A stretch of DNA of 64,000 nt. Origin: an uncultured Bacilli bacterium. GTDB lineage: Bacteria; Bacillota_I; Bacilli_A; RFN20; CAG-826. Under the pieces are notes generated by a model, which was given only the letters and a program-made list of their open reading frames with translations, had not been told where the DNA came from and searched no databases. The stretch covers positions 3,254-67,253 of the forward strand of contig CAJOMQ010000007.1 in the NCBI GenBank assembly GCA_905236715.1. Direction: 5' to 3'. Positions 1 through 64,000 of this stretch are shown piece after piece. A program made the position numbers and the translations under genes. Every line of letters begins with the position of its first letter. Within the stretch, counting starts at the first letter, position 1.

Positions 1-2
1 TT

Positions 3-281
3 AAACAAGATAATTATATTGAATGTTCTTTTATGCCTGATGTACAAAGACTGATGTTCTTATCATTTTCTAGAGACCACAAAATATTTTTTGAAGAATT
101 AAAAAAATACGTTGAAGGGACGAAAAACAAATATTTCATTCAATGTGCACTTTTGGTTGCAAGAAGAGTAGTGATTGATAATTATGAAGATGTCTCAAAA
201 AACAATCGTCAATTATTGGAATATATGAAAGCAAAAAGCGGTCCAAGGCTTCTATCTAGTGTTTTCTCAAACAAGAAATAA
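3..281 (+). CDS. Hypothetical protein, C-terminal part (reading frame is open to the left window edge)
   Basis: The frame of ORF 33..281 has no stop back to position 3, so the gene probably starts outside the window. I recognised no motif. Confidence 0.35.
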   Translation, partial: KQDNYIECSFMPDVQRLMFLSFSRDHKIFFEELKKYVEGTKNKYFIQCALLVARRVVIDNYEDVSKNNRQLLEYMKAKSGPRLLSSVFSNKK

Positions 282-401
282 AAGCGATGTTTATTGTGCC
301 TAAACTGTTTAATGTGAGATAGATTTTTGGTTTTTTACAGTCTGTTATAAATCTTGTTCATAGATACACTCAATTTTTAACCAAAAATATACATGAGTAT
401 T

Positions 402-548
402 TATTTCAGTCGGACCAAGTTGTATCTGATGGCGATGATTTGTACTATTATCAGTGTAGTTCCAAATTAACATACTATATTATTAATAATATAGTATATA
501 AGCTTAACACACCTCTAATTAGGATTATTACAGTCGGAATAATTTGTA
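402..548. repeat. 26-bp perfect palindrome (472-497, ATACTATATTATTAATAATATAGTAT) flanked by imperfect direct repeats TTATT[T/A]CAGTCGGA..AA.TTGTA (402-424 and 526-548)
   Basis: Read directly. I checked the palindrome base by base. The 18-nt cores CAGTCGGACCAAGTTGTA and CAGTCGGAATAATTTGTA share 15 of 18 positions. Confidence 0.7.
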
Positions 549-696
549 GCAAATAATAAATAGGGATTACTACGGTACGTTAAAGACATCTTTTTCGTTC
601 CTTTGTTTCATTTGTATAGTAAGTTGATTAAAAATGTTCATGTTAAAATATTGCATAAAAATTATTTTAGTGATAAATTATAGACGAGGTATCCAT

Positions 697-1956
697 ATGC
701 TTGGGGAAATTAAAATTAATAACTATCGTTTCTTTCTGGGTGAAAATGTTTTTTCATTTGTCGCAGATAGGCGAACAAAAAAACTAATATCTAATTCTGT
801 TCTTTTAGATAATAGACCAATACTTAAGTCACTGGCTTTTTATGGTAACAACAATTCGGGAAAAACGAATATTATAAATCTTTTTAAATCATTAAAAATT
901 TTACTTTCAGGAAAAGAGAATTTTGCTTTTAATTCTACTAGAATTTTTAGAGACTCAGATGTTGTTTCTATATCAATTACTTTCAACAATAACAATGATA
1001 TGGGGTGGATTAAGTATGATTTTGAATACAATTGTGAAACAAGAGAATTTCTAAAAGAAAAGATTAGTAATGTCTATTATTATGATACTGGGAATCCTCG
1101 TATTAATGATGTCTTTGAATTTGATAGAAATGCCAAAATACTCAAAGTATATGATGTTGATCAATCAAAATATTTAGATATGTATGTTGGCAATAAGCCA
1201 TTTGTCCATAGTGTTCGTGTCGACGAAGGCGAGTTTCAATCATTGAAAGTATATAAAACCGCACTCGAAGAGCTGGGAAACTCATTAGTTATAATTGATC
1301 TTTATAACATTCCAATTGATGGAACTTTGGAGGCTTTTAAGACTAACGATACTAAGAAAATTAACTTCATTACTTCGTTTGCGAAACATGCCGATTTGAC
1401 AATTGATAAGTTGTCATTTGCCAAAGAAAATGAAGTATCAATAACTCCAACTAGAGTGAACGAAAAAGCCCTGGAAGATGTAATACAAGTTCCTGATGCT
1501 TTCAGGTTAATGACAACATATAAAAACGCTAGGGTTCCCTCTATATTTTTTGACTCATCTGGCACAAAAAAAATTGAAGCGCTTGCCGCATATATTTATG
1601 ATTCATTGTACGAAGGCAAAACTTTAATAATTGATGAACTTGATAATGGGCTTCATTTTATGCTAACAAGAGCAATTGTTAGTTTATTTAATAATATTGA
1701 GAATACAAAAGGGCAATTATTCTTTACGGCACACGATTTGCAGCTTGTTGATTGTGCCTCTCTTTTGAGAAAAGAACAAATATATTTTGTTTCAAGAGAC
1801 GAGAACTGTGGAAAAATAAAATCTCTTGGAGACTTAACTGTTGCAGATACTGGGATTCGCGAAGGATCTGATTTGCTAAAAAGATATTATAAAGGCGATT
1901 TTGGACCTATTCCGTCCCCATCATTTATTAGGGATCTATTATTGATAGGGAAATAA
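697..1956 (+). CDS. ABC-like AAA_15/AAA_21-type ATPase (RloA/AbiLi/AriA-like partner of a TOPRIM protein)
   Basis: Walker A is FYGNNNSGKTNI and Walker B is LIIDELDNGLH. A signature-like SSGTKK and an H-loop-like FFTAHD are present, and the N-terminus IKINNYRFF is typical of this family. I moved the start to ATG 697 (M22 of the track ORF) because GAGGT lies 7 nt upstream. Confidence 0.75.
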   Translation: MLGEIKINNYRFFLGENVFSFVADRRTKKLISNSVLLDNRPILKSLAFYGNNNSGKTNIINLFKSLKILLSGKENFAFNSTRIFRDSDVVSISITFNNNNDMGWIKYDFEYNCETREFLKEKISNVYYYDTGNPRINDVFEFDRNAKILKVYDVDQSKYLDMYVGNKPFVHSVRVDEGEFQSLKVYKTALEELGNSLVIIDLYNIPIDGTLEAFKTNDTKKINFITSFAKHADLTIDKLSFAKENEVSITPTRVNEKALEDVIQVPDAFRLMTTYKNARVPSIFFDSSGTKKIEALAAYIYDSLYEGKTLIIDELDNGLHFMLTRAIVSLFNNIENTKGQLFFTAHDLQLVDCASLLRKEQIYFVSRDENCGKIKSLGDLTVADTGIREGSDLLKRYYKGDFGPIPSPSFIRDLLLIGK

Positions 1957-1957
1957 T

Positions 1958-2641
1958 ATGAATAATGCTGATTTCGAAATGAAAATTGCGGTCGTAGTAG
2001 AGGGTGACGAGGAAGAATGTCTATTTTCAATCGCAAAAGAAACCGGTCACTTTAACCCCGTGCTTGATATCGAAATAATTAATGCAGGAGGAGAAGGAAA
2101 TGTGCCAGCGTTCTTCCATGATTGCTATTCAAACCCCGTTTACAATTGTACGGTTGCCGTCTATGACGTTGACAACAAATGCAACCAAGACAAGTCCAAA
2201 TATAATTTAACAAAGAACAAATTGAAAAACATTGTTGGAGAAAATGCTGACATTGTAAGTTTCTGCACAAACCCTAACATTCTTCAAATTCTTTTGCTCG
2301 GTTGTAATACTGTTAATAATGTCTCGTTAAAGTCAACGGCAAAAACAAATAACGAGGACATTGTAAGCACATATTGGCCTAAGATTACGAGAAAAATAAA
2401 GAACGGTAAGCAAGTCAAGAAAGGCTATGATGCAAGTAAGTATCAATTAGAAATAATAAAAGATTCATATATATATGATGAAGAACCATCATATGATTAT
2501 ATGATATTGTTAAATAATTCATTAGAATTAGACATAGAGTATGAAACAAAATGTCCAGCAAGCAATGTCCAACATTTATTAAAAGCAATTAATGATGGTG
2601 ACATTAACTTTTTTAAAAATATTATAGATAAAACAAAATAG
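1958..2641 (+). CDS. TOPRIM-domain protein of the RloB/DUF4435/OLD-nuclease type
   Basis: An N-terminal IAVVVEGDEEE provides the TOPRIM glutamate and a downstream VAVYDVDNK provides the DxD. The protein is 227 aa, which fits RloB-like proteins. The ATG lies 1 nt after the ATPase stop, so the two are translationally coupled. Confidence 0.6.
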   Translation: MNNADFEMKIAVVVEGDEEECLFSIAKETGHFNPVLDIEIINAGGEGNVPAFFHDCYSNPVYNCTVAVYDVDNKCNQDKSKYNLTKNKLKNIVGENADIVSFCTNPNILQILLLGCNTVNNVSLKSTAKTNNEDIVSTYWPKITRKIKNGKQVKKGYDASKYQLEIIKDSYIYDEEPSYDYMILLNNSLELDIEYETKCPASNVQHLLKAINDGDINFFKNIIDKTK

Positions 2642-2652
2642 GAGACTCTGGC

Positions 2653-2880
2653 ATGCTTAAGTATGATGAAAAACAACACATTAAAGACATTTTAGCAGAT
2701 GGACTAAATATCAATAGAAATATTAATTTCCCTTATTTTTTAGATGCTATAGATAGTACTAATAAGAGTGTGAAAGCTTTAAAATCCCAACTCGATGCCA
2801 TTATGTATAACCAAAAGATACTCGATAATCAGTTAAGAGAAATCGCTGACCTTCTGACTAGATTACAAAGTAAGATATAA
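2653..2880 (+). CDS. Small hypothetical protein (75 aa) with predicted C-terminal coiled coil; third gene of the cassette
   Basis: The start is 11 nt after the TOPRIM gene stop and is preceded by AGGAG. The heptad-like C-terminus reads KALKSQLDAIMYNQKILDNQLREIADLLTRLQ. I see no TM segment and no recognisable family. Confidence 0.45.
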   Translation: MLKYDEKQHIKDILADGLNINRNINFPYFLDAIDSTNKSVKALKSQLDAIMYNQKILDNQLREIADLLTRLQSKI

Positions 2881-3215
2881 AACCGATAAACGAAATTGAC
2901 CAAAAAGATTTTAATTTTTCTTCGCTTCTTAGTACTGGTTTAATTATTTTGTCCACATTTTCTATAATGGGTATTTTTGCGCTTCTTCTTTTGAAGACTG
3001 ATGTTTTTTAATAATGTTGCATAGAACACTTGTCATATAATTTTAATGAGAAAAACTTGGTTTTAAACAAAAGAACGAAAAAAAAGTACAATGCATTATA
3101 CTCATTATACTTTTTCATTAACTTCGTCATTCTATTATTTTTGTCTTTTATTGTGTTTCTCTTTATAATGTTAATAACTAAATTAAGAAGTTATTAAATC
3201 AAAATGGAGCCAAAT

Positions 3216-4520
3216 ATGAAAACTGTTTATATTGCTATGTCCACGGATATCTTACACGAAGGGCATATTAACGTGATTAATGAAGGCGCTAAATACGGAG
3301 AAGTCATTATCGGTTTATTAAGCGATAAGGCTATCGCCGAATATAAAAGAATGCCTTTATTATCTTTTGAAGAAAGAAAACTCATCTTTGAAAATATCAA
3401 AAATGTCACTAAAGTCGTCAAACAAGATTCTTTGGATTATACCGATACCTTACAACAATTAAAACCAGATTACGTGGTACATGGTGATGATTGGAAAGAA
3501 GGAGTTCAACAAGAAACTAGAGCCAAAGTCATCGAAACTCTTAAAGAGTGGGGCGGACAATTAATCGAAGTACCATATACCCATGGTGTTTCCGCTTCCG
3601 AAATTGAAAATAAAGTCCGCAAATTATATAGCACACCCGATAGAAGACGTGCGGCATTAAAAAAGATGATTAACGCGAAACCCTTTATCCGTGTCTTAGA
3701 AGCGGATAATGGTTTAACTGGTCTTATTGATGAAACAACATTTGTCATTGACCCTAAAACAGGCTTTCGAAAAGAATTTGATGCCATGTGGGTATCATCA
3801 TTATGTGATTCCACGTTTAAAGGCAAACCCGATATCGAATTAGTGGATCAAACTAGCCGCATGAACACGATTAATGAAATTATGGATGTCACCACAAAAC
3901 CCATCATCTTAGATGGTGATACCGGTGGTAAAGTAGAACATTTTGTTTTTAATGTAAAGACATTAGAAAGAATGGGTGTCTCCGCGATTATTATCGAAGA
4001 TAAAACTGGTTTAAAACAAAATTCATTATTTGGTACCGAAGTCAAGCAAGTGCAAGAAGACCCCGATGTTTTTGCCGATAAGATTAGAAGGGGCAAATTA
4101 GCGCAGGTGACAAAAGACTTTATGATTATTGCCCGTTGTGAATCATTAATCGCTGGTCAAGGTATTGAAGATGCTTTATTTAGATGCCGTAAATATGTCG
4201 CCGCGGGTGCGGATGGCATTATGATTCATTCCAAAGAAAAAGATGGACAAGAAATCTTTGCCTTTATGGCGGAATTCCGCAAAGAATTCCCCTTTGTCCC
4301 CATCATCTTAGTGCCTACTTCCTATAATCAATTCACCGAAGAAGAATTATGTGAAAAAGGCGCGAATGTGATTATTCACGCTAATCACTTGGTGAGAAGT
4401 GCTTTCCCCGCGATGAAAAAAACCGCCGAAAGTATTCTCTTACATGGTAGAAGTAAAGAAGCGAGTGATGAATATTGTATGTCGATTAAAGACATCATCA
4501 CTTTAATCCCTAAGGAATAA
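3216..4520 (+). CDS. Bifunctional cytidylyltransferase-like domain / phosphoenolpyruvate mutase (Fom1-like architecture)
   Basis: The N-terminal ~135 aa resemble TagD-type cytidylyltransferases (HxGH as LHEGH, YTHGVSASEI). The C-terminal ~290 aa carry PEP mutase motifs (EADNGLTG, DGDTGG, EDKTGLKQNS). I prefer ATG 3216 because GGAG lies 6 nt upstream; the track ORF starts at 3204. Confidence 0.85.
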   Translation: MKTVYIAMSTDILHEGHINVINEGAKYGEVIIGLLSDKAIAEYKRMPLLSFEERKLIFENIKNVTKVVKQDSLDYTDTLQQLKPDYVVHGDDWKEGVQQETRAKVIETLKEWGGQLIEVPYTHGVSASEIENKVRKLYSTPDRRRAALKKMINAKPFIRVLEADNGLTGLIDETTFVIDPKTGFRKEFDAMWVSSLCDSTFKGKPDIELVDQTSRMNTINEIMDVTTKPIILDGDTGGKVEHFVFNVKTLERMGVSAIIIEDKTGLKQNSLFGTEVKQVQEDPDVFADKIRRGKLAQVTKDFMIIARCESLIAGQGIEDALFRCRKYVAAGADGIMIHSKEKDGQEIFAFMAEFRKEFPFVPIILVPTSYNQFTEEELCEKGANVIIHANHLVRSAFPAMKKTAESILLHGRSKEASDEYCMSIKDIITLIPKE

Positions 4521-4527
4521 TATACAT

Positions 4528-5640
4528 ATGGTTGATACATTACATTTTTATCAATATTTAATAGAAAACAATTTAGATTTTTTTACTGGTGTACCTGATT
4601 CTTTATTAAAAGAATTATGTGCCTATATTAAAGATAATAGTGACGCTAAACACAACATCATTGCCGCGAACGAAGGTAACGCCATTGCTTTAGCGTCCGG
4701 TTATCATTTATCCACTGGTAAATTAGGTGTGGTTTATATGCAAAATAGTGGAGAAGGTAACGCTGTTAACCCCCTCCTCTCTTTAGCGGATCCGAAAGTC
4801 TATTCCATTCCAATGTTATTAATCATTGGCTGGCGTGGTGAGCCAGGAGTGCATGATGAACCACAACATGTTAAACAAGGTGAAGTCACTTTGAAATTAT
4901 TAGAAGCGATGGATATTGAATATCGCATTCTTTCTGATAATTATGAAAATGATTTATCTTCTTTAATTTCCTTAGCGAAGAAAGAAAATAAACCGGTTGC
5001 CTTGGTTATTAAAAAAGGTACATTCTCTAAATATCAACCCATCAACAAAGACAAAATTAATATGGGTGAATTATTAAGAGAAGAAGCTTTAGAAGTGATC
5101 TTAAAAGAAATTGGCGATGATATGGTGGTATCCACAACTGGAAAAGAATCACGAGAAATATTTGAAATAAGAGAAAGATATGAACAAGGACATGGCCATG
5201 ATTTTCTCACTGTTGGTAGTATGGGACATACTTCTTCGATTGCTTTAGGTGTCAGTATTGGCACTAATAAAAATGTTTGGTGTTTAGATGGTGATGGTAG
5301 TTTTATCATGCACATGGGTTCTTTAGCTATCGTTGGACAAAATGCAGGAGATAATTATAAATATATCATCAATAATAATGCCGCTCATGAATCTGTCGGT
5401 GGTCAACCAACAGTCAGCGATAAAATTGATATCAAACAAATCTTAACAGCGTGTGGTTTTGATAAAGTTTATGAAGCGAGAACTAAAGAAGAAATCAAAA
5501 CTGCTATTAACAATATGAAAAAAGATGGCAAATCCGCGTTGATTTTATATACCAAACAAGGCAGTCGTGATGATTTAGGCCGTCCCACAACGACACCCAT
5601 TCAAAATAAAGAAGCCTTTATGGAGACTATTAAAAAATAA
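4528..5640 (+). CDS. Phosphonopyruvate decarboxylase (ThDP-dependent)
   Basis: The ThDP-binding motif is GDGSFIMHMGSL...NN. The N-terminus FFTGVPDSLLK is typical of Ppd/Fom2/AepY. The protein is 370 aa and the gene sits immediately after the PEP mutase gene. Confidence 0.85.
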   Translation: MVDTLHFYQYLIENNLDFFTGVPDSLLKELCAYIKDNSDAKHNIIAANEGNAIALASGYHLSTGKLGVVYMQNSGEGNAVNPLLSLADPKVYSIPMLLIIGWRGEPGVHDEPQHVKQGEVTLKLLEAMDIEYRILSDNYENDLSSLISLAKKENKPVALVIKKGTFSKYQPINKDKINMGELLREEALEVILKEIGDDMVVSTTGKESREIFEIRERYEQGHGHDFLTVGSMGHTSSIALGVSIGTNKNVWCLDGDGSFIMHMGSLAIVGQNAGDNYKYIINNNAAHESVGGQPTVSDKIDIKQILTACGFDKVYEARTKEEIKTAINNMKKDGKSALILYTKQGSRDDLGRPTTTPIQNKEAFMETIKK

Positions 5641-7391
5641 TGAAAGCTTTAATATTTAATTCCGGTATCGGTAAAAGGATGGCGGAACTTACCGCGAATA
5701 ATCCTAAATCCATGGTGCATCTATATAATGATGAAACCATTTTTGAAAGACAAATTAGACTTCTCCAAGAAGCGGGTATCACCGAAGTTATCATTACCAC
5801 TGGTCCATATCCAGAGATGTTAAAAAATATATGCGCAAAGTCGTGTTATAAGAACATGCATTTTTATTTCCCTCATAACGAGATATATGACGCTTCTAAT
5901 TATATTTATTCCATGTATAAGGCGAGAGATTATATCGATGATGATATTTTAATGATGCATGGTGATTTGGTCTTTGATCGCACGTTAATACCGCAGATAT
6001 TAAAAAACCCCGAAGAAAACCTCTGCTTAATTAATAAATATAAACCTCTTCCCGAAAAAGATTTTAAAGGAAGAATTATCAATAATGAATTAAGAGAAGT
6101 TTCAATCAATATCTTTGATAGTGATTGTTATGCTTTTCAGCCATTATATAAATTATCTTATAAAGTCATCAAAAGATGGTTAGATAATGTTATTAAATAT
6201 GTGAAAAATAACAACATCAATGTTTATGCAGAAAACGCTTTAAACGAAGTCGCGGAAGGACTTCATATTAGACCCTTTTCTTATCAAAGACATTTTATTG
6301 ATGAAGTGGATAATATTGATGATTTAAATCGCGTTAACACAGAGATTCAATCTTGGGATTATCAAAAACAAAGCATAAAAATAACCACTGAATATTTATT
6401 ACCTTTAAAAACACAGTTAAAGAAAATCAATAGTGAGAAACCTTTTATTGTGGTGGACCATTTCTTAAAAAAAGAAATCGCACAAAAATTACCACAAGGT
6501 GTCGTTTTTTCTTCTTTCACCCCTAATCCAAAATATGAGGAGATGTTAGAAGGATTGAAATTATTTAAAAGTAGTGGGTGTGATTCCATTGTCTCCATCG
6601 GTGGTGGTTCTTGCATTGATGTGGCTAAAGTCATCAAATTATCTCTTAATACTGACCTTACTAGTGATATTCCCACTTTCCAACAAACATATCACTATAA
6701 CCATATCAAACATATTTGTTTACCCACCACAAGTGGCACTGGTAGTGAATCAACTAGACACGCAGTCTTATATCTAGATGATATAAAACAATCAATATCT
6801 CACCCCACCTTAGTGCCTGATTATGTCTTATTATGCGCGAAATTTATCTATACTGTCCCTCCTTATCAAAGAAAAGCCACAATGATGGATGCTTTATGTC
6901 AATGTATGGAATCTCTTTGGTCCAAAAAAGCCACCAAAGAAAGTCGTAGATACGCATTAAAAGGAATAAGACTAATAAAAGATAATTATAAGGATTATAT
7001 AGAATTAGATAAGAAGGGTATGAAAAATATCCAAATCGCGGCGAATTATTCTGGTAAAGCCATCAATATCAGTGAAACCACTGCCGCGCATGCGATGAGT
7101 TATAAATTAACTTCTTTATATCATATCCCCCATGGTCATGCGGTCGCGATATGTATGAACGCTATATTACATAATTGTCATGTAAAGACAAAATATAAAG
7201 ATATAGATATAGAGAAATTATTCTATGATATCGTGGATGATTTCCAACTAGATATGTATCCAGAAATCAAAAAAGAAGATCTTCCTCTTCTTGTTGATTC
7301 TGTTAATCCTATTAGATTAAAGAATTTTCCATATCACATTAATATTAAAAAATGTTATTCAAGTATCATGAATCAAATAAATAACAAATAA
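5640..7391 (+). CDS. Fusion of a LicC-like nucleotidyltransferase and an iron-containing alcohol dehydrogenase (putative phosphonoacetaldehyde reductase)
   Basis: The N-terminus ALIFNSGIGKRM is an NTP-transferase G-x-G-x-R loop. The C-terminal half carries Fe-ADH motifs GGGSCIDVAKV, PTTSGTGSE and HAMSY...PHGHAVA. The start overlaps the stop of the previous gene (TAATG). Confidence 0.8.
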   Translation: MKALIFNSGIGKRMAELTANNPKSMVHLYNDETIFERQIRLLQEAGITEVIITTGPYPEMLKNICAKSCYKNMHFYFPHNEIYDASNYIYSMYKARDYIDDDILMMHGDLVFDRTLIPQILKNPEENLCLINKYKPLPEKDFKGRIINNELREVSINIFDSDCYAFQPLYKLSYKVIKRWLDNVIKYVKNNNINVYAENALNEVAEGLHIRPFSYQRHFIDEVDNIDDLNRVNTEIQSWDYQKQSIKITTEYLLPLKTQLKKINSEKPFIVVDHFLKKEIAQKLPQGVVFSSFTPNPKYEEMLEGLKLFKSSGCDSIVSIGGGSCIDVAKVIKLSLNTDLTSDIPTFQQTYHYNHIKHICLPTTSGTGSESTRHAVLYLDDIKQSISHPTLVPDYVLLCAKFIYTVPPYQRKATMMDALCQCMESLWSKKATKESRRYALKGIRLIKDNYKDYIELDKKGMKNIQIAANYSGKAINISETTAAHAMSYKLTSLYHIPHGHAVAICMNAILHNCHVKTKYKDIDIEKLFYDIVDDFQLDMYPEIKKEDLPLLVDSVNPIRLKNFPYHINIKKCYSSIMNQINNK

Positions 7392-7442
7392 TTTTATTTT
7401 TTGTTATATTACTAATATATAAAAGAAGGATGATGAAAGATT

Positions 7443-8738
7443 ATGAAGAGATGTAAATGGTTATTACCAATCGCCTTGGTTACTTTATTAATGGGATGTA
7501 ACCAGAGAAATAAAAAAGATGATTCTAGTGATGATCCCGCGCCCGCGATTGGATGGTCAGAAGAAGTCAAATCAGAGATGCAAAAATATTTAGGTGAAAT
7601 ATTACCTTATGCTCCCTTAAATGAAGAAACTTTATATCATACGTACGATGATTCTTATGAAGATTATGGATTTGGCGTTTATATTATTGGCGATGATAAC
7701 GAGGTCAATGTTTTAGAAGAAATTAATTATTCCTCTTTACTCATTGAAGCCGGCTTTAGTGAAGAAACCGAAGACGATACTATTTATTACACCAAAGATA
7801 TTGGTGATGACACTTTAGAAGTGGTGTTTCAATATTTTGAAGAAACCGATGAATACGCCGCGGGAAATGAAATAGATGTTTATTGCCCCGTTTATTCTGA
7901 ACCCACTAGTGAACAAGACCTCATTGATGATGGTTATACCAAACAACTTGGCTGGCCCACTGAATTAGTCGCAAACACTTTAAATGGCTGTGATATTACC
8001 ATCACTGGTGTAAATACTTCTGGCTATTGGTTTGTTGCCACTGAGAAATACGAAGATACCGATGAAGGATATTATTACGAATGTTTATATTTAGCCACTG
8101 AAGGTGATTATGTTGATGAATTTGTTTCCGCTTTACCAAGTGTCTTAGTGTATGACGAAGATTGGGATGATTATTACGACGAAGTATCCGAAGTAGATGT
8201 TGAGGTTTCTTTTGATGGAACATTTACTTTTATTAATATCTATGGGCCAACATTAGATTTAGAAATCGAAATAAATGATGATATATCTGGCGAAGAAAAT
8301 GTCGATGGTAAAATCGTGGTCACTTATTCTTTAGCTAGTTTAAGTGGTTACACTGATAACACTTCGTTTGATGGAGTAACCCTCACTTCCGAAAATACTT
8401 CTTTATCTTTTAGCAAAGGCAGTGGACAATCTAATCCCGCTTTTTATAGCGCTAATGGTGTGAGATTTTATTTTGGAAATTCTATTTCCATCAACTCCAC
8501 TGGTTCATATAACATTGAAAAAGTGGAATTTAATTCTATTACGAGAAATTCTGGTAAAGCAGTCACTACAGCCTTTTTAGAGGCTAGTGTGGGCACATTA
8601 AATGTGACTGATAGCTCCGCTTCAATTAATGATGTTAATGCTAAACAAACTACCCTTTCAATAACCAAGAAACCATCTGGAGTTACCTCCACTGGTGGTT
8701 ACCTTGTTTTTGACGAAATTGTCATTACTTTAGCCTAA
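7443..8738 (+). CDS. Acidic surface lipoprotein of unknown function
   Basis: A signal peptide with lipobox LLMGC is followed by a D/E/Y-rich region that looks internally duplicated. Confidence 0.7.
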   Translation: MKRCKWLLPIALVTLLMGCNQRNKKDDSSDDPAPAIGWSEEVKSEMQKYLGEILPYAPLNEETLYHTYDDSYEDYGFGVYIIGDDNEVNVLEEINYSSLLIEAGFSEETEDDTIYYTKDIGDDTLEVVFQYFEETDEYAAGNEIDVYCPVYSEPTSEQDLIDDGYTKQLGWPTELVANTLNGCDITITGVNTSGYWFVATEKYEDTDEGYYYECLYLATEGDYVDEFVSALPSVLVYDEDWDDYYDEVSEVDVEVSFDGTFTFINIYGPTLDLEIEINDDISGEENVDGKIVVTYSLASLSGYTDNTSFDGVTLTSENTSLSFSKGSGQSNPAFYSANGVRFYFGNSISINSTGSYNIEKVEFNSITRNSGKAVTTAFLEASVGTLNVTDSSASINDVNAKQTTLSITKKPSGVTSTGGYLVFDEIVITLA

Positions 8739-8759
8739 GAAAATATATTTTTTTAAGCA

Positions 8760-8794
8760 AAATAAAAACGTGCCTCTGTGCACGTATTTTATTA
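8760..8794. terminator. Bidirectional rho-independent terminator between convergent genes
   Basis: The hairpin is ACGTGC-CTCTGT-GCACGT (8768-8785). An A-run lies on the left and a T-run on the right. Confidence 0.6.
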
Positions 8795-8823
8795 TCTAAT
8801 AAATAAATATTTATTCAATATCA

Positions 8824-9675
8824 TCAAGGGACATATTGGCCGTTTCTATTATAGACAACACTGCCGTTGCTACAAGAAATAGTGACGTTACCAGTCGCAC
8901 CCGTAAAGAATGTATATCCACCTCCATATTCAGCAGCGGAAGCAGCAATTAAGTCTATAAATTGAGTAGTGGTGCCAGCAAAACTAATATTGGTTGTGAC
9001 GTTAGTGTTGTTCATCTTAAAGGCGTGGTTGCCAAGATATTCTAATGAAGCTGGCAAATTAATATTAACCTCAAGAGTTCTATTTGAGGTGATATTTTGG
9101 AAGGCATCATCACAAACAAGATGATAACCCTCAGGGACATTAATCGTACAAGTGAGGTGTGAAAGAAGTGGAGGGAGCGGTCTTTCAATGTTGATATTAA
9201 GGGGTTCATAAAGCCCTTTAATTGCGTATGATTGACCATTTATCGTAATGGAACTAGGCAAAGTAGTCACTGCATCATTGTCAACCCATACGATATATGA
9301 ATTACATAGATTAGTACCAGTATATTTGATAACTTCTAATTCGCCATCAACAACACCAATTTCATAGGAAATGGAACCGCCAGCAGCGACAGGGTTTTGA
9401 CCATCTGGGTATGTGATAGAAGCTCCAGGGACTTCAACGTCATCAATATATACTTTTCCATTATTATCAACTCTAATGACTTGGCCTTCTTCGATTGGTA
9501 AAGGATCTTGGAATTCCCAAGTAGGAACTTGTACACCATTATTAAGAGTTGTTTCGTTACTATTATTGAAAATCCATGCCGCATGGCCCACACCAAAACC
9601 AATAGCCCCGACTGTGACTATTGATAAAGCTATTAAGGCAATCTTATTTGCGGTATTAACTTTCTTGAGCGACAT
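8824..9675 (-). CDS. Secreted/surface protein with SipW-type N-terminal signal and C-terminal BspA-like leucine-rich repeats
   Basis: The N-terminus is KIALIALSIVTVGAIGFGVGHAAWIFNN. The C-terminus has repeats of the form ...IN.P.....LG.HAF..N... The gene overlaps the upstream peptidase gene by 20 nt. Confidence 0.55.
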   Translation of the reverse strand: MSLKKVNTANKIALIALSIVTVGAIGFGVGHAAWIFNNSNETTLNNGVQVPTWEFQDPLPIEEGQVIRVDNNGKVYIDDVEVPGASITYPDGQNPVAAGGSISYEIGVVDGELEVIKYTGTNLCNSYIVWVDNDAVTTLPSSITINGQSYAIKGLYEPLNINIERPLPPLLSHLTCTINVPEGYHLVCDDAFQNITSNRTLEVNINLPASLEYLGNHAFKMNNTNVTTNISFAGTTTQFIDLIAASAAEYGGGYTFFTGATGNVTISCSNGSVVYNRNGQYVP

Positions 9676-10597
9676 CCTCTTTTTCCTTTTCTTCTTGTGG
9701 CAAGATCACAGTTAATCTTTCGTTATAAATCTTTTGAATCTTATTAGAATAAATCGTGGAGATGGTAATCATTCCTAAGCATCCCGCTAAGGAATAGATA
9801 CCAAAGACAGATGATAAGAATAAGATGAAATAACCCATGAATTGCACTTTATTCGTGCCATTATAGACACCTCTTAAAGAATTATATGTAACTAGTTGAT
9901 ATTGACTGGGGTATAAGTCACCTTGCATCATATAGGAGAATTGTTCTTCACCTTGTGAATTGGTGTAGACATCAATCTTCACCAAACGGTGTACCACAAT
10001 CATATCTTGGTATTTAAAGGCGAATACTTTATTTAAATAATCACTAGCGATGGAATGGGTGAAATTAACACCATTATCCACGTAATAATAATTTCCATAT
10101 TCATCACGTGAGATGATTTCATCTTCGCTAGGTAATGATTTGATAACTAAAATATCACCGCGTTTAAATTCTTCTTTGAGCATCTCATCAGTAATATGAC
10201 CACCGTTTTCAGCTTTTTGATGATACAAATCATTTTCTTTATCACCGATTCCCGACATGGAATTAGAAGCGATAACTAAAGATGATGTATTACCAATAAA
10301 TATCATATTGTTATTGACATGAGTCACGGTGGCAAAAACAACTCCCACTAGCATTAGTGCAGAGAAGGCATAAACAAAACCATGTAGTACACCAAAAACT
10401 ACATTCTTTGTTTTGTGCTTTTTCTTGTCTTCTATCTTTTTATGGTGTTCTTGGATGATTTCGGAGTCTCTCTTGCCCAAATCAACCAACGCTTTCTCAG
10501 ATTTTTTAATCAAGTGGAAAGCGGTGATTGATAGAGCAAAAATCATCGAAGTGATAATGACAAGGATAATAATCAATACGACTATTTCTCCACTCAT
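9656..10597 (-). CDS. Signal peptidase I of the SipW/Sec11 (Ser-His, ER/archaeal) type with an extra N-terminal TM helix
   Basis: The motifs are SNSMSG (catalytic Ser box), RGDILVIK, VVHRLV (His box) and MQGDLYPSQ. A C-terminal TM helix is present, as in SipW. Confidence 0.6.
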   Translation of the reverse strand: MSGEIVVLIIILVIITSMIFALSITAFHLIKKSEKALVDLGKRDSEIIQEHHKKIEDKKKHKTKNVVFGVLHGFVYAFSALMLVGVVFATVTHVNNNMIFIGNTSSLVIASNSMSGIGDKENDLYHQKAENGGHITDEMLKEEFKRGDILVIKSLPSEDEIISRDEYGNYYYVDNGVNFTHSIASDYLNKVFAFKYQDMIVVHRLVKIDVYTNSQGEEQFSYMMQGDLYPSQYQLVTYNSLRGVYNGTNKVQFMGYFILFLSSVFGIYSLAGCLGMITISTIYSNKIQKIYNERLTVILPQEEKEKEDVAQES

Positions 10598-10634
10598 GTC
10601 AAAAATACTTCAATATGAAGAATTAATTTAATAA

Positions 10635-11240
10635 TTAGGCTTGGATACCAAATGTGAAGTTTAAAGCTAATGTTTTGCCGGTGAAAGCTGTTTTCATCGC
10701 ATCAACTTCTGCAACTGTTGTAGGAATATTTGCAGCGACATATTCATATGTTGGTAATGTATATGTAGCTTCGTAAACAGTTTCATCTGTGACATCTTGA
10801 ACATCATCAGCCAAAGAACCTTCGGTAAAGGAAACATAACCGGTGGTTTCTAATTGGTCGTTTTCGGTAACTTTGAATTCGACTTTTTCTTCGTCATCGC
10901 CAAAATGTAAATGTTCTTCGTTGTGAACGATGGTACCTTTTAAAGTGAGTTCAGTAATTTCATCTGATCCATCAGCTTTGGAAGAGAAGAAAATACCTGC
11001 GCCAGCTTTTCTTGTGGAAGTGCCAGTGGTTGGAGCATCTAAAATGATGTATAAGGTTTCGATTTCAGTTGAACCATTGTAGACTTTGACGTTATCGGCA
11101 CCGATAGCGCATGTCACTTTGGCTTCGCCACTAGCGCTGTCAGTGACAGTGTTGGTGAATGTCCAGGCAGCAAAACCTGTACCAACTAAAGCTAAGGAGC
11201 CTAAGCCGGAAATAAGAGCAATTTTTGTAGATAATTTCAT
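10635..11240 (-). CDS. Secreted beta-rich protein with SipW-dependent-type signal peptide (TasA/camelysin-like signal; mature part unassigned)
   Basis: The N-terminus MKLSTKIALISGLGSLALVGTGFAAWTFTN resembles the TasA signal, which as I recall reads ...LALVGGGTWAAFND. It is the first gene of the minus-strand operon. Confidence 0.5.
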   Translation of the reverse strand: MKLSTKIALISGLGSLALVGTGFAAWTFTNTVTDSASGEAKVTCAIGADNVKVYNGSTEIETLYIILDAPTTGTSTRKAGAGIFFSSKADGSDEITELTLKGTIVHNEEHLHFGDDEEKVEFKVTENDQLETTGYVSFTEGSLADDVQDVTDETVYEATYTLPTYEYVAANIPTTVAEVDAMKTAFTGKTLALNFTFGIQA

Positions 11241-11562
11241 AATTTTATCCTCCGTATTTTTGTGGATAAACCACTTTGTGTTGTTTATCTCCGAATATAA
11301 ACAATCTTGTTATGTTATACGCTCATTTATTATTAAATGCAATATATTTTTCTACTTAAAAATTTGCAAAAGATTTGTAAAAAATATTTGAAAATTAAAC
11401 TACAAATGTATATTTTGTTTGCCGTTTTTTTCTTGAAATTGTTTTATCAAATTATGACCTATTTTTAGCAATATTTTGCGATTTCATCGGTCATATAAAT
11501 TGATAATTGGAATATATCTTCGGAAAAATATTGTTGCCGATACATTTTTATTTTTGTTGTTT

Positions 11563-11598
11563 CATATGAATGCAATTTTAGTATTCATATGTTATAAT
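11563..11598 (+). promoter_or_regulatory. 9-bp inverted repeat CATATGAAT-N11-ATTCATATG abutting a TATAAT box (11593-11598), 7 nt before the ATG at 11606
   Basis: Read directly. There is no Shine-Dalgarno sequence between the -10 box and the ATG. Confidence 0.4.
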
Positions 11599-11605
11599 CC
11601 ACTCT

Positions 11606-13045
11606 ATGGCGGAAAAACGTGATTTAGAACAACAAGTTGAACAATACGAAAAAGATCTTGCCAATAGCGATCCAAAAAAGAAAAAGAAATCGACTATTAA
11701 GTATATACTTAATATTTCTCTTGTTTTAATTGTTACTGCGGTATCTATTACCCTTACGTTATGGGGTAATTTTAATAATATTCTTGCTAATTTACTCAAA
11801 TGTGACTGGAGATGGCTTTTAGCCATCGTTGGTGTCATGGGATTATCTATTTTAATCCGTTCTTTCATTTTATATTGCTTTGCTCGTTTATTTACTCGTG
11901 ATTATAAATTCCGTCAAAGTATTGCCTGTGACCAAATTGGTCAATTTTATAACGCAGTCACTCCTGGTGCCAGCGGTGGGCAAATTATGCAAGCATACAC
12001 ATATAAAAAACAAGGCGTGCAAATCTCTAGCGCGGTTAGTGCATTAGCGATGTATTCCATCATGTATCAGATTGTTTTAATTATTTATAACATCATTGCT
12101 TTCATCTTTAAATTTGACGCCATTATGAGCATTGATGTCGCTGATATTACCATTGGAGGATTTACCATACATTTACCGATTTTAGTTTTAACAATAATTG
12201 GATTTGTTTTAAACCTCGGAGTTATCTTACTTGTGCTTTTAATGGGTTATTGGCATGGTTTCCATAATTTTATTATGGGACCGATAATTGGTTTATTAGC
12301 GAAAATCCACATTTTAAAAAATCCTGATAAAACCAGAGAAAATTTGCGTGTTCAAGTGGAAAACTTCAAAATTGAATTCCGTCGATTGATTACGAACATC
12401 CCATTCTTTATTTTGGTATTTGTCTCTTTTGCGGTTTATATCACTGTCAAATTTTCTGTTCCTTATTTCTGTGGTTTGGCTTTGGGCAGTGAACATTATC
12501 AAATGAAATATTTTTGGGATAGTATTTTCTTAGGCAATTATCACCAAATGGTGACAGGCCTTATTCCTATTCCTGGTAGTGCCGGTGTATCCGAATATTT
12601 CTTCCTTACATTGTTCTATAACCGCGCAGAACCCTCCGCGGGATTCTTCTATAAATTTGCTTACGCTGATACAGCGATAGAATGTGAATCGATGACCAAA
12701 GCGGCACTACTTATTTGGCGTTCAATCACATTTATTATTCCTATTACTGTCGCTGGTTTTACTACTGCCTTTTATCGTGCTTCACCAAAACAAGAAATTC
12801 AAGAAAGAGACGATATTCTCAATCGTGGCACTTTTGTCAATTTGCAAAAAGAAACTTATGTTATGCGTAAAGAAGAAGTGGATGCCTTGGTTAACACCAC
12901 GAGATTATCGCGTCAAGCTGTCAGAGATAAATTATTTAATGCCCAAAATAGGAAGAAAAAAGACAATACGATAAATGAAAACGCCACTCCCGGAAGGGTG
13001 AGCGATGGTGACTATTCAAATGTGAATATTGAAGAGGACGAATAA
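11606..13045 (+). CDS. Flippase-like membrane protein (UPF0104 / lysyl-phosphatidylglycerol synthase TM-region family)
   Basis: The protein is polytopic. It carries the family-typical motif YNAVTPGASGGQ after the second or third TM helix. Confidence 0.65.
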   Translation: MAEKRDLEQQVEQYEKDLANSDPKKKKKSTIKYILNISLVLIVTAVSITLTLWGNFNNILANLLKCDWRWLLAIVGVMGLSILIRSFILYCFARLFTRDYKFRQSIACDQIGQFYNAVTPGASGGQIMQAYTYKKQGVQISSAVSALAMYSIMYQIVLIIYNIIAFIFKFDAIMSIDVADITIGGFTIHLPILVLTIIGFVLNLGVILLVLLMGYWHGFHNFIMGPIIGLLAKIHILKNPDKTRENLRVQVENFKIEFRRLITNIPFFILVFVSFAVYITVKFSVPYFCGLALGSEHYQMKYFWDSIFLGNYHQMVTGLIPIPGSAGVSEYFFLTLFYNRAEPSAGFFYKFAYADTAIECESMTKAALLIWRSITFIIPITVAGFTTAFYRASPKQEIQERDDILNRGTFVNLQKETYVMRKEEVDALVNTTRLSRQAVRDKLFNAQNRKKKDNTINENATPGRVSDGDYSNVNIEEDE

Positions 13046-14226
13046 TGAGAATCGCTATTTTCACTGATACATATCCTCCCTTTATTAATGGTGTTTCTAC
13101 ATCCACATATAATTTAGTGAACACCTTAAGAAATCACGGGCACGAAGTGCTCGTTGTTTCTCCACGTGTTGACGATGGGCCTTTCTATTTCGATGAAAAA
13201 AATGGCATGATCTATATTCCTGGTTTGGAATTAAAGAAGATATATGGATATCGTTTGACTAATATTTATTCCAATAAAGTGGTGAAGATTTTGCGCGCTT
13301 TCAAGGTACAGTTAATCCACAATCAAACTGATGTTGCTATTGGACAATTTGCCCGTCTTGCCGCGCGTAATTTGAAAGTGCCAATTGTTTACACCTATCA
13401 CACAGCGTATGAAGATTATACGTATTATGTTGTGAGAGGTCTCATGGACCGTATGGCCAAACACATTATGCGTGGATATGCGAAAACCACGGCAAAAAAT
13501 TGTACGGAATTTATTACCCCAAGTTTAAAAACAAAAGAATATATGCGTTCTCTTGGTAGTGATATTTATGTGAATGTTGTTCCTACGGGTATTGATTTTG
13601 CTTTATTTGATGAAAAAAATATCAATAAAGAAAGAACCGCTCTTTTTAAAAAAGAAAATCATATTAATGAAAATACCAAAGTCTTCCTTTTATTAGGTCG
13701 TGTAGCCCAAGAAAAGAGCATGGATTATTCCATTCGTGGATTTGCTAAATATCACAACAAACACCCAGAAGATGATATTAAATTATTGGTGGTGGGTGAT
13801 GGTCCACAAAAAAATGAATTGGAATTATTAACACATGAATTAGGTGTGGATCATTTAACCGATTTTATCGGTAAAGTACCAGCGGAAGAAGTGCCGTTTT
13901 ATTATCATTTAGCGGATATTTATACTTCCGCTTCGATTACGGAAACCCAAGGTCTCACATTTATGGAAGCAATGGCTAGTGGAACGATTGTTTTAGCCCG
14001 TTTTGACGCTAATTTAGCGGATACTATTACCGATGGTGAAACCGGTTTCTTTTTCACCAGTGAAGAGGGATTTGTGAATAAAGCGGAAAGAATATTCTCA
14101 TTAAGTAAAGAAGAAAGACAAGAAGTTATTGATGCCGCCTTCGCGCGCGTAGACATGTATTCTATTGAAAGATTTTATAATAACATAATGGAGGTATATC
14201 ATCGTGCCATCAAAAAATATTGGTAA
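13045..14226 (+). CDS. GT4-family glycosyltransferase, probable diacylglycerol glucosyltransferase (glycolipid synthase)
   Basis: The N-terminus MRIAIFTDTYPPFINGVSTS and the E-x7-E region ETQGLTFMEAMASG fit the family. It resembles Acholeplasma/Firmicute monoglucosyl-DAG synthases (from memory). The start overlaps the upstream stop (TAATG). Confidence 0.7.
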   Translation: MRIAIFTDTYPPFINGVSTSTYNLVNTLRNHGHEVLVVSPRVDDGPFYFDEKNGMIYIPGLELKKIYGYRLTNIYSNKVVKILRAFKVQLIHNQTDVAIGQFARLAARNLKVPIVYTYHTAYEDYTYYVVRGLMDRMAKHIMRGYAKTTAKNCTEFITPSLKTKEYMRSLGSDIYVNVVPTGIDFALFDEKNINKERTALFKKENHINENTKVFLLLGRVAQEKSMDYSIRGFAKYHNKHPEDDIKLLVVGDGPQKNELELLTHELGVDHLTDFIGKVPAEEVPFYYHLADIYTSASITETQGLTFMEAMASGTIVLARFDANLADTITDGETGFFFTSEEGFVNKAERIFSLSKEERQEVIDAAFARVDMYSIERFYNNIMEVYHRAIKKYW

Positions 14227-15016
14227 AACGATTAAGAAAGTGAAAACTAACAAGAAGAATGTGGTTATCACTTTTTCCGATGGTTCTAAGATTGATGTAT
14301 GTGTTGATGTTTTAGCGAATTTCTATTTATATGAAGGGAAAAATATTTCTAATAAGGAAATAAATCAAATCAAAGAATTTTCTTCTTATAGCACGCTTTT
14401 AAATTATGCTTTTTCCTTATTAAGAAAAAGACATTATTCCGAATGGAAAATGCGCGAGAAATTATATGCGAAAGAAGAAAATAAAAAAGCGGTCGATAAA
14501 ATCATTAAAATATTAAAAAATAATGATTTAATTGATGATGCCGCTCTGGCGGAAGATTTAAAAGAATATCTTAATGAAAAAAATTACGGAGAAAAGAAGA
14601 TATTACAATATTTAAATCAAGAAGGAATCTTCCCAGAAACTCTTAAGAATTTAAAATTCCCCGTTAGTGAAGAAAAACAGAAAGCCATTAATAATCTTTC
14701 TAAATTAGAAAAAAGATATGATAAATATCCTTATGAACAAAAAAAGAAGAAAATATATGATGCTTTACTGAATTTAGGTTTTTCTCATGATGTAGCAATA
14801 TATACTTTAAATAAAATAAAAGATATAAAACCCAAAGAAGAGAAAGAAAAATTAGATAAAGATTTTGTGAAAGCTTTACATAAATATGAAAATAAATATG
14901 AGGGCAAACAACTAAAAGAAAAAATCATCGCTTCCTTAAGAAATAAAGGATATAAGATGAAGGATATTTTATTAAAGGTAGGTAATTATGATGGTGAAAA
15001 TGATTGCGGATTTTAA
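14204..15016 (+). CDS. recX: RecX-like regulatory protein
   Basis: The protein is repetitive and helical with a RecX-like segment (WKMREKLYAKE...AVDKIIKILKNNDLIDDAALAEDL). The GTG start overlaps the end of the GT4 gene. Confidence 0.5.
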   Translation: MPSKNIGKTIKKVKTNKKNVVITFSDGSKIDVCVDVLANFYLYEGKNISNKEINQIKEFSSYSTLLNYAFSLLRKRHYSEWKMREKLYAKEENKKAVDKIIKILKNNDLIDDAALAEDLKEYLNEKNYGEKKILQYLNQEGIFPETLKNLKFPVSEEKQKAINNLSKLEKRYDKYPYEQKKKKIYDALLNLGFSHDVAIYTLNKIKDIKPKEEKEKLDKDFVKALHKYENKYEGKQLKEKIIASLRNKGYKMKDILLKVGNYDGENDCGF

Positions 15017-15926
15017 AGAACATGACCATATCAATGGACAATTTTTAATTGGCTCTGTTTCTCGTGGTGTTAATGCCTCTGGCGCCGCTTATCTTAATTT
15101 AGAATTAAGAGATGCTTCTGGTAGCATAAACGGCAAAAAATGGGATGTTAATCCCGATGACGATAATATTTATATTTCCGGGAATGTGGTCCTTATTGAT
15201 GGGGAAATCATCAAATATAAAGACAACTTACAAATGAAAATCATGTCTGGTGAATTAGTGGATCCTGCGGAAGTGGACGCAGCGAAATTTGTCAAAGCTC
15301 CTCCGATTCCGAAAGAAGAATTAATCAAAAGATTCAACGCGCATGTAGATTCCATTAAAGATAAGGATTGCCGCGTGATTTTAGATTACCTTATCGCTAA
15401 ATTATCTCCACAATTATATGATTATCCCGCGGCCGTTTCTGTCCATCACGATTATGCTTCTGGTTTATTGATGCACACCATCTCGATGGCGGATATTGGT
15501 GATTATCTCGCTAATTATTATCCCCATATTAATAGAGATTTATTAATGACCGGTATTTTATTACACGACATGGGCAAATGTATCGAATTTGAAGGCCCTG
15601 CTGTTTATAAATATTCCTTAAAAGGTAAATTATTAGGTCATATCTCCATCATGGCTAGTGAAGTCGCAGAAGCTACAGAAAAATTAAATTTAAAAGGTGA
15701 GACTCCCATCTTATTACAACACATGGTTCTTTCCCATCATGGTCAGCACGAATTTGGCTCCCCCGTTCTTCCCTTAACTAAAGAAGCTTTATTATTATCA
15801 TTAATAGATAATATAGATAGTAAGATGGTTTGTGTGGAAAAAAATCTCGAGACGATTAAACCAGGCGAATTCACCCAAAAGATCTTCGCTCTTGATAACC
15901 GCATGTTTTATAAACCACAAAAATAA
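14988..15926 (+). CDS. yhaM: 3'-5' exoribonuclease YhaM (OB-fold + HD domain)
   Basis: An N-terminal OB-fold is followed by HD motifs LLHDMGK and SHHG. Confidence 0.75.
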   Translation: MMVKMIADFKEHDHINGQFLIGSVSRGVNASGAAYLNLELRDASGSINGKKWDVNPDDDNIYISGNVVLIDGEIIKYKDNLQMKIMSGELVDPAEVDAAKFVKAPPIPKEELIKRFNAHVDSIKDKDCRVILDYLIAKLSPQLYDYPAAVSVHHDYASGLLMHTISMADIGDYLANYYPHINRDLLMTGILLHDMGKCIEFEGPAVYKYSLKGKLLGHISIMASEVAEATEKLNLKGETPILLQHMVLSHHGQHEFGSPVLPLTKEALLLSLIDNIDSKMVCVEKNLETIKPGEFTQKIFALDNRMFYKPQK

Positions 15927-15948
15927 AATATTGATTTATTTATATGCA

Positions 15949-15974
15949 AAAGGCCCATTCATCGATGGGCCTTT
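15949..15974. terminator. Bidirectional terminator between convergent yhaM and the HIT gene
   Basis: A 10-bp perfect stem AAAGGCCCAT / ATGGGCCTTT encloses a 6-nt loop. Confidence 0.75.
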
Positions 15975-15992
15975 GTTGTATTGATAATGTTT

Positions 15993-16409
15993 TTATTTTA
16001 ATGATTTTCCTATTTCTTCCGCAATCGCAGGTAAATTTAATCCATCGCTATTGCTATGCATTTCTAAGACAAATCCACCTTTATTATCATAACGGGGGAT
16101 GACATGCACATGGAAATGAGGAACACTTTGTCCCGCCGCTTCGTAACAATTAGTGAGGATATTAACACCTTGTGCTCCTAAAATTTTAATTTCCACTTGT
16201 CCGATACGTTGGGCGACATCCATCACCTTATGCATCGTTTCTTGGGGTGTCGCTAAGAAATTATCATAATGCTCTTTCGGTATGACTAAAGCATGTCCTT
16301 TAGTGACTTGGGAAATGTCTAAAAACGCTAAGACATCATCATCTTCATATAATTTATAGCAGGGAATTTCCCCATCGATAATTTGGCAAAAAATATCTTT
16401 CTTACTCAT
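15993..16409 (-). CDS. HIT-family nucleotide hydrolase (Hint-like)
   Basis: The histidine triad HFHVHVIP is present in a 138-aa protein. Confidence 0.9.
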   Translation of the reverse strand: MSKKDIFCQIIDGEIPCYKLYEDDDVLAFLDISQVTKGHALVIPKEHYDNFLATPQETMHKVMDVAQRIGQVEIKILGAQGVNILTNCYEAAGQSVPHFHVHVIPRYDNKGGFVLEMHSNSDGLNLPAIAEEIGKSLK

Positions 16410-16448
16410 TTTATTAATTACCTCTTAATATCATTATTATAAAACAAA

Positions 16449-16474
16449 AAGAGAGGTTTTACGTAACCTCTCTT
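16449..16474 (-). terminator. Rho-independent terminator of the lipoprotein operon
   Basis: A 10-bp stem AAGAGAGGTT / AACCTCTCTT is followed by a T-run on the minus strand. Confidence 0.75.
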
Positions 16475-16486
16475 GTTTTTGTATTT

Positions 16487-18244
16487 TTAGTCGTCTTCGA
16501 ATAAATCAGGATAATTGGTCTTGAAGTAGTCGTAGACCACTGTGTCGTGATATTTCAACGCACATTTTTCTAACCAATATTTGGTAGAAAGTGATTTGTA
16601 TGAATCATCACTGGCGATAACTTTGGCGACTTCGTTAATGATTTCTTCTTTGGCGGTACTATCATAGATAGTGCTGTCTTTGGCTAATTTACTAGCGGAA
16701 GTTGCTTCTTCAATTTGAATGACATAAGATGTGCCACTGACATTGAATAAGATATCATCACGTGGATCCGCACCGGTTTCTTTGGAGCTGACTTTTAAAT
16801 AATATTTGCCGTTAATTTTCGCAACATAATTAGATTCTTTATCAGCGTCAAAGTCGTCATCGAAACGGTCTTTAACATTGTCATTATCTAAAGCGTTAGC
16901 GACACCGATATTGAAGAGACGATTTCTAATTTCATCAGGCAAACTGGTTAAGCCACCATTTTTGATATACCAACCATTTTCGGTATAGTCTTTGTTGGCT
17001 AATTCATTTTGTTTGATTTGTAAACCGACTTCTTTGGTGTAAGTATAGCTTCCTGTGAAAGTGCTTTCTGCGGAAGTATCGGTGGTGAGGATATCGTTAG
17101 TGATTTTGCCATATTGTTGCATGACATCACCATAATCGGTACCAAGATAATAATCGCCATCACTCACATATTGATAGCCATAGGCTTCCATCGTGGCTTG
17201 ATCAGCGACTTTTCCAGGTAAACCGACATTATAGCCACTGATACGATTGAAATCGGCTAAGGTGATTGGATTATCTTCTTTGTTGATTTCATCTCTCACG
17301 AAGTCTTGGACTAAGTAGGTATTATAATCGTTTTTAGCAATAGCTAAGACGTTTACTTTACGCGCATAGGAACGACCTAAGGTGTTATAAGATTCATCAA
17401 AGAGATATTGTTCCACTAATAAGGTTCTATAGATGGTGGGAATTAAGTCTTCTTCGACATATCTAATCGCACATTCAGATTCGACTTCATCATCTTCGTC
17501 TAAATCATAAGCGGCTTTAGTTTGATAATTGCTTCTAGTTAAATAACCACCAGTGAAGACATCTTTATCTTCCACATCAGGAGTAAAGACAACTTCCACC
17601 ATATCAGCATCAGTTAATTCGTTATAATTAGCAACTTTCTTTAAGGAGCTTCTTAATGAAACGAGTAATTTCTTTTCATGGAAGACGCCTCTTTCGGAAT
17701 AAGAACCACCGATAATGTCGTTATACATGGCAATCGCGATACGATCTTCGATAGTATCCCATTTAGCCATGACACGGTCATATTCGGATTGTTTGCTAGC
17801 ATCATCCGTAAGACGTTCGCCATCATCATTAAGGGTTTGATAAGCCTTGAATTGATTGATGAAGGTATCCGCGATAGTGGTTCCGGAGGTGTGTCTCACA
17901 CCATCGGAATCGATTGTGGAATGTTTGTAAATGTCTTTTGCAGCTTCTTTTAAAGTGATTTCATCTTCACCTAAGTTATAAGGTTTAGCGACTTTGTTGT
18001 AGCGGCCAAAGACAGAAACAGAATATTGATATAAAACTTGGTCTAAGACATCGTTAGCTAAAGAGCCATCACGATAGGCATCTTCGACGATAGAAATAAG
18101 GTTATGATAAATTTCATCATTTTCAGAGAAGGTAAGTAAATCTTTATCATAATCAGTGGTTTTCGCTTGTATTTCTGAACTACAAGCAGAAAGACCAAAG
18201 GCTCCTAATAAGGCAACCGCTAAAAGGCGTTTAGTCTTTAACAT
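16487..18244 (-). CDS. Large lipoprotein of unknown function
   Basis: The lipobox is GLSACSS. I moved the start to M19 of the track ORF (ATG 18244), which has AGGAGG 7 nt upstream. That start overlaps the upstream gene by 14 nt. Confidence 0.7.
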   Translation of the reverse strand: MLKTKRLLAVALLGAFGLSACSSEIQAKTTDYDKDLLTFSENDEIYHNLISIVEDAYRDGSLANDVLDQVLYQYSVSVFGRYNKVAKPYNLGEDEITLKEAAKDIYKHSTIDSDGVRHTSGTTIADTFINQFKAYQTLNDDGERLTDDASKQSEYDRVMAKWDTIEDRIAIAMYNDIIGGSYSERGVFHEKKLLVSLRSSLKKVANYNELTDADMVEVVFTPDVEDKDVFTGGYLTRSNYQTKAAYDLDEDDEVESECAIRYVEEDLIPTIYRTLLVEQYLFDESYNTLGRSYARKVNVLAIAKNDYNTYLVQDFVRDEINKEDNPITLADFNRISGYNVGLPGKVADQATMEAYGYQYVSDGDYYLGTDYGDVMQQYGKITNDILTTDTSAESTFTGSYTYTKEVGLQIKQNELANKDYTENGWYIKNGGLTSLPDEIRNRLFNIGVANALDNDNVKDRFDDDFDADKESNYVAKINGKYYLKVSSKETGADPRDDILFNVSGTSYVIQIEEATSASKLAKDSTIYDSTAKEEIINEVAKVIASDDSYKSLSTKYWLEKCALKYHDTVVYDYFKTNYPDLFEDD

Positions 18245-20240
18245 AGCAGAGTCCTCCTTCTTTGTATTCTTTGGCATCGATTGTGCTATCTGTACCATAG
18301 AAACGTAATTTGCAGCCTTCGGGGATTAATCTCATATCGCCTTCGGTGGCATCGGTTTCACGATAATCTTTTTGGACCGCTAATAATTCAAGATAGGTTT
18401 TCCAAACTTTGGCAATACCTTCATCTTGGTCATAGAGGTTCTTTTCTCTTTGTAAAGAGATGTAATTATCGATGCTACCTAATAATTCATATCCTTTGGA
18501 ATCCTTATCAAATAAGGTATCGCGGATTTCATCATCTTTACCGGATAATAAATCATATAAACGATAATCATAGGTAGAATCGAAACCTTTAATCGCATTT
18601 CTCACTGTAGTTGCACGTTCGGTGTATTCGGATTTATTGGTGGTGGTGATGAAGTTGACATATGTGTTTTTGTCTTTTCCATCAGCATCAACAGGATAAT
18701 CAGCATCACCAGGAATGGCGGTGGTGTAATATTCGTTTAAAGAAACATCGCTATCGGCGAAATCATTGATGGATTTTTGGACCACCATTAAGTGGATGCC
18801 GTATGTGGAACGAACACCGATAATGACATTATCTTTTTCATCGCTGAGAACTTTACCACCAGCGCCTAATAAATCACTGTTTTCTTTGAAACGTGGAAGG
18901 TTAGTGAAATCAATAGTTTCACTTGTCGCAGTGGCGGTGTCATATTTTAAGACCGATTGGCTGTCACCATAAGTGGCGCCACCAACATTTAATTCTTTAC
19001 CTTCTTTAGCGATAACATTAGCCTTAGTGGTTGTTTCTAATCTTGTATCTGCATAAGCGGAAGATTCGTCAACCACTCTATTGGTGATAACAAAGGCGTT
19101 GTGTCTATTGAAATATCTATTCCATAAAATGTTTCTTGGATATAAAGCGGATTTACCATCAGCAATCTTTAAACCAGTTACTTTGTTGGATTCGATTTCT
19201 GCGGCTAAGCCTAATTCGACAACCTTTGCATAAGGAACTTCACCTAAACCTAATTTGGTTAATGTTTCTTCCACGGTTTTATTGCTATCGGTTTCTCCGG
19301 ATATCGCTTTATATAATTCATCAGCAATTTTGCTTGATAAACCTAAACCATTTTTGATTTCTTCAGTGACATCATTTCTTCCAGATAAAACGGAATCATA
19401 AGCATAAATACCTAATTGGAATTCATTGACCATTTCTAATGAGCCACTAGAGGCATTCGCGGAAAGAATGGAAACTTCACCATAAGCATCATTGGAAGAA
19501 TCTTCAGAATAGTTTTTAGCGACTTGACCAAAGGTCATTTTGCCTTTTGCTAATTCTTCAATGGTTTTGCTTAACAATTTAGCTTGCGATTCGGAAATTG
19601 TTCCACGGGTGAAATCACTGCCGCCATCTTCGACTTTCACAAGGATATGACGGACGTGATATGGATAACGAGCGGAGGCTTTGCTGGAAGCAGTACTTTC
19701 ACCAGCGTTATCGACACCGATGTATTCTTTCTTTAATTCTTCTTCGTTTTGGTCATAGTACCAATCTTCGATAACTTCTTTTTCTAATTGGTAAATGTAG
19801 TATTGGAGTAATTCGGATTCATCCTTAACTCCTTTACCATTTAAAGTGGATTGCCACTCAGTCTTGTAAGAGCTTCCATTTGTTTCAGCGTTTTCTTTGG
19901 CTGTTTGTTTATCACTCTTAACTTTGTTTTTCGCTTCATTGACGATTTGATCGTAATTCTTTCTGACCCCATCTAATTTTGCGTTGCCGGCTTTACCTTT
20001 TTTGAAAGCGTCACGAATTAACACCTCAATTACTTGGTTGTAGTAGGCGCTAATACCAGATGAACTATTACGATAATCTTCGTAAATGTCATCAATTGCA
20101 ACAGCAAGATTCTGGTCATTATAACCTGTGAAGTCGACCACATTGGTCTTATCACTGGTTACACTTGGTGAACAGGCACCAAGGGCCATCGCAGCAATGA
20201 AACTAGTAACTAATCCGGTTGATAGTTTACTTTTTTTCAT
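18231..20240 (-). CDS. Large PrsA-like lipoprotein with a parvulin-type PPIase domain
   Basis: The lipobox is MALGACS. The parvulin signature is ARYPYHVRHILVK. At 669 aa it is about twice the length of classical PrsA. Confidence 0.65.
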   Translation of the reverse strand: MKKSKLSTGLVTSFIAAMALGACSPSVTSDKTNVVDFTGYNDQNLAVAIDDIYEDYRNSSSGISAYYNQVIEVLIRDAFKKGKAGNAKLDGVRKNYDQIVNEAKNKVKSDKQTAKENAETNGSSYKTEWQSTLNGKGVKDESELLQYYIYQLEKEVIEDWYYDQNEEELKKEYIGVDNAGESTASSKASARYPYHVRHILVKVEDGGSDFTRGTISESQAKLLSKTIEELAKGKMTFGQVAKNYSEDSSNDAYGEVSILSANASSGSLEMVNEFQLGIYAYDSVLSGRNDVTEEIKNGLGLSSKIADELYKAISGETDSNKTVEETLTKLGLGEVPYAKVVELGLAAEIESNKVTGLKIADGKSALYPRNILWNRYFNRHNAFVITNRVVDESSAYADTRLETTTKANVIAKEGKELNVGGATYGDSQSVLKYDTATATSETIDFTNLPRFKENSDLLGAGGKVLSDEKDNVIIGVRSTYGIHLMVVQKSINDFADSDVSLNEYYTTAIPGDADYPVDADGKDKNTYVNFITTTNKSEYTERATTVRNAIKGFDSTYDYRLYDLLSGKDDEIRDTLFDKDSKGYELLGSIDNYISLQREKNLYDQDEGIAKVWKTYLELLAVQKDYRETDATEGDMRLIPEGCKLRFYGTDSTIDAKEYKEGGLCYVKD

Positions 20241-20422
20241 GTTTCTTTTACTCCTTCTTCTGAATAATAGCGTTTTATATTTTATATATAATCTGTTTTT
20301 AGTGCAACAATTTTTACTTTGTAAGTGATTTTTGGCCTTCGAATAACGTAAGAAAAATTATCGTATTATTTGAAACAGGCGCTTTCGTTGATTAAAATAA
20401 TTGACGATTTGAGGTGAGTGGA

Positions 20423-21250
20423 ATGGCAAAATTAATCATTAAAAATTTGCACGCTGAAGTCGATGGAAAACAAATCTTAAAAGGGATTGATTTAACCATT
20501 AATGAAGGCGAAACAGTAGCCCTATTAGGTCCTAATGGCCACGGTAAATCCACATTATTAAATGTGATTATGGGTCATCCTAAATATAAAGTGACAGAAG
20601 GTAGCATCTATTTAGACGATGTTGATGTCCTATCTTTGAGCACTGATGAAAGAGCCAAATTAGGTTTATTTTTAGGCATGCAATTACCCAGCGAAGTGCC
20701 TGGTGTTATCAATAGTGATTTTTTAAGAGCCGCGGTTAACGCCCGTAAAGAAAAACCTGTTTCCACTTATCAATTTTATAAATTATTAGACGCGGCGATT
20801 AAAGAAGTGAAAATGCCTTTTGATTTAGCGACACGTTCACTAAATGAAGGATTTTCCGGTGGTGAAAAAAAGAGAAATGAAATTCTCCAAATGATCTTAT
20901 TAGAACCCAAGATTGCGATGCTTGATGAAATCGATTCCGGTCTTGATGTTGACGCTATTCAAGTGGTCGCGGATGTCATCAAAGCGGAACAAGCCAAGGG
21001 TCGTGGTTTCTTAGTTATTTCCCATTATGCGAGATTATTTGATTTGATTAATCCCACACGTGCTGTGGTAATTATCAATGGTCGTGTCGCGCTTGATGGA
21101 GGAGTGGAGATCATCAAACGTATTGATTCCACCGGCTATGAATTTATCAAGACCGAATTAGGTATTGAAATTGAAAAAGAAGAACCGGAAATGAATAAGG
21201 TTTCTATCGGTAGTTGTGCGGTGAGAGAAAGCATTAAAAATAATGGATAG
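20423..21250 (+). CDS. sufC: Fe-S cluster assembly ATPase SufC
   Basis: Motifs are GPNGHGKST, the signature FSGGEKKR, and Walker B MLDEIDSGLD. I chose ATG 20423 because GAGGTGA lies upstream; the track starts at GTG 20414. Confidence 0.93.
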   Translation: MAKLIIKNLHAEVDGKQILKGIDLTINEGETVALLGPNGHGKSTLLNVIMGHPKYKVTEGSIYLDDVDVLSLSTDERAKLGLFLGMQLPSEVPGVINSDFLRAAVNARKEKPVSTYQFYKLLDAAIKEVKMPFDLATRSLNEGFSGGEKKRNEILQMILLEPKIAMLDEIDSGLDVDAIQVVADVIKAEQAKGRGFLVISHYARLFDLINPTRAVVIINGRVALDGGVEIIKRIDSTGYEFIKTELGIEIEKEEPEMNKVSIGSCAVRESIKNNG

Positions 21251-22058
21251 AATCAATATCGAAAATAAAAAAAATAACGCTTTTATGATTGGGGAAGATT
21301 TAACCTCAAAATCTTTTATTTTTGATTGTGAAAATTCCCTCAATGATTATGTTATTGATATTGATGATAATGTACGCGCAAATATTTTAATAATTAATGT
21401 TAAAGAGAATATGAATTTATCTTTCCGCATTGGCCAATATGCTTCCTTACATTTATCAATATTAGCGAAAGAAAACGCCGATAATTTAAAAATTACCGCA
21501 GATGTCGATAAATATGGGGAAATTGATGTTTATTTTGCCGATTTTCTCCAAGATCAAAATAAAGCTAAGATTGATATAAATTTAAATGGTGAAGAATCGG
21601 CCTGTGCGTGGCATCTTGCTTCTTTAGCCGGCGCCAAAGACAAAAAAGAATTTGATGTTTCGGTTTTTCATAACACCGCGAATACCTATTGTAAATTAGA
21701 TAATTACGGCGTTTGTTTAAATCAATCGCAGTTAACCTTCTCTGGTGTATGCAAAATCAATAATGGTTCTTCTGGCTCTAAAGCTCATCAAAACGCCAAA
21801 ATAATGGTCTTTGATGAAGAGTGCAAAGGTATTGCTCGTCCCATTTTAAAAATCGATGAAAATGATATTGAAGCATCGCACGCTGCGGTGGTTGGTAAGA
21901 TTAATGATGATCATCTCTTTTATTTGACTTCTCGTGGCTTAAGTGAAAGCGAAGCAAAAGAACTAATTACCCTTGGTTATTTAAAACCCATTCTCAATGG
22001 TTTTGATGATGAATATATCAAAGAAGATATTACTAATTTAATTGAGGAGAGATTGTAA
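21243..22058 (+). CDS. sufD: Fe-S cluster assembly protein SufD (short form)
   Basis: The C-terminal motif is HAAVVGKINDDHLFYLTSRGLSE.EAK.L. The gene sits between sufC and sufS. Confidence 0.85.
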   Translation: MDRINIENKKNNAFMIGEDLTSKSFIFDCENSLNDYVIDIDDNVRANILIINVKENMNLSFRIGQYASLHLSILAKENADNLKITADVDKYGEIDVYFADFLQDQNKAKIDINLNGEESACAWHLASLAGAKDKKEFDVSVFHNTANTYCKLDNYGVCLNQSQLTFSGVCKINNGSSGSKAHQNAKIMVFDEECKGIARPILKIDENDIEASHAAVVGKINDDHLFYLTSRGLSESEAKELITLGYLKPILNGFDDEYIKEDITNLIEERL

Positions 22059-22059
22059 C

Positions 22060-23289
22060 ATGTACGACGTTTATGAAATAAGAAAACTCTTCCCAATGCT
22101 CAATAATAAAAAGATGCAAGGTAAACCCCTTGTTTATTTAGATAATGCTTCAACCACATTTAAACCCCAATCTGTGATTGACGCGGTTGAATCTTATTAC
22201 ACCGATTTAACTGCCAATTCACATCGTGGCGATTATGACTTGCTATATAAGATGGATTGTCTTGTGGAAGAAACAAGAAAAACAATTGCCAATTTTGTAC
22301 ACTGCCAGCCAAAAGAAGTTGTTTTTACTTCTGGTGATACGATGTCATTGAATTTAATCGCTTGGGGATACGGTCATAAATTTTTACACAAGGGTGATGA
22401 AATCATCTTAGATGTCGCGGAACACGCTTCTAATATTTTACCTTGGTTTGAAATTGCTCATCTGACAGGCGCCACAATCAAATATTTACCATTAGATGAA
22501 GAAGGTCGCATTACTGTTGAAGGCTTGAAACAAGTTATTTCTTCCAAAACAAAGATTGTTTCTCTTGCCACCACAATGAATGTTCTTGGCTATTCAATCG
22601 ATGCCAAAGAATTTGCCAAAGTTTGTCACCAATATGGGGCCATATTAGTTTGTGATGGCGCGCAATCCGTTCCCCATAGACCCACTGATTTTGCGGGTGA
22701 CGATATTGATTTATTAACATTTTCTGGTCATAAGATGTGCGGACCAACCGGTATTGGTTGTTTAATCGGCAAATATGAAATTCTCCAATCGATGAATCCA
22801 TTCCTCGTCGGTGGTGGGATGAATGTTGATTTTGGTATTGATTTAAATATGGAGCCATTACCTGCTCCCGCTAAATTTGAAGCTGGAACTTTAAATCTTG
22901 CTGGAATTGTCGGATTAAAAAAGGCGGTGGAATTTTTACAAGAAATTGATGTGGAAAATATTGAAAAACACGACCAAGAATTATTTGCCTACGCGATGAG
23001 TAAATTAGAAAAAGTTGATGATATTATTATTTATAATAAATCCGCTGATGGTGGGATTTTAACATTTAATAAAAAAGGCATTTTCTCACAAGATGAAGCT
23101 ACTTTATTAAATAGCAAAGGTATTGCGGTCCGTTCAGGACAACATTGTGCGAAAATTTTAGATGAATTTTTAAATACTAATGCCACTGTGCGTGCGTCAT
23201 TTTATTTATATACAACGAAAGAAGAAGTCGATGCTTTAATCGATGCTTTAATTAATGGAGGAGATATTTTAGATGCTTACTTTAACTAA
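22060..23289 (+). CDS. sufS: Cysteine desulfurase SufS
   Basis: The class V aminotransferase motif includes the PLP lysine in FSGHKMCGPTG. The active-site region is RSGQHCA. ATG 22060 follows GGAGAG. Confidence 0.92.
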   Translation: MYDVYEIRKLFPMLNNKKMQGKPLVYLDNASTTFKPQSVIDAVESYYTDLTANSHRGDYDLLYKMDCLVEETRKTIANFVHCQPKEVVFTSGDTMSLNLIAWGYGHKFLHKGDEIILDVAEHASNILPWFEIAHLTGATIKYLPLDEEGRITVEGLKQVISSKTKIVSLATTMNVLGYSIDAKEFAKVCHQYGAILVCDGAQSVPHRPTDFAGDDIDLLTFSGHKMCGPTGIGCLIGKYEILQSMNPFLVGGGMNVDFGIDLNMEPLPAPAKFEAGTLNLAGIVGLKKAVEFLQEIDVENIEKHDQELFAYAMSKLEKVDDIIIYNKSADGGILTFNKKGIFSQDEATLLNSKGIAVRSGQHCAKILDEFLNTNATVRASFYLYTTKEEVDALIDALINGGDILDAYFN

Positions 23290-23701
23290 TGATATGATGC
23301 GTTCCATCATAATGGATCATTATTCTAATCCAGCAAATAAACATCAACCTACATCTGCTAATTTTGTCAAAGAGCATATGCACAGCGATAATTGCATTGA
23401 TGATTTAGATATTTTCCTCTTATTAGAAGGTGATATTGTGAAAGACGCATGCTTTGATGGAGTGGCTTGTACTATTTCTACGGCCTCTACTGATATCATG
23501 TGCGATTTATTAAAAGGTAAAAATATTAAAGATGCTTTATATACCATCGAACAATATAACCACATGATTCATGAAGAGCCATTTGATAGTGATGCTTTAG
23601 AAGAGGCTATTGTTTTTATCAATACATCCAAACAAGCTGCCCGTATTAGATGTGCGACCATTGGCTGGAATGCTGCGGACTTAATTTTAAAAGGTAAATA
23701 A
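23273..23701 (+). CDS. sufU: Fe-S scaffold / sulfur acceptor SufU
   Basis: The IscU/SufU fold is indicated by HYSNP, NCIDD, GVACTIS and the C-terminal RIRCA. The gene sits between sufS and sufB. Confidence 0.85.
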   Translation: MLTLTNDMMRSIIMDHYSNPANKHQPTSANFVKEHMHSDNCIDDLDIFLLLEGDIVKDACFDGVACTISTASTDIMCDLLKGKNIKDALYTIEQYNHMIHEEPFDSDALEEAIVFINTSKQAARIRCATIGWNAADLILKGK

Positions 23702-23704
23702 TCG

Positions 23705-23826
23705 ATGAAAGACGATATTAAATTCCAAGAAGATTATAAATAGATGTCTCTATTTTAAAGACACCTGTTGGTTTAAACGAGGATATCGTCAAAGAAATAT
23801 CACGTTTAAAAAATGAACCAGATTGG
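23705..23826 (+). other. sufB: Detached 5' segment of sufB: a 12-codon ORF ([12 protein letters not shown], stop at 23741-23743), after which SufB-like sequence continues in another frame from 23740
   Basis: Hand translation gives frame A as [12 protein letters not shown]. The sufB frame, open from 23740, reads [33 protein letters not shown]. This matches the N-terminal region of Bacillus SufB (..EYKYGFHDKDVSIF...EEISR.K.EP.WML.FRL, from memory). Confidence 0.6.
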
Positions 23827-25086
23827 ATGTTGGAATTTCGTTTAAAAGCCCTCAAAGCATTTAAAGCAATGCCATTACCAAAATTTGGTCCAGATTTATC
23901 TTATTTAGATTTTGATTCCTATACTTATTTCACTAGACCCAGTAAAAAAGAAGTGCAAAACTGGGATGAAGTGCCTAACACAATTAAAAATACTTTTGAT
24001 AAATTAGGTATTCCAGAAGCTGAACAAAAATATTTAGCGGGTGTTTCCACCCAATATGAATCAGAAGTTGTTTACCATAACATGCTGAAAGAAATGCAAG
24101 ATAAAGGTGTGATCTTTTTATCCACTGATATGGCTTTAAAATTATATCCTGATTTATTTAAAAAATATTTTGGTACAGTGGTTCCGATTGCCGATAATAA
24201 ATTCTCTGCTTTAAATGGTGCGGTATGGTCTGGCGGATCATTTATCTATGTTCCAAAAGGTGTTCATTTAGATAAGCCTTTGCAGTCTTATTTCCGTATT
24301 AACAACGAAAAATCTGGGCAATTTGAAAGAACTTTAATTATTGTTGATGAAGGTGCGGATGTCCATTATGTGGAAGGTTGTACTGCCCCTACATATTCCA
24401 AAGAATCTTTACACGCAGCGGTGGTGGAAATCATTGTTTTAAAAGGTGGCAAATGCCGTTATTCCACCGTGCAAAACTGGTCCACAAATATTGTTAATTT
24501 AGTGACTAAACGCGCTGTTTGTTATGAAAATGCTTCTATGGAATGGATTGATGGCAATATTGGTAGCCAAACCAACATGAAATATCCCGCTTGTATATTA
24601 AAAGAGGAAGGTGCTAAAGGCACTTGTATTTCTATTGCAGTTGCGGGTAAAAACCAATATCAAGATGCGGGCGCAAGAATGATTCATGAAGCATCTAATA
24701 CCACTTCCACAATTATTTCTAAATCTATCGTGAAAAATGGTGGTGTGGCTAATTATCGTGGCACCGTTAGACATAAAAAAGAAGCGAAAAATTGTCGTAG
24801 TCATGTTGAATGCGACACTTTGATTTTAGATAAATTGTCTCGTAGTGATACGATTCCCAATAACGATGTACAAAACAATACTTCATATGTAGAACACGAA
24901 GCCACGGTCAGTAAGATAAGTGAAGAACAATTATTTTATTTAATGAGTCGTGGTATTAGTGAAAAAGATGCCACCCAAATGATTATCATGGGCTTTATTG
25001 AACCATTCTCCCGTGAATTACCAATGGAATACGCCGTTGAATTAAATCAATTAATTAAAATGGATATGGAAGGTAGTGTGGGCTAG
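23827..25086 (+). CDS. sufB: Fe-S cluster assembly protein SufB (as annotated from the first in-frame ATG; N-terminally short)
   Basis: The protein is highly SufB-like throughout ([43 protein letters not shown]). It is 419 aa here, against roughly 465 aa for typical SufB. Confidence 0.88.
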
Positions 25087-26960
25087 TGGATTACGAAGTG
25101 ATTGTCGTCGGTGGAGGTCACGCTGGCTTAGAAGCCGCTTTTGCCTGTGCTCATAAAGGCCACAAAACTTTACTAGTTTCGATAAATATCAAGAAGATGG
25201 GTAATATGCCTTGTAATCCTTCTATCGGTGGTTCCGCAAAAGGGATTGTTGTTAGAGAAATTGATTGTCTCGGTGGCATGATGGGCAAAGCCGCTGATCA
25301 CCATTATTTACAAATGAAAATGCTCAACACCGGCAAAGGTCCTGGTGTGCAATGTTTAAGAGCTCAACAAGATAAAATAGAATATCCGGAATATTTACAA
25401 AATATCGCGCTAAATACCACTCATTTAACTGTTAAAGAAGGAATGGTTATCTCTTTACTTCACGATGAAGAAAAGGTTTTTGGTGTTCGTTTATCTAATG
25501 GTGAAGAATATACTTCCTCAGCGGTGATATTAACAACTGGCACCTATATGGAAAGTAAGATTTTCCGTGGTAGTGATATTCGCGATGAAGGTCCTGATGG
25601 AGAAAAACCATCATTAGGTTTATCACCATATCTAAGAAGTATGGGTATTGAAACAATTCGTTTTAAAACTGGTACTCCACCAAGAATTGCCAAAGATTCT
25701 ATTGATTTTACCAAAGCATCAATTCAACCAGGAACTGCGGGAAATTTAGCGTTTTCCTATGAAACAAAAGAATTCATTCCTGTGGAAGAACAAATCCCTT
25801 GTTATCTCATTTATACAACTAGTGAAACTCATGATATTATCCGCGAACATCTTTCAGAATCTGCGATGTTTTCGGGTGCGATTACTGGTGTGGGCCCAAG
25901 ATATTGTCCTTCCATAGAATCAAAGATTGTTAATTTCGCTGACAAGGAAAGACATCAATTATTCTTAGAACCCGAATCCCGTTATTCTGATTCCATATAT
26001 TTACAAGGTTTTTCCACTTCAATGCCTGTGGAAGTACAAGAAGAAATGGTGCATTCTTTGCCTGGTTTTGAAAACGCTCGTTTTCTTAAATATGCTTATG
26101 CGATTGAATATGATGCGATTAGAACCGAAGAATATGGTCCAACTTTAGAAATAAAAAAATGGCCAGGTTTATATATCGCTGGTCAAATATGTGGTACGTC
26201 TGGTTATGAAGAAGCCGCAGCATTAGGCCTTATGGCGGGTATTAACGCTTGCTTGAAATTAGAAAAGAAAGAACCGCTTATTTTAAGAAGAGATCAAGCC
26301 TATATCGGTGTGATGATTGATGATTTGGTCACTAAAGGTACGGAAGAACCGTATCGTTTGATGTCTTCGCGCGCTGAATTTCGTTTGATTATGCGTCATG
26401 ATAACGCGGATATGAGATTAATAGAAATTGGTCATGAAATTGGTTTGATTTCTGATGAAAGATATAACAATTTCATCGATAAAAAGAATAATATCAATCA
26501 CGCAATTGATGCTTTAACAAAAACTTATTTAGGCAAAAAAGACGAAGTGGAAGAATATTTTTCCTCTTTAGGATATAACGAATTAAAAGGTGGCGTACAA
26601 GCTTTAGAACTTCTCAAAAGAGTGGGCGTTAAATACGAAAAACTCGCGCAATTCATCCCCGAATTAGGAAATATCAACTTAGATGAATTTGGCATTGAAG
26701 AAGTGGAAATTATCGCTAAATATGAAGGCTATATCGCTAAACAAATTAAAGAAGCCCATAACATGATTAAATTAGAAGAGATGAAAATACCACAGAGTAT
26801 TGATTATCTAAACATGGATGGTTTGGCTTTAGAAGCTAGACAAAAACTCGTTAAGATAAGACCACTTACCATCGGACAAGCTTCTCGTATATCCGGTGTT
26901 AATCCATCCGATACCTCAGTGTTAATTTTAAATGTAAAGAAGGCTAGTCATCATGAATAA
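25086..26960 (+). CDS. mnmG: tRNA uridine 5-carboxymethylaminomethyl modification enzyme MnmG (GidA)
   Basis: The FAD motif is VIVVGGGHAGLEA, and GPRYCPSIE is present. The GTG start overlaps the sufB stop. Confidence 0.95.
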   Translation: MDYEVIVVGGGHAGLEAAFACAHKGHKTLLVSINIKKMGNMPCNPSIGGSAKGIVVREIDCLGGMMGKAADHHYLQMKMLNTGKGPGVQCLRAQQDKIEYPEYLQNIALNTTHLTVKEGMVISLLHDEEKVFGVRLSNGEEYTSSAVILTTGTYMESKIFRGSDIRDEGPDGEKPSLGLSPYLRSMGIETIRFKTGTPPRIAKDSIDFTKASIQPGTAGNLAFSYETKEFIPVEEQIPCYLIYTTSETHDIIREHLSESAMFSGAITGVGPRYCPSIESKIVNFADKERHQLFLEPESRYSDSIYLQGFSTSMPVEVQEEMVHSLPGFENARFLKYAYAIEYDAIRTEEYGPTLEIKKWPGLYIAGQICGTSGYEEAAALGLMAGINACLKLEKKEPLILRRDQAYIGVMIDDLVTKGTEEPYRLMSSRAEFRLIMRHDNADMRLIEIGHEIGLISDERYNNFIDKKNNINHAIDALTKTYLGKKDEVEEYFSSLGYNELKGGVQALELLKRVGVKYEKLAQFIPELGNINLDEFGIEEVEIIAKYEGYIAKQIKEAHNMIKLEEMKIPQSIDYLNMDGLALEARQKLVKIRPLTIGQASRISGVNPSDTSVLILNVKKASHHE

Positions 26961-27648
26961 AAATAATCTTCTTAGCGAATTAAAATTACGTGATATTGCT
27001 ATTAGTGATAAACAAATTGATCAGCTTTATTTCTTGATGCAAAAGACCTTAGAAACCAATGAAAAATTTAACCTCACTTCGATAACAAATGAGGAAAGTT
27101 TTTTAGAGAAAATGATCTTTGATTCCGCGATTAGTTTACAAGAATTAGATTTGACTGATAAAAAGGTCATCGATGTAGGTACTGGTGCTGGTTTTCCAGG
27201 CCTAGTTCTTTATATCTTAAATCCATCAATGCATTTGACTTTATTAGATTCCACACAAAAGAAAATTGATTACTTAAGTTCTTTTGTGAAAGAAAATAAT
27301 TTTGACATCGAATGTCTTTGCTCACGCGGTGAAGAATTAAAACGCCCCGAATATTTTGACTATGCTTTCGCTAGAGCGGTGGCGCCTTTGAATATTCTTT
27401 TAGAAATAATTGTTCCCTTATTAAAAGTGGGAGGAACTTTTATCGCCTTAAAAGGTCCAGGCTTTGAAAAAGAAATTAATGAAAGCGCTAATGCATTTAA
27501 AAAATTAAATTGTTCCTTAACAAAAATCGTGGAAGATGAGCTTCCTGAAAGTAAGGAAAAGCGCTACATGATTTATATTAAAAAAGATAAAAGCACAAAT
27601 AAAAAATATCCCCGCCCCTATGCAGAGATGAAAAAATTGCCTTTATAA
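26953..27648 (+). CDS. rsmG: 16S rRNA (guanine527-N7)-methyltransferase RsmG (GidB)
   Basis: The SAM motif is DVGTGAGFPGL. The gene lies immediately downstream of mnmG, which is the conserved pairing. Confidence 0.9.
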   Translation: MNKNNLLSELKLRDIAISDKQIDQLYFLMQKTLETNEKFNLTSITNEESFLEKMIFDSAISLQELDLTDKKVIDVGTGAGFPGLVLYILNPSMHLTLLDSTQKKIDYLSSFVKENNFDIECLCSRGEELKRPEYFDYAFARAVAPLNILLEIIVPLLKVGGTFIALKGPGFEKEINESANAFKKLNCSLTKIVEDELPESKEKRYMIYIKKDKSTNKKYPRPYAEMKKLPL

Positions 27649-27671
27649 AATAAGTGCAATATAATAAAAGC

Positions 27672-27779
27672 ACTTCAGGGTGACGAGAATTACGTCAACT
27701 GGCGGTATAGCCCGCGAGCTTATCAAAGCATGATTAGGTGAAATTCCTAAGCCAACGGTAAAGTCCGGATAGCAGAAGT
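27672..27779 (+). promoter_or_regulatory. FMN riboswitch (RFN element) aptamer
   Basis: The conserved blocks are CUUCAGGG...CGGCGGUAUAGCCCGCGAGC...GAUUAGGUGAAAUUCCUAAGCCAACGGUAAAGUCCGGAUAGCAGAAG. P1 is formed by ACUUC/GAAGU. It lies upstream of a RibU-like transporter gene. Confidence 0.9.
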
Positions 27780-27793
27780 TAATTGCTATTTAT

Positions 27794-27822
27794 AATCCCA
27801 CCTGAAGCATGGAGGGATTTTT
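27794..27822 (+). terminator. Riboswitch expression platform: terminator hairpin that also contains the RBS
   Basis: The stem is AATCCCACC / GGAGGGATT with one mismatch, followed by TTTTTATT. The GGAGGGA Shine-Dalgarno of the downstream gene lies in the 3' arm. Confidence 0.7.
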
Positions 27823-27825
27823 ATT

Positions 27826-28599
27826 ATGAGTTCAGCTGATTTTCAACAATTTATGAGTTGGTTTAAGTGGGTGCTGATGGGTATCCTTCTGCTCATTGTT
27901 GTCGGTTTAATTATTTTCTCAATTTTTAATTACAAAAAGAAAAATATTAATACCGTCAAATTTATCGCGGTGACTGGCATATTCGGAGCTTTAGCCACCA
28001 TCTTGTATGTTGTGGTACCTGATTTTGGTTTAGGTTTTACGCCACCCTGGTTAAAAGTTCATTTAGATGAAATACCCATCTTTTTAGTGGGATACATGTA
28101 TGGACCTTTATCCGCCATCATTGTTACTTTAATTAAAACGTTAGTGAAACTACCCATGACATCCACCGCGTGTGTGGGAGAAATTGGTGATTTCTTCTTC
28201 ACCTTAGTGTTTGTTTTACCCGCCATTATCATTTATGAAAAAAGAAGAAAAATTTCTTCCGTTTTTATCGGTATGGGAGTATCTAGCACTCTTCAAGTCA
28301 TCTTTGCGATGATCATGAATATTTATGTGATGATTCCTTTCTATTCCACTTTATATAATTTGCCATTAGAAGCATTAGAGGGAATGTGTTCCAAAATTAT
28401 TCCTGCCGTCAGTGGAGAAAATTGGGTATACATGTATGCTGTTTGCATGGTCTTACCGATGAATGTTATCAAAGATAGTATTGTCTTTGCGGTCGTCCTA
28501 CTAATTTATAAACGACTACATATACTTATCGATAAAATTGGTCGCAAGAATGAAAAGATAGAAGAAAAAGCCGAACCATCGGCTTCTAGAGAGAATTAA
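27826..28599 (+). CDS. ribU: ECF-transporter S component, riboflavin-specific (RibU-like), with an extra N-terminal TM helix
   Basis: The protein is polytopic and follows an FMN riboswitch directly. At 257 aa it is longer than the usual ~190 aa, because of an additional N-terminal hydrophobic segment. Confidence 0.7.
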   Translation: MSSADFQQFMSWFKWVLMGILLLIVVGLIIFSIFNYKKKNINTVKFIAVTGIFGALATILYVVVPDFGLGFTPPWLKVHLDEIPIFLVGYMYGPLSAIIVTLIKTLVKLPMTSTACVGEIGDFFFTLVFVLPAIIIYEKRRKISSVFIGMGVSSTLQVIFAMIMNIYVMIPFYSTLYNLPLEALEGMCSKIIPAVSGENWVYMYAVCMVLPMNVIKDSIVFAVVLLIYKRLHILIDKIGRKNEKIEEKAEPSASREN

Positions 28600-28626
28600 A
28601 AAAACCGGGGTGACCCGGCTTTTCTA
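28598..28626. terminator. Bidirectional terminator between the ribU-like gene and the ferredoxin gene
   Basis: The hairpin is CCGGG-GTGA-CCCGG, flanked by A7 on the left and T-rich sequence on the right. Confidence 0.65.
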
Positions 28627-28631
28627 TATTT

Positions 28632-28811
28632 TTATTCCTCTACGGAAATTGCACCAACAGGGCAGACACTGACGGCGTCTTCGTCGCCTTCACCAGTAAC
28701 AGGTTCCGCTAAACCGGCATCTCCAATTTGGAAATCATCAGGATATGTGCCAGCGCAAGCGCCACAACCGATACATAAGCTTTGGTCGACTCTAACTTTC
28801 TTTTTGTCCAT
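28632..28811 (-). CDS. Small ferredoxin
   Basis: The cluster ligands are CIGCGACAGTYP....CPVGAI. I moved the start to M11 (ATG 28811), which has AGGAG 8 nt upstream, giving 59 aa. Confidence 0.85.
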   Translation of the reverse strand: MDKKKVRVDQSLCIGCGACAGTYPDDFQIGDAGLAEPVTGEGDEDAVSVCPVGAISVEE

Positions 28812-28998
28812 CGAAAATTCTCCTTTTGTTTGGTGTTTCAATTATAGCCGAAATAAGCCATACAAATAAAGAGAAAAATGTGATTAATTGCTAAAGAAAA
28901 AAGTTAGTCATAACTAATTTAATACTTCTTTTCCGTGACAAATTTTTTACATTTTATTCTATGAATATATTTCTAATTCTTTTAGAATAGAAAATGAT

Positions 28999-29286
28999 AT
29001 GAGCGAGACAAGAATTGAGAAATATAAAGACTATCGGGCATCCATTTTAACGGATGATACACCCGTTATTGATAATGCTAATAATAGCCCATCTCATCAT
29101 TCCTCTGTGACGACTTCTACCTTACCAATGGATGAGGTTATTCAAGCTCTTGATAACGGCAGTAAAGAAGAAATATTTTTGCGGAAAAATCGCCGTAAAA
29201 AGATTATTTCTTATAGCGTTATTATCGGATTAGTTATATTAGTTATCGTGGCCTTTGTGGTCTTTGGTATTATTCTTTTTAAATAA
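28999..29286 (+). CDS. Small C-terminally membrane-anchored protein, unknown function
   Basis: A single C-terminal TM helix is present (ISYSVIIGLVILVIVAFVVFGIILF). The gene lies upstream of cmk. Confidence 0.45.
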   Translation: MSETRIEKYKDYRASILTDDTPVIDNANNSPSHHSSVTTSTLPMDEVIQALDNGSKEEIFLRKNRRKKIISYSVIIGLVILVIVAFVVFGIILFK

Positions 29287-29298
29287 GGAGAGCAAAAA

Positions 29299-29973
29299 AT
29301 GAAAATCGCTGTTGCAATCGATGGACCAGCCGCTGCTGGCAAATCAACCGTGGCCAAAAAGGTCGCCGAAATTAAAGGTTATACTTATATCGATACAGGA
29401 GCTATGTATCGTGCTTTCACTTGGTATTGTTTGCAAAAAGGTGTTGATTGCCAAGATGAAAAAGCTTGCTGCGATTTAATTCCCGAAGTGAATATTGAAT
29501 TAAGACCTGATCGTGTTGTTTTATGTAACGGCATTGATGTTTCTAAGCCCATTAGAGAAAGTTTAGTTTCCTCTAACGTTTCCTATATTGCTTCTTATAA
29601 AGACATTCGTTTATTCCTGGTTGAACAACAAAGAAAAATGGCGGAAAAAGATTCTGTCATCATGGATGGTCGTGATATTGGTACTTATGTCTTACCGAAT
29701 GCGGAAGTGAAAATTTATCAAATTGCTAGTGTGGAAACACGCGCAATCCGCCGCTATGAAGAAAATATTGGAAAAGGCATGGAGTGCACCTTAGAAGAAA
29801 TTGAAGAAGATGTGAGAAGAAGAGATTACATCGATTCACATCGTGATTTTGCTCCCTTAAAACCCGCTCCCGATTCTGTTTTATTAGATACATCATTTAT
29901 GAATGTCGATGAAGTAGTGGCAGCGGTTATTGAAATCATTGATAAGAAATTAGCGGAGAAAGAAAATGCCTAA
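29299..29973 (+). CDS. cmk: Cytidylate kinase
   Basis: The P-loop is IAIDGPAAAGKST and DTGAMYR is present. Confidence 0.93.
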   Translation: MKIAVAIDGPAAAGKSTVAKKVAEIKGYTYIDTGAMYRAFTWYCLQKGVDCQDEKACCDLIPEVNIELRPDRVVLCNGIDVSKPIRESLVSSNVSYIASYKDIRLFLVEQQRKMAEKDSVIMDGRDIGTYVLPNAEVKIYQIASVETRAIRRYEENIGKGMECTLEEIEEDVRRRDYIDSHRDFAPLKPAPDSVLLDTSFMNVDEVVAAVIEIIDKKLAEKENA

Positions 29974-31276
29974 TGGTGTTGTCGCAATCATTGGTTCCCC
30001 AAATGTTGGTAAATCCACCATCTTCAATCGAATGATTGGCCAACGTCATGCTATTGTTGACGATGAAGCTGGTATTACCCGTGATAGACTTTATGCCAAA
30101 TGCGAATGGCTAGGGCATAAATTTTTTCTCATTGATACCGGTGGTATTGAAATAGCTAACCGCCCCTTCCAAGAACAAATTCGCACGCAAGTCGAAATTG
30201 CCATCGAAGAAGCGGATGTCATTGTCTTTGTTGTTGATGGAAAAGTGGGAATCACCGCGGATGATCGTATGGTCTCCCGCATGTTATATAAAATCGATAA
30301 ACCCATCATTTTAGCGGTCAATAAAATTGATGAAGGTTCTCATGTCGCGGATGCGCAAGAATTTTACGCTCTCGGATTAGGGGAACCGCATGTGGTTTCT
30401 GGTTCTCATGGTATCGGTATTGGCGATATTTTAAATGAAATTGTCGAACATTTACCAAATGGCGAAGACACCATCGATGAAGAAACCATTACTTTTTGTA
30501 TGGTAGGAAGACCAAATGTTGGTAAATCCTCATTAGTGAATGCTTTATTGAATATTGATCGTGTTATTGTCAGTGATATTTCTGGAACCACCCGTGATTC
30601 CATTGACACACCCTTTGTGAAAGATGGACAAAATTATGTCGTTATTGATACGGCCGGTTTAAAAAAGAAGGGCAAAATATACGAATCAATTGATAAATAT
30701 TCCGCGATTCGTGCGCTAAAAGCAATTGAAAGAAGTGAAATTGTTCTCCTTGTTTTAGATGGAAAAGAAGGTATCACCGAACAGGATAAACATGTTATTC
30801 AATACGCAACGGATTTACATAAAGCGATTATCATCGTCGTTAATAAATACGACTTAGTGGATAAACAAGAAACACAAATTAGTGAGATGAGTAAATGGAT
30901 CAGACAAGAATATAAATTCTTAGATTACGCACCCATTTGTTTTGTTTCGGCATTAAAAAAGCAAAGAATCGACACTATTTTTTCAACTTTGCAACAAGTT
31001 CATGAGGCCTATCATACACGTATTAAAACCAGTTTATTAAATGAAGTAATCCAAGATGCCCAAGTGATGAATCAAGCCCCCGATTTTAATGGAGGCCGTT
31101 TGAAAATCATGTATGCTTCCCAAGTAGCCACTGCGCCTCCGACGATTGTTTTATTTGTCAACAATCCGGAATTTATGCATTTTTCCTATCAGAGATATAT
31201 TGAAAATAGATTGAGAGAAACATTTAATTTTGAAGGTACCCCAATAAACATTCAACTACGCATGCGGAAAAGATAA
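29966..31276 (+). CDS. der: Ribosome-associated GTPase Der (EngA)
   Basis: Two tandem G domains are present (GSPNVGKST, GRPNVGKSS) together with a KH-like C-terminus. Confidence 0.95.
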   Translation: MPNGVVAIIGSPNVGKSTIFNRMIGQRHAIVDDEAGITRDRLYAKCEWLGHKFFLIDTGGIEIANRPFQEQIRTQVEIAIEEADVIVFVVDGKVGITADDRMVSRMLYKIDKPIILAVNKIDEGSHVADAQEFYALGLGEPHVVSGSHGIGIGDILNEIVEHLPNGEDTIDEETITFCMVGRPNVGKSSLVNALLNIDRVIVSDISGTTRDSIDTPFVKDGQNYVVIDTAGLKKKGKIYESIDKYSAIRALKAIERSEIVLLVLDGKEGITEQDKHVIQYATDLHKAIIIVVNKYDLVDKQETQISEMSKWIRQEYKFLDYAPICFVSALKKQRIDTIFSTLQQVHEAYHTRIKTSLLNEVIQDAQVMNQAPDFNGGRLKIMYASQVATAPPTIVLFVNNPEFMHFSYQRYIENRLRETFNFEGTPINIQLRMRKR

Positions 31277-31354
31277 TTTTTATAACCAAAAGAAAATTTT
31301 ATTTATCACAAGTGTAGTTTAATGGTTATAATATAAAATGCTGGGGGAAAAGAA

Positions 31355-31639
31355 ATGAAAAAAATTAACAAACGCGACCTCGTTGAAGCGGTCGCTGAAA
31401 GGGCTCATCTATCGAAAAAAGAAGCTAGAGAAGCCTTGGATGTGTGTTTTGATCTAATCGAGGAATCTTTGCTCAAAGGCGAAGAAGTTAACATCACAAA
31501 TTTCGGTGTCTTTACACCTAAGACACGTGCTTCACGTGATGGTACCCACCCTAAAGAGCACACACGTATTAGAATCTCGGAAAGCAAATCTATCAGCTTC
31601 AGAGTTTCCAAATTTTTAAAAGCTAAACTAAATCAGTAA
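31355..31639 (+). CDS. hup: DNA-binding protein HU
   Basis: The protein is 94 aa. The motifs are KRDLVEAVAE....SKKEA and the arm region FGVF....RASR.G.HP. Confidence 0.9.
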   Translation: MKKINKRDLVEAVAERAHLSKKEAREALDVCFDLIEESLLKGEEVNITNFGVFTPKTRASRDGTHPKEHTRIRISESKSISFRVSKFLKAKLNQ

Positions 31640-31656
31640 AGAACTTTTAAGAAAAT

Positions 31657-31685
31657 GAGATAATCGTATGATTGTCTCTTTTTTT
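31657..31685 (+). terminator. Terminator after hup
   Basis: The 9-bp stem is GAGATAATC-GTAT-GATTGTCTC (one G-U pair), followed by T7. It covers the first ATG of track ORF 31668. Confidence 0.7.
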
Positions 31686-31700
31686 ATCTCCATATATAAT

Positions 31701-32390
31701 ATGAATATGAATAACAATTTAGAAAAATTCCAGAATCTATCGAAACTATTTGTGGGAAATGGTTTTTTCTTATGCCTCGTTGGAGGAACAGTAAGAGATT
31801 ATCTATTAGGGGAAGAATTAACCGATATGGATGCGGTTACTGACGCCACACCAGAAGAGATGAAAGAATTCCTTCCTGACGCGGATTTTCATTTTGCCAA
31901 ATACGGTTCTATTAGATATTTATACGAACAATTGAAATTCGATATTACCACTTTAAGGGTGGAAAATAATTACGCTGATTCTCGTCATCCGAGCAATGTG
32001 CAATTTGTTAAGAATCTATCGGAAGATGTCAAAAGAAGAGACTTCACAATTAATGGGTTATATTTGAATAGTAGTTTAGAGATTGTTGATTATGTTGGTG
32101 GGCAAAATGACTTAAAAAACCACCTCATAAAATGTATTGGTGACCCCGATAAAAGAATAAAGGAAGACCCATTAAGAATTATTCGCGCGATTCGCTTTGC
32201 TATCGATTTTGATTTTCAAATTGAGGATTCATTGGAGCAAGCGATTTTCGATAATGTTTATTTATTAAAAAATTTAAATATCGAAAAAATCAAACAAGAT
32301 TTACATAAAATCAAATGCCGAGATAAAACGAAAATAAAAGCAATTTTAAATAAATTTAATATCGCTTATCTTTATGATGTGATAGAGTAA
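31701..32390 (+). CDS. Short poly(A) polymerase/CCA-adding-family nucleotidyltransferase (head and neck only, 229 aa)
   Basis: The motifs are LVGGTVRDYLLG, DMD and RRDFTIN. I moved the start to ATG 31701, downstream of the hup terminator. Confidence 0.65.
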   Translation: MNMNNNLEKFQNLSKLFVGNGFFLCLVGGTVRDYLLGEELTDMDAVTDATPEEMKEFLPDADFHFAKYGSIRYLYEQLKFDITTLRVENNYADSRHPSNVQFVKNLSEDVKRRDFTINGLYLNSSLEIVDYVGGQNDLKNHLIKCIGDPDKRIKEDPLRIIRAIRFAIDFDFQIEDSLEQAIFDNVYLLKNLNIEKIKQDLHKIKCRDKTKIKAILNKFNIAYLYDVIE

Positions 32391-32397
32391 TATAACA

Positions 32398-33048
32398 ATG
32401 GTTACCGAAGGTTTAGATTTTACATTCTTATTATTAGAAAATTATAAGAAATTAAAAATTAGTGAAGTGGAATTAGCCACGATTTTTGTCATCCGTCATT
32501 TTATTGACCACGGCAATCCCTTTGTGACCGCGGATTTGTTGTCCTTAAAGATGTCTTTACACGTCAAAGAAATCGATAAAATTCTCGCTGATTTATTAGA
32601 AAAAGGTTTTATTGAATATACCACCGCGGGACAAAAAACCGTCACCACCTTAAAACCATTAGAAGAAAAATTATATCGTGAATATCAATTAACGGTTTCC
32701 AAAGAACAAAAAATTGAATCCTCAAAAACTGCAAAAGAAGAAATCGCTAATATTTATGGTCAATTTGAAAAATTATTAGCGAGGCCCTTATCCCAAGCTG
32801 AATTAGCTCGTATTAGAGAATGGGTGTCTAATGGCTTTAGTGATGAACAAATTGTCAACGCATTAAAAGAAGCCTTAACCAAAGGAAAAAAATCTCTTCG
32901 ATCTGTTGATAAAATTTTAATGAGCTGGGAAGCCAGAGACGACATCGAACGTGATGGTATGACCTCTATCAGCGAAGACTGGGATAAAAATTTAGAAGAA
33001 ACAATTAGAATAGCCAAAACTCCCTGGATTGATTCTAAAGATGAATAA
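32398..33048 (+). CDS. dnaD: DnaD-domain replication initiation/remodelling protein
   Basis: The C-terminal DnaD/DnaB_2 domain reads RPLSQAELARIREWVSNGFSDEQIVNALKEAL. It is adjacent to nth, as in Bacillus. Confidence 0.7.
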   Translation: MVTEGLDFTFLLLENYKKLKISEVELATIFVIRHFIDHGNPFVTADLLSLKMSLHVKEIDKILADLLEKGFIEYTTAGQKTVTTLKPLEEKLYREYQLTVSKEQKIESSKTAKEEIANIYGQFEKLLARPLSQAELARIREWVSNGFSDEQIVNALKEALTKGKKSLRSVDKILMSWEARDDIERDGMTSISEDWDKNLEETIRIAKTPWIDSKDE

Positions 33049-33661
33049 TAAAATCACCGCAATATCCACTTTTTTGGATGAAACATATCCCCATGTCGGA
33101 TGTGAACTTTATTATGAAAAAGATTATGAATTAGTGATCGCTGTGATGCTTTCCGCCCAAACTAGTGATAACGCGGTTAATGCAGTGACTAAGACATTGT
33201 TTTCCCGTTATGATTCATTAACCAAATTAGCGGAAGCCCAATTAGAAGATATTGAACATATTATCCATTCCATTGGTTTATATAAAAATAAAGCCAAGAA
33301 TGTTATTGGTATTGCCAAAACCTTATTAGTGGATTATCAAGGGAAAATACCATCCGATAAAATGGAATTACAAAAATTACCTGGTGTTGGTAATAAAACC
33401 GCTGGTGTTATACGCGCGGAAATATTCAAGATTCCCGATTTACCTGTGGATACCCATATTCTTCGTATTTCCAAAAGATTGTCGCTATCTAAAGAAAATG
33501 ACACCCCTTTAGAAGTGGAACAAAAATTAAAAAAGATCTTTCCCCAATCTTGCTGGATTAAGATCCATCATCAATTAATTCATTTTGGTCGCGATATTTG
33601 TTTAGCCCGTAACCCACAGTGCCAACGCTGCAAATTGCAGGGGTTTTGCAAGAAAAAATAA
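33029..33661 (+). CDS. nth: Endonuclease III
   Basis: The HhH-GPD motif is LPGVGNKTA. LSAQTSD is present, and the C-terminal 4Fe-4S cluster is C-x6-C-x2-C-x5-C. Confidence 0.92.
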   Translation: MILKMNNKITAISTFLDETYPHVGCELYYEKDYELVIAVMLSAQTSDNAVNAVTKTLFSRYDSLTKLAEAQLEDIEHIIHSIGLYKNKAKNVIGIAKTLLVDYQGKIPSDKMELQKLPGVGNKTAGVIRAEIFKIPDLPVDTHILRISKRLSLSKENDTPLEVEQKLKKIFPQSCWIKIHHQLIHFGRDICLARNPQCQRCKLQGFCKKK

Positions 33662-34264
33662 TTATTGGAAATATTTTTCTTCTACGGCATCTAAATAGAA
33701 TAGACGAGGCGCAAAGCCTTGTTTTATTTCTATTCCATCTTTTAAGAACACGTCATAAGGAATGGATTTTCTTTCGCCATTTTCATAATAATTAATCACA
33801 TAAGAAGCATCTAATAAAAACACTTGGTTATGAGCCTGAAATTGAATAATAAAAAAGGCAATTCCCCCGTGTTTTAACACTTTTTTGAGGTGTTCAATTT
33901 GATGTTTTTCAATATTATTTAAAGGAAAAGAAGTCTTGCTCTTGGTGTTCTTGGCTTCAAAATCAAGATATCTTCCTTTATAGACACCGTTATAGTCAGT
34001 CGTGGATTGTTTTTCAAAATAGGCATCAGTGATTCTAGCACCATGAGAATAATCAACTTTGACAATATTAATTGGTGTGGGTCTTTTGGTAATTAAGGCA
34101 ATATCTTTATCGCGATAATATTCATTAGAAAGATTGATATCATTTTCTAAATCCATGCCACGATTAGAGGCGGATTTAGATAATTCCACTTTATCTTTTT
34201 TATGATTTCTCTGCGTGGTTTGACTGGGTTTATATACTTTCCCATTTGGATATCTAATCATCAA
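33662..34264 (-). CDS. recU: Holliday junction resolvase RecU
   Basis: The RecU motifs are NRGM.LE..IN, YLDFEAK and HQIEHL. Confidence 0.88.
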   Translation of the reverse strand: MMIRYPNGKVYKPSQTTQRNHKKDKVELSKSASNRGMDLENDINLSNEYYRDKDIALITKRPTPINIVKVDYSHGARITDAYFEKQSTTDYNGVYKGRYLDFEAKNTKSKTSFPLNNIEKHQIEHLKKVLKHGGIAFFIIQFQAHNQVFLLDASYVINYYENGERKSIPYDVFLKDGIEIKQGFAPRLFYLDAVEEKYFQ

Positions 34265-34992
34265 GAAAGATACTCCTTCAAACTGTTTTCAAATTCCTTC
34301 GCACTGACATCGCGTCCGCTTGCTAAATCAACAATCGTTTTCGCTACAGGTGATGGCAAATGGGAGTTTGGTTTTTGTAAGACTAATTTATATTGTTCTA
34401 AAACTAAATCTTTATTAGTTAAAAAAGCATCGTATATGTGCATGAGATTAATCGCATCCACACTGGGGTCATGTGCAATACCTGCTTCTTGAAGTCCAAA
34501 TAATTCACAATAATGGACAAGAGATAAAGGATTACCATGTTCATCTTTGATAAATTCTGAAATAAACGCGGAATAATCAAAATAATTCTTTTGGATTTGA
34601 CTACAAATTTCTTTTGGGAAACTCAAATTATAGGTAATGGTTTGCGATAAGATACGCATATCGTGGTTACCAAATGTCATGAAGGTACATTTCTTAAACG
34701 CTAATCCACAATATTTCTTTAATTCCATTAAGGCGGTAGTGAATGTGACGCCTTGCTCTCTGAGCATATCTTCGTTAATGCCAGTTAAATCGACAACATA
34801 TTTACCAATCTTGTTTTTAGCGCGTACATAGATTTTAAAAGGAGCCTTACTTTTCTTCACTCTTCCAGTACGTGGATCAAGCGTGGCTAAGACCGCACCG
34901 ATAGCGATCATTTCATGAGAAAATTGAGTCCCTTCAAAATCCATGAAGCAGATATATTTATGACCTTTTAATCCTTTTAATAGTTTTTTCAT
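34261..34992 (-). CDS. DEDDh-type 3'-5' exonuclease domain protein
   Basis: The Exo I motif is FMDFEGT and the Exo III-like motif is HDPSVDA. The gene overlaps the recU start by 4 nt. Confidence 0.6.
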   Translation of the reverse strand: MKKLLKGLKGHKYICFMDFEGTQFSHEMIAIGAVLATLDPRTGRVKKSKAPFKIYVRAKNKIGKYVVDLTGINEDMLREQGVTFTTALMELKKYCGLAFKKCTFMTFGNHDMRILSQTITYNLSFPKEICSQIQKNYFDYSAFISEFIKDEHGNPLSLVHYCELFGLQEAGIAHDPSVDAINLMHIYDAFLTNKDLVLEQYKLVLQKPNSHLPSPVAKTIVDLASGRDVSAKEFENSLKEYLS

Positions 34993-35085
34993 ATTTAATT
35001 AATTATAACATTGGGTGTCTTTTTTCAAAAGAAAAAAGATTGAAATTACCTCTTTACTACTATATTATAGAGAAGAGGTGTTTTG

Positions 35086-35448
35086 ATGGCAATAAAGCTT
35101 GTTCTAACTTCGAAAGAAATTTTACAAAAAGTTTTTCCGATTTCCCCCAAAGGTTATGATGCCTTTGAGGTTGATGAATATCTCGATCGTGTTTTAAAAG
35201 ATTATCAGACCATTGAAAATAATTGTTTAATGGAAACACGTGAAATCGAACAATTAAAAAAACGCATCGAAGAATTAGAAAAAGAAAATCAACAACTTTC
35301 CATCGAAAATTCCAAATACAAAAATCGTTTCGCTAATGTCAAAGAAGATGACAAAGTGAACGAAAATAACATTCACCTCATCAAAAAGATTAATGCCTAT
35401 GAAAAATTCCTTTGGAATCATGGCTTTAATCCCTCTACAATTAAATAA
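35086..35448 (+). CDS. gpsB: GpsB/DivIVA-domain protein
   Basis: The N-terminal DivIVA domain reads F....KGYDAFEVDEYLD.V..DY, followed by a coiled coil. ATG 35086 follows AGAGGTG. The gene lies next to rnpB, as in B. subtilis. Confidence 0.75.
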   Translation: MAIKLVLTSKEILQKVFPISPKGYDAFEVDEYLDRVLKDYQTIENNCLMETREIEQLKKRIEELEKENQQLSIENSKYKNRFANVKEDDKVNENNIHLIKKINAYEKFLWNHGFNPSTIK

Positions 35449-35449
35449 C

Positions 35450-35786
35450 ATCCGATCTGGATAATTGCTGCTTTATAGTAGAGGAAAGTCCATGCTCGCA
35501 CAGGCTGTGATGCCTGTAGTGATTGCGCTAGCGGAAAAAATAACGCTAGGCACGCAGGAGTGCGTGACGGCAGAGTAAGACCTAAAGGGAAACCCATGGT
35601 GGAGCTCTTGAAAGTGCCACAGTGACGAAGCTTTATAGAAATATAAAGGTGGAACGCGGTAAACCCCACAAGCGAGAAACCCAAATTTGGTAGGGGAAGT
35701 TGAAACTGGGAAACGAACTAGAATCAACAGGCTTAGCCTAGATAAATAATTATCCTAGACAAAACATGGCTTACAGGATCGGATAC
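35450..35786 (+). ncRNA. rnpB: RNase P RNA, type B
   Basis: The conserved blocks are GUAGAGGAAAGUCCAUGCUCGCAC, GUGCCACAGUGACGAAG, GGUGGAACGCGGUAAACCCC...GCGAGAAACCCAAAUUUGGUAGGGGAA and AACAUGGCUUACAG. P1 is formed by AUCCGAUC (35450-57) and GAUCGGAU (35777-84). Confidence 0.93.
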
Positions 35787-35799
35787 TCACTAAATCATT

Positions 35800-36876
35800 A
35801 TGAATACACCCACAAAAATTACTATCTCTCGTATTGCTGCTATTGTCATTATTGTTGTGACTTTATTTGTGTTTTCTATCATCAGTCAAACCAATCCTGA
35901 TTTTGTCATTCCCAATATTGGTAACACGGGCATAAATTGGTTATATCTTGGTTTATTTGTGTTTTTCTTATTAGCGTCATTTACCGATTTTTTGGATGGT
36001 TTTTTAGCCAGAAAAAATCACCAAGTGACTGATTTAGGAAAATTTTTAGACCCCGTTGCTGATAAATTATTAGTCAATTCCATGGTCATCTTTTTGGTTT
36101 TCCCATGGCGTTTTGTGCCTGATCAAATGACCTTCTCTATTTGGTGTGCGATTATTCTTGTCGGTCGTGACATTGTCGTTGACGCTTTAAGATTTATTGC
36201 CGCGCAAAAAGGAGTGGTTATCGCCGCGAATATTTTTGGTAAAGTCAAAACCGTCTTAGAGATGGTGGCTATATGTTTAGTTTTATTAAATAGCTGGCCA
36301 TTTAATTATTTTGACAACCATTGGGTTGCGAAATCATTCGTCTATTTAGCGACATTAGCCTCTTTTGTTTCTGGCTTAATTTATGTCATCCAAAATCGTC
36401 ATGTTTTCAAAGAAAATAAATTCAATACGAAAAATCTCAAAGAATATTTTGTGCAAGAAGGTAAAACATTAGGTTCTATTGAATCCTTTACTGGTGGTTT
36501 ATTCGCTAGTGAAATAACCAAAATCGCCGGTGCCAGTAATTACTTCAAAGGCACGATGGTGACCTACGCTAGTGAAGAAAAAGAAAGATTATTAGATATT
36601 CCTCATGATGAAATAGGAAAATATGGAGTGGTGAGTGAACAAATAGCCTACGCGATGGCGGAAAAAGGTCGTCAAAAACTACAAGTTGATGTCTGTGTTT
36701 CCTTTACTGGTAATGCGGGACCAACCGCCATGGAAGATAAGCCTGTGGGAGAAATATATATTGGTATTTCTGATGCTTCTGGTACCAAAGTCTTCCCATA
36801 TCAACTTTCTGGTAATCGAAAAAATATTCAGACACAAGCTATAAGCTTGGCGATTGAACAATTATTAAAAAAATAA
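35800..36876 (+). CDS. pgsA: Fusion protein: CDP-diacylglycerol-glycerol-3-phosphate 3-phosphatidyltransferase (PgsA) plus a CinA C-terminal (PncC-like deamidase) domain
   Basis: The N-terminal CDP-alcohol phosphatidyltransferase motif is DFLDGFLARKNHQVTDLGKFLDPVADK. The C-terminal ~160 aa carry ESFTGG and SFTGNAGP, which are typical of CinA-C. Confidence 0.8.
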   Translation: MNTPTKITISRIAAIVIIVVTLFVFSIISQTNPDFVIPNIGNTGINWLYLGLFVFFLLASFTDFLDGFLARKNHQVTDLGKFLDPVADKLLVNSMVIFLVFPWRFVPDQMTFSIWCAIILVGRDIVVDALRFIAAQKGVVIAANIFGKVKTVLEMVAICLVLLNSWPFNYFDNHWVAKSFVYLATLASFVSGLIYVIQNRHVFKENKFNTKNLKEYFVQEGKTLGSIESFTGGLFASEITKIAGASNYFKGTMVTYASEEKERLLDIPHDEIGKYGVVSEQIAYAMAEKGRQKLQVDVCVSFTGNAGPTAMEDKPVGEIYIGISDASGTKVFPYQLSGNRKNIQTQAISLAIEQLLKK

Positions 36877-36890
36877 AAAAAATAAAAAAA

Positions 36891-36905
36891 TTTTGGTAAA
36901 AATGC
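36891..36905 (+). promoter_or_regulatory. Extended -10-like element TTTTGGTAAAATGC-type 15-mer (TTTTGGTAAAAATGC) upstream of recA; identical copy at 44985-44999
   Basis: An exact 15-nt match occurs at two sites. It contains TG-N-TAAAAT. Confidence 0.4.
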
Positions 36906-36944
36906 AAAAAACGTCCCTATAAGGTAAGTAGAGAGGTAAAAATT

Positions 36945-37955
36945 ATGGCAAAAGAAAAAAATGATAACACTGTCAATCTAGAAGACACGCTCAGAGAGAT
37001 TCAAAAGATGTTTGGTAAAGGCTCGGTCATGAAATTAGGTGACCGTGAAGCCGTCGATGTCGATGTCATCCCCAGTGGCTCCCTTTTATTAGACGAAGCC
37101 CTTGGTGTAGGTGGCTATCCAAAAGGCCGTATTATTGAAATCTATGGTCCTGAAAGTAGTGGTAAAACCACTTTAGCTTTACACGCGATTGCCGAATGTC
37201 AAAAGAAAGGTGGCCGCGCTGCTTTTATCGATGCCGAGCATGCAATTGATCCTGTCTATGCGAAAAACTTGGGTGTTGATATTGACGAATTAATTCTTTC
37301 TCAACCTGATAGTGGCGAACAAGCTTTGGAAATCGTCCAAATGCTCGCTGATAGCGGTGGCATCTCATTAATCATCGTTGACTCCGTGGCCGCTTTAGTG
37401 CCACAAGCGGAATTAGATGGTGAGATGGGTGATAATTCGGTCGGTTTACAAGCCCGTTTAATGTCTAAGGCTATGCGTAAATTAGCCGCTATTCTTAACA
37501 AGAAAGAATGCGCTGTCATCTTCATTAACCAATTAAGAGAAAAAGTTGGTGTGATGTATGGTAATCCAGAAACCACTTCTGGTGGTAGAGCGTTAAAATT
37601 CTATGCTTCCATTCGTATTGATATTCGTCGTACCGAAGCCTTGAAACAAGGCACCAATATTTATGGCAATACCGTGCGTGTGAAAGTGGTGAAAAATAAA
37701 GTGGCGCCACCATTCAAGCAATGTGATATGGATATCATCTATGGCCAAGGTATTTCCAAAGAAAGCGAAATCCTTGACCGCGCTGTCGAATTAGAAATCA
37801 TCCATAAGAGTGGTGCCTGGTTCGAATATAAAGGTGAAAAAATTGCCCAAGGTCGTGAAGCCGCTAAAACATATATCAAAGAAAATGAAGATGTGATGGA
37901 AGAACTTCTCGGCAAGATCAAAGAAGCCAAAGAAAAAGAATTACCAAACGAATAA
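36945..37955 (+). CDS. recA: Recombinase RecA
   Basis: Motifs are [18 protein letters not shown] and FINQLREK. Confidence 0.97.
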
Positions 37956-37968
37956 AATAGTGTTATCA

Positions 37969-37996
37969 AAAGCGTTCCTCCGCGGAGCGCTTTTTC
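37969..37996 (+). terminator. Probable terminator after recA
   Basis: An imperfect hairpin AGCG..CTCCGCGGAG.CGCT is followed by TTTTT. Confidence 0.5.
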
Positions 37997-38228
37997 TATG
38001 GAGAAAATATAATATTTTAGTTTGCCTTTTCCGCACCTGCTCACGTATAATGTAGGCGTACCTACTCGGTACTTATCTATATATTCTCAATAGAGAACCT
38101 TATTATCAGGCCTAGCCTGTTACATATATCTAAACTCTACGCTCACGAGGGATAAGTGGGGTTTTTAGGTAAGATATTTTGAGAGTATCATAATTTTTAG
38201 TCTATGACTAAAAGAAAGGAAATATGAC

Positions 38229-39812
38229 ATGACAGGTAAAATTTTAGCAGCTGATAGCAGCATGTTAATTTGGTTGCCCATCGTTTGCGCTGTCGTCGGT
38301 ATTTTAATCGGCATGGCGGTGGTTTTCTTTATTCCCTTCTTTAAAAAACAAAGAGCGAATAAGAATGCCCAAAAGATTTTACGCGATGCGGAAATCAAAG
38401 CGGAACACATTACCAAAAACGCACAGTTAGATGGCAAACAAACTGTGTATGAAATGAAACAAGAAGCCAACAAGGAAATCCAAGAAAGGAAAAGAGAAGT
38501 CGCCGATCAAGAAAGAAATTTGTTACAACGTGAACAAAATATTGATCGTCGTGATGGTCAATTAACCCAAAAGGAAAAAGCGATTGATGACAAAAACGAA
38601 CTATTAAATAGGCGTTTAAAGGAAGTCGATAAGAAAGAAGCTACTTTACAAGAAAAAATCGATAGCATTATTTCCGAACTTGAAAAAGTGGCCCAGATGA
38701 CCACCCAAGAAGCTAAAGACGAACTCTTTGCCCGTGTGGAATCGAAAGTTTCCAAAGAAATCGCTCTCTTTGTAAAGAACAAAGAAGAAGAAGCCAAAGA
38801 AGAATGTGAAGAAAAAGCCAGAGAAATGCTTTCCATGGCGATGAGCAAATTTGCCCAAGATACCGTGCAAGAAAGAACCGTTTCTGTGGTGGCTTTACCA
38901 AACGATGAAATGAAGGGTCGTATCATCGGTAGAGAAGGTCGTAACATCCGTTCTTTAGAACAATTATTAGGTGTGGATTTAATTATTGATGACACTCCGG
39001 AAGTTATTACTATTTCTTCTTTTAATCCGATTAGAAGAGAAATCGCTAGAATGTCTCTTGAAGCTTTAATTAAAGACGGCCGTATCCAACCTGGTAGAAT
39101 TGAAGAAATCGTCGAAAAATGCAAAAAAGAACTCGATGAAACCATTCATAAAACCGGTCAAGAAGTGGCCTTCAAATTGGGCTTACCAAGAATCAATAAA
39201 GAATTACTCGACTATGTCGGTAGATTAAAATATCGTACATCATATGGCCAAAACGCTCTCGACCATTCCGTGGAAGTTGCCCTTTTATGTGGCTCCATGG
39301 CCGCCGAACTTGGCTTAGATCAAAATTTAGCCAAACGCGCTGGCTTATTACACGATATCGGCAAAGCCTGTGATTTTGAAAGTGATGGCAGTCACGTAGA
39401 AATCGGTGCTCGCTTAGCGAAAAAATATGGTGAACCCGATGTCGTTATTAATGCGATTGAATCTCACCATGGTGATGCCGAAGCTAAATACATCATTTCT
39501 TATCTTGTCCAAGCTGCTGATACCTTATCCGCGGCGAGACCCGGTGCCAGAAGTGAAATTTTAGAAAATTACATCAAGAGAATTGAACAATTAGAAACCA
39601 TCTGTAATTCTTATGAAGGTGTCTATCAAAGCTATGCTTTACAATCCGGACGTGAATTACGTGTGATGGTGGCGTTTGATAAGATCGATGATATTGGTGC
39701 ATTCCAATTAGCCAAAGAAATTAAAGAAAGAATCGAAAACGAAATGACCTATCCTGGTCAAATCAAGATTAATGTTATTCGCGAATTCCGCGCGACAGAA
39801 GTGGCGAAATAA
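38229..39812 (+). CDS. rny: Ribonuclease Y
   Basis: An N-terminal TM helix and a coiled coil are followed by a KH domain ([12 protein letters not shown]) and an HD domain (LLHDIGK, ESHHG). Confidence 0.95.
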
Positions 39813-39834
39813 CCACTTATAGAAAGAAGTTTGT

Positions 39835-40620
39835 TTGAAGGTATTATTTATCGGTGACATAGTCGGCCGTATTGGTCGACGTATGGTAAAAGAAAAAGTT
39901 CCCTATTACGTGGACAAATATAATATTGATTTTGTTATCGCTAATGGGGAAAACGCTACGCATGGCAAGGGCTTAATCCGTCAGCATTATCATGAACTCC
40001 TCGATAGTGGGGTGGATGTCATTACATTAGGCAATCATTACGATAGCAAAAATGAAATTCAACGCTATATCAATAACGCTGATCGTCTCTTACGTCCTGT
40101 TAATCTCCTCCATGATTATCCCGGTGTGGGAACCGAGATTTATGATTTAGATGGTTATTCTATCCGCATCACTAATCTCATGGGTAGTGTCTTTATGGGA
40201 GAAGATGTTAATTCTCCCTATCTAGCGATGTTAAACATCTTAGCGGAAGAAGAACCGGCAAATATTCACATTATTGATTTCCATGCGGAAGCAACGGGTG
40301 AAAAACAATCTCTCGCTTTTGCTTTAGATGGGAAAGTATCCGCAGTGTTAGGAACTCATACACATGTGCAAACTAATGACGCACACGTCTTGCCTCAAGG
40401 TACTGCATTTATCTCCGATGTGGGGATGTGTGGATTCGCTGACGGTGTTTTAGGTAATAGTGTGGAAACCGTGGTACCGAAAATCCTCTATGGTGAAAAA
40501 TCACGTTTTTCTCCACCTGATGAAGGAAGAGGTGTATTCTCCGCGGTAGTCATCGACATTGATGAAAATACTGGTAAATCCCGTTCTATTTTCTCAATCA
40601 ATTTCCAAGAAGAAGTATGA
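39835..40620 (+). CDS. ymdB: YmdB-family metallophosphoesterase (2',3'-cyclic-nucleotide phosphodiesterase)
   Basis: Motifs are FIGDIVGR.GR, ANGENATHGKG and DFHAEATGEK. The start is TTG. It is adjacent to rny, as in Bacillus. Confidence 0.88.
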   Translation: MKVLFIGDIVGRIGRRMVKEKVPYYVDKYNIDFVIANGENATHGKGLIRQHYHELLDSGVDVITLGNHYDSKNEIQRYINNADRLLRPVNLLHDYPGVGTEIYDLDGYSIRITNLMGSVFMGEDVNSPYLAMLNILAEEEPANIHIIDFHAEATGEKQSLAFALDGKVSAVLGTHTHVQTNDAHVLPQGTAFISDVGMCGFADGVLGNSVETVVPKILYGEKSRFSPPDEGRGVFSAVVIDIDENTGKSRSIFSINFQEEV

Positions 40621-42056
40621 AAACAAAAATTATTAACGCTCCTGATTTACATAAAGCGGCCTCTCGTCAAAAAGGGGAGACTTTATTTAAGTCCGCTTCT
40701 ATTTTGCATAAACAAGAGAGTCAATCTCTTTTAAATGGCAAGAAATATTATATTCGTACTTATGGTTGCCAAGCGAATGTTCGTGATGAAGAGACAATGC
40801 GTGGCTTATTAGAAGACATTGGCATGTGGCAAATTGATAAACCAGAAGAGGCAGATGTCATTATCATCAATACGTGTGCAGTAAGAGAAAATGCTGAAGA
40901 TAAAGTCTATGGTGAAGTAGGGAATTTAAAAATCTTACGTAAGAAAAATAAAAAACTCGTCTTAGCCATCTGCGGCTGTATGGTGGAACAACCCGAAATT
41001 TTGGAACGTTTGATGAAGACTTTCCCCGAAATTAATTTATTTTTTGGCACACATGAAATTGACCAATTATATGATTTGCTCTATCAAACATTAACGAGTG
41101 AAGAAAGAATTGTTTCTATCGAATCAAAAGCGGGAGAAGTTATTGAAGGATTACCTTCTGCAAGAAACAATCACTATAAAGCGTATGTTGATATTATTTA
41201 TGGCTGTAATAAATTCTGCACTTATTGCATCGTCCCATATACCAGAGGTAAAGAAAGAAGCCGTCATTTTTCTGACATTATCAAAGAATGCCAAAATTTA
41301 ATTGATATGGGCTATCAAGAAATTACTCTTCTTGGTCAAAATGTCAATGCTTATGGCAAAGACCTTGATGAAGGAAAAGATTTCGCTGACTTATTAGAAG
41401 CGGTGGCTAAGTTAGGGATACCTCGTTTGAGATTTACGACTTCTCATCCCTGGGATTTCTCTAGCAAAATGATTGATATCATTGCTAAATACCCCAATAT
41501 TTGTAAATTTATTCACCTTCCTGTGCAATCCGGAAATGACGAGATTTTAAAAATCATGGGTCGTCGATATACCAGAGAACAATATTTAAATTTGGTAAAA
41601 GAAATGCGCGCAAAAATCCCTGGTTTATCCTTATCCACGGATATTATTGTGGGTTTCCCTAACGAAACGGAAGAGCAATTTAATGACACCGTCTCACTAG
41701 TGGATATCGTTAAATATGAAGCCGCTTATACGTTTATTTATTCACCACGTAAAGGGACACCTGCGGCGAGAATGGAAGATAACGTTTCTTATGATGAAAA
41801 GGTCAGAAGATTTAAAATCTTAGTCCAACATTTAGAAAAGAATATTGAAAAACATTCTGAATCTTTGGTTGGCAAAGTAGTGGATATTCTCGTTGATGGA
41901 CCTAGTAAGACCGATCCCAATATGCTTTCGGGTTACACAGATGAAAATAAATTAGTGCATTTCCCTGGTGATTCCTCCTTAATTGGCACGATTACCAAAG
42001 TTAAAATCATTTCTTCACATACTTATTCCATGATGGGGGAATTATATCGTGGATAA
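40617..42056 (+). CDS. miaB: tRNA-2-methylthio-N6-dimethylallyladenosine synthase MiaB
   Basis: The N-terminal cluster motif is TYGCQANVRDEE and the radical SAM motif is CNKFCTYC. A C-terminal TRAM domain is present. Confidence 0.85.
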   Translation: MKTKIINAPDLHKAASRQKGETLFKSASILHKQESQSLLNGKKYYIRTYGCQANVRDEETMRGLLEDIGMWQIDKPEEADVIIINTCAVRENAEDKVYGEVGNLKILRKKNKKLVLAICGCMVEQPEILERLMKTFPEINLFFGTHEIDQLYDLLYQTLTSEERIVSIESKAGEVIEGLPSARNNHYKAYVDIIYGCNKFCTYCIVPYTRGKERSRHFSDIIKECQNLIDMGYQEITLLGQNVNAYGKDLDEGKDFADLLEAVAKLGIPRLRFTTSHPWDFSSKMIDIIAKYPNICKFIHLPVQSGNDEILKIMGRRYTREQYLNLVKEMRAKIPGLSLSTDIIVGFPNETEEQFNDTVSLVDIVKYEAAYTFIYSPRKGTPAARMEDNVSYDEKVRRFKILVQHLEKNIEKHSESLVGKVVDILVDGPSKTDPNMLSGYTDENKLVHFPGDSSLIGTITKVKIISSHTYSMMGELYRG

Positions 42057-42324
42057 GGTTATTGAATTAGCCAAAGAACTAAAGCAAAACATCGATGAAT
42101 TACCAGAGATGAAAGAATATCTTCGTTTGAAAGATTTGTTAGAAAAAGATGAAGAGCTCGTGCATATGCGTCATGAAATTGCCCGTTTAAAAGCGGAAAA
42201 TAAAATTGAAGAAAGAGATAATTTATTAAAAATTTATAACGCTCATCCGTTAGTGAACAATTTCTATCTCGCTAAAGAAGAGATAACTTCGATTCTGAAA
42301 ACCATTCAAAATATTATTCAATAA
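42049..42324 (+). CDS. ymcA: YmcA/YlbF-family protein
   Basis: The protein is a 91-aa helical protein directly after miaB (ymcB), as in B. subtilis. Its pattern is YlbF-like. Confidence 0.6.
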   Translation: MDKVIELAKELKQNIDELPEMKEYLRLKDLLEKDEELVHMRHEIARLKAENKIEERDNLLKIYNAHPLVNNFYLAKEEITSILKTIQNIIQ

Positions 42325-42350
42325 ATGCGAATGTCATGTTCGCATTTTTT
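42323..42350 (+). terminator. Terminator after ymcA
   Basis: The 9-bp stem AAATGCGAA-TGTCATG-TTCGCATTT runs into a T-tract. It covers the first ATGs of track ORF 42325. Confidence 0.7.
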
Positions 42351-42366
42351 ATGCTATGATACACAT

Positions 42367-43236
42367 ATGATTTACGTCATATGTGGACCAACCGGTTCCG
42401 GAAAAACAGAAATTGCGAAAATTTTATCCGATAGATTACAAGCCCCGATTATCAACGCGGACGCTTTTCAAATTTATCAAGAGATGAATATTGGTACCGC
42501 GAAAATATCCGTAGAAGATCCTTTTTATAATCGTCATTATCTCCTTGATATTATTTCTCCCGAGAAAGATTTTTCAGTGATGGAATATCAACAATTATTC
42601 CGTGCACAAATAGAGCAATTATCTAAGCAATATAAAGATATCATTGTCTGTGGGGGAACGGGGTTATATATACGCGCAAGTGTATATGATTATGTGTTTG
42701 AAAAGAATAATCCCGATGATGTTTCCGATTTAGAAGAAATGAGTAATGACCAATTATATGATTTGCTCAAGGATCTAGACCCCGATTCTTTAAATAATAT
42801 CCACATCAATAATCGTAAAAGATTGATTAGGGCCATTAGTATAGCCCGCACGAGCGATATCACTAAAAGCGAGAATATCGCCCAACAAAAACACGAATTA
42901 ATTTATGATGATATTCGTTTTTTAATGGTTTTACCCGAAAGAGAAAAATTATATGAAAACATCAATCATCGTGTTGATCATATGTTTAATGAAGGCTTAG
43001 TGGAAGAAGTCAAAAATCTTTTAAATAAATATCAATTAAGTCGCACCGCAAAAGCGGCTATTGGCTATAAAGAAACAATTGATTATCTTGAAGGTAAAAT
43101 GAGCTTAGAAGAAGCTAAAGATTTAATCAAACAGAGAAGCCGCAATTACGCGAAAAGACAAATCACTTATTTTAAAAACCAATTGCCTGTAGAAATATAT
43201 CCAAGCAAAGAAGATTTATTAAAATCGATATCTTAA
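42367..43236 (+). CDS. miaA: tRNA dimethylallyltransferase MiaA
   Basis: The P-loop is ICGPTGSGKT. I moved the start to M15 (ATG 42367), downstream of the terminator. Confidence 0.9.
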   Translation: MIYVICGPTGSGKTEIAKILSDRLQAPIINADAFQIYQEMNIGTAKISVEDPFYNRHYLLDIISPEKDFSVMEYQQLFRAQIEQLSKQYKDIIVCGGTGLYIRASVYDYVFEKNNPDDVSDLEEMSNDQLYDLLKDLDPDSLNNIHINNRKRLIRAISIARTSDITKSENIAQQKHELIYDDIRFLMVLPEREKLYENINHRVDHMFNEGLVEEVKNLLNKYQLSRTAKAAIGYKETIDYLEGKMSLEEAKDLIKQRSRNYAKRQITYFKNQLPVEIYPSKEDLLKSIS

Positions 43237-43361
43237 AAGAAAAAGTAATAATTCCTACTTCTTATATTGCTATTCTTATTAAAAGAATAGATAATATTTT
43301 TAAGTAGATTTTTACCGATATAATCATTGTTATTAATTAATATAAATGAGGAGAGTCCGTT

Positions 43362-44966
43362 ATGAAAAACATTTATGAAATTGCGAAAAAGGCCGGCATT
43401 AAGGAAGAATATGTCATTCCTTATGGCAAAGATAAAGCCAAAATTGATTTATCTATCCGTGATGAATTAAAAAATAATCCCGATGGAAAATTAGTCTTAG
43501 TGACCGCGATTACGCCCACTAAAGCGGGTGAAGGTAAAACAACCACGTCCATTGCCTTACATGATGGACTTAATTATATTGGTATCAATTCGATGCTTTG
43601 TTTAAGAGAACCTTCCTTAGGCCCTGTTTTTGGTTTAAAAGGTGGGGCGACTGGAGGCGGTAAAGTTTCCGTTATTCCTAGCGAAGATATCAATCTCCAT
43701 TTTACCGGTGATTTGCATGCTTTAACGAGTTCAATCAACCTGATTGCCGCGGTTATTGATAATCATATTTTCCAAGGTAATGAATTAAGAATTGATCCCG
43801 AACATATCTTATGGAAGAGAGCCCTCGACATGAATGACCGCGCTTTAAGAAGTGTGACTGTCATGCAAGATGAGAAAAAAGGCACTCCTCGTCATGAAGA
43901 ATTTGTGATTACTGTGGCATCTGAATTAATGGCGATTTTTTGCTTAGCCAAAGATGAAGAAGATTTCCGTAATAGAGTGAACAATATTATTGTGGCTTTA
44001 AATTATGATGGTGAACCAGTCCGCTTAAAAGATTTAAAAATCTCTAATGCGATTATGAAACTCATGAGACAGGCTCTCAATCCTAATTTAGTACAAACAA
44101 TGGAAGGTAATCCCGCTTTTATTCATGGTGGACCATTTGCGAATATCGCTCATGGTTGTAATTCTCTTATTGCCACAAAATTAGCCTTAAAATTAGCCCC
44201 AATTGTGGTCACAGAGGCTGGCTTCGGTGCTGACTTAGGTGCGGAAAAATTCCTCGATATTAAATGTCGTGTTGGTGATTTACATCCCGATGCGGTGGTA
44301 ATGGTCGCCACTATTAGAGCGTTAAAACTCCATGGTGGTCAAGCCTATGAAGATCTTGATAATGAAAATATCGAAGCCTTATTAAAAGGGACCTGTAATT
44401 TAAAACATCATATGGAGACCATTGCTAAATACCATGTACCATGTGTGATTTGTATTAATCATTTTGCTAGTGATACCGAAAAAGAAACAGAAGCCTTAAA
44501 GAAATGGTGCTCTGATAATGGTTATGAATACGCTTTCTGCAGCGGCTTTGCTGATGGTGCGAAAGGTTGTGTTGATTTAGCTAAATTAGTGAAGAAAACA
44601 TTAGACACCAAACCCAGTAATTACGCTCCTTTATATGATGTCAATTTACCCATTAAAGAGAAAATTGAAATCATCTGTCGTGAAGTCTATGGTGCGGGTG
44701 AAGTGGTTTTTCAACCAGAAGCCTTGGAACAAATTGCTAAATATGAAGAAATGGGATTTGCCAAAACCCCAGTATGTATTGCGAAAACCCCGTTATCAAT
44801 CACTGATAATCCAAAGATTCAAGGGGCTCCACAAGGCTTTACAATTACCGTGAAGGAAATTCGTTTATCCGCAGGCGCTAATTTCATTGTTGCGTTAACT
44901 GGTAGCATTATGACCATGCCTGGTTTACCAAAAGTTCCCGCGGCGGTGAAAATGGAAGACGAATAA
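43362..44966 (+). CDS. fhs: Formate-tetrahydrofolate ligase
   Basis: Motifs are PTKAGEGKTTT and EPSLGPVFG.KGGA.GGG. Confidence 0.95.
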   Translation: MKNIYEIAKKAGIKEEYVIPYGKDKAKIDLSIRDELKNNPDGKLVLVTAITPTKAGEGKTTTSIALHDGLNYIGINSMLCLREPSLGPVFGLKGGATGGGKVSVIPSEDINLHFTGDLHALTSSINLIAAVIDNHIFQGNELRIDPEHILWKRALDMNDRALRSVTVMQDEKKGTPRHEEFVITVASELMAIFCLAKDEEDFRNRVNNIIVALNYDGEPVRLKDLKISNAIMKLMRQALNPNLVQTMEGNPAFIHGGPFANIAHGCNSLIATKLALKLAPIVVTEAGFGADLGAEKFLDIKCRVGDLHPDAVVMVATIRALKLHGGQAYEDLDNENIEALLKGTCNLKHHMETIAKYHVPCVICINHFASDTEKETEALKKWCSDNGYEYAFCSGFADGAKGCVDLAKLVKKTLDTKPSNYAPLYDVNLPIKEKIEIICREVYGAGEVVFQPEALEQIAKYEEMGFAKTPVCIAKTPLSITDNPKIQGAPQGFTITVKEIRLSAGANFIVALTGSIMTMPGLPKVPAAVKMEDE

Positions 44967-44984
44967 ATAAAATAATTAAAATAT

Positions 44985-44999
44985 TTTTGGTAAAAATGC
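44985..44999 (+). promoter_or_regulatory. Second copy of the 15-mer TTTTGGTAAAAATGC (extended -10-like), upstream of the ABC fusion genes
   Basis: It is identical to 36891-36905. Confidence 0.4.
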
Positions 45000-45005
45000 C
45001 AATTT

Positions 45006-45036
45006 TCCTCCTATGTGATTTATAGGAGGATTTTTT
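45006..45036 (+). terminator. Strong hairpin plus T6 immediately before the ABC gene ATG; the 3' arm contains the AGGAGG Shine-Dalgarno
   Basis: The 9-bp stem is TCCTCCTAT-N7-ATAGGAGGA (45006-45030). T6 spans 45031-45036 and the ATG is at 45037. Confidence 0.7.
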
Positions 45037-47148
45037 ATGCCTTTTATCAAAATGAGCAATGTGACCAAATTATATAAGAGCGAAGATGGTGTAGAAAATT
45101 ATGCTTTAAATCATGTTTGTTTATCTTTTCCTGATCATGGATTAATCGCTGTTATCGGTAAAAGTGGTTCTGGCAAATCGACAATTATCAACTTGCTAGC
45201 GTTATTAGATAAGCCAACTTCCGGTCATGTTTATATTAATAACAATAATGTCTCCACATGGAAAAAGAAGAAGATAGAAAAATACCACAATCAAGAAATG
45301 GGGATTGTTTTTCAACATTATCATCTATTAGAAAATCACACTGTTTTATATAACATTATGCTTCCATCTTTAATTAAAGGAGATAAGGAAAAAGAAAGCA
45401 AAAAGAAGGCTATCAAATTATTAGAATCAATTTCTTTCCCAAAAGAATTATATGAACATAAATGCAAAGATCTAAGTGGTGGAGAAAAAGAAAGAGTCGC
45501 GGTCTTACGCGCGGTGATTAATGAACCAAAAATTATATTTTGTGATGAACCGACAGGGGCATTAGATAAAAATAATTCCATCGCAGTCATGGAAATATTA
45601 AAAAATATCAGTCGTGATAAATTGATTATCTTAGTATCTCACGATATATCGTTAACCAAAAAATATGCGGATAGATTGATTTATATCAAAGATGGCAAAG
45701 TCGAAAAAGACGAGATAATAAACGAATTAGACAATAAACAAAATAAATCACAAAATAAGGATGTCAAACATCATAACCAATGGAAAAACAAAATCTCTTT
45801 GAGCAATTTTAAAAGGAGATTTACACGGAATTTGATATCAATTATCACTTTAAGCGTCGGATTAGTGGCGTCTTTATTAATCGTTGGTTTCGCTAATGGA
45901 AGTACCCCATCAATTAAGGAAAATAGTTATAAACAATTAGATTATGGTGTATTAACTTTTTCGAAACAAAAAAGTCAATCTATCGCCGGAAGTAAAATTT
46001 CTTTGGTGCAACAAACTAGACCGACATATGAAGAGATATCTTCCTTTAGTGAAATAATTGATAATTATGTGATTGAAAATAATTTCTCCGCGCTACTATC
46101 TTATTTTCCTAACATCAAATTAGGGGAAGAAAAATTAACTGATTTTTCCTTTCGCCCCATTTATTCTTTTGCATCTAATTACATTGATCACTCTTTGTTA
46201 ATTGATGGCTATATACCACCTTTTGATAATTTAGATGAAGTTTTAATCAATAAAAAAGGATATGAATATCTCATTAAAAAAGGCATTAAAAATCCTTTAG
46301 ATATTTCTTTAGATATTAGTATTGATAAAGAATTTCATTATTATACAGGCGATGATTTAAACCCCGTTATTAACGATGTCTTTTCTTATCAAAAAATTGT
46401 GCATATCGTCGGGGTGGTGGATGAAATGGATTTTTTATCAACCCCAAAATTATTTTATTCTTATTCATCTTTTACCAATTATTTATTTGATTATCCTTTG
46501 ATAAATTTATCTTCTTATTATGAAAGAGATTTTTCTTGGTATGAACGTGTCGCCACGGCGAATAATAACGATGAAATTTCTTCCTATTCTTTTTATTTAT
46601 TTAAAAAGGATATTAATGATATTCCTTCTATTGCTAACCATATTGCTAATATTGAAAAACCATATGTTTTAGAATCAACCCCACAGACACTAAGTGATAC
46701 TTTATTAAATCTCGTTAACGCCGCTTCTATGGGAATGGAGATATTTCTTTTTATTTCCATAATTGGAACAGCTTTAATACTAGGAATTGTTTCCTTTTCT
46801 AGTTATTCAGAAGATAAGAAGATGATTGCTATACTTTCATGCTTGGGCGCTAATAGGAATGATGTTGATGATATTTATGTTTTAGAAAATCTCTTCGTGG
46901 CTATTATTGCGTTAATCATTTCTTTTATTCTTTCGCCCTTATTATCTTTATTAATTAATTTCATCATGAATAAATGGTTGGGCTTTTCCCATATGATTAA
47001 AATTCCCTTTCTTTCCTTATGGGGTATCCCATTCCTATTGGTTGTGGGATTAATTATTATCACCATCTTTATTGCTATTATTTCGACAATGCTACCTATT
47101 TTATTAAGTAGCAAAATATCTTTAAAAAAGGAGCTCGCAGACGAATGA
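45037..47148 (+). CDS. MacB-type ABC transporter, fused ATPase + FtsX-family permease
   Basis: ATPase motifs are GKSGSGKST, LSGGEKER and FCDEPTGALD. These are followed by one TM helix, a ~275-aa extracytoplasmic domain and three C-terminal TM helices. Confidence 0.85.
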   Translation: MPFIKMSNVTKLYKSEDGVENYALNHVCLSFPDHGLIAVIGKSGSGKSTIINLLALLDKPTSGHVYINNNNVSTWKKKKIEKYHNQEMGIVFQHYHLLENHTVLYNIMLPSLIKGDKEKESKKKAIKLLESISFPKELYEHKCKDLSGGEKERVAVLRAVINEPKIIFCDEPTGALDKNNSIAVMEILKNISRDKLIILVSHDISLTKKYADRLIYIKDGKVEKDEIINELDNKQNKSQNKDVKHHNQWKNKISLSNFKRRFTRNLISIITLSVGLVASLLIVGFANGSTPSIKENSYKQLDYGVLTFSKQKSQSIAGSKISLVQQTRPTYEEISSFSEIIDNYVIENNFSALLSYFPNIKLGEEKLTDFSFRPIYSFASNYIDHSLLIDGYIPPFDNLDEVLINKKGYEYLIKKGIKNPLDISLDISIDKEFHYYTGDDLNPVINDVFSYQKIVHIVGVVDEMDFLSTPKLFYSYSSFTNYLFDYPLINLSSYYERDFSWYERVATANNNDEISSYSFYLFKKDINDIPSIANHIANIEKPYVLESTPQTLSDTLLNLVNAASMGMEIFLFISIIGTALILGIVSFSSYSEDKKMIAILSCLGANRNDVDDIYVLENLFVAIIALIISFILSPLLSLLINFIMNKWLGFSHMIKIPFLSLWGIPFLLVVGLIIITIFIAIISTMLPILLSSKISLKKELADE

Positions 47149-49952
47149 TTCATATTAGAAAACTAAATAAGAAATATGGTAATCAAGATATCTTAAAAGA
47201 TATTGATTTAGATTTTCCTCGCGAAGGATTAATCGTCATTCACGGTCCTTCTGGATGTGGGAAAACGACACTATTAAATTGTTTGTCGGGATTATTAAAT
47301 TTTGATGGTGATATTGAAATTGATAATAAACATATCCGCTACATGAACGATAAAGAAATGGATGTTTTCCGTTTGAAGAATATCGGTTTTATCTTTCAAG
47401 ATTTCAAATTATTCGAAAACGAAAGTGTGATTAACAATGTCTTATTCCCATTAAACGCAATTAGTAATTCATCAAAAGAAAATAAGAATAGGAAAGCGAA
47501 AGAATTATTAAAATTAGTGGGATTAAATAACAAGGAAAAACAATGTGTGAATAAATTATCGGGTGGTGAAAAACAAAGAGTCGCTATTGCGCGTTCTTTA
47601 ATTAATAATCCGAAAGTCATTTTAGCAGATGAACCAACTGGTGCTTTAGATAGCAAAACGGCGATTGAAGTCATGGAAATCTTGGCTAAAGTATCGACTA
47701 AATCATTAGTTATCATGGTTTCTCACGATGAGGAATTAGCAGAAAAATACGCGGATAGAATAATTCATATGCAAGATGGAAGAATCATTGATATTAGTGA
47801 CTATCATCAGGAAAAGCCAGTTTCATCAATTGCGATTGCTAAGCAAAGATATAATATGAAAAAACCATCAATTCCTTTTTCTTTTTTGCTAAATCATTCT
47901 AAAGGTGCGATGAAACAGAAGAAGTGGCGGACGATGATTTGTCATTTAGTTACTTCCATGGGCCTCATTGGTGTTGGTTTAGCGGTGACCTTATCTTCCA
48001 CAATATCGAGTAATATCAAAAAGGCCTACACTTCACTAATTGATGAAAGCAAGGTAATGATTTCTTTAAAGGAAGATAATTCTTTATATGGTTTATATTC
48101 TGGTTCTTATTATGAAGCCTGCGCTTTGCGGGATGAATATGATGAATATATTTATGATGTAGGCGCTAATTATATTGCTAATTTTGAATCTTATTTTCCG
48201 GACACTAATTGTATCGCTTTAGCGAATACCGCATATTATAGTCCGATTGACGGCCTATCCGCCCGTCACATAAATGATTTCAAATGGTTAGACATTGAAG
48301 GACCAACAACCATGTATCCGGAAACCATTTCCAGTTTAGAAGATGATGAAGTTGTTTTGGGATTATCAATCAATATGATTAACGATATTTGCTATGCTTT
48401 GCAAATTGAAAGAACCGTTAAATCATTAAGCCGATATCTTATTGAAAATCCATTGCCTATCTATTTTGATTTAGCCAATGATTCATGGTCATATAGTGAT
48501 CAACAGATAGTGACAGTGAAAGCTTTTTCATTAGAAAAAAATCCGTGCATATATCACAGTAACCACATGTGGAACGAATATATGTATGAAACACGGATGC
48601 GTTTTCCGACCACTGACGATTATAGTGGTAGCAATAAAACTCCATGGCTGATGAAAAGAATCAATTATTTGCAACTAAATGTCCCTAATGATGTCTTTTT
48701 AAATTTTGCCCGTTATAGAGCGGATTTTGATCCCTATTTATTAGAAATCGCTAGTACTACTTATTATCCTTGGCTATATATTGGTAAAGACATAAAAGAA
48801 ATAACGCGAATATTATTTTTCGCTAATACATTAAAAACAATTCCCGCTAGATATGTTTCTTATTTCCAAGATATTTGTCCGGAATTATCTCAACCCTTAT
48901 ATGGCACATATGGAGGTTATAGTATTTTCCCAAGTTCTTTAATGATGGGCTTTGCTAATTATATGTATTTATCTTTTAATGAAGATTCTCTCATAGAAGT
49001 TATTGATATAAATACTTCTTTAAATATTGAAACCAATGAAAATAGTGTTTTACCAGATGATGTCGCCAGTGGTCATTATTCACAAAGCATGAATGGTGGA
49101 GTCAATTTCTCACCTCTATCAAATAACCTATCTTTTGGGAGAAAACCTGCTTCCGTTGATGATATAGTCATATCGCGGTATTTATATGAAAAATTATCAG
49201 GGCAAACATCATTTAATGAATGCCCAATACATATTGGCTATACCATCAGTGAAAGGCAAGATGCTGATGGTAAAATACACCGCGATTTTAAAACAATAGA
49301 TTTAAATGTTGTCGGCATTGTTGATAATGATAAAAGCTTTATTTACCAAGATAGTGATTGGTTAATAACTTTCTTTCAAGCCCGTCTTGGAATATCTATT
49401 TATTATCTAGGTATTAATACAATCGCGATGGACACAAATAATGAAAAAGATATTGAAAAAACGATTAAAACACTAGAAAAAGCCTTTCCTGATTATTCCG
49501 TTATTGATCCTTTGGCTGATATCAATAGCAGTGTTGATCAAGTATGTTCATATATTGAAATTGCTTTAGCGGCTTTCTCAATCGTGGCCATTATTATTTC
49601 TATTATGTTATTAACTATTGCTAATTATTTACACGTGCTAGAATCAAAAAAAGAAATAGGTCTGGCTAGGTGTTTGGGGATTAATAAAAAAGAAGCAAAA
49701 AAGTTTTTATATTGTCATAGTGGATTAATGTGTTTTCTTTCTTTTATATTATCGGCGATTGAATTGTTATTTATTTCATTTTTTATATCCTACTTTTTTA
49801 GTGGTGAGATAGGAGGTAGTTTCTCATTTTCATTTGACCCAATGTCTTTGTTATTAATGCTTTTATTAGCGGTTTTTATTTCTTTATTTTCGAGTCTAAT
49901 TATGGGGAGATATTTAGGAAAAATTTCTCCATTAGAAGCATTAAAAACTTGA
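47145..49952 (+). CDS. MacB-type ABC transporter, fused ATPase + FtsX-family permease with a very large (~520 aa) extracytoplasmic domain
   Basis: ATPase motifs are GPSGCGKTT, LSGGEKQR and LADEPTGALD. The TM topology matches the previous gene. The two genes overlap by 4 nt (ATGA). Confidence 0.85.
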   Translation: MIHIRKLNKKYGNQDILKDIDLDFPREGLIVIHGPSGCGKTTLLNCLSGLLNFDGDIEIDNKHIRYMNDKEMDVFRLKNIGFIFQDFKLFENESVINNVLFPLNAISNSSKENKNRKAKELLKLVGLNNKEKQCVNKLSGGEKQRVAIARSLINNPKVILADEPTGALDSKTAIEVMEILAKVSTKSLVIMVSHDEELAEKYADRIIHMQDGRIIDISDYHQEKPVSSIAIAKQRYNMKKPSIPFSFLLNHSKGAMKQKKWRTMICHLVTSMGLIGVGLAVTLSSTISSNIKKAYTSLIDESKVMISLKEDNSLYGLYSGSYYEACALRDEYDEYIYDVGANYIANFESYFPDTNCIALANTAYYSPIDGLSARHINDFKWLDIEGPTTMYPETISSLEDDEVVLGLSINMINDICYALQIERTVKSLSRYLIENPLPIYFDLANDSWSYSDQQIVTVKAFSLEKNPCIYHSNHMWNEYMYETRMRFPTTDDYSGSNKTPWLMKRINYLQLNVPNDVFLNFARYRADFDPYLLEIASTTYYPWLYIGKDIKEITRILFFANTLKTIPARYVSYFQDICPELSQPLYGTYGGYSIFPSSLMMGFANYMYLSFNEDSLIEVIDINTSLNIETNENSVLPDDVASGHYSQSMNGGVNFSPLSNNLSFGRKPASVDDIVISRYLYEKLSGQTSFNECPIHIGYTISERQDADGKIHRDFKTIDLNVVGIVDNDKSFIYQDSDWLITFFQARLGISIYYLGINTIAMDTNNEKDIEKTIKTLEKAFPDYSVIDPLADINSSVDQVCSYIEIALAAFSIVAIIISIMLLTIANYLHVLESKKEIGLARCLGINKKEAKKFLYCHSGLMCFLSFILSAIELLFISFFISYFFSGEIGGSFSFSFDPMSLLLMLLLAVFISLFSSLIMGRYLGKISPLEALKT

Positions 49953-50028
49953 GGTTCTCTGAAAATTGTTTTGCAATACATACGTACAAGCGCATATAAT
50001 ATAGCGTTGCGCGGGAGGCGTTAGGAAA

Positions 50029-51141
50029 ATGGGATTAAAAGCAGGCATTGTCGGACTACCAAACGTTGGTAAATCAACGTTATTTAACGCAATTACCAAC
50101 TCACACGTAGAAGCTGCTAACTATCCTTTTGCCACGATTAATCCTAATACTGGCGTTGTTAATGTCCCTGATGAAAGACTCGATTTCCTTTCCCAATTAT
50201 TCAAACCTTTAAGAACGATTCCAGCGACCGTGGAATTTTATGATATTGCCGGTCTTGTGAAAGGTGCTTCTAAAGGTGAAGGATTAGGCAATCAATTTCT
50301 TTCACATATTCGTGAATGTGACGCGATTGTGGAAGTCGTGCGTTGTTTTGAAAATGCTGATATTGTGCACGTGGAAAACACCGTTGATCCCATTCGTGAT
50401 ATTGAAATTATCAATCTTGAACTCGTGATGGCGGATTTAGATACTGTCAGTAAACGTATTGAAAAAATTGAAAATAAAGCCCGTATCCAAAAAGATAAAG
50501 AATCCATTTTAGAAATGAGCATTTTAGCGCCTATTAAAGAGAAATTAGAACAAGGCTATCCCGCTCGATTAGTCAAATTAACTGATGAACAAGAACAATA
50601 CGCTAAGAGTTATCACCTATTGACCAAAAAACCAATCATCTATGTGGCTAATGTTGGGGATAACGATTTATTGGATTTAGATAACGCTAATAATTATCAA
50701 AAAGTTTTGGCTTATGCCAAGCAAGAAGGCAATGAAGTAATTCCCGTTTCTTGTGAAATGGAAAGTGAATTATCTTTGCTCAGCGAAGAAGAAAGACAAG
50801 AATTTTTAGCGGGTATGAATGTCACCGAATCGGGTTTAACCAAAGTTATCAAGGCGACTTATAAATTATTGAATTTATCAACATTCTTTACCGTGGGCGC
50901 CGATGAATGCCGCGCTTGGACTTTTAAAAACGGCATGTCCGCTCCTCAATGCGCAGGTGTAATACATACAGACTTCGAACGCGGTTTTATATGCGCGGAA
51001 GTATATACATATGAAGCCATCCATGAATATGGCAGTGAATCAGCAGTGAAAATTGCTGGTAAATTAAGAACAGAAGGAAAAGGATATTACCCCAAAGATG
51101 GCGATATCATGTTCTTCAAATTTAATGTGACGAAAAAATAA
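50029..51141 (+). CDS. ychF: Ribosome-binding ATPase YchF
   Basis: The P-loop is GLPNVGKSTLFNA. A C-terminal TGS-like domain is present. Confidence 0.95.
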   Translation: MGLKAGIVGLPNVGKSTLFNAITNSHVEAANYPFATINPNTGVVNVPDERLDFLSQLFKPLRTIPATVEFYDIAGLVKGASKGEGLGNQFLSHIRECDAIVEVVRCFENADIVHVENTVDPIRDIEIINLELVMADLDTVSKRIEKIENKARIQKDKESILEMSILAPIKEKLEQGYPARLVKLTDEQEQYAKSYHLLTKKPIIYVANVGDNDLLDLDNANNYQKVLAYAKQEGNEVIPVSCEMESELSLLSEEERQEFLAGMNVTESGLTKVIKATYKLLNLSTFFTVGADECRAWTFKNGMSAPQCAGVIHTDFERGFICAEVYTYEAIHEYGSESAVKIAGKLRTEGKGYYPKDGDIMFFKFNVTKK

Positions 51142-51142
51142 T

Positions 51143-51616
51143 ATGAGAATTGGATTTGCGAGTGACATACACCAATTGGTGGAAAATAGAAAACTCATCC
51201 TCGCCGGTGTGGTGATCCCTTTTGATAAGGGTGAAAAAGCCCATTCTGATGGTGATGTTGTTTATCACGCTCTCGGAGAATCCATTTTAGGAGCGCTAGC
51301 CTTAGGTGATTTAGGAACCTTTTTCCCTGACAATGATAACCGTTATAAAGATATTGATTCTTCTATTATCGTGAAAGAAATTAAAAAGATGATGGAAGAT
51401 AAAGGTTATGGTATCAATAATATTGATATCTCTATAACTTTAGAAGCTCCTAAATTAAGACCTTATATTGAAAATATGCGGCAAAACATTGCCCAATTAT
51501 TAGAAATTGATATTAATCAAGTTTCTATTAAAGCGGGCACCAACGAAAAGATGGATGATATCGGTCGTGGTAACGCTGTGAAAGCGGAGTCCATCGTCTT
51601 ACTAGAAGAAAAATAG
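51143..51616 (+). CDS. ispF: 2-C-methyl-D-erythritol 2,4-cyclodiphosphate synthase
   Basis: Motifs are G.ASDIHQL and HSDGDVVYHAL. The protein is 157 aa. Confidence 0.9.
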   Translation: MRIGFASDIHQLVENRKLILAGVVIPFDKGEKAHSDGDVVYHALGESILGALALGDLGTFFPDNDNRYKDIDSSIIVKEIKKMMEDKGYGINNIDISITLEAPKLRPYIENMRQNIAQLLEIDINQVSIKAGTNEKMDDIGRGNAVKAESIVLLEEK

Positions 51617-51627
51617 AAAGAGAAATT

Positions 51628-53247
51628 ATGGATATAGTTGAAAATTTAAAAAACAAAATTCAAGAAGCATTAACTAAACTTGGTAAAGAAGTTTCTTTAA
51701 ATGACATCGTGATAGAAAGAAGTAAGGATTCTTCACATGGTGATTATGCCTCTAATGTCGCGATGAAATTTGCCCGTTTATTTGGGCAAAACCCACGTGA
51801 AGTGGCTTCTTTGATTATTGATAACATCAATCGTGATGGCATTGATAAGATTGAAATCGCGGGTCCAGGCTTTATCAATTTCTTCATGAAAAACGATTCT
51901 TTGCAACCAATCGTGAGAAAAATCTTAGAAGAAAAAGATGATTATGGAAGAGCTCCTCGCAATGGAAGTAAAGTTAATGTTGAATTTGTTTCCGCTAATC
52001 CAACTGGTATCTTACATGTTGGTACCGCGCGTGGTGCGGCTATTGGTGATTCTTTGGCGCGTCTATTAGATGCATCTGGTTATGATGTAACTCGTGAATA
52101 TTACATCAACGATGCTGGTAACCAAATTACTAATCTCGGACTCTCTATTCAAATTCGCTATATGGGGTTATTTGGTATTGAAAAAGAAATCCCTGAAGAT
52201 GGCTATAACGGTCAAGATATTTTAGAAATTGCTCAACAATTAAAAGAACAATATGGCGACTCTCTTTTGAATAAAGAAAATGCCTTAGAGCTCTTTAAAG
52301 AACAAGGCATGAAAATTGAATTAGATAGAATCATTGATGATTTAGCGCTTTTCCGCGTCAAACATGATGTCTTTTCTTCGGAAAAAGTTATTCGTAGCAA
52401 TGGTGCTTTAGAAAAAGAACTCGAATATTTGCATCAATATACATATCAACAAGATGGGGCGACAGTTTTAAAAACCAGTGATTTCCTTGACGATAAAGAT
52501 AGAGTCATTGTTAAGAGCAATGGTGATTTTACCTATTTCTTCCCAGACATTGTTTATCACGTTAATAAAATGTCACGTGGCTTTGACCAATTAATTGATA
52601 TATTAGGCGCTGATCACCATGGTTATATTAATCGTATGAAATCCGCTTTGATGATGCATGGATATCAACCTGATGTTTTAGATATCGAATTAGTGCAAAT
52701 GGTCCGCTTCATCAAAGATGGAAAAGAATTCAAAGCCTCCAAACGTAGTGGTGACGCTATCACCTTACGCGAAGTGTGCGAGGAAGTGGGTGTGGATGCC
52801 ATGCGTTATTTCTTTGCGATGCGTGCGCCATCAAATCACTTGGATTTTGATATGGATTTAGCTAAAGAACAATCAAGCAATAACCCCGTATATTATGCCC
52901 AATATGCTCACGCTCGTATATGCTCCATCTTACAACAAGGTAAAGATATCCCTCTTGATTTAGATGCTAAATTATTAGAAAAACCTTCCGAAATGAATTT
53001 ATTAAAACATTTAGCTAGTTTCCCAAATGTCATCTTAGATGCCACCAAGGAAAGAGCCCCTTATAAAATTACCAATTATATTCATGACCTAGCGGAATTA
53101 GTTCATGGATTTTATACAGAATGCCGCGTTATTGATAAAAACAATATCGCGCTTTCATCTTCTCGTTTAGCGCTATGCGCAGCGAGTAAACAAGTGATGA
53201 AAAACGCGCTGAATTTAATTGGAGTCAGTGCGCCAGAACATATGTAG
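51628..53247 (+). CDS. argS: Arginine-tRNA ligase
   Basis: Class I motifs are SANPTGILHVGTARG (HIGH) and a KMSK-like segment. A C-terminal DALR domain is present. Confidence 0.95.
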   Translation: MDIVENLKNKIQEALTKLGKEVSLNDIVIERSKDSSHGDYASNVAMKFARLFGQNPREVASLIIDNINRDGIDKIEIAGPGFINFFMKNDSLQPIVRKILEEKDDYGRAPRNGSKVNVEFVSANPTGILHVGTARGAAIGDSLARLLDASGYDVTREYYINDAGNQITNLGLSIQIRYMGLFGIEKEIPEDGYNGQDILEIAQQLKEQYGDSLLNKENALELFKEQGMKIELDRIIDDLALFRVKHDVFSSEKVIRSNGALEKELEYLHQYTYQQDGATVLKTSDFLDDKDRVIVKSNGDFTYFFPDIVYHVNKMSRGFDQLIDILGADHHGYINRMKSALMMHGYQPDVLDIELVQMVRFIKDGKEFKASKRSGDAITLREVCEEVGVDAMRYFFAMRAPSNHLDFDMDLAKEQSSNNPVYYAQYAHARICSILQQGKDIPLDLDAKLLEKPSEMNLLKHLASFPNVILDATKERAPYKITNYIHDLAELVHGFYTECRVIDKNNIALSSSRLALCAASKQVMKNALNLIGVSAPEHM

Positions 53248-53263
53248 GCAAAGGAGAATTTAT

Positions 53264-53653
53264 ATGCCAAAATCATTATTAGACCACGCTTTTGATTTCG
53301 TCAGCAAAAGCAAAGAACCTGTTTCCTTCAAAGATATGTGGAAATATATCGTCGAAGAAGCTGGTTTAGATGAAGAAACTGCTGCTAATAAAGTGAGCAG
53401 ATTTTACACAAATTTAATGTTAGATGGACGTTTTGTCAATTTAGGTGACAACCAATGGGATTTAAGAGTCCGTCAAACATTTGATAAAGTGCATATCGAT
53501 ATGAAAGATGTCTATAGCGAAGTCGAAGAAGATGACGATATCGACGAAGAAGAAGACAACGAAGAGAAAGAATACAACAAAGCCTTTGAAGAATCTTCCG
53601 AAGATAGTGACGAAGAACCTGAAGAAGAGGAAGAAGAGGAAGACAACGAATAA
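53264..53653 (+). CDS. rpoE: RNA polymerase delta subunit
   Basis: The N-terminal HARE-HTH-like domain reads FYTNLMLDGRFVNLGDNQWDLR. A long D/E tail follows. I moved the start to M16 (ATG 53264). Confidence 0.8.
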   Translation: MPKSLLDHAFDFVSKSKEPVSFKDMWKYIVEEAGLDEETAANKVSRFYTNLMLDGRFVNLGDNQWDLRVRQTFDKVHIDMKDVYSEVEEDDDIDEEEDNEEKEYNKAFEESSEDSDEEPEEEEEEEDNE

Positions 53654-54612
53654 TGTTTGAAGAACTCAAAAGTGTCATAGAGGCCCATCATTCAATTGTG
53701 ATTTTTGGGCATCCAAATCCTGATGGCGATTGTTATGGAAGCCAATTGGGATTGCGTGACACGATAATTTTGAATTATCCAAACAAAAAAGTTTATGCTG
53801 TAGGAACAGGCTTAAGAAGGTTCCGCCAAACACTTGGTAAAATGGATGAGGTAGATGATGATACCATCGCCGGTTCATTAGCTATTCTTGTCGATGGTAA
53901 CGATTTATACCGCATGGAAGATCAACGTGTCTGGAACGCTAAAGCCTGGATTAAAATCGATCATCATGTTGAAAATGGTCGCTTTACACAAGGTCCTTTT
54001 ATTGTTGAAGAAGACGCTAATTCTACTTGTGAATTAATCACCGACATGATTTGGGAATGCGGTTGGAAAATTAATCCCAAAATAGCGGACTTATTATATT
54101 TGGGCATCGTCACTGATTCGGGAAGGTTTCAATACATTGAAGATTTTCCCAAAGCCTTTAAACAAGTCGCTTGGTTATGCGAACAAGGTGCGAATCCGAA
54201 AGAATTAAATGAAACATTGAATATTACTTTTGAAAGTGCCTTAAAATTTCGTGGTTATGTTTATTCGCATTATCAAAAAAGCGAAAATGGAGTTATCTAC
54301 CTTTGCTTAGATAAAAAGACATTAGCCAATTTTGGTCTGACCGCCTCTCGCGCGGGAAATATGGTTAACTTACTTTCTTATATTCATGGTTATCCTGTTT
54401 GGGTTTTTATTACGGAAACCGAAGAAGGATTCTCGCACATTGAATTAAGAAGTAATGGACCCGCAGTACAACCAATAGCCACTTATTTAGGTGGTGGAGG
54501 TCATAAGATGGCCGCGGGATTAACTTTACCAACTTATGATCAAGAGACTATTGATAAAGTGATTTCCTTATGTGATAAAGCCGCCAAGGAATATAAAGAA
54601 AAAGGTGAATGA
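53653..54612 (+). CDS. nrnA: DHH/DHHA1 phosphoesterase (NrnA-like oligoribonuclease / pAp phosphatase)
   Basis: The DHH-region motifs are GHPNPDGDCYGS and DHH, and the DHHA1 motif is GGGGHKMAAG. Confidence 0.75.
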   Translation: MFEELKSVIEAHHSIVIFGHPNPDGDCYGSQLGLRDTIILNYPNKKVYAVGTGLRRFRQTLGKMDEVDDDTIAGSLAILVDGNDLYRMEDQRVWNAKAWIKIDHHVENGRFTQGPFIVEEDANSTCELITDMIWECGWKINPKIADLLYLGIVTDSGRFQYIEDFPKAFKQVAWLCEQGANPKELNETLNITFESALKFRGYVYSHYQKSENGVIYLCLDKKTLANFGLTASRAGNMVNLLSYIHGYPVWVFITETEEGFSHIELRSNGPAVQPIATYLGGGGHKMAAGLTLPTYDQETIDKVISLCDKAAKEYKEKGE

Positions 54613-54615
54613 AAT

Positions 54616-55395
54616 ATGTGGGAAAAAGAGTTAAAAGCCGCGATTGAAGCGGGTTTAATTGCCAAAGAAAAAATTATGGAAATTTATCATGGTAGTTTTG
54701 CTGTGGAAATTAAAGAAGACAATTCTCCGGTCACTTTAGCCGACAAAACCGCTGATAAGATTATCCGTGAATATTTACACAAGGCTTTTCCCGATTATGC
54801 TTTTTTAACCGAAGAAAGTGAAGATAGTCGTGAGCGTTTATCTAACGATTATGTCTGGATTGTCGACCCCGTTGATGGCACCAAAGATTTTGTCGCTCGC
54901 GATGGTGGATTTACCACAAACATTGCTTTATGTTATAAACACGAAATTGTTGTGGGTGTGGTGGTTGTTCCGGTGACTGGTGAATATTATTACGCTAGTA
55001 AAAATGAAGGAGCGTATTATGTTAATCCTAAAGGCGAAATAACAAGAATCCACGTTAATGACAAATTGGATGATTTAACAGTTTTAAGAAGCGTCTTTCA
55101 TTTTAATGAAAAAGAACAAGAAATCATCTCCCGTCATCAAGATAAAATTAAACACATTGAAAAATTTGGTTCATCTTTAAAACCGTGCCGTATTGCGCAA
55201 GGTTTAGCGGAAATCACTTACCGGATGTCCGCAGGCACCAAGGAGTGGGATACCGCAGCGTGTGATATTATCGTTAAAGAAGCGGGTGGCTTATTCGTAG
55301 AACCTGATGGAAAATCATTAACATATAATCGTGAAGATGTTTATAATCGTAAAGGTTATATTGTTGTAAATAGAAAAGAAAATATCCTGTTATAG
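54616..55395 (+). CDS. Inositol monophosphatase-family phosphatase (CysQ/SuhB-like)
   Basis: Motifs are EES, WIVDPVDGTKDF and WDTAA. Confidence 0.8.
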   Translation: MWEKELKAAIEAGLIAKEKIMEIYHGSFAVEIKEDNSPVTLADKTADKIIREYLHKAFPDYAFLTEESEDSRERLSNDYVWIVDPVDGTKDFVARDGGFTTNIALCYKHEIVVGVVVVPVTGEYYYASKNEGAYYVNPKGEITRIHVNDKLDDLTVLRSVFHFNEKEQEIISRHQDKIKHIEKFGSSLKPCRIAQGLAEITYRMSAGTKEWDTAACDIIVKEAGGLFVEPDGKSLTYNREDVYNRKGYIVVNRKENILL

Positions 55396-55402
55396 AATAA
55401 TT

Positions 55403-55426
55403 AGAAGCCCTTCGGCTTCTTTTTTA
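55403..55426 (+). terminator. Terminator after the IMPase-family gene
   Basis: The 7-bp stem is AGAAGCC-CTTC-GGCTTCT, followed by T5. Confidence 0.75.
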
Positions 55427-55440
55427 GTTAATCAAGATAA

Positions 55441-55465
55441 TAAAAAAGATTGAATAATCAATCTT
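55441..55465 (-). terminator. Terminator after tRNA-Gln
   Basis: The 8-bp stem is AAGATTGA-ATAA-TCAATCTT, with a T-run on the minus strand. Confidence 0.6.
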
Positions 55466-55477
55466 AAATTTTTCGTA

Positions 55478-55552
55478 TGGCTGGGGTGACTGGGATCGAA
55501 CCAGTGACTGGTGAATTCAGAGTCCACTGCCTTACCGCTTGGCTACACCCCA
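55478..55552 (-). tRNA. tRNA-Gln (anticodon CUG), CCA encoded
   Basis: I folded the reverse complement by hand as UGGGGUG-UA-GCC-AAGCGGUAA-GGC-A-GUGGA-CUCUGAA-UUCAC-CAGUC-ACUGG-UUCGAUC-CCAGU-CACCCCA-G-CCA. The U1:A72 pair is typical of bacterial tRNA-Gln. Confidence 0.9.
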
Positions 55553-55558
55553 ATGATA

Positions 55559-55792
55559 TTAATTTTCCGCTAAGCGAACTTCTAATACGCCAGGAACTTC
55601 TTCTTGCAAAATGATTTGCACTAATTCTTTAATATCAGCTTCCGCATAAGCGCAGCCATCGCATGCGCCCATCATGCTGACATAGACGACACCATCTTTG
55701 AATTCACGGTAGATAATATCGCCGCCATCTTTTTGTAAGAAGTGTCTAATTTTATCGATTGTTTCAATAATTAATTTCTCTGTGCTGTCCAT
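55559..55792 (-). CDS. NifU C-terminal-domain (Nfu-type) Fe-S protein
   Basis: The protein is 77 aa. It carries DGGDI and the CxxC motif GACDGCAY. Confidence 0.8.
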   Translation of the reverse strand: MDSTEKLIIETIDKIRHFLQKDGGDIIYREFKDGVVYVSMMGACDGCAYAEADIKELVQIILQEEVPGVLEVRLAEN

Positions 55793-55844
55793 AATTTTTA
55801 CCGCTAAAAGATATTAACACAATTTATCTTATTTGTTTACATTA

Positions 55845-58592
55845 TTAATCTTCTTTTTTCTTTTTAAAGAAAGATTGGAAGAAATCCTTATTAATGTAAT
55901 ACAAAATACAATAAGTCAAAGAACCCACAAATACGATTGGGGAAATGATTAAAGAAGATAAATAAGCCTTATCGCGATAAACAATTTTAATTTCATGCTC
56001 CCCGTCATTAATCTGGCTCATATCAATCGCGGTGAATATATTCCATTTCTTATAAGTTTCCATTCTTTTACCATCGACATAAACACGGAAATTATTTTCA
56101 TAAGGTAATGTGAAAATTAGATCTCTATTATCATGGTTGATTTGGCAATTCGCTTTTATACCATAACTAGCCCCTGTTTTTATAATTTTCATTTCAGGTT
56201 CATCCAATTTTATTTTGGCTAAATGATTTTCTAATATGTCGATATTTTCGGCATATAATTCTGGCCTTATTTGCTGATTATTAACATCTTTAGAAAGATA
56301 TATTTTTAATGAATGCCAATAATTATCAGATAAGGAAAAGCCTCTAATTCCCTTATGCCAATAAGAATTTTCACCAACGCGAAATCCATCGATATAAAAA
56401 GTGGCATCAAGGAGATTTTTTTCTCCTAAATAGAAATTAATGTGATTATTGATAACACCGTTATAACGGAAATCGATGGCAATATATCCACCTTTTTCAC
56501 CAGTGAGATATTTAAAACCATATTCATCTTTCGTATATGTGATATTTCCGGAAGTAGAGAAGTTATTCATTTCTAAAGGAGTGAAAATATCTTCTGATAA
56601 GCCAGAAAAAGTTTTAAATATTTGGTTTTGATATTCAAAATCATCATACCAATAAACACCTTCATGCCCATCCACGCGATGTCCTTCAGAGATATAAAAA
56701 TCATTGGTCTTATTAGCCATGAACATCAAAGATAAAGCATCGACATTTGTATATTGATATAAGTCATCCCCTAATTCTTTTTTCTCATAAGGATATTGCT
56801 TAATAAAAGTAGTGGGATTTGAATCGTAAATATTTTCATCATCATATAAATATTTGATACCCAAAAGGGTGTTGATAGAAGCGGTGCTGCCCGCGTCATA
56901 ATTTAAGAAATAGCCATTATAATGGAATCCCAATTTAGAAAGATAATTATCAACATCTTTTTTGGATGTGGAAGAAAAATGGGAAAGACCATTATAACTA
57001 TAAAAAAGTGGATTATTGTTGATTTGATTGTAATTACCAGGTCGATTAAATAATGTCTCACTACGATAAATATCGTCTTTTTCAAACATTCCTTGATATT
57101 TTAAATCTTCTTGATATGTCTCATATGTCTGATAGAAATTTGTTTTTGCATTATTGGTTTTTAAAATATTATTTTCACCACGGAAAGAAGAAATAATCGT
57201 GAGACCACATATAAGCGCGGTTAATATTTGCCCTTGATATTTGCAATTGATTTTCTTCTTTCTTAAAAGGTAATCAAGGAGCATTAATATGACCACAAAT
57301 AGGTAAATGATTAGTGAAATAACAGAGATTTGATATGTTTTCACCTCGTTTTTCAATAATTTGTTAGGCATTAATAAAATGATAGGTGAAACCACACTCA
57401 TCGTGGCCAATGGGGATAAAATACCCCAAATAGGAGTGCCTTCTCTTTGATCAATTTCTAAACCTGCTAGATAGATGAAAAAGAAAGATAAAACAAAGCC
57501 AAAACGGCCCGGGAACCAGGTTGGTTCTCTGCCCCCGTGCAACAATGCGTTAAAGACATTTGTCATTGATAACAAAGCATATATCGTAATTATTCCTAAA
57601 TATGATAGTCGGCTTTTTAAATCATATTTTTTGTTGAAGAAATACATCATCGCTAAGGCCAAAATAGTGATAGAAGCAAATATTGGTAAATATCCAAAAT
57701 TGATAGTGACTTGATTAGCCTCGCTATAACCATTTTCTAAAGCTCCCGTAAATAGCATTGGTAAATCTATTTCAAAGAATTTCGGGATGGAACCTGTGGC
57801 TTTTGTGCCACTGAAATGAGAAAAGGCCACATACCAATTGATGCTAGATATTAAACCCGCTAATAAGGAGAAGATAATAAAACGTAAGAGAAAATATAAT
57901 CGATCTTTTTTATTGCCTGTCATAGCTATTAAACGGGCTAAGAAAAATAGGACTATAAAGATGATACTTAATCCAGCGATATACCAATTAGCGATTAATG
58001 AATAAGCAAGGGCAAAAATATAAAAAGCGGGATTTTCTCTTCCTTCGATTTTTCTTAATCCTAAGATAATTAAGGGCAAGATCATCACTCCATCAAGCCA
58101 CATGAAATTGCTGATGTAAATTAAGCCATAACTCAATAACCCATAGGCTAAAGCAAGGCCGATAAAAGCGATATTATAATGCTTCCTTTCATAGACCAAT
58201 AATAAATACATAAACACTGCCCCTAATGATAATTTGATGAGGCTCGTCCATAAGACAAATAAAGGAATATCAATATCACTTATAAGTGGTAATAAATAAT
58301 TAAATGGTGAAGCTAAGTAATATGCCCAAAGAGATAAAAAATCCCCACCAATGGATTTATTAAATGAATAAACATCAATATGCCCATCATTTAATAACAT
58401 GTGCTTATAATTCATTAAATAAGTGATGTATTGGCTTTGCATGTCATAAGAGATAATGGTTTGTTTGTTATGACTAAATAAAGAAAAGCCATTGATAGCA
58501 AAAATAATCGCTAATATTAATAAACACGCACAAAAGACACACGTGGGTAATAAAAGACTTTTTAAGAAATTCTTAACTTTATCTTTATGCAT
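55845..58592 (-). CDS. YfhO-family polytopic membrane protein (putative glycosyltransferase/glycan-modifying enzyme)
   Basis: The protein is 915 aa. About 13 N-terminal TM helices are followed by a large extracytoplasmic domain and a C-terminal TM anchor. This architecture and size fit YfhO, but I verified no catalytic motif. Confidence 0.55.
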   Translation of the reverse strand: MHKDKVKNFLKSLLLPTCVFCACLLILAIIFAINGFSLFSHNKQTIISYDMQSQYITYLMNYKHMLLNDGHIDVYSFNKSIGGDFLSLWAYYLASPFNYLLPLISDIDIPLFVLWTSLIKLSLGAVFMYLLLVYERKHYNIAFIGLALAYGLLSYGLIYISNFMWLDGVMILPLIILGLRKIEGRENPAFYIFALAYSLIANWYIAGLSIIFIVLFFLARLIAMTGNKKDRLYFLLRFIIFSLLAGLISSINWYVAFSHFSGTKATGSIPKFFEIDLPMLFTGALENGYSEANQVTINFGYLPIFASITILALAMMYFFNKKYDLKSRLSYLGIITIYALLSMTNVFNALLHGGREPTWFPGRFGFVLSFFFIYLAGLEIDQREGTPIWGILSPLATMSVVSPIILLMPNKLLKNEVKTYQISVISLIIYLFVVILMLLDYLLRKKKINCKYQGQILTALICGLTIISSFRGENNILKTNNAKTNFYQTYETYQEDLKYQGMFEKDDIYRSETLFNRPGNYNQINNNPLFYSYNGLSHFSSTSKKDVDNYLSKLGFHYNGYFLNYDAGSTASINTLLGIKYLYDDENIYDSNPTTFIKQYPYEKKELGDDLYQYTNVDALSLMFMANKTNDFYISEGHRVDGHEGVYWYDDFEYQNQIFKTFSGLSEDIFTPLEMNNFSTSGNITYTKDEYGFKYLTGEKGGYIAIDFRYNGVINNHINFYLGEKNLLDATFYIDGFRVGENSYWHKGIRGFSLSDNYWHSLKIYLSKDVNNQQIRPELYAENIDILENHLAKIKLDEPEMKIIKTGASYGIKANCQINHDNRDLIFTLPYENNFRVYVDGKRMETYKKWNIFTAIDMSQINDGEHEIKIVYRDKAYLSSLIISPIVFVGSLTYCILYYINKDFFQSFFKKKKED

Positions 58593-58619
58593 AACAATAT
58601 TCTATGCTTTATTAGGCAA

Positions 58620-58650
58620 AAGAAAAAGCAGAACCAATGATGGCTCTGCT
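58620..58650 (-). terminator. Terminator after lemA
   Basis: On the minus strand the hairpin is AGCAGAGCC-ATCATT-GGTTCTGCT (one G-U pair), followed by TTTTTCTTTT. Confidence 0.65.
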
Positions 58651-58666
58651 CTCACCATTTTGTCTA

Positions 58667-59329
58667 TTAGAAGAAGACGTCTCTTGCTTTTTCTTTGATT
58701 TCCTTCGTGGTGGTAAAAGGAATACGAGTGGTATAACCACGTTTGGCGGCCATATATTGTTTGGCTGGCCATTCATAGACGGCTTTATTCCATTGATTGA
58801 CTGTATCGTTATAAACTTCACGAGCAGCGGTAATTTCTCTTTGCAAATAAGAATTTTGTTGCATCGCATCAGCGATTTCGGCATGGGATTTTAATTCCGG
58901 ATAATTTTCCATCGCGACATTAATTTTTGCATTGACCTTTTCAATCGCACTGGCGGCTTCATTTAATTTATTCGTGCCACTTCCCGCACGTAATTCCGCA
59001 ATTTTAGTGAATGTTTCTTTGTCTAAATCAATCGCTTTATCTAGTAATTTCGCGGTGTTTTGTAAAATCATTACTCTTTGTTCGAGATAATTATCAATTT
59101 GGGATGCATCGTGTTGAATCTTTTGTTGTAATTGGGATAAATATTTACCCGCGTTTACTTTGACAATGGTCCAAATGATACCACCGATAATGGGAGGTAA
59201 GAACCACATAATAATATTAAAGAATTTGGTTCCGCCACCAATGGTGATGGGAATTTGTTTATCGATAACATTAACATCTCTACCCTCTTCTCTTGGGGTT
59301 GCTGTTGTTTCATCTAATTCATTAGCCAT
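58667..59329 (-). CDS. lemA: LemA-family membrane protein
   Basis: One TM helix is followed by LemA-like helices (NYPELKSH....QREITAAREVYNDTVNQWN....WPAK). Confidence 0.8.
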   Translation of the reverse strand: MANELDETTATPREEGRDVNVIDKQIPITIGGGTKFFNIIMWFLPPIIGGIIWTIVKVNAGKYLSQLQQKIQHDASQIDNYLEQRVMILQNTAKLLDKAIDLDKETFTKIAELRAGSGTNKLNEAASAIEKVNAKINVAMENYPELKSHAEIADAMQQNSYLQREITAAREVYNDTVNQWNKAVYEWPAKQYMAAKRGYTTRIPFTTTKEIKEKARDVFF

Positions 59330-59332
59330 GAT

Positions 59333-61174
59333 TTATTCCTCCTTGTGACTAACAATATTATTTAACTCTTGACCGTTATAAGCATCAGTAGCGCTATACA
59401 AAACGGAAGAGAAAATACCTCTTTGAGATATTATAGCATTTTGCAAAACATGTGGTGATAAGAAAGCACGTAGTTTCTCGAGATTTTGCTCATATGTTTT
59501 CTTGGTATAACTAATGTTTTGAATTTCCATGGGTGTGGTTTTCTCGCAAGGAATATATTCATACCATTCCACAGGAACTTCATGCATCCTTCCATCCCCA
59601 CCCATTTTGGAAATATAGGTGACATGTCTTTCTCTATCGTATCCATAGGCATGGATATTAACGATATCGGCTTGTCCTTCTTTTTTAATTAATTCTGATT
59701 TTAAGATGATATCGGTTTTACATTCAGCGGGGGCAAATTGTTTAGGATCAAATTGATTAGCCATGACTTCTGTTTCATAGCTAGTGACATTTCTTTCATA
59801 GACATCTTTATAAATAAATTCTTTGGATTTATGTTGTTGATAAATAGGAATACAAAGTAGTGGCGCTAAATCAAAGAAGAATCCTTGAAAGAAATTATCC
59901 ATATATTTAATGAATAATTGTTGACTTATGCGGTTATCAAAATGCATGAAATTAGCGGGGTTTCCATCATAATCGGCGAGTTGAGAATGACGGCTTTTAA
60001 TATAATTAAGACATTTTCTCTTTCGGAAAATGAAATCATCGCCATAAGGTTCTTGGTTTTTTAATAATGCGAGCATACTTTTCTGCGCTAACGGAGTGAA
60101 TAATAAACGGAATTGCGTTTCATTATCACGGTCATAAGCGTGAAACAAACCTTCAAATTCACTATTAGCGAGGGGTGTGAAATTGCTGGTAGCGATTTGT
60201 TGTTCGTGCATTTCGGTTAATTCTTTCTCCGTCTTTTTCACAAATTTTGCTAAATCTTTTTCATTCATATTACTGGCTTTATTTGGTTGACGAGAAAATG
60301 ATAATCTTTCCGCAGCATCATTACCATATACGAGCCATGTATCTTTGAAATACATTGGTTTTGGTTTAGTGACGGAAGCGGTTAAAACTTGGGTATGAGT
60401 TTGATAGTGGACACCGTTTTTATCGTGATATGTCGTAGTCCATGAAATAGTGATACTTCCGGTATAGGTATAATCAGTCATATAGGTACAAAAATTTCTT
60501 TGCATTAAAAAGGGGTTTCCGAGTATTTGTCCAGATTGGACATAAATGCTCGAGATATCTTTATCAACGTTTTCTTGGAAGCCATATTTCTCGTGTAATT
60601 TATAAAATCTTTCGGGGTTGAAATTTTTATCCATTTCAATAAGAGGTGTGGTTTTATTCATCAATTCAGCGGCAATTCCCCAATCAAATGAATGGTTTAA
60701 AGACGCCATTTGTTCCCACGCTAATTGTTTATCTTGTTTTATTTCTTCTTCTAATTTAGCGATTATTTCATCTAATGCTTTAATTTTTGGTTTGATAAAA
60801 ATATGGGGGAGAATAATCGCTAATAAACCTAGAATGAAAATATTAATGCTGATGGCTAATGCCCACATAGGGACATAATCAAAATAATCAAAAGCCGCCA
60901 TTAAAGATACAATGACACCCACAACAATAAAAATAATGCCAAAGACAAGAAGGGTGGTTAACCAACCTCTTTTGCTATTTCTCTGGCTTTGATTATTTCG
61001 TGAAATCTCTTGGTTTTTATAAATCTTATCGCAAGTGATATCATTTAATTCTTTATCAGTTCCAGCTTCTTTTAAAAGATTATTAAAATAATCTTCCGCG
61101 TTCTGATGGAATTGGTCTTTTAATTGCCTCTTATAAAGAAGTTCTGGTTCTAATAAATCATTTGCGACACTCAT
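59333..61174 (-). CDS. Uncharacterised two-TM membrane protein with a ~470-aa C-terminal domain, coupled to lemA
   Basis: The architecture is a ~70-aa N-terminus, two TM helices, a coiled-coil linker and a large domain. I recognised no motifs. Its stop lies 3 nt before the lemA start. Confidence 0.5.
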   Translation of the reverse strand: MSVANDLLEPELLYKRQLKDQFHQNAEDYFNNLLKEAGTDKELNDITCDKIYKNQEISRNNQSQRNSKRGWLTTLLVFGIIFIVVGVIVSLMAAFDYFDYVPMWALAISINIFILGLLAIILPHIFIKPKIKALDEIIAKLEEEIKQDKQLAWEQMASLNHSFDWGIAAELMNKTTPLIEMDKNFNPERFYKLHEKYGFQENVDKDISSIYVQSGQILGNPFLMQRNFCTYMTDYTYTGSITISWTTTYHDKNGVHYQTHTQVLTASVTKPKPMYFKDTWLVYGNDAAERLSFSRQPNKASNMNEKDLAKFVKKTEKELTEMHEQQIATSNFTPLANSEFEGLFHAYDRDNETQFRLLFTPLAQKSMLALLKNQEPYGDDFIFRKRKCLNYIKSRHSQLADYDGNPANFMHFDNRISQQLFIKYMDNFFQGFFFDLAPLLCIPIYQQHKSKEFIYKDVYERNVTSYETEVMANQFDPKQFAPAECKTDIILKSELIKKEGQADIVNIHAYGYDRERHVTYISKMGGDGRMHEVPVEWYEYIPCEKTTPMEIQNISYTKKTYEQNLEKLRAFLSPHVLQNAIISQRGIFSSVLYSATDAYNGQELNNIVSHKEE

Positions 61175-61204
61175 AAATTAAGTATAACAAAAAAGTTGCT
61201 TTTA

Positions 61205-62068
61205 TTAAGCAACTAAATGTTTATATGCTTCTTGTGCATTTTTCATGAAATAATCAGCGACATCTAAGAAATTAAATTTGGTCGCTCTTCCCTCACCACG
61301 ATAATGTTTGATAAGAGCCACGTTATGCCACTGTAAGGAAACAAATAAGCGCCAGAGATAATATCTTCTAATTTCATCTTCGGTTTCTAAGCCACCGAAA
61401 TAAGCGGTGAGAAGTTCTCTTCCTTCCGCGACATCTCCGTTACCATATGTGGCAATATCATAGATAGGATCATTATTGCCCATAAATTCAAAATCAATAA
61501 TGTAATATTTATTTGTCTTGTCTTCTTTGATGATGTTACTTTTTTGTGCATCATTATGGCACAAGCAGAGTTCTTGTGATTCTAAATACTCTTTATTATC
61601 CATCAATAATTGACGATATTTGAGATATTCCGCACTTCTTTTTTTGATATAAGAATTAGCTTCTTTTTCATATGATTCTAATCTTCTAAAGGGGCAATAA
61701 TCAGCTTGGCATTTAATCGAGGAATTATGGAGATATTTCATGACTCCCGCGACATAATCCAAATTGATATCTTCTTTATCCATTTTATCGAGGGGTTGTC
61801 CTTTGATAAATTCATTTATCTTGATGCCTTTATCGGGATCAAAATAAACATTTTTGCTCGTTAATCCTAAATTATAGACAATCCGTTGATTATCTTTTTC
61901 TAAATAACGGTTGACCATTTCATTAGCGTGCACCGTGGGCATATAAAGAATGTATTCTTTGCGGCGATTTTCAACGATAAAAGATTCATTCATCATACCA
62001 CCCATGATTTGGTTAACGATATGAGCGTCTTTACCTAATACTTGTTTAATAATTTCATCACGTTCCAT
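61205..62068 (-). CDS. Choline/ethanolamine kinase-family phosphotransferase (LicA-like)
   Basis: The Brenner motif is LCHNDAQKSNII and the choline-kinase-like motif is IIDFEFMGNNDPIYDIA. The start is uncertain: I chose ATG 62068, while the track uses GTG 62086. Confidence 0.7.
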   Translation of the reverse strand: MERDEIIKQVLGKDAHIVNQIMGGMMNESFIVENRRKEYILYMPTVHANEMVNRYLEKDNQRIVYNLGLTSKNVYFDPDKGIKINEFIKGQPLDKMDKEDINLDYVAGVMKYLHNSSIKCQADYCPFRRLESYEKEANSYIKKRSAEYLKYRQLLMDNKEYLESQELCLCHNDAQKSNIIKEDKTNKYYIIDFEFMGNNDPIYDIATYGNGDVAEGRELLTAYFGGLETEDEIRRYYLWRLFVSLQWHNVALIKHYRGEGRATKFNFLDVADYFMKNAQEAYKHLVA

Positions 62069-62115
62069 GACTATTAATATAATCACTTTTCAAAGAAAAG
62101 ACTACAATAATGTAG

Positions 62116-62958
62116 TCAGTTTCTTACTTTTTCCAAATAGTGGAGGTGTTCCTCCATCATATTATGAACCATATCACTCACTTCTTTAGCTGGTTTACCT
62201 TCGAATTCTTCAAAAGGTATGGTACATAAGATATCGAATCTCACCTTTGTCCATTTCCAGGGAAAATTCTTATGTATTTTGTTAGTGCCTGATATCGTGG
62301 TAACCACAATCGGGCAATGGGCATGGATAGCGACGTTAAAGACACCTTCATGGAATTTACCCATTTCTAAATTCTTTTGTCTCGTTCCTTCTGGGAAAAT
62401 GCAGACACTTGTATAGTCCTCATTGATATAATTGACCATGGTTCTCATGACTTCTAAAGATTGCTCTTTATCATCACGGTCAATCGTCATATATCCTTGC
62501 GGATAACAAACTCCTTTGGTGAGAGGAATTTTCATATTAGATGGCTTCGAGATAAACGCTAGTGGGACATTTTTACCGAGCATACGGGAAATAATAAAAT
62601 TATCAAACATACTACGGTGGTTGCACACCATGAGATATTTTTGTCTCTTGGGTATTTTATTTAATCCTTTCGCTTGCGGAATGACAAATGCGTGCGCGGT
62701 GATATATGTCACACCTTCCACTAAGAGCCAACGCGCAAAAGCGCTGGGTTTTTCGCGTGGTGACTTTCTATTGACCATAATCTTTCCAGATATCGCGACA
62801 AAATTCCAAAGAATACCAAATAAGGCCACGAGATATCCTGCGAGAAATAGCACAATCGGGATATAAAAATCCCACCAGTGCTGGACTGGCCAAAAGGTCA
62901 ATGAACCAGCAACGGCTAAAGAAGATGCTATAAGCAAGCAGAATAATTCAAAATACAT
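62116..62958 (-). CDS. plsC: 1-acyl-sn-glycerol-3-phosphate acyltransferase
   Basis: Two N-terminal TM helices are present. The motifs are HxxxxD (NHRSMFD) and FPEGTR. Confidence 0.85.
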   Translation of the reverse strand: MYFELFCLLIASSLAVAGSLTFWPVQHWWDFYIPIVLFLAGYLVALFGILWNFVAISGKIMVNRKSPREKPSAFARWLLVEGVTYITAHAFVIPQAKGLNKIPKRQKYLMVCNHRSMFDNFIISRMLGKNVPLAFISKPSNMKIPLTKGVCYPQGYMTIDRDDKEQSLEVMRTMVNYINEDYTSVCIFPEGTRQKNLEMGKFHEGVFNVAIHAHCPIVVTTISGTNKIHKNFPWKWTKVRFDILCTIPFEEFEGKPAKEVSDMVHNMMEEHLHYLEKVRN

Positions 62959-62966
62959 AATTAATT

Positions 62967-63941
62967 TTATTCAGGAATGACTAATTTGATGGCCTTTGGA
63001 CAAACTTCAATATTGAATTCTTCGCCTTTAATCATTTCGCCATCGACACATAAATCGATTTCTTTAGGAGCGACCACTTTGACAGTTTTCGCTCTTCTAT
63101 AAACGACTTTCTTTTTCTTTTTGTTGAGGTGTTTACCTTTGGTGTAAGGGCCAATAAACAAACCTAAACCTAAGAAGGACATGGTTTTAATGACACAAAC
63201 ATCGATTAATCCATCGGTGTTGTTGCTCTTAGGAGCACACCAGAATTTGCCACCGACAAATTGGCCTTGGGATAATGTTGATAAAAGAATTTGTTTTTCA
63301 TTTAATTGTTCATCATCAGCATAGACAACTGTATCGTTGAAACGACCATGTTTCATAGCGTCATGATTTAAAGCATATGTATATGGATCATCTTTTTCTT
63401 TTGGTTTCGCATCGGCGGGGATACCGTGTTCTTTATAATAATTACCCATCGCCCCGACAATAGCGTCAAAACCAAAATTGATGACATTGATGGAATATAA
63501 TGGTTCTTTTAATGAAGGACCAGTAATTTTGGATAAATCAATTTCGGCAGTAGGCGCACTAATCAAGGCTTTTAAATCTTGGAATCTCTTTTCACCAGCG
63601 CGACCTTCGACGATAGTTTTATAATCTTTTGATTTAGCATAAGATTTGACAAAATCGTTTCCAGTACCAACTGGGTAAATGGCTAATTCAGCATTCGCAA
63701 ATCCGACAATAGCGTTAGCGACTTCGTGGATTGTGCCGTCGCCGCCACATGCGTATACGCGCACTATATCTTTTTCATTATCTTTTAAATATTTCTTTAA
63801 GAATGGAATGACAGATCTAGGGCCAGTAGTGGTATAGATTTCATAATCTAAACCAGCGAATACGCTATCGATTAAATTTTTAAAAGCAGCGTTATCTTTT
63901 TCATGGCCGGCTTTTTCATTCACGACTATTAAATGTTTCAT
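62967..63941 (-). CDS. Diacylglycerol kinase-family lipid kinase (DagK/YegS-like)
   Basis: Motifs are CGGDGTIHE and PVGTGNDF. Confidence 0.85.
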   Translation of the reverse strand: MKHLIVVNEKAGHEKDNAAFKNLIDSVFAGLDYEIYTTTGPRSVIPFLKKYLKDNEKDIVRVYACGGDGTIHEVANAIVGFANAELAIYPVGTGNDFVKSYAKSKDYKTIVEGRAGEKRFQDLKALISAPTAEIDLSKITGPSLKEPLYSINVINFGFDAIVGAMGNYYKEHGIPADAKPKEKDDPYTYALNHDAMKHGRFNDTVVYADDEQLNEKQILLSTLSQGQFVGGKFWCAPKSNNTDGLIDVCVIKTMSFLGLGLFIGPYTKGKHLNKKKKKVVYRRAKTVKVVAPKEIDLCVDGEMIKGEEFNIEVCPKAIKLVIPE

Positions 63942-64000
63942 ATTTTATCCTCGTTTTTCGTTATTATATCAAAGTATATAGAATATATAAAGTTAAAAAA

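Follow-up and report, generated by a model that had tools for sequence, protein, structure and literature searches.

A mobile ATPase-TOPRIM cassette with a small third gene, probably a divergent AbiL-type anti-phage system of uncultured Bacilli

Near the start of a 64,000-nucleotide stretch of DNA from an uncultured Bacilli bacterium (hereafter the window), three genes follow one another on the + strand: A (697-1956), encoding an ABC-like ATPase, B (1958-2641), encoding a predicted TOPRIM protein, and C (2653-2880), encoding a small orphan helical protein. With a probability of roughly 70%, we take this cassette to be a horizontally mobile anti-phage system of the abortive-infection/toxin-antitoxin type, in which A and B form a divergent AbiL two-gene core and C is a co-mobilised accessory. 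The preliminary description of this DNA had placed the cassette in the super-group of defence systems that pair an AAA_15/21 ATPase with a TOPRIM protein, and the placement holds: by its matches A is AbiLi-type, B is predicted to adopt a TOPRIM fold, and the locus belongs to a defence island.

Layout, mobility and island context of the cassette

All three open reading frames read in the window are those first described, with their common strand and spacing confirmed. B starts 1 nt past the stop of A, and C starts 11 nt past the stop of B, behind an AGGAG ribosome-binding site (2640-2644, + strand) that overlaps the B stop codon and lies 8 nt before the ATG. The order A-B-C, with gaps of 1-18 nt, is repeated in 11 distinct cassettes with unrelated flanks, so the arrangement is far beyond chance. 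When the window was compared by blastn with one of these loci (L001), homology covered positions 645-2874 only, at 81.6% identity, and the flanks were unrelated. The homologous segment takes in a leader of ~50 nt upstream of A that travels with the cassette (645-696, + strand) and ends at the stop codon of C, showing that A-B-C moves as one unit.

The distribution of the cassette is patchy, with differing flanks in unrelated contexts, and it is not part of the core genome. Its family is small, and all members come from uncultured Bacilli/Mollicutes-like MAGs. A phage origin was rejected, as IMG/VR viral contigs contained no relatives of B or C. These context statistics come from exact-protein look-ups and describe a small sample of 17 distinct cassettes (11 A-B-C, 4 A-B and 2 HigB-HigA-SecB, or TAC, cassettes that carry C); a metagenome scan with a C profile gave one usable locus only.

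Non-coding spacers flank the cassette at 282-696 (415 nt) and 2881-3203 (323 nt), with a GC content of 0.25-0.28 versus 0.32-0.37 within the cassette. They are long and AT-rich, as originally reported, but not unusual for the window, which has ~10 other gaps of 350-800 nt between ORFs of at least 150 aa. Some of those other long gaps may house small or RNA genes. A consensus scan found no simple terminator 3' of C. An inverted repeat, I1 (586-608 / 3065-3087), was rejected as the boundary of the cassette because both arms fall outside the mobile unit, given that homology to L001 spans 645-2874 only; the repeat is probably a chance match in AT-rich DNA. At one related locus (L027), an apparently pseudogenised A with intact B and C was also rejected, the split being a scaffold gap filled by a run of N.

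The upstream spacer contains a conserved 67-nt element (522-588, + strand) with two direct half-sites, GATTnTTACAGTnCG, ~42 nt apart. It matches two places in a related locus (L003), one upstream of a Fic gene (452-518, 92.5%) and one upstream of that locus's own A gene (6542-6607, 79%), and could be an operator or promoter element that these places share; its membership in the system is uncertain. The half-site motif shows no enrichment within the window. RNA folding of the element was no better than that of shuffles (z +0.8 and -0.8), and Rfam gave no match at E<=1 on the long upstream and downstream spacers, so a structured RNA or riboswitch in the spacers was rejected.

The cassette sits at the edge of a defence island. 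Upstream, a Metallophos + nSTAND3 (STAND-type) gene of 1003 aa closes the island; it occupies positions 5313-8324 of the window's own contig (L007), and its 3' end makes up positions 1-281 (+ strand) of the window. The contig also carries an AriA-like pair, PDC-S01 and a STAND protein, bearing out the defence-island placement proposed earlier, and AbiH, SIR2, RT, Fic, TIR-STAND, patatin, Abi_2 and R-M-like genes neighbour the cassette at related loci. The surface-decoration genes noted beside it are found downstream, in a phosphonate cluster with a CTP_transf_like+PEP_mutase fusion, a TPP decarboxylase and an NTP_transferase+Fe-ADH fusion.

This context bears on whether the cassette could be a plain toxin-antitoxin addiction module that stabilises a genomic island and has no part in phage defence. 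Toxicity-neutralisation assays have shown AAA proteins to counteract TOPRIM_OLD toxins, with such pairs acting as toxin-antitoxin systems (PMC10440598), and the other context in which C occurs is likewise a toxin-antitoxin module. However, the cassette is consistently found among dedicated defence genes, AbiL, the named system closest to it, has been demonstrated to act as an Abi system (PMC13064643), and TAC modules are themselves anti-phage systems (bioRxiv 10.1101/2024.02.24.581848), which makes a pure addiction module quite improbable. Addiction and defence roles are not mutually exclusive.

The ATPase and TOPRIM genes

The open frame of A extends over 634-1956, or 440 aa counted from the first ATG. 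The ATG at 697, which follows a GAGG ribosome-binding site at 686-689, is the likely start because it agrees with the gene called on the window's contig and with the N-termini of homologues; it gives a protein of 419 aa, and the 420 aa first stated were essentially right. The Walker A (GNNNSGKT, with lysine K56), signature-like (DSSGTKK), Walker B (IIDELDNGLH) and H-loop (TAHD) motifs are all kept in 13 related cassettes, and dN/dS between the window and L001 is 0.05. Pfam AAA_21 matched A at E 1.1e-20 (75 bits versus a cutoff of 27) and the PADLOC AbiLi model PDLC02335 at E 2.7e-54 (182 bits), a model on which the authentic Lactococcus prophage partner scores 4e-76. These matches extend the original ABC-like ATPase reading, which was drawn from the Walker A, Walker B and TAHD motifs, and identify A at the sequence level as an AbiLi-type ABC ATPase. 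Identity to annotated relatives is 24-29%, and a search of PDB sequences gave no match. Directly downstream of the nearest annotated relatives comes an RloB/AbiLii gene, and one of these pairs is annotated as 'abortive phage resistance' in a Lactococcus prophage.

B is a protein of 227 aa and a presumed nuclease effector or toxin. Its VVVEGDEEE and YDVDN motifs had been read as the E...DxD arrangement of a TOPRIM protein, and this reading gained support from conservation and modelling. Residues E15, E18, E19, D70 and D72 stay the same in all 31 homologues. In the AF2 model (pLDDT 94.7), E15 comes just after strand 8-14 and D70-x-D72 at the end of strand 64-70, so that both motifs occupy canonical TOPRIM places, the Glu where strand 1 ends and the DxD directly behind strand 3. 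Foldseek searches with this model found the C-terminal (TOPRIM) regions of OLD nucleases as the best solved structures (probability 0.98-1.0), as well as an 'RloB-like protein' (E 4.6e-5, TM 0.6).

Profile searches with the window's own B gave a mixed answer to the family checks suggested at the outset, as the TOPRIM fold is predicted but the named families did not respond. The sole Pfam match was OLD-like_TOPRIM at 21.2 bits, under the 23.2 cutoff, with no match to Pfam RloB or to the DUF4435/AriB models. PADLOC gave no match at E<=1, the AbiLii model included, and neither did NCBIfam, PHROGs, a PDB profile search or tblastn against plasmids; authentic RloB/AbiLii controls score 1e-18 to 1e-40 on models missed by the window's B. 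The family around B, which is small (199 hits among 1.84 billion representatives), was more informative. AbiLii was matched by 9 of 31 family members in PADLOC (best E 2.3e-6) and by 39 of 42 more distant relatives; of these 42, 17 matched Pfam RloB and a single one touched AriB (E 0.002). Aligned by hhalign to authentic RloB, the distant relatives reached a probability of 97.6% (E 2.6e-12), and the direct profile-profile comparison of B with RloB was weak (7.6%).

Because members and relatives of the family match AbiLii and RloB, the AlphaFold comparison recovers an RloB-like protein and OLD nucleases and the Glu/DxD residues are invariant, B is assigned on sequence and model to the RloB/AbiLii TOPRIM family, as an outlying branch. 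It is not a DUF4435/AriB protein, nor a split class-1 OLD. The subfamily, left open in the preliminary description, is therefore AbiLi-type for A and the RloB/AbiLii TOPRIM branch for B, as far as these matches and the predicted fold allow it to be placed. B is without the Glu (SNPCFE) and the His (LLHF) kept in four authentic RloB sequences aligned with it, and since both are replaced, its chemistry or substrate may differ from that of RloB.

The same evidence speaks to whether the cassette might instead accompany a restriction-modification system as an RloA/RloB-type accessory, or be PARIS (AriA/AriB). As a citation in PMC10440598 has it, RloB was first described within type I R-M loci. A methyltransferase gene lies beside one related locus (L039), though in only 1 of the 17 contexts, and hsd/R-M genes adjoin the cassette neither in the window, nor on its contig, nor at most related loci. 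A does match AriA models at E 2e-21, but the match is partial (residues 279-353) and ~30 orders of magnitude below that to AbiLi, and the AriB count among relatives of B (1 of 42) stands against 39 of 42 for AbiLii. Either identity is highly improbable next to an AbiL-like one. PADLOC matches to GajA were at E>=3e-4.

PARIS offers the best-understood mechanistic model for such a pair: the nuclease is sequestered on an ATPase scaffold until a phage trigger sets it free to cleave tRNA. On the model of PARIS and of AAA/TOPRIM toxin-antitoxin pairs that were tested experimentally, an oligomer of A would probably keep B inactive until a phage-derived trigger frees or activates it. B would then cleave a nucleic acid, with tRNA or another RNA as the likeliest target, and this cleavage would arrest growth and so abort the infection.

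The small third gene

C encodes 75 aa and closes the mobile unit at its 3' end. Its predicted structure (AF2 pLDDT 90.6) has a helix at residues 4-18, a conserved loop, NINRNIN, and a long helix at 26-74. The family comprises proteins of 70-76 aa in at least 57 clusters, with a strongly conserved N-terminal half carrying the motif EK..IK..L..GL.INRNIN.PYFL.AID. No relationship emerged from Foldseek against the PDB (best E 2.3), from Pfam and PADLOC searches with the window's C (no family match) or from 56 family members searched against Pfam and PHROG (only scattered coiled-coil noise). The dN/dS of C is 0.13 between the window and L001 and 0.11 in the TAC context, and this purifying selection in both contexts shows that C is a real gene and a selected component.

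C is the third gene after A-B in 11 of the 15 distinct A-B cassettes of the clade. It is missing from one monophyletic A-B clade (four cassettes), in which the catalytic motifs are intact, and it is the last gene of two HigB-HigA-SecB cassettes, behind a Gp49/HigB-like toxin, an HTH antitoxin and a SecB-like chaperone. On the question raised at the outset, whether all three genes co-occur across related genomes, the 11 complete cassettes say yes, and the A-B-only clade and the occurrence of C with HigB-HigA-SecB are exceptions. The suggestion that a small third gene is non-canonical proved correct: C has no counterpart in four canonical AbiL/RloAB pairs (L017-L020), and a small third gene is unreported for such pairs in the literature checked. 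An obligatory antitoxin of B is an unlikely role for C, since the A-B-only clade keeps every catalytic motif. C is an accessory and portable part of the cassette, and the novel one.

Co-transcribed and co-mobilised with A and B, C would be dispensable for the A-B chemistry and may act as a modulator or adaptor of activation. Its N-terminal half probably contacts a phage or host factor outside the cassette, because the family also ends HigB-HigA-SecB modules, which have no protein homologous to A or B. One possible but doubtful elaboration is that C is a portable accessory joined to the 3' end of mechanistically unrelated cassettes, with an N-terminal motif that would recognise one phage or host factor in all of them and a variable coiled-coil tail that would dock onto the cassette-specific sensor, setting or broadening the trigger.

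It could also be that the AbiL-like pair is the whole functional system and that C is an independent hitchhiker, with a mini-function of its own or as a selfish passenger, at the 3' end of mobile defence cassettes. The A-B clade that does without C and the second home of C in an unrelated cassette both fit a hitchhiker, as do a promoter-like site just upstream of C (2598-2625) and the lack of a partner motif common to the A/B and TAC proteins (bit scores <=5). Against it, C always lies on the same strand, 2-27 nt behind the preceding gene and with its own ribosome-binding site, and the homology of the unit stops exactly at the C stop in both the A-B-C and the TAC cassette types. The divergence of C follows that of A and B, and a solitary C was found in 0 of the 17 distinct contexts sampled. 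We therefore regard a hitchhiker as unlikely and favour C as a co-mobilised accessory of the AbiL-like core.

The A-B core is a deeply divergent, currently undetectable branch of the AbiL/RloB group. Because the window's B matches no PADLOC model, the system would probably escape any AbiL call that requires both proteins; the core is thus useful for better defence-system models, but incremental. C is the more interesting point: a conserved orphan that occurs in two architectures of the abortive-infection and toxin-antitoxin kind with no relation to each other. A small module exchanged between such systems would offer a readily testable way into their activation or regulation, and so into the question of how they sense infection.

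Comparison with known systems

[quoted passage not shown] In both AbiL and the present cassette an ABC ATPase of ~410-450 aa is followed directly by a TOPRIM protein of ~190-250 aa, the motif order EGxxE, DxD, NP-hydrophobic, P-T/S-N of the TOPRIM protein agrees, and homologous 'ATP-binding protein + RloB family protein' pairs occur on plasmids and prophages. The window's B differs in falling under every curated threshold and in the replaced Glu and His of SNPCFE...LLHF, and most members here have C as a third gene, which sets them apart from AbiL with its two described components (PMC13064643).

PARIS, which shares a super-group with AbiL (PMC11464382), likewise splits an AAA15/21 ATPase sensor from a TOPRIM effector. 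Its effector is DUF4435/AriB, in contrast to the RloB-type B here, A fits AriA only in part, and PARIS has no small third protein in the place of C. RloA/RloB of type I R-M loci differ in their adjoining hsd genes, which this cassette does not have. In OLD and GajA the ATPase and TOPRIM parts form a single polypeptide, and Gabija has a UvrD-like helicase besides. Among solved structures, OLD C-terminal regions come closest to the TOPRIM fold predicted for B, and the ATPase is in the same AAA_15/21 group, but here A and B encode the two parts separately, B falls in the RloB branch, and no UvrD-like gene adjoins the cassette.

The NetFlax pairs of an AAA antitoxin and a TOPRIM_OLD/RloB toxin are bicistronic modules in which the AAA protein neutralises the toxin (Ernits et al. 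2023, PMC10440598), and they support the toxin-antitoxin reading of A-B. The likeness is one of architecture, and no small helical third gene is reported for them. TAC modules as published have three parts, and a fourth gene was found nowhere in the literature checked. TAC has no protein in common with A or B, and the window contains no TAC genes, but the HigB-HigA-SecB cassettes are the second home of the C family, and there too C is the terminal gene of one mobile unit.

The ATPase and TOPRIM core

The three open reading frames that a preliminary description had proposed as an ATPase, TOPRIM and small coiled-coil defence cassette were all found on the plus strand, and so was every motif it quoted. 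Gene A had been described as a 420-aa gene in a cassette beginning at position 634; the frame is open from there, but translation probably begins at the ATG at 697 (697-1956, 419 aa), which has GAGG 7 nt upstream, agrees with the gene call for the window's own contig and corresponds to the first residue of homologues. A single base separates the A stop from gene B (1958-2641, 227 aa), and gene C (2653-2880, 75 aa) follows 11 nt past the B stop, preceded by AGGAG. AT-rich spacers do flank the cassette (415 nt and 323 nt), but they are not exceptional, contrary to what had been thought: the window has about 10 other gaps of comparable size. A sigma-70-like promoter match (GTGACA-16-TATTAT, 10/12) lies within the 3' end of B at 2598-2625, 28 nt 5' of the C start; if functional, it could also allow separate transcription of C. 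The spacer between C and the PEP mutase gene contains a 55-aa TTG-start ORF (3030-3197) with a strongly hydrophobic C-terminal half. This ORF is probably spurious; gene calling on the source contigs did not include it.

Gene A contains GNNNSGKT, IIDELDNGLH and TAHD motifs, and profile searches agreed with its assignment as an ATPase, with a Pfam AAA_21 match above threshold and a PADLOC AbiLi match at E 2.7e-54; AriA, mad3, GajA and PtuA-type models matched much more weakly. All 13 compared cassettes of this clade keep Walker A, a signature-like DSSGTKK, Walker B and the H-loop, and three canonical AbiL/RloAB outgroups have them in recognisable form, so A is presumably an active ATPase. Identity to the nearest annotated plasmid and prophage relatives is only 24-29%. 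In all four relatives inspected, the next gene carries the label 'RloB family protein', or 'abortive phage resistance protein' in the case of Lactococcus prophage proPhi7, and these partners are valid references because they score strongly against Pfam RloB (1e-25 to 1e-40) and PADLOC AbiLii (1e-18 to 1e-32).

Gene B contains VVVEGDEEE and YDVDN, and its sole curated-model match was Pfam OLD-like_TOPRIM, at 21.2 bits against a cutoff of 23.2 (residues 11-53); nothing was found in PADLOC, NCBIfam, PHROGs, a PDB sequence search or a plasmid collection. The B family is small, with 35 clusters by word search and 199 matches at E<=1e-3 among 1.84 billion representatives. Residues E15-G16-x-E18-E19, G45, Y69-D70-x-D72, S101-F-C-T-N-P106 and Q110 are invariant in a 31-member alignment. 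The AlphaFold2 model (pLDDT 94.7, pTM 0.91) bears out the TOPRIM assignment: strand 1 ends at E15 and strand 3 at DxD, the arrangement described for RloB and OLD (PMC12065111). Among solved structures, Foldseek ranked OLD nucleases best, through their C-terminal TOPRIM regions (probability 0.98-1.0, E only ~4e-3); among viral proteins, the top match was an 'RloB-like protein', aligned over the full length (E 4.6e-5, TM 0.58/0.61). Comparison of the B family with four authentic RloB/AbiLii proteins by hhalign was weak (probability 7.6%), with four motifs all in register; for distant B relatives, hhalign to authentic RloB gave 97.6% probability (E 2.6e-12). Pfam RloB matched 17 and PADLOC AbiLii 39 of 42 distant relatives, and 9 of 31 close family members matched AbiLii directly. 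The Glu and His of the RloB SNPCFE...LLHF motif have been lost from B, which retains the TOPRIM Glu and DxD. Since the fold matches and the sequence bridging through relatives agree, B belongs to the RloB/AbiLii TOPRIM family as an outlying branch.

A small third gene with two homes

C is a genuine gene, recognisable across cassettes in which B is down to 39% identity, and its dN/dS of ~0.13 in the closest pair is similar to those of A and B. The family comprises at least 57 clusters, all of 56-79 aa and none annotated, and searches by fold, Pfam, PHROG, NCBIfam and PADLOC revealed no relationship. In an AlphaFold2 model (pLDDT 90.6), a short helix (4-18) leads through a conserved loop into a single helix of 49 residues, whose hydrophobic residues show a heptad-like pattern. 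Conservation is greatest in the N-terminal half (EK..IK..L..GL.INRNIN.PYFL.AID.T), with a mean identity of 66% versus 43% in the C-terminal half.

Hmmsearch of 39 fetched loci gave 17 distinct cassettes. The preliminary description had raised co-occurrence as a check; all three genes do occur together in 11 cassettes, but four carry A and B alone. These C-less loci form one clade, indicating one gain or loss of C, and keep all catalytic motifs, so C is not needed for the core chemistry. In one of them (locus L013), an unrelated, very basic 87-aa ORF (5595-5858) stands in C's place 27 nt after B and may be a substitute accessory gene.

In the remaining two cassettes, C lies behind a toxin-antitoxin-chaperone (TAC) module composed of a Gp49/HigB-like toxin, an HTH antitoxin and a SecB-like chaperone. 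These four-gene cassettes (4799-6216 in loci L021-L024; 4779-6216 in L029-L030) occur in Acholeplasmataceae-type genomes and are mobile as a unit, and homology between two of the loci stops at C's stop codon. The collection lists one C variant in 50 blocks, and C is under purifying selection here too (dN/dS 0.11). TAC modules are anti-phage systems (bioRxiv 10.1101/2024.02.24.581848); none of the terms sought for a fourth component occurs in that preprint, and no TAC module with a fourth conserved gene was found in the literature searched. A and B have no sequence motif in common with the TAC proteins. Intergenic repeats of 80-130 nt (81-88% identity) flank the TAC cassette and neighbouring genes (L029 2722-2801, 4390-4468, 6293-6424 and 7340-7419; L021 4411-4498 and 11984-12131) and may be MITE- or REP-like elements marking insertion points.

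Genomic surroundings and mobility

The proposed placement in a defence island beside surface-decoration genes was borne out, as the cassette is the last unit of such an island on its own contig (L007 635-8324). Upstream lie an AriA-like ATPase (PADLOC E 2e-20) with a 199-aa partner, a 365-aa unknown protein, a protein that strongly matches the PADLOC candidate PDC-S01 (E 2e-53) and a Metallophos and nSTAND3 protein of 1003 aa whose gene ends within the window (1-281). Downstream is a phosphonate and surface-polymer cluster (3204-7391) encoding a CTP_transf_like and PEP mutase fusion, a TPP-dependent decarboxylase and an NTP_transferase and Fe-ADH fusion. An LPG_synthase_TM protein is encoded farther along (11606-13045), and polysaccharide genes adjoin A-B-C cassettes in three independent contexts (the window and loci L001 and L025). 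An RNase P RNA class B (35453-35778), an FMN riboswitch (27667-27784) and a minus-strand tRNA-Gln(CTG) (55478-55552) are ordinary housekeeping RNAs located away from the cassette; the RNase P class fits the origin of the window in an uncultured Bacilli/'Mollicutes'-type gut bacterium.

The window and L001 are homologous at the nucleotide level only over 645-2874, a leader of ~50 nt plus the three genes, with the match ending essentially at the C stop, showing that A, B and C move as one unit. Related cassettes lie within unrelated flanks, and their neighbours include AbiH, Fic, SIR2, reverse transcriptases, a caspase-like peptidase, TIR-STAND, an SLFN-type helicase, tandem patatins, Abi_2 and a methyltransferase/HATPase pair. 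Two loci (L004 and L006, 1-1373) have a second AAA_21 ATPase (~450 aa, truncated at the edge of the locus) and its 172-aa partner beside an AEP-TOTE/DEAD helicase, a few kb upstream of their A-B-C cassette; this looks like a further ATPase-based candidate system in the same island.

A 67-nt non-coding element 5' of gene A (522-588) contains two direct half-sites (GATTnTTACAGTnCG) with a spacing of about 42 nt. L003, a defence island of another organism, has copies of the element upstream of an unrelated Fic gene (452-518, 92.5%) and upstream of its own A gene (6542-6607, 79%). No RNA-structure signal was found in the element, which may be an operator common to defence genes.

Proposed mechanism and comparison with known systems

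Conserved ATPase and TOPRIM catalytic residues, operon structure, co-mobility, defence-island residence and selection on all three genes are seen directly. By analogy with PARIS (PMC11464382, summarised in PMC13064643) and AAA/TOPRIM toxin-antitoxin pairs (PMC10440598), oligomers of A would sequester B until a phage trigger releases or activates it, whereupon B would cut RNA, perhaps tRNA, or DNA and abort the infection. Since C has two unrelated homes, the most economical reading is that it acts as an accessory adaptor or modulator, whose conserved N-terminal half might recognise something outside the cassette.

The preliminary description had placed the cassette in the ATPase and TOPRIM defence super-group, and that finding is real and correctly interpreted. 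PARIS is ruled out by the absence of DUF4435/AriB, R-M-embedded RloAB by the lack of hsd neighbours, and OLD or Gabija by the unfused genes and absence of a helicase. The A-B core is related to AbiL and probably works like it, but is set apart from plain AbiL by failing the direct AbiLii/RloB model test and by the additional gene. As the preliminary description also held, this third gene lies outside the canonical two-gene systems: in the literature searched, AbiL is a two-component system and no small third protein is mentioned. The core is an ordinary, though very divergent, AbiL-type defence pair, and the new element is C, whose occurrence in both A-B and TAC modules merits experimental follow-up.

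Follow-up and report, generated by a model that had tools for sequence, protein, structure and literature searches.

Introduction

The closest described counterpart of the locus analysed here is the Streptomyces fosfomycin system Fom1-Fom2-FomC, which runs the first four reactions predicted below, from PEP through phosphonopyruvate, phosphonoacetaldehyde and 2-hydroxyethylphosphonate (HEP) to CMP-HEP. It has the same fusion of a cytidylyltransferase (CyTase) to a PEP mutase (Ppm) and the same type of reductase, a group III alcohol dehydrogenase (ADH), with PhpC, DhpG and AglG as further counterparts in antibiotic pathways. Cytidylylation of HEP to CMP-HEP by the Fom1 CyTase has been shown experimentally (PMC9088020, PMC6697681). 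Tde1415 (PntC-AEPT) and the Pnt clusters of Treponema denticola, Atopobium rimae and Olsenella uli (Rice et al. 2019, PMC6697681) likewise join an N-terminal LicC-like cytidylyltransferase to a phosphonoacetaldehyde-converting enzyme, combine Ppm with a second, fused nucleotidyltransferase (NTase), and have LicD-type transferases nearby, as do relatives of the present locus. In Streptococcus pneumoniae, LicC and LicD follow the same logic for teichoic-acid phosphocholine, a CMP/CDP-activated small head group transferred by LicD. The predicted end-product class, HEP esterified to a glycan, is represented by the HEP-bearing exopolysaccharides of Stackebrandtia nassauensis and Glycomyces and by HEP in marine high-molecular-weight DOM (cited in PMC8942020, PMC13576164); these cases are actinomycete or marine, their activation and transfer enzymes are undefined, and no NTase-reductase fusion has been reported for them.

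The three-gene cassette described here lies in a 64-kb stretch of DNA (the window) from an uncultured rumen/gut 'Bacilli bacterium' MAG lineage. Unlike the fosfomycin system, it is without Fom3, FomD and Fom4 and carries an extra LicC/PntC-like NTase fused to the reductase; its host is a low-GC anaerobe, and the context of its relatives is surface-glycan synthesis rather than secondary metabolism. In comparison with Tde1415, the fusion partner is a reductase (HEP) and not a transaminase (AEP). Compared with the pneumococcal system, the head group would be a C-P compound synthesised de novo, not one that is imported and then phosphorylated, and the 64-kb window is without LicD.

Results

Organization of the cassette

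All three ORFs were found where the original prediction had placed them, tightly packed on the + strand at 3204-7391. ORF1 and ORF2 are spaced by 7 nt, and the ORF2 stop and ORF3 start overlap in TAATG, so that the packing is operon-like. The features are as follows.

3141..3169, + strand: promoter-like site TTGTCT-17-TATAAT from a consensus scan, ~35-45 nt upstream of ORF1
3204..4520, + strand: ORF1, CyTase-PEP mutase, Fom1-type bifunctional, 438 aa
3222..3623, + strand: CyTase domain, aa 7-140; HEGH, aa 18-21 (3255-3266); YTHGVSAS (3576-3599)
3657..4514, + strand: PEP mutase domain, aa 152-437; DGD (3912-3920); EDKTGLKQNS, aa 265-274 (3996-4025); Arg in IIARCES (4125-4145); His in MIHSKE (4221-4238)
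4528..5640, + strand: ORF2, ThDP-dependent phosphonopyruvate decarboxylase (Ppd), 370 aa; GDGSF (5290-5304); INNN (5368-5379)
5640..7391, + strand: ORF3, His-type LicC/PntC-like NTase plus PhpC-type phosphonoacetaldehyde reductase (predicted), 583 aa
5640..6359, + strand: NTase domain, aa 1-240; R13 and K23 in NSGIGKRM...NPKSM; H107-G-D109 (5958-5966); D141, K143; Y196-A-E198
6387..7388, + strand: group III (Fe/Zn) ADH domain, aa 250-583; GGGS (6600-6611); metal ligands D417 and Q421 (6888-6902), H484 and H498; diagnostic Y488 (within 7083-7112); K383, T480 and R559 invariant
7443..8738, + strand: acidic lipoprotein gene with lipobox LLMGC, directly downstream of the cassette
8768..8785: bidirectional terminator-like hairpin, closing the + strand unit and a convergent - strand gene

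Promoter-like sites are no more numerous in the region than in shuffled sequences, and the site at 3141..3169 is therefore a candidate only. Translation of ORF1 probably begins at the ATG at 3216, which has GGAG 6 nt upstream and matches the 434 aa of its homologues. The lipoprotein gene is possibly co-transcribed with the cassette. The scan detected nothing terminator-like from 7391 to 7443; it did detect a promoter-like site, at 7381-7410. Its membership of the cassette is doubtful, since it lies outside the conserved part; no homologue stands beside the cassette in the compared loci L001-L010 and L014, and no Pfam or NCBIfam family matched it.

ORF1 and ORF2

ORF1, as judged from its sequence, joins a cytidylyltransferase of the Fom1 kind to a genuine PEP mutase. 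The N-terminus matches PF01467 CTP_transf_like over residues 15-134 (E 1.3e-13) and the mutase domain PF13714 PEP_mutase (E 1e-49), Pfam E-values that, as for the other domains of ORF1-ORF3, are far beyond chance. In a phmmer comparison with the Fom1 CyTase structure 5x3d, 68 of 134 residues (51%) are identical (E 1.9e-47). The mutase scores 373 bits against TIGR02320 PEP_mutase, above the equivalog cut-off of 319.6, and its Mg- and substrate-binding residues are conserved in the alignment to the Mytilus (1m1b) and Streptomyces (5unc) PEP mutases. The original prediction had rested on the EDKxxxxxNS motif and an N-terminal HxGH domain, both of which are present, and had named missing catalytic residues as something that would refute it; every catalytic motif is in place. 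The phosphonopyruvate hydrolase model gives this domain only 128 bits (cut-off 374).

ORF2 scores 456 bits against the phosphonopyruvate decarboxylase equivalog TIGR03297 (cut-off 312.5), in the PDB it matches both subunits, alpha and beta, of phosphonopyruvate decarboxylase (9iz3), and GDGSF and INNN are both present, in agreement with the ThDP-dependent decarboxylase proposed earlier.

The NTase-reductase fusion ORF3

The proposed fusion of an Fe-dependent ADH to a LicC-like NTase is borne out in ORF3, in which GGGSCIDVAKV, PTTSGTGSE, PF00465 (Fe-ADH, together with PF25137) and PF00483 (NTP_transferase, residues 2-119) were all found; a PF12804 match of 25.3 bits is slightly under the gathering score of 27. 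The AlphaFold model of ORF3 has a pLDDT of 89 and a pTM of 0.86.

The C-terminal domain is very probably a PhpC-type phosphonoacetaldehyde reductase, as suggested by its diagnostic residues. Its closest solved structure is the sulfoacetaldehyde reductase of Bifidobacterium kashiwanohense (6jko/6jkp), an enzyme with an identical Asp/Gln/His/His Zn site that acts on the sulfonate analogue of phosphonoacetaldehyde. PhpC enzymes strictly have Tyr at the position His+4, where sulfoacetaldehyde reductases have Phe (PMC13576164, section 2.8). Y488 occupies this position, which is Tyr in 84 of 87 associated ADHs, and the neighbours here are Ppm and Ppd. Against TIGR03405, the only phosphonate-specific Fe-ADH model, the domain scores 118 bits, far under the cut-off of 424.

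The best PDB match of the NTase domain is LicC (1jyk, 8e-8), and Tde1415 PntC-AEPT (6pd1) matches at the low similarity of 3e-6. R13 and K23 align with R15 and K25 of Tde-PntC, the residues of the mutants R15A and K25A (PMC6697681, section 8), and K153 of Tde-PntC has no clear aligned counterpart. Unlike in Tde-PntC, the position of the AEP-amine ligand Glu104 is taken by His107, a His in 132 of 133 representatives of the subfamily. Among the best 150 representatives, ~58 carry a fused ADH and five a fused ADH together with LicD; a fusion to AEPT occurs in none. Of 49 metagenome loci that span 4 kb or more, 46 (94%) have Ppm, Ppd or Fe-ADH beside the subfamily, 40 have Fe-ADH, and 19 have a LicD or TagF-like gene. 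In three loci Ppm is plain and the NTase-ADH is the sole nucleotidyltransferase detected. A search of 80 metagenome loci, which is a weak test, and of 13 annotated relatives found no AEP-transaminase (class-V aminotransferase)-like gene.

Genomic context and distribution

The same three-gene arrangement occurs on contigs from three samples, and synteny of the cassette extends to MAGs of Bacilli and Christensenellaceae; gut, rumen and sediment metagenomes commonly contain it, and it is widespread in anaerobes. In relatives it closes Wzx/Wzy or TagGH/TagF (teichoic-acid-like) loci with LicD, and the NTase-ADH may carry one or two fused LicD domains. The 'Mollicutes-like' label given earlier is plausible but not proven. 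The host DNA has 35% GC, its RNase P is of class B, one of its proteins belongs to the MAG1210 family, and UGA is a stop codon.

No candidate phosphonyl transferase (LicD, TagF-like, sulfotransferase-like or other) was found within the 64-kb window. The reported absence of an aminotransferase, a radical-SAM methyltransferase and an epoxidase also holds there: the one class-V aminotransferase is the SufS of a suf operon rather than an AEP transaminase, the only radical-SAM protein is MiaB-like rather than Fom3-like, and no epoxidase was found.

Discussion

In the proposed pathway, the C-terminal domain of ORF1 would convert PEP to phosphonopyruvate, and ORF2 would turn this into phosphonoacetaldehyde, pulling the unfavourable mutase equilibrium forward. 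The Zn/Fe ADH domain of ORF3 would then reduce the aldehyde to HEP with NAD(P)H, family membership and diagnostic residues being the basis for these three steps. HEP and CTP would give CMP-HEP, with CTP rather than another NTP assumed for the His-type domain. Homology to two characterised cytidylyltransferases and the gene fusion are the basis for this step. Its universal activator is most likely the PntC-like domain of His type, which shares a polypeptide with the reductase; ORF1, through its Fom1-like CyTase domain, is predicted to be able to perform this reaction too. Two nucleotidyltransferase domains for one reaction are unparsimonious, a point against the scheme. Finally, the hydroxyethylphosphonyl group would be passed to a hydroxyl of a cell-surface glycoconjugate by a phosphotransferase encoded outside the window, of LicD or TagF type in relatives, from which both this step and the nature of the acceptor are deduced. 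We put at roughly 70% the probability that the cassette is a supply module for CMP-HEP feeding surface glycoconjugate decoration. The chemistry of the original prediction, up to a nucleotide-activated HEP, is upheld by the Ppm and Ppd equivalog scores, the Tyr and metal site of the ADH, the CyTase identity and the context of the NTase clade.

The destination named originally was a glycolipid, lipoglycan or protein. This part of the prediction is upheld only in part. In a comparison of gene neighbourhoods, proposed at the same time together with a search for LicD, the relatives wire the cassette to Wzx/Wzy polysaccharide or teichoic-acid-like loci; a link to glycolipid, lipoglycan or protein is not demonstrable, and the LicD search of the window found none. 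That a membrane lipid or glycolipid bears the head group, as a phosphono-glycolipid or lipoglycan, instead of a Wzx/Wzy polysaccharide or teichoic-type polymer is unlikely, even though the cassette in the window adjoins no polysaccharide genes, the host has Mollicutes affinities (MAG1210 family), a TIGR00374 flippase-like protein and a GT4 lie ~4 kb downstream, and genes resembling DagK, PlsC and ChoK are grouped at 61.2-63.9 kb. The best family of the GT4, the Acholeplasma-type monoglucosyl-diacylglycerol synthase NF049988, is matched at 230 bits, under the cut-off of 400, no enzyme for HEP-to-lipid transfer was found, the sole CDP-alcohol transferase in the window being an ordinary PgsA (TIGR00560 above cut-off), and every informative relative ties the cassette to glycan or teichoic-type loci. 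Because 64 kb hold no candidate transferase, the module could also be an orphan in this genome, a remnant detached from its glycan locus that makes free HEP or CMP-HEP without a dedicated acceptor or is silent. The genes upstream encode AbiLi-like and nSTAND3 defence proteins, where L001, L007, L014, L021 and L022 have glycan genes; yet none of the three ORFs is broken, every catalytic motif is kept, the arrangement recurs across the three samples, and a transferase could lie elsewhere in the genome, which makes this reading rather improbable.

There is very little to favour AEP as the final head group, formed by a transaminase encoded elsewhere with the ADH in a side or salvage role, or a phosphocholine cytidylyltransferase serving the ChoK/APH-family kinase at 61205-62086. 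No other phosphonate head group is nearly as common as AEP (PMC8942020), LicC is the best structural match of the NTase domain, and a kinase is at hand; but the best families of that kinase are GntI and thiamine kinase, all far under their cut-offs, the amine-binding Glu104 of PntC is His across the subfamily, and this subfamily is fused to a reductase and sits in phosphonate clusters at 94% of loci, with no class-V aminotransferase-like gene in the metagenome loci (the weak test above) or annotated relatives. Least probable of all is the front end of a fosfomycin-like small-molecule pathway, with ORF1, ORF2 and the ADH as Fom1, Fom2 and FomC. The architecture and the CyTase identity agree with it, and CMP-HEP is the substrate of Fom3 (PMC9088020), but the window is without a Fom3-like B12 radical-SAM enzyme, FomD, Fom4, a HEPD/MpnS-type oxygenase, ATP-grasp, NRPS or resistance gene, and the cassettes of relatives lie in glycan loci and are fused to LicD. 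The earlier view that the product is neither an antibiotic nor AEP is thus sustained by the lack of tailoring genes and of an AEP transaminase here and in ~90 related loci.

The novelty originally claimed was overstated, as the cassette is common in metagenomes and its component ideas are published: CyTase-Ppm fusions, two-nucleotidyltransferase clusters, PntC fused to a substrate-making enzyme, HEP as a branch point and HEP-bearing polysaccharides (PMC6697681, PMC8942020, PMC13576164). With the pathway logic of Fom1, PntC-AEPT and HEP-glycans already in the literature, the cassette is a variant of known logic, in which the fusion of the NTase to the reductase and the His-type clade appear to be undescribed so far.

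Organization of the cassette and its first two enzymes

The phosphonate genes of the window form a tandem trio on the plus strand, hereafter the cassette, preceded by a promoter-like site.

Features of the cassette (window positions)
3141-3169, promoter-like site upstream of ORF1
3204-4520, + strand, ORF1, with CTP_transf_like and PEP_mutase domains (Pfam)
4528-5640, + strand, ORF2, with two ThDP domains (Pfam)
5640-7391, + strand, ORF3, with NTP_transferase, Fe-ADH and ADH_Fe_C domains (Pfam)

The genes are translationally packed, with a gap of 7 nt between ORF1 and ORF2 and the ORF2 stop overlapping the ORF3 start in TAATG. ORF1 has two in-frame ATGs at 3204 and 3216, of which the latter is more likely the start, judging from the GGAG 6 nt 5' of it and the resulting protein of 434 aa, which is the length of the homologues.

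The mutase domain of ORF1 scored 373 bits against the PEP mutase equivalog TIGR02320 (cut-off 319.6; NCBIfam), and only 128 bits against the phosphonopyruvate hydrolase model (cut-off 374) and 81 bits against the PrpB model (cut-off 354); the PEP mutase model also outscored that of CPEP mutase. Alignment to Mytilus PEP mutase (Ppm; 1m1b) located EDKTGLKQNS (aa 265-274), DGD (237-239), R311, H342 and MWVSSL, and the Asp-x-Asp, EDK...K.NS, Arg and His residues are all shared with the solved PEP mutases of Mytilus and Streptomyces. By equivalog cut-off and catalytic residues, the domain is classified as a PEP mutase, with a predicted activity interconverting PEP and phosphonopyruvate. The N-terminal domain matches PF01467 (E = 1.3e-13), carries HEGH and is 51% identical (68/134; E = 1.9e-47) to the cytidylyltransferase (CyTase) structure of Fom1 (5x3d), a domain that makes CMP-2-hydroxyethylphosphonate (CMP-HEP) from HEP and CTP in vitro (PMC9088020, PMC6697681). 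No Fom3 methyltransferase, FomD hydrolase or Fom4 epoxidase was found in the gene inventory of the 64-kb window. ORF1 is Fom1-like in its predicted function, yet lies outside any fom cluster. ORF2 scored 456 bits against the equivalog TIGR03297 (cut-off 312.5; NCBIfam), contains the ThDP motif GDGSF...INNN and matches the subunits of PDB 9iz3.

These results agree with the original prediction of a three-gene cluster, for which the ORFs, the Pfam and NCBIfam assignments and all quoted motifs were recovered. They also bear out a Fom1-type CyTase-PEP mutase fusion whose mutase is not a lyase-type paralogue, a ThDP-dependent phosphonopyruvate decarboxylase (Ppd), and the lack of radical-SAM methyltransferase and epoxidase genes.

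A PhpC-like reductase domain in ORF3

The ADH domain of ORF3 (PF00465, E = 4e-32) contains a GGGS NAD site (aa 321-324) and the metal ligands D417, Q421, H484 and H498, spaced by +4 and +14 as they are in the reductase PhpC. According to a 2026 study of HEP dehydrogenases, the metal site is Asp191/His195/His260/His274 in PhpC and Asp192/Gln196/His261/His275 in sulfoacetaldehyde reductase, and the residue four positions after the third ligand is a strictly conserved Tyr in PhpC and Phe in sulfoacetaldehyde reductases (PMC13576164, section 2.8). The second ligand of ORF3, Q421, corresponds to the Gln of sulfoacetaldehyde reductase rather than to His195 of PhpC, and the Bifidobacterium kashiwanohense sulfoacetaldehyde reductase 6jko is among the best sequence and structure matches. 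The Tyr is present as Y488 (HAMSY in ORF3 versus HACSF in 6jko), and 32 homologues all share D417, Q421, H484, Y488 and H498. This Tyr is found in 84 of 87 ADHs that are fused to the nucleotidyltransferase (NTase) family of ORF3 or encoded next to it; as second metal ligand, 75 have Gln and 23 have His. K383, T480 and R559 are also invariant, at the offsets expected for PhpC K157, Thr256 and R349, of which K157 and R349 form the Lys/Arg clamp on the phosphonate; the equivalence is drawn from spacing and not from a PhpC alignment.

The score of ORF3 against TIGR03405 (Phn_Fe-ADH, the PsrA clade) was 118 bits (cut-off 423.7), which places the domain outside this proteobacterial clade. As a test for phosphonate-specific ADHs, the model did not discriminate, several unrelated Fe-ADH families also scoring 118 bits. 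An Fe-ADH gene adjoins ppm and ppd in the window and in all related loci. Because of the published diagnostic residue, here Y488, the ADH domain is assigned as PhpC-like, that is, a predicted phosphonoacetaldehyde reductase.

A distinct His-type clade of PntC-like nucleotidyltransferases

The NTase domain of ORF3 scored 32.9 bits against PF00483 (cut-off 21.2) and 25.3 bits against PF12804, below the cut-off of 27. Fold search with full-length ORF3 was swamped by the ADH domain and uninformative on the NTase domain; residues 1-240 matched LicC (1jyk, 8e-8) and the PntC domain of the Treponema denticola PntC-AEP transaminase (AEPT) Tde1415 (6pd1, 3e-6), both over the full length. Together with the metal site, Y488 and the ppm and ppd neighbours of the ADH domain, these matches substantiate the predicted fusion of a LicC-like nucleotidyltransferase to a PhpC-type Fe-dependent ADH.

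In Tde-PntC, R15, K25 and K153 were mutated by Rice et al. (PMC6697681), and the carboxylates Glu104 and Glu196 contact the amine of 2-aminoethylphosphonate (AEP) (PMC6697681, section 8). R15 and K25 correspond to R13 and K23 of ORF3. K153 has no aligned Lys in ORF3, and the invariant K143 (EKDFKGR) may be its equivalent, the alignment being unreliable there. Glu196 is retained as E198, and the position of Glu104 is occupied by His107.

A search of the NTase domain against 1.8 billion representative proteins gave 174 representatives at E<1e-30. The best 150 of these comprise about 58 NTase-ADH fusions, 5 NTase-ADH-LicD fusions, a few NTase-CyTase-Ppm fusions and 80 stand-alone proteins, and include no NTase-AEPT fusion. 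Among the 133 of the best 150 that were aligned, 132 carry His107, and R13, K23, D109, D141, Y196, E198 and D224 vary little or not at all. In the Bacteroidaceae locus L008, the separate NTase-LicD protein has Glu-Ser-Asp, as in Tde-PntC. From these residue patterns, the ORF3 domain belongs to a distinct His-type clade of PntC-like enzymes, and AEP specificity is not expected because His replaces Glu104 in 132/133 subfamily representatives.

The subfamily also contains other fusions. P0124 (612 aa) carries an N-terminal His-type NTase, 56% identical to that of the window, fused to a Rhomboid intramembrane protease domain and not to an ADH. Natural NTase-phosphonoacetaldehyde reductase-LicD fusions of 878-912 aa occur in P0128, P0135, P0138, P0161, P0182 and locus L003 (10001-12676), and P0161 (1228 aa) has two LicD domains.

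Distribution and genomic context of related loci

Ten related loci were found in the genome collection. Rumen or gut 'Bacilli bacterium' MAGs and Christensenellaceae share the three-gene order of the window. A different arrangement, in which a 669-aa protein joins the His-type domain to CyTase-Ppm and the ADH is a separate protein, occurs in MAGs of Ruminococcus, Bacteroidaceae, Eubacteriales and Clostridiales. L003 encodes an ORF3 homologue of 891 aa with NTase-ADH-LicD architecture. The flanks of the cassette vary by locus.

Flanking genes of the cassette in related loci
L014: Wzy, Wzx, glycosyltransferases and amino-sugar genes
L021: EpsG, three GT2 genes, Wzx and LicD
L022: Rml genes, GT4, a TagF-like gene and Wzx
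L002 and L003: TagF-like genes, TagGH-like ABC transporter genes and LicD
L001 and L014: a sulfotransferase-like gene

L014 and L001 are Bacilli polysaccharide loci without LicD or TagF-like genes. Their cassettes adjoin a protein of 341 aa (L014, 6537-7562) or 355 aa (L001, 3801-4868) with a weak sulfotransferase-domain match, a candidate for either a phosphonyl transferase of unrecognised type or a genuine sulfotransferase. The cassettes of L021 and L022 border defence islands (CBASS, reverse transcriptase, AbiH and an OLD-like gene). The cassette of L001 is a mosaic, its Ppd and NTase-ADH being 85% and 75% identical to those of the window, and its CyTase-Ppm (7583-8881) 57% identical to that of the window and 79% to the Ppm part of the Bacteroidaceae triple fusion (L008), suggesting recombination within the module.

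A metagenome scan with an alignment of 12 stand-alone members identified at least 528 loci, and 80 of them were fetched. Ppm, Ppd or ADH was present in 46 of the 49 fetched loci of at least 4 kb, ADH in 40/49 and a LicD or TagF-like gene in 19/49. No class-V aminotransferase was found in the 80 loci, a weak test that consisted only of phmmer with the SufS of the window. In three loci, possibly from one lineage, Ppm is a plain 295-aa protein accompanied by Ppd and by NTase-ADH, the latter being the sole nucleotidyltransferase detected. In five sediment clusters (L055, L058, L059, L060 and L083), Ppm has a C-terminal PF12804-type NTase replacing the N-terminal CyTase, and a second, stand-alone His-type NTase still lies beside the ADH.

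Neighbouring genes and host

LicD and TagF-like genes occur in relatives, including as NTase-ADH-LicD fusions. With tblastn, a LicD domain and two TagF-like, two sulfotransferase-like and one deacetylase-like queries from these relatives had no match in the 64-kb window, the best E of the LicD, TagF-like and sulfotransferase-like queries being 0.64. A complete Lic/Pnt-type decoration pathway was accordingly not found in the window, where no phosphotransferase for the CMP conjugate was detected. Two further candidates were rejected. A single ORF fusing PgsA to a CinA/PncC-type domain (35800-36876), which follows a class B RNase P RNA (35453-35778), was considered as a CDP-alcohol-type phosphonate transferase, and is an ordinary pgsA (TIGR00560, above the equivalog cut-off) upstream of recA. 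A ChoK-like kinase (61205-62086), considered as LicA, had unrelated kinases as its best families, far below their cut-offs; it lies in a minus-strand row (55845-63941) encoding YfhO, LemA, a 613-aa MAG1210-family protein, the ChoK/APH-fold kinase, a PlsC-like acyltransferase and a DagK-like kinase.

The cassette is immediately preceded by a defence-like gene pair (634-2641), consisting of an AbiLi-like AAA_21 ATPase (padloc, 185 bits) and a partner of 227 aa that shows a weak OLD-like TOPRIM match, and further upstream is an nSTAND3 protein. Downstream, a very acidic lipoprotein of 431 aa (7443-8738; lipobox LLMGC), encoded 51 nt past ORF3 without an intervening terminator, is followed by three consecutive minus-strand genes for proteins with an N-terminal membrane segment (8824-11240). 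Neither the lipoprotein nor the three proteins have a Pfam or NCBIfam family or a homologue beside the cassette in other loci, and they were dropped as cassette parts on these grounds. Two of the three share G-x-G-x-A-A-W-x-F just past the membrane segment, suggestive of a shared signal for processing or sorting; identification of 9656-10597 as a SipW-like signal peptidase gained no support from any library.

At 11606-14226, a flippase-like membrane protein gene (PF03706/TIGR00374) overlaps a GT4 gene by one nt. The best family of the GT4 is alpha-monoglucosyldiacylglycerol synthase (230 bits, below the cut-off of 400), and the two are likely a glycolipid synthesis and flipping pair. An ECF-transporter S component (27826-28599), presumably for riboflavin uptake, is preceded by an FMN riboswitch (27667-27784; 80.6 bits). 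The rest of the window is housekeeping, including suf, gidAB, der, recA, rny, miaAB and argS.

The window has 35% GC, a class B RNase P, genes for YfhO and DivIVA, and a protein scoring 604 bits against MAG1210, a family whose name derives from a Mycoplasma agalactiae locus. TGA is the stop in 7 of 48 long ORFs. For the 'Mollicutes-like' host originally proposed, a Mollicutes relationship with the standard genetic code is reasonable.

A probable supply module for activated HEP

The cassette probably serves as a portable module that supplies activated HEP and is plugged into different surface-polymer loci. The series of ADH, NTase and LicD fusions mirrors consecutive reactions, in which phosphonoacetaldehyde would be reduced and the product activated and transferred, and the NTase-reductase fusion parallels the published PntC-AEPT fusion. 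Almost every locus retains both nucleotidyltransferase types, fused in several ways; Rice et al. and Li & Horsman also noted clusters with two such enzymes, without explanation (PMC6697681, PMC8942020). The His-type domain is taken as the main HEP activator because it constantly accompanies the reductase and can be the sole nucleotidyltransferase. The Fom1-like CyTase of ORF1 very probably shares this HEP-activating activity.

In this host, the acceptor of HEP is possibly a glycolipid or lipoglycan, or the cassette is possibly orphaned. A bolder reading, to which we give as a whole about one chance in ten, is that the two nucleotidyltransferase domains are non-redundant, making two activated species or serving two fates of HEP. 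In lineages with TagF-like polymerases and TagGH exporters at its flanks, CMP-HEP from the cassette would then act as a CDP-glycerol analogue, both donor and acceptor, yielding poly(hydroxyethylphosphonate) or a HEP-interrupted teichoic-acid-like polymer with phosphatase-resistant C-P linkages, and the possibly wall-reduced, Mollicutes-related host would decorate a glycolipid or lipoglycan via a transferase of unrecognised type.

Much of the underlying biochemistry is established, including the branch point to HEP, seen in 8.5% of ppm neighbourhoods, fusions of Ppm to CyTase (23.6% of Ppm) and triple fusions, nucleotidyl activation as the dominant logic, LicD-type transferases in the vicinity of the AEP clusters that Rice et al. 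studied, and HEP-polysaccharides (PMC6697681, PMC8942020, PMC13576164). The novelty originally claimed for the pathway does not extend to the HEP branch, the CyTase-Ppm fusions, nucleotidyl activation or HEP-polysaccharides, but the NTase-reductase fusion and the His-type PntC clade were not found in the literature searched, which covered incompletely CMP-HEP outside fosfomycin, PntC with LicD, and HEP with glycans. The cassette leaves the established logic of phosphonate biosynthesis unchanged.

Abundant in the environment, HEP is broken down by dedicated catabolic routes that occur widely, rumen Fibrobacteria included (PMC13576164). Apart from actinomycetes and marine Thaumarchaeota, its producers are poorly defined. 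With relatives numbering in the hundreds in metagenomes of gut, rumen, digesters and sediments, the cassette is a concrete candidate for a source of HEP bound to glycans. As a single polypeptide, ORF3 should turn phosphonoacetaldehyde into CMP-HEP, and the NTase-ADH-LicD fusions should carry phosphonoacetaldehyde through to the decorated acceptor, making phosphonyl transfer, the least understood step, testable. The His-for-Glu NTase clade together with the PhpC Tyr provides a candidate sequence marker to distinguish HEP-type from AEP-type surface decoration in genomes.
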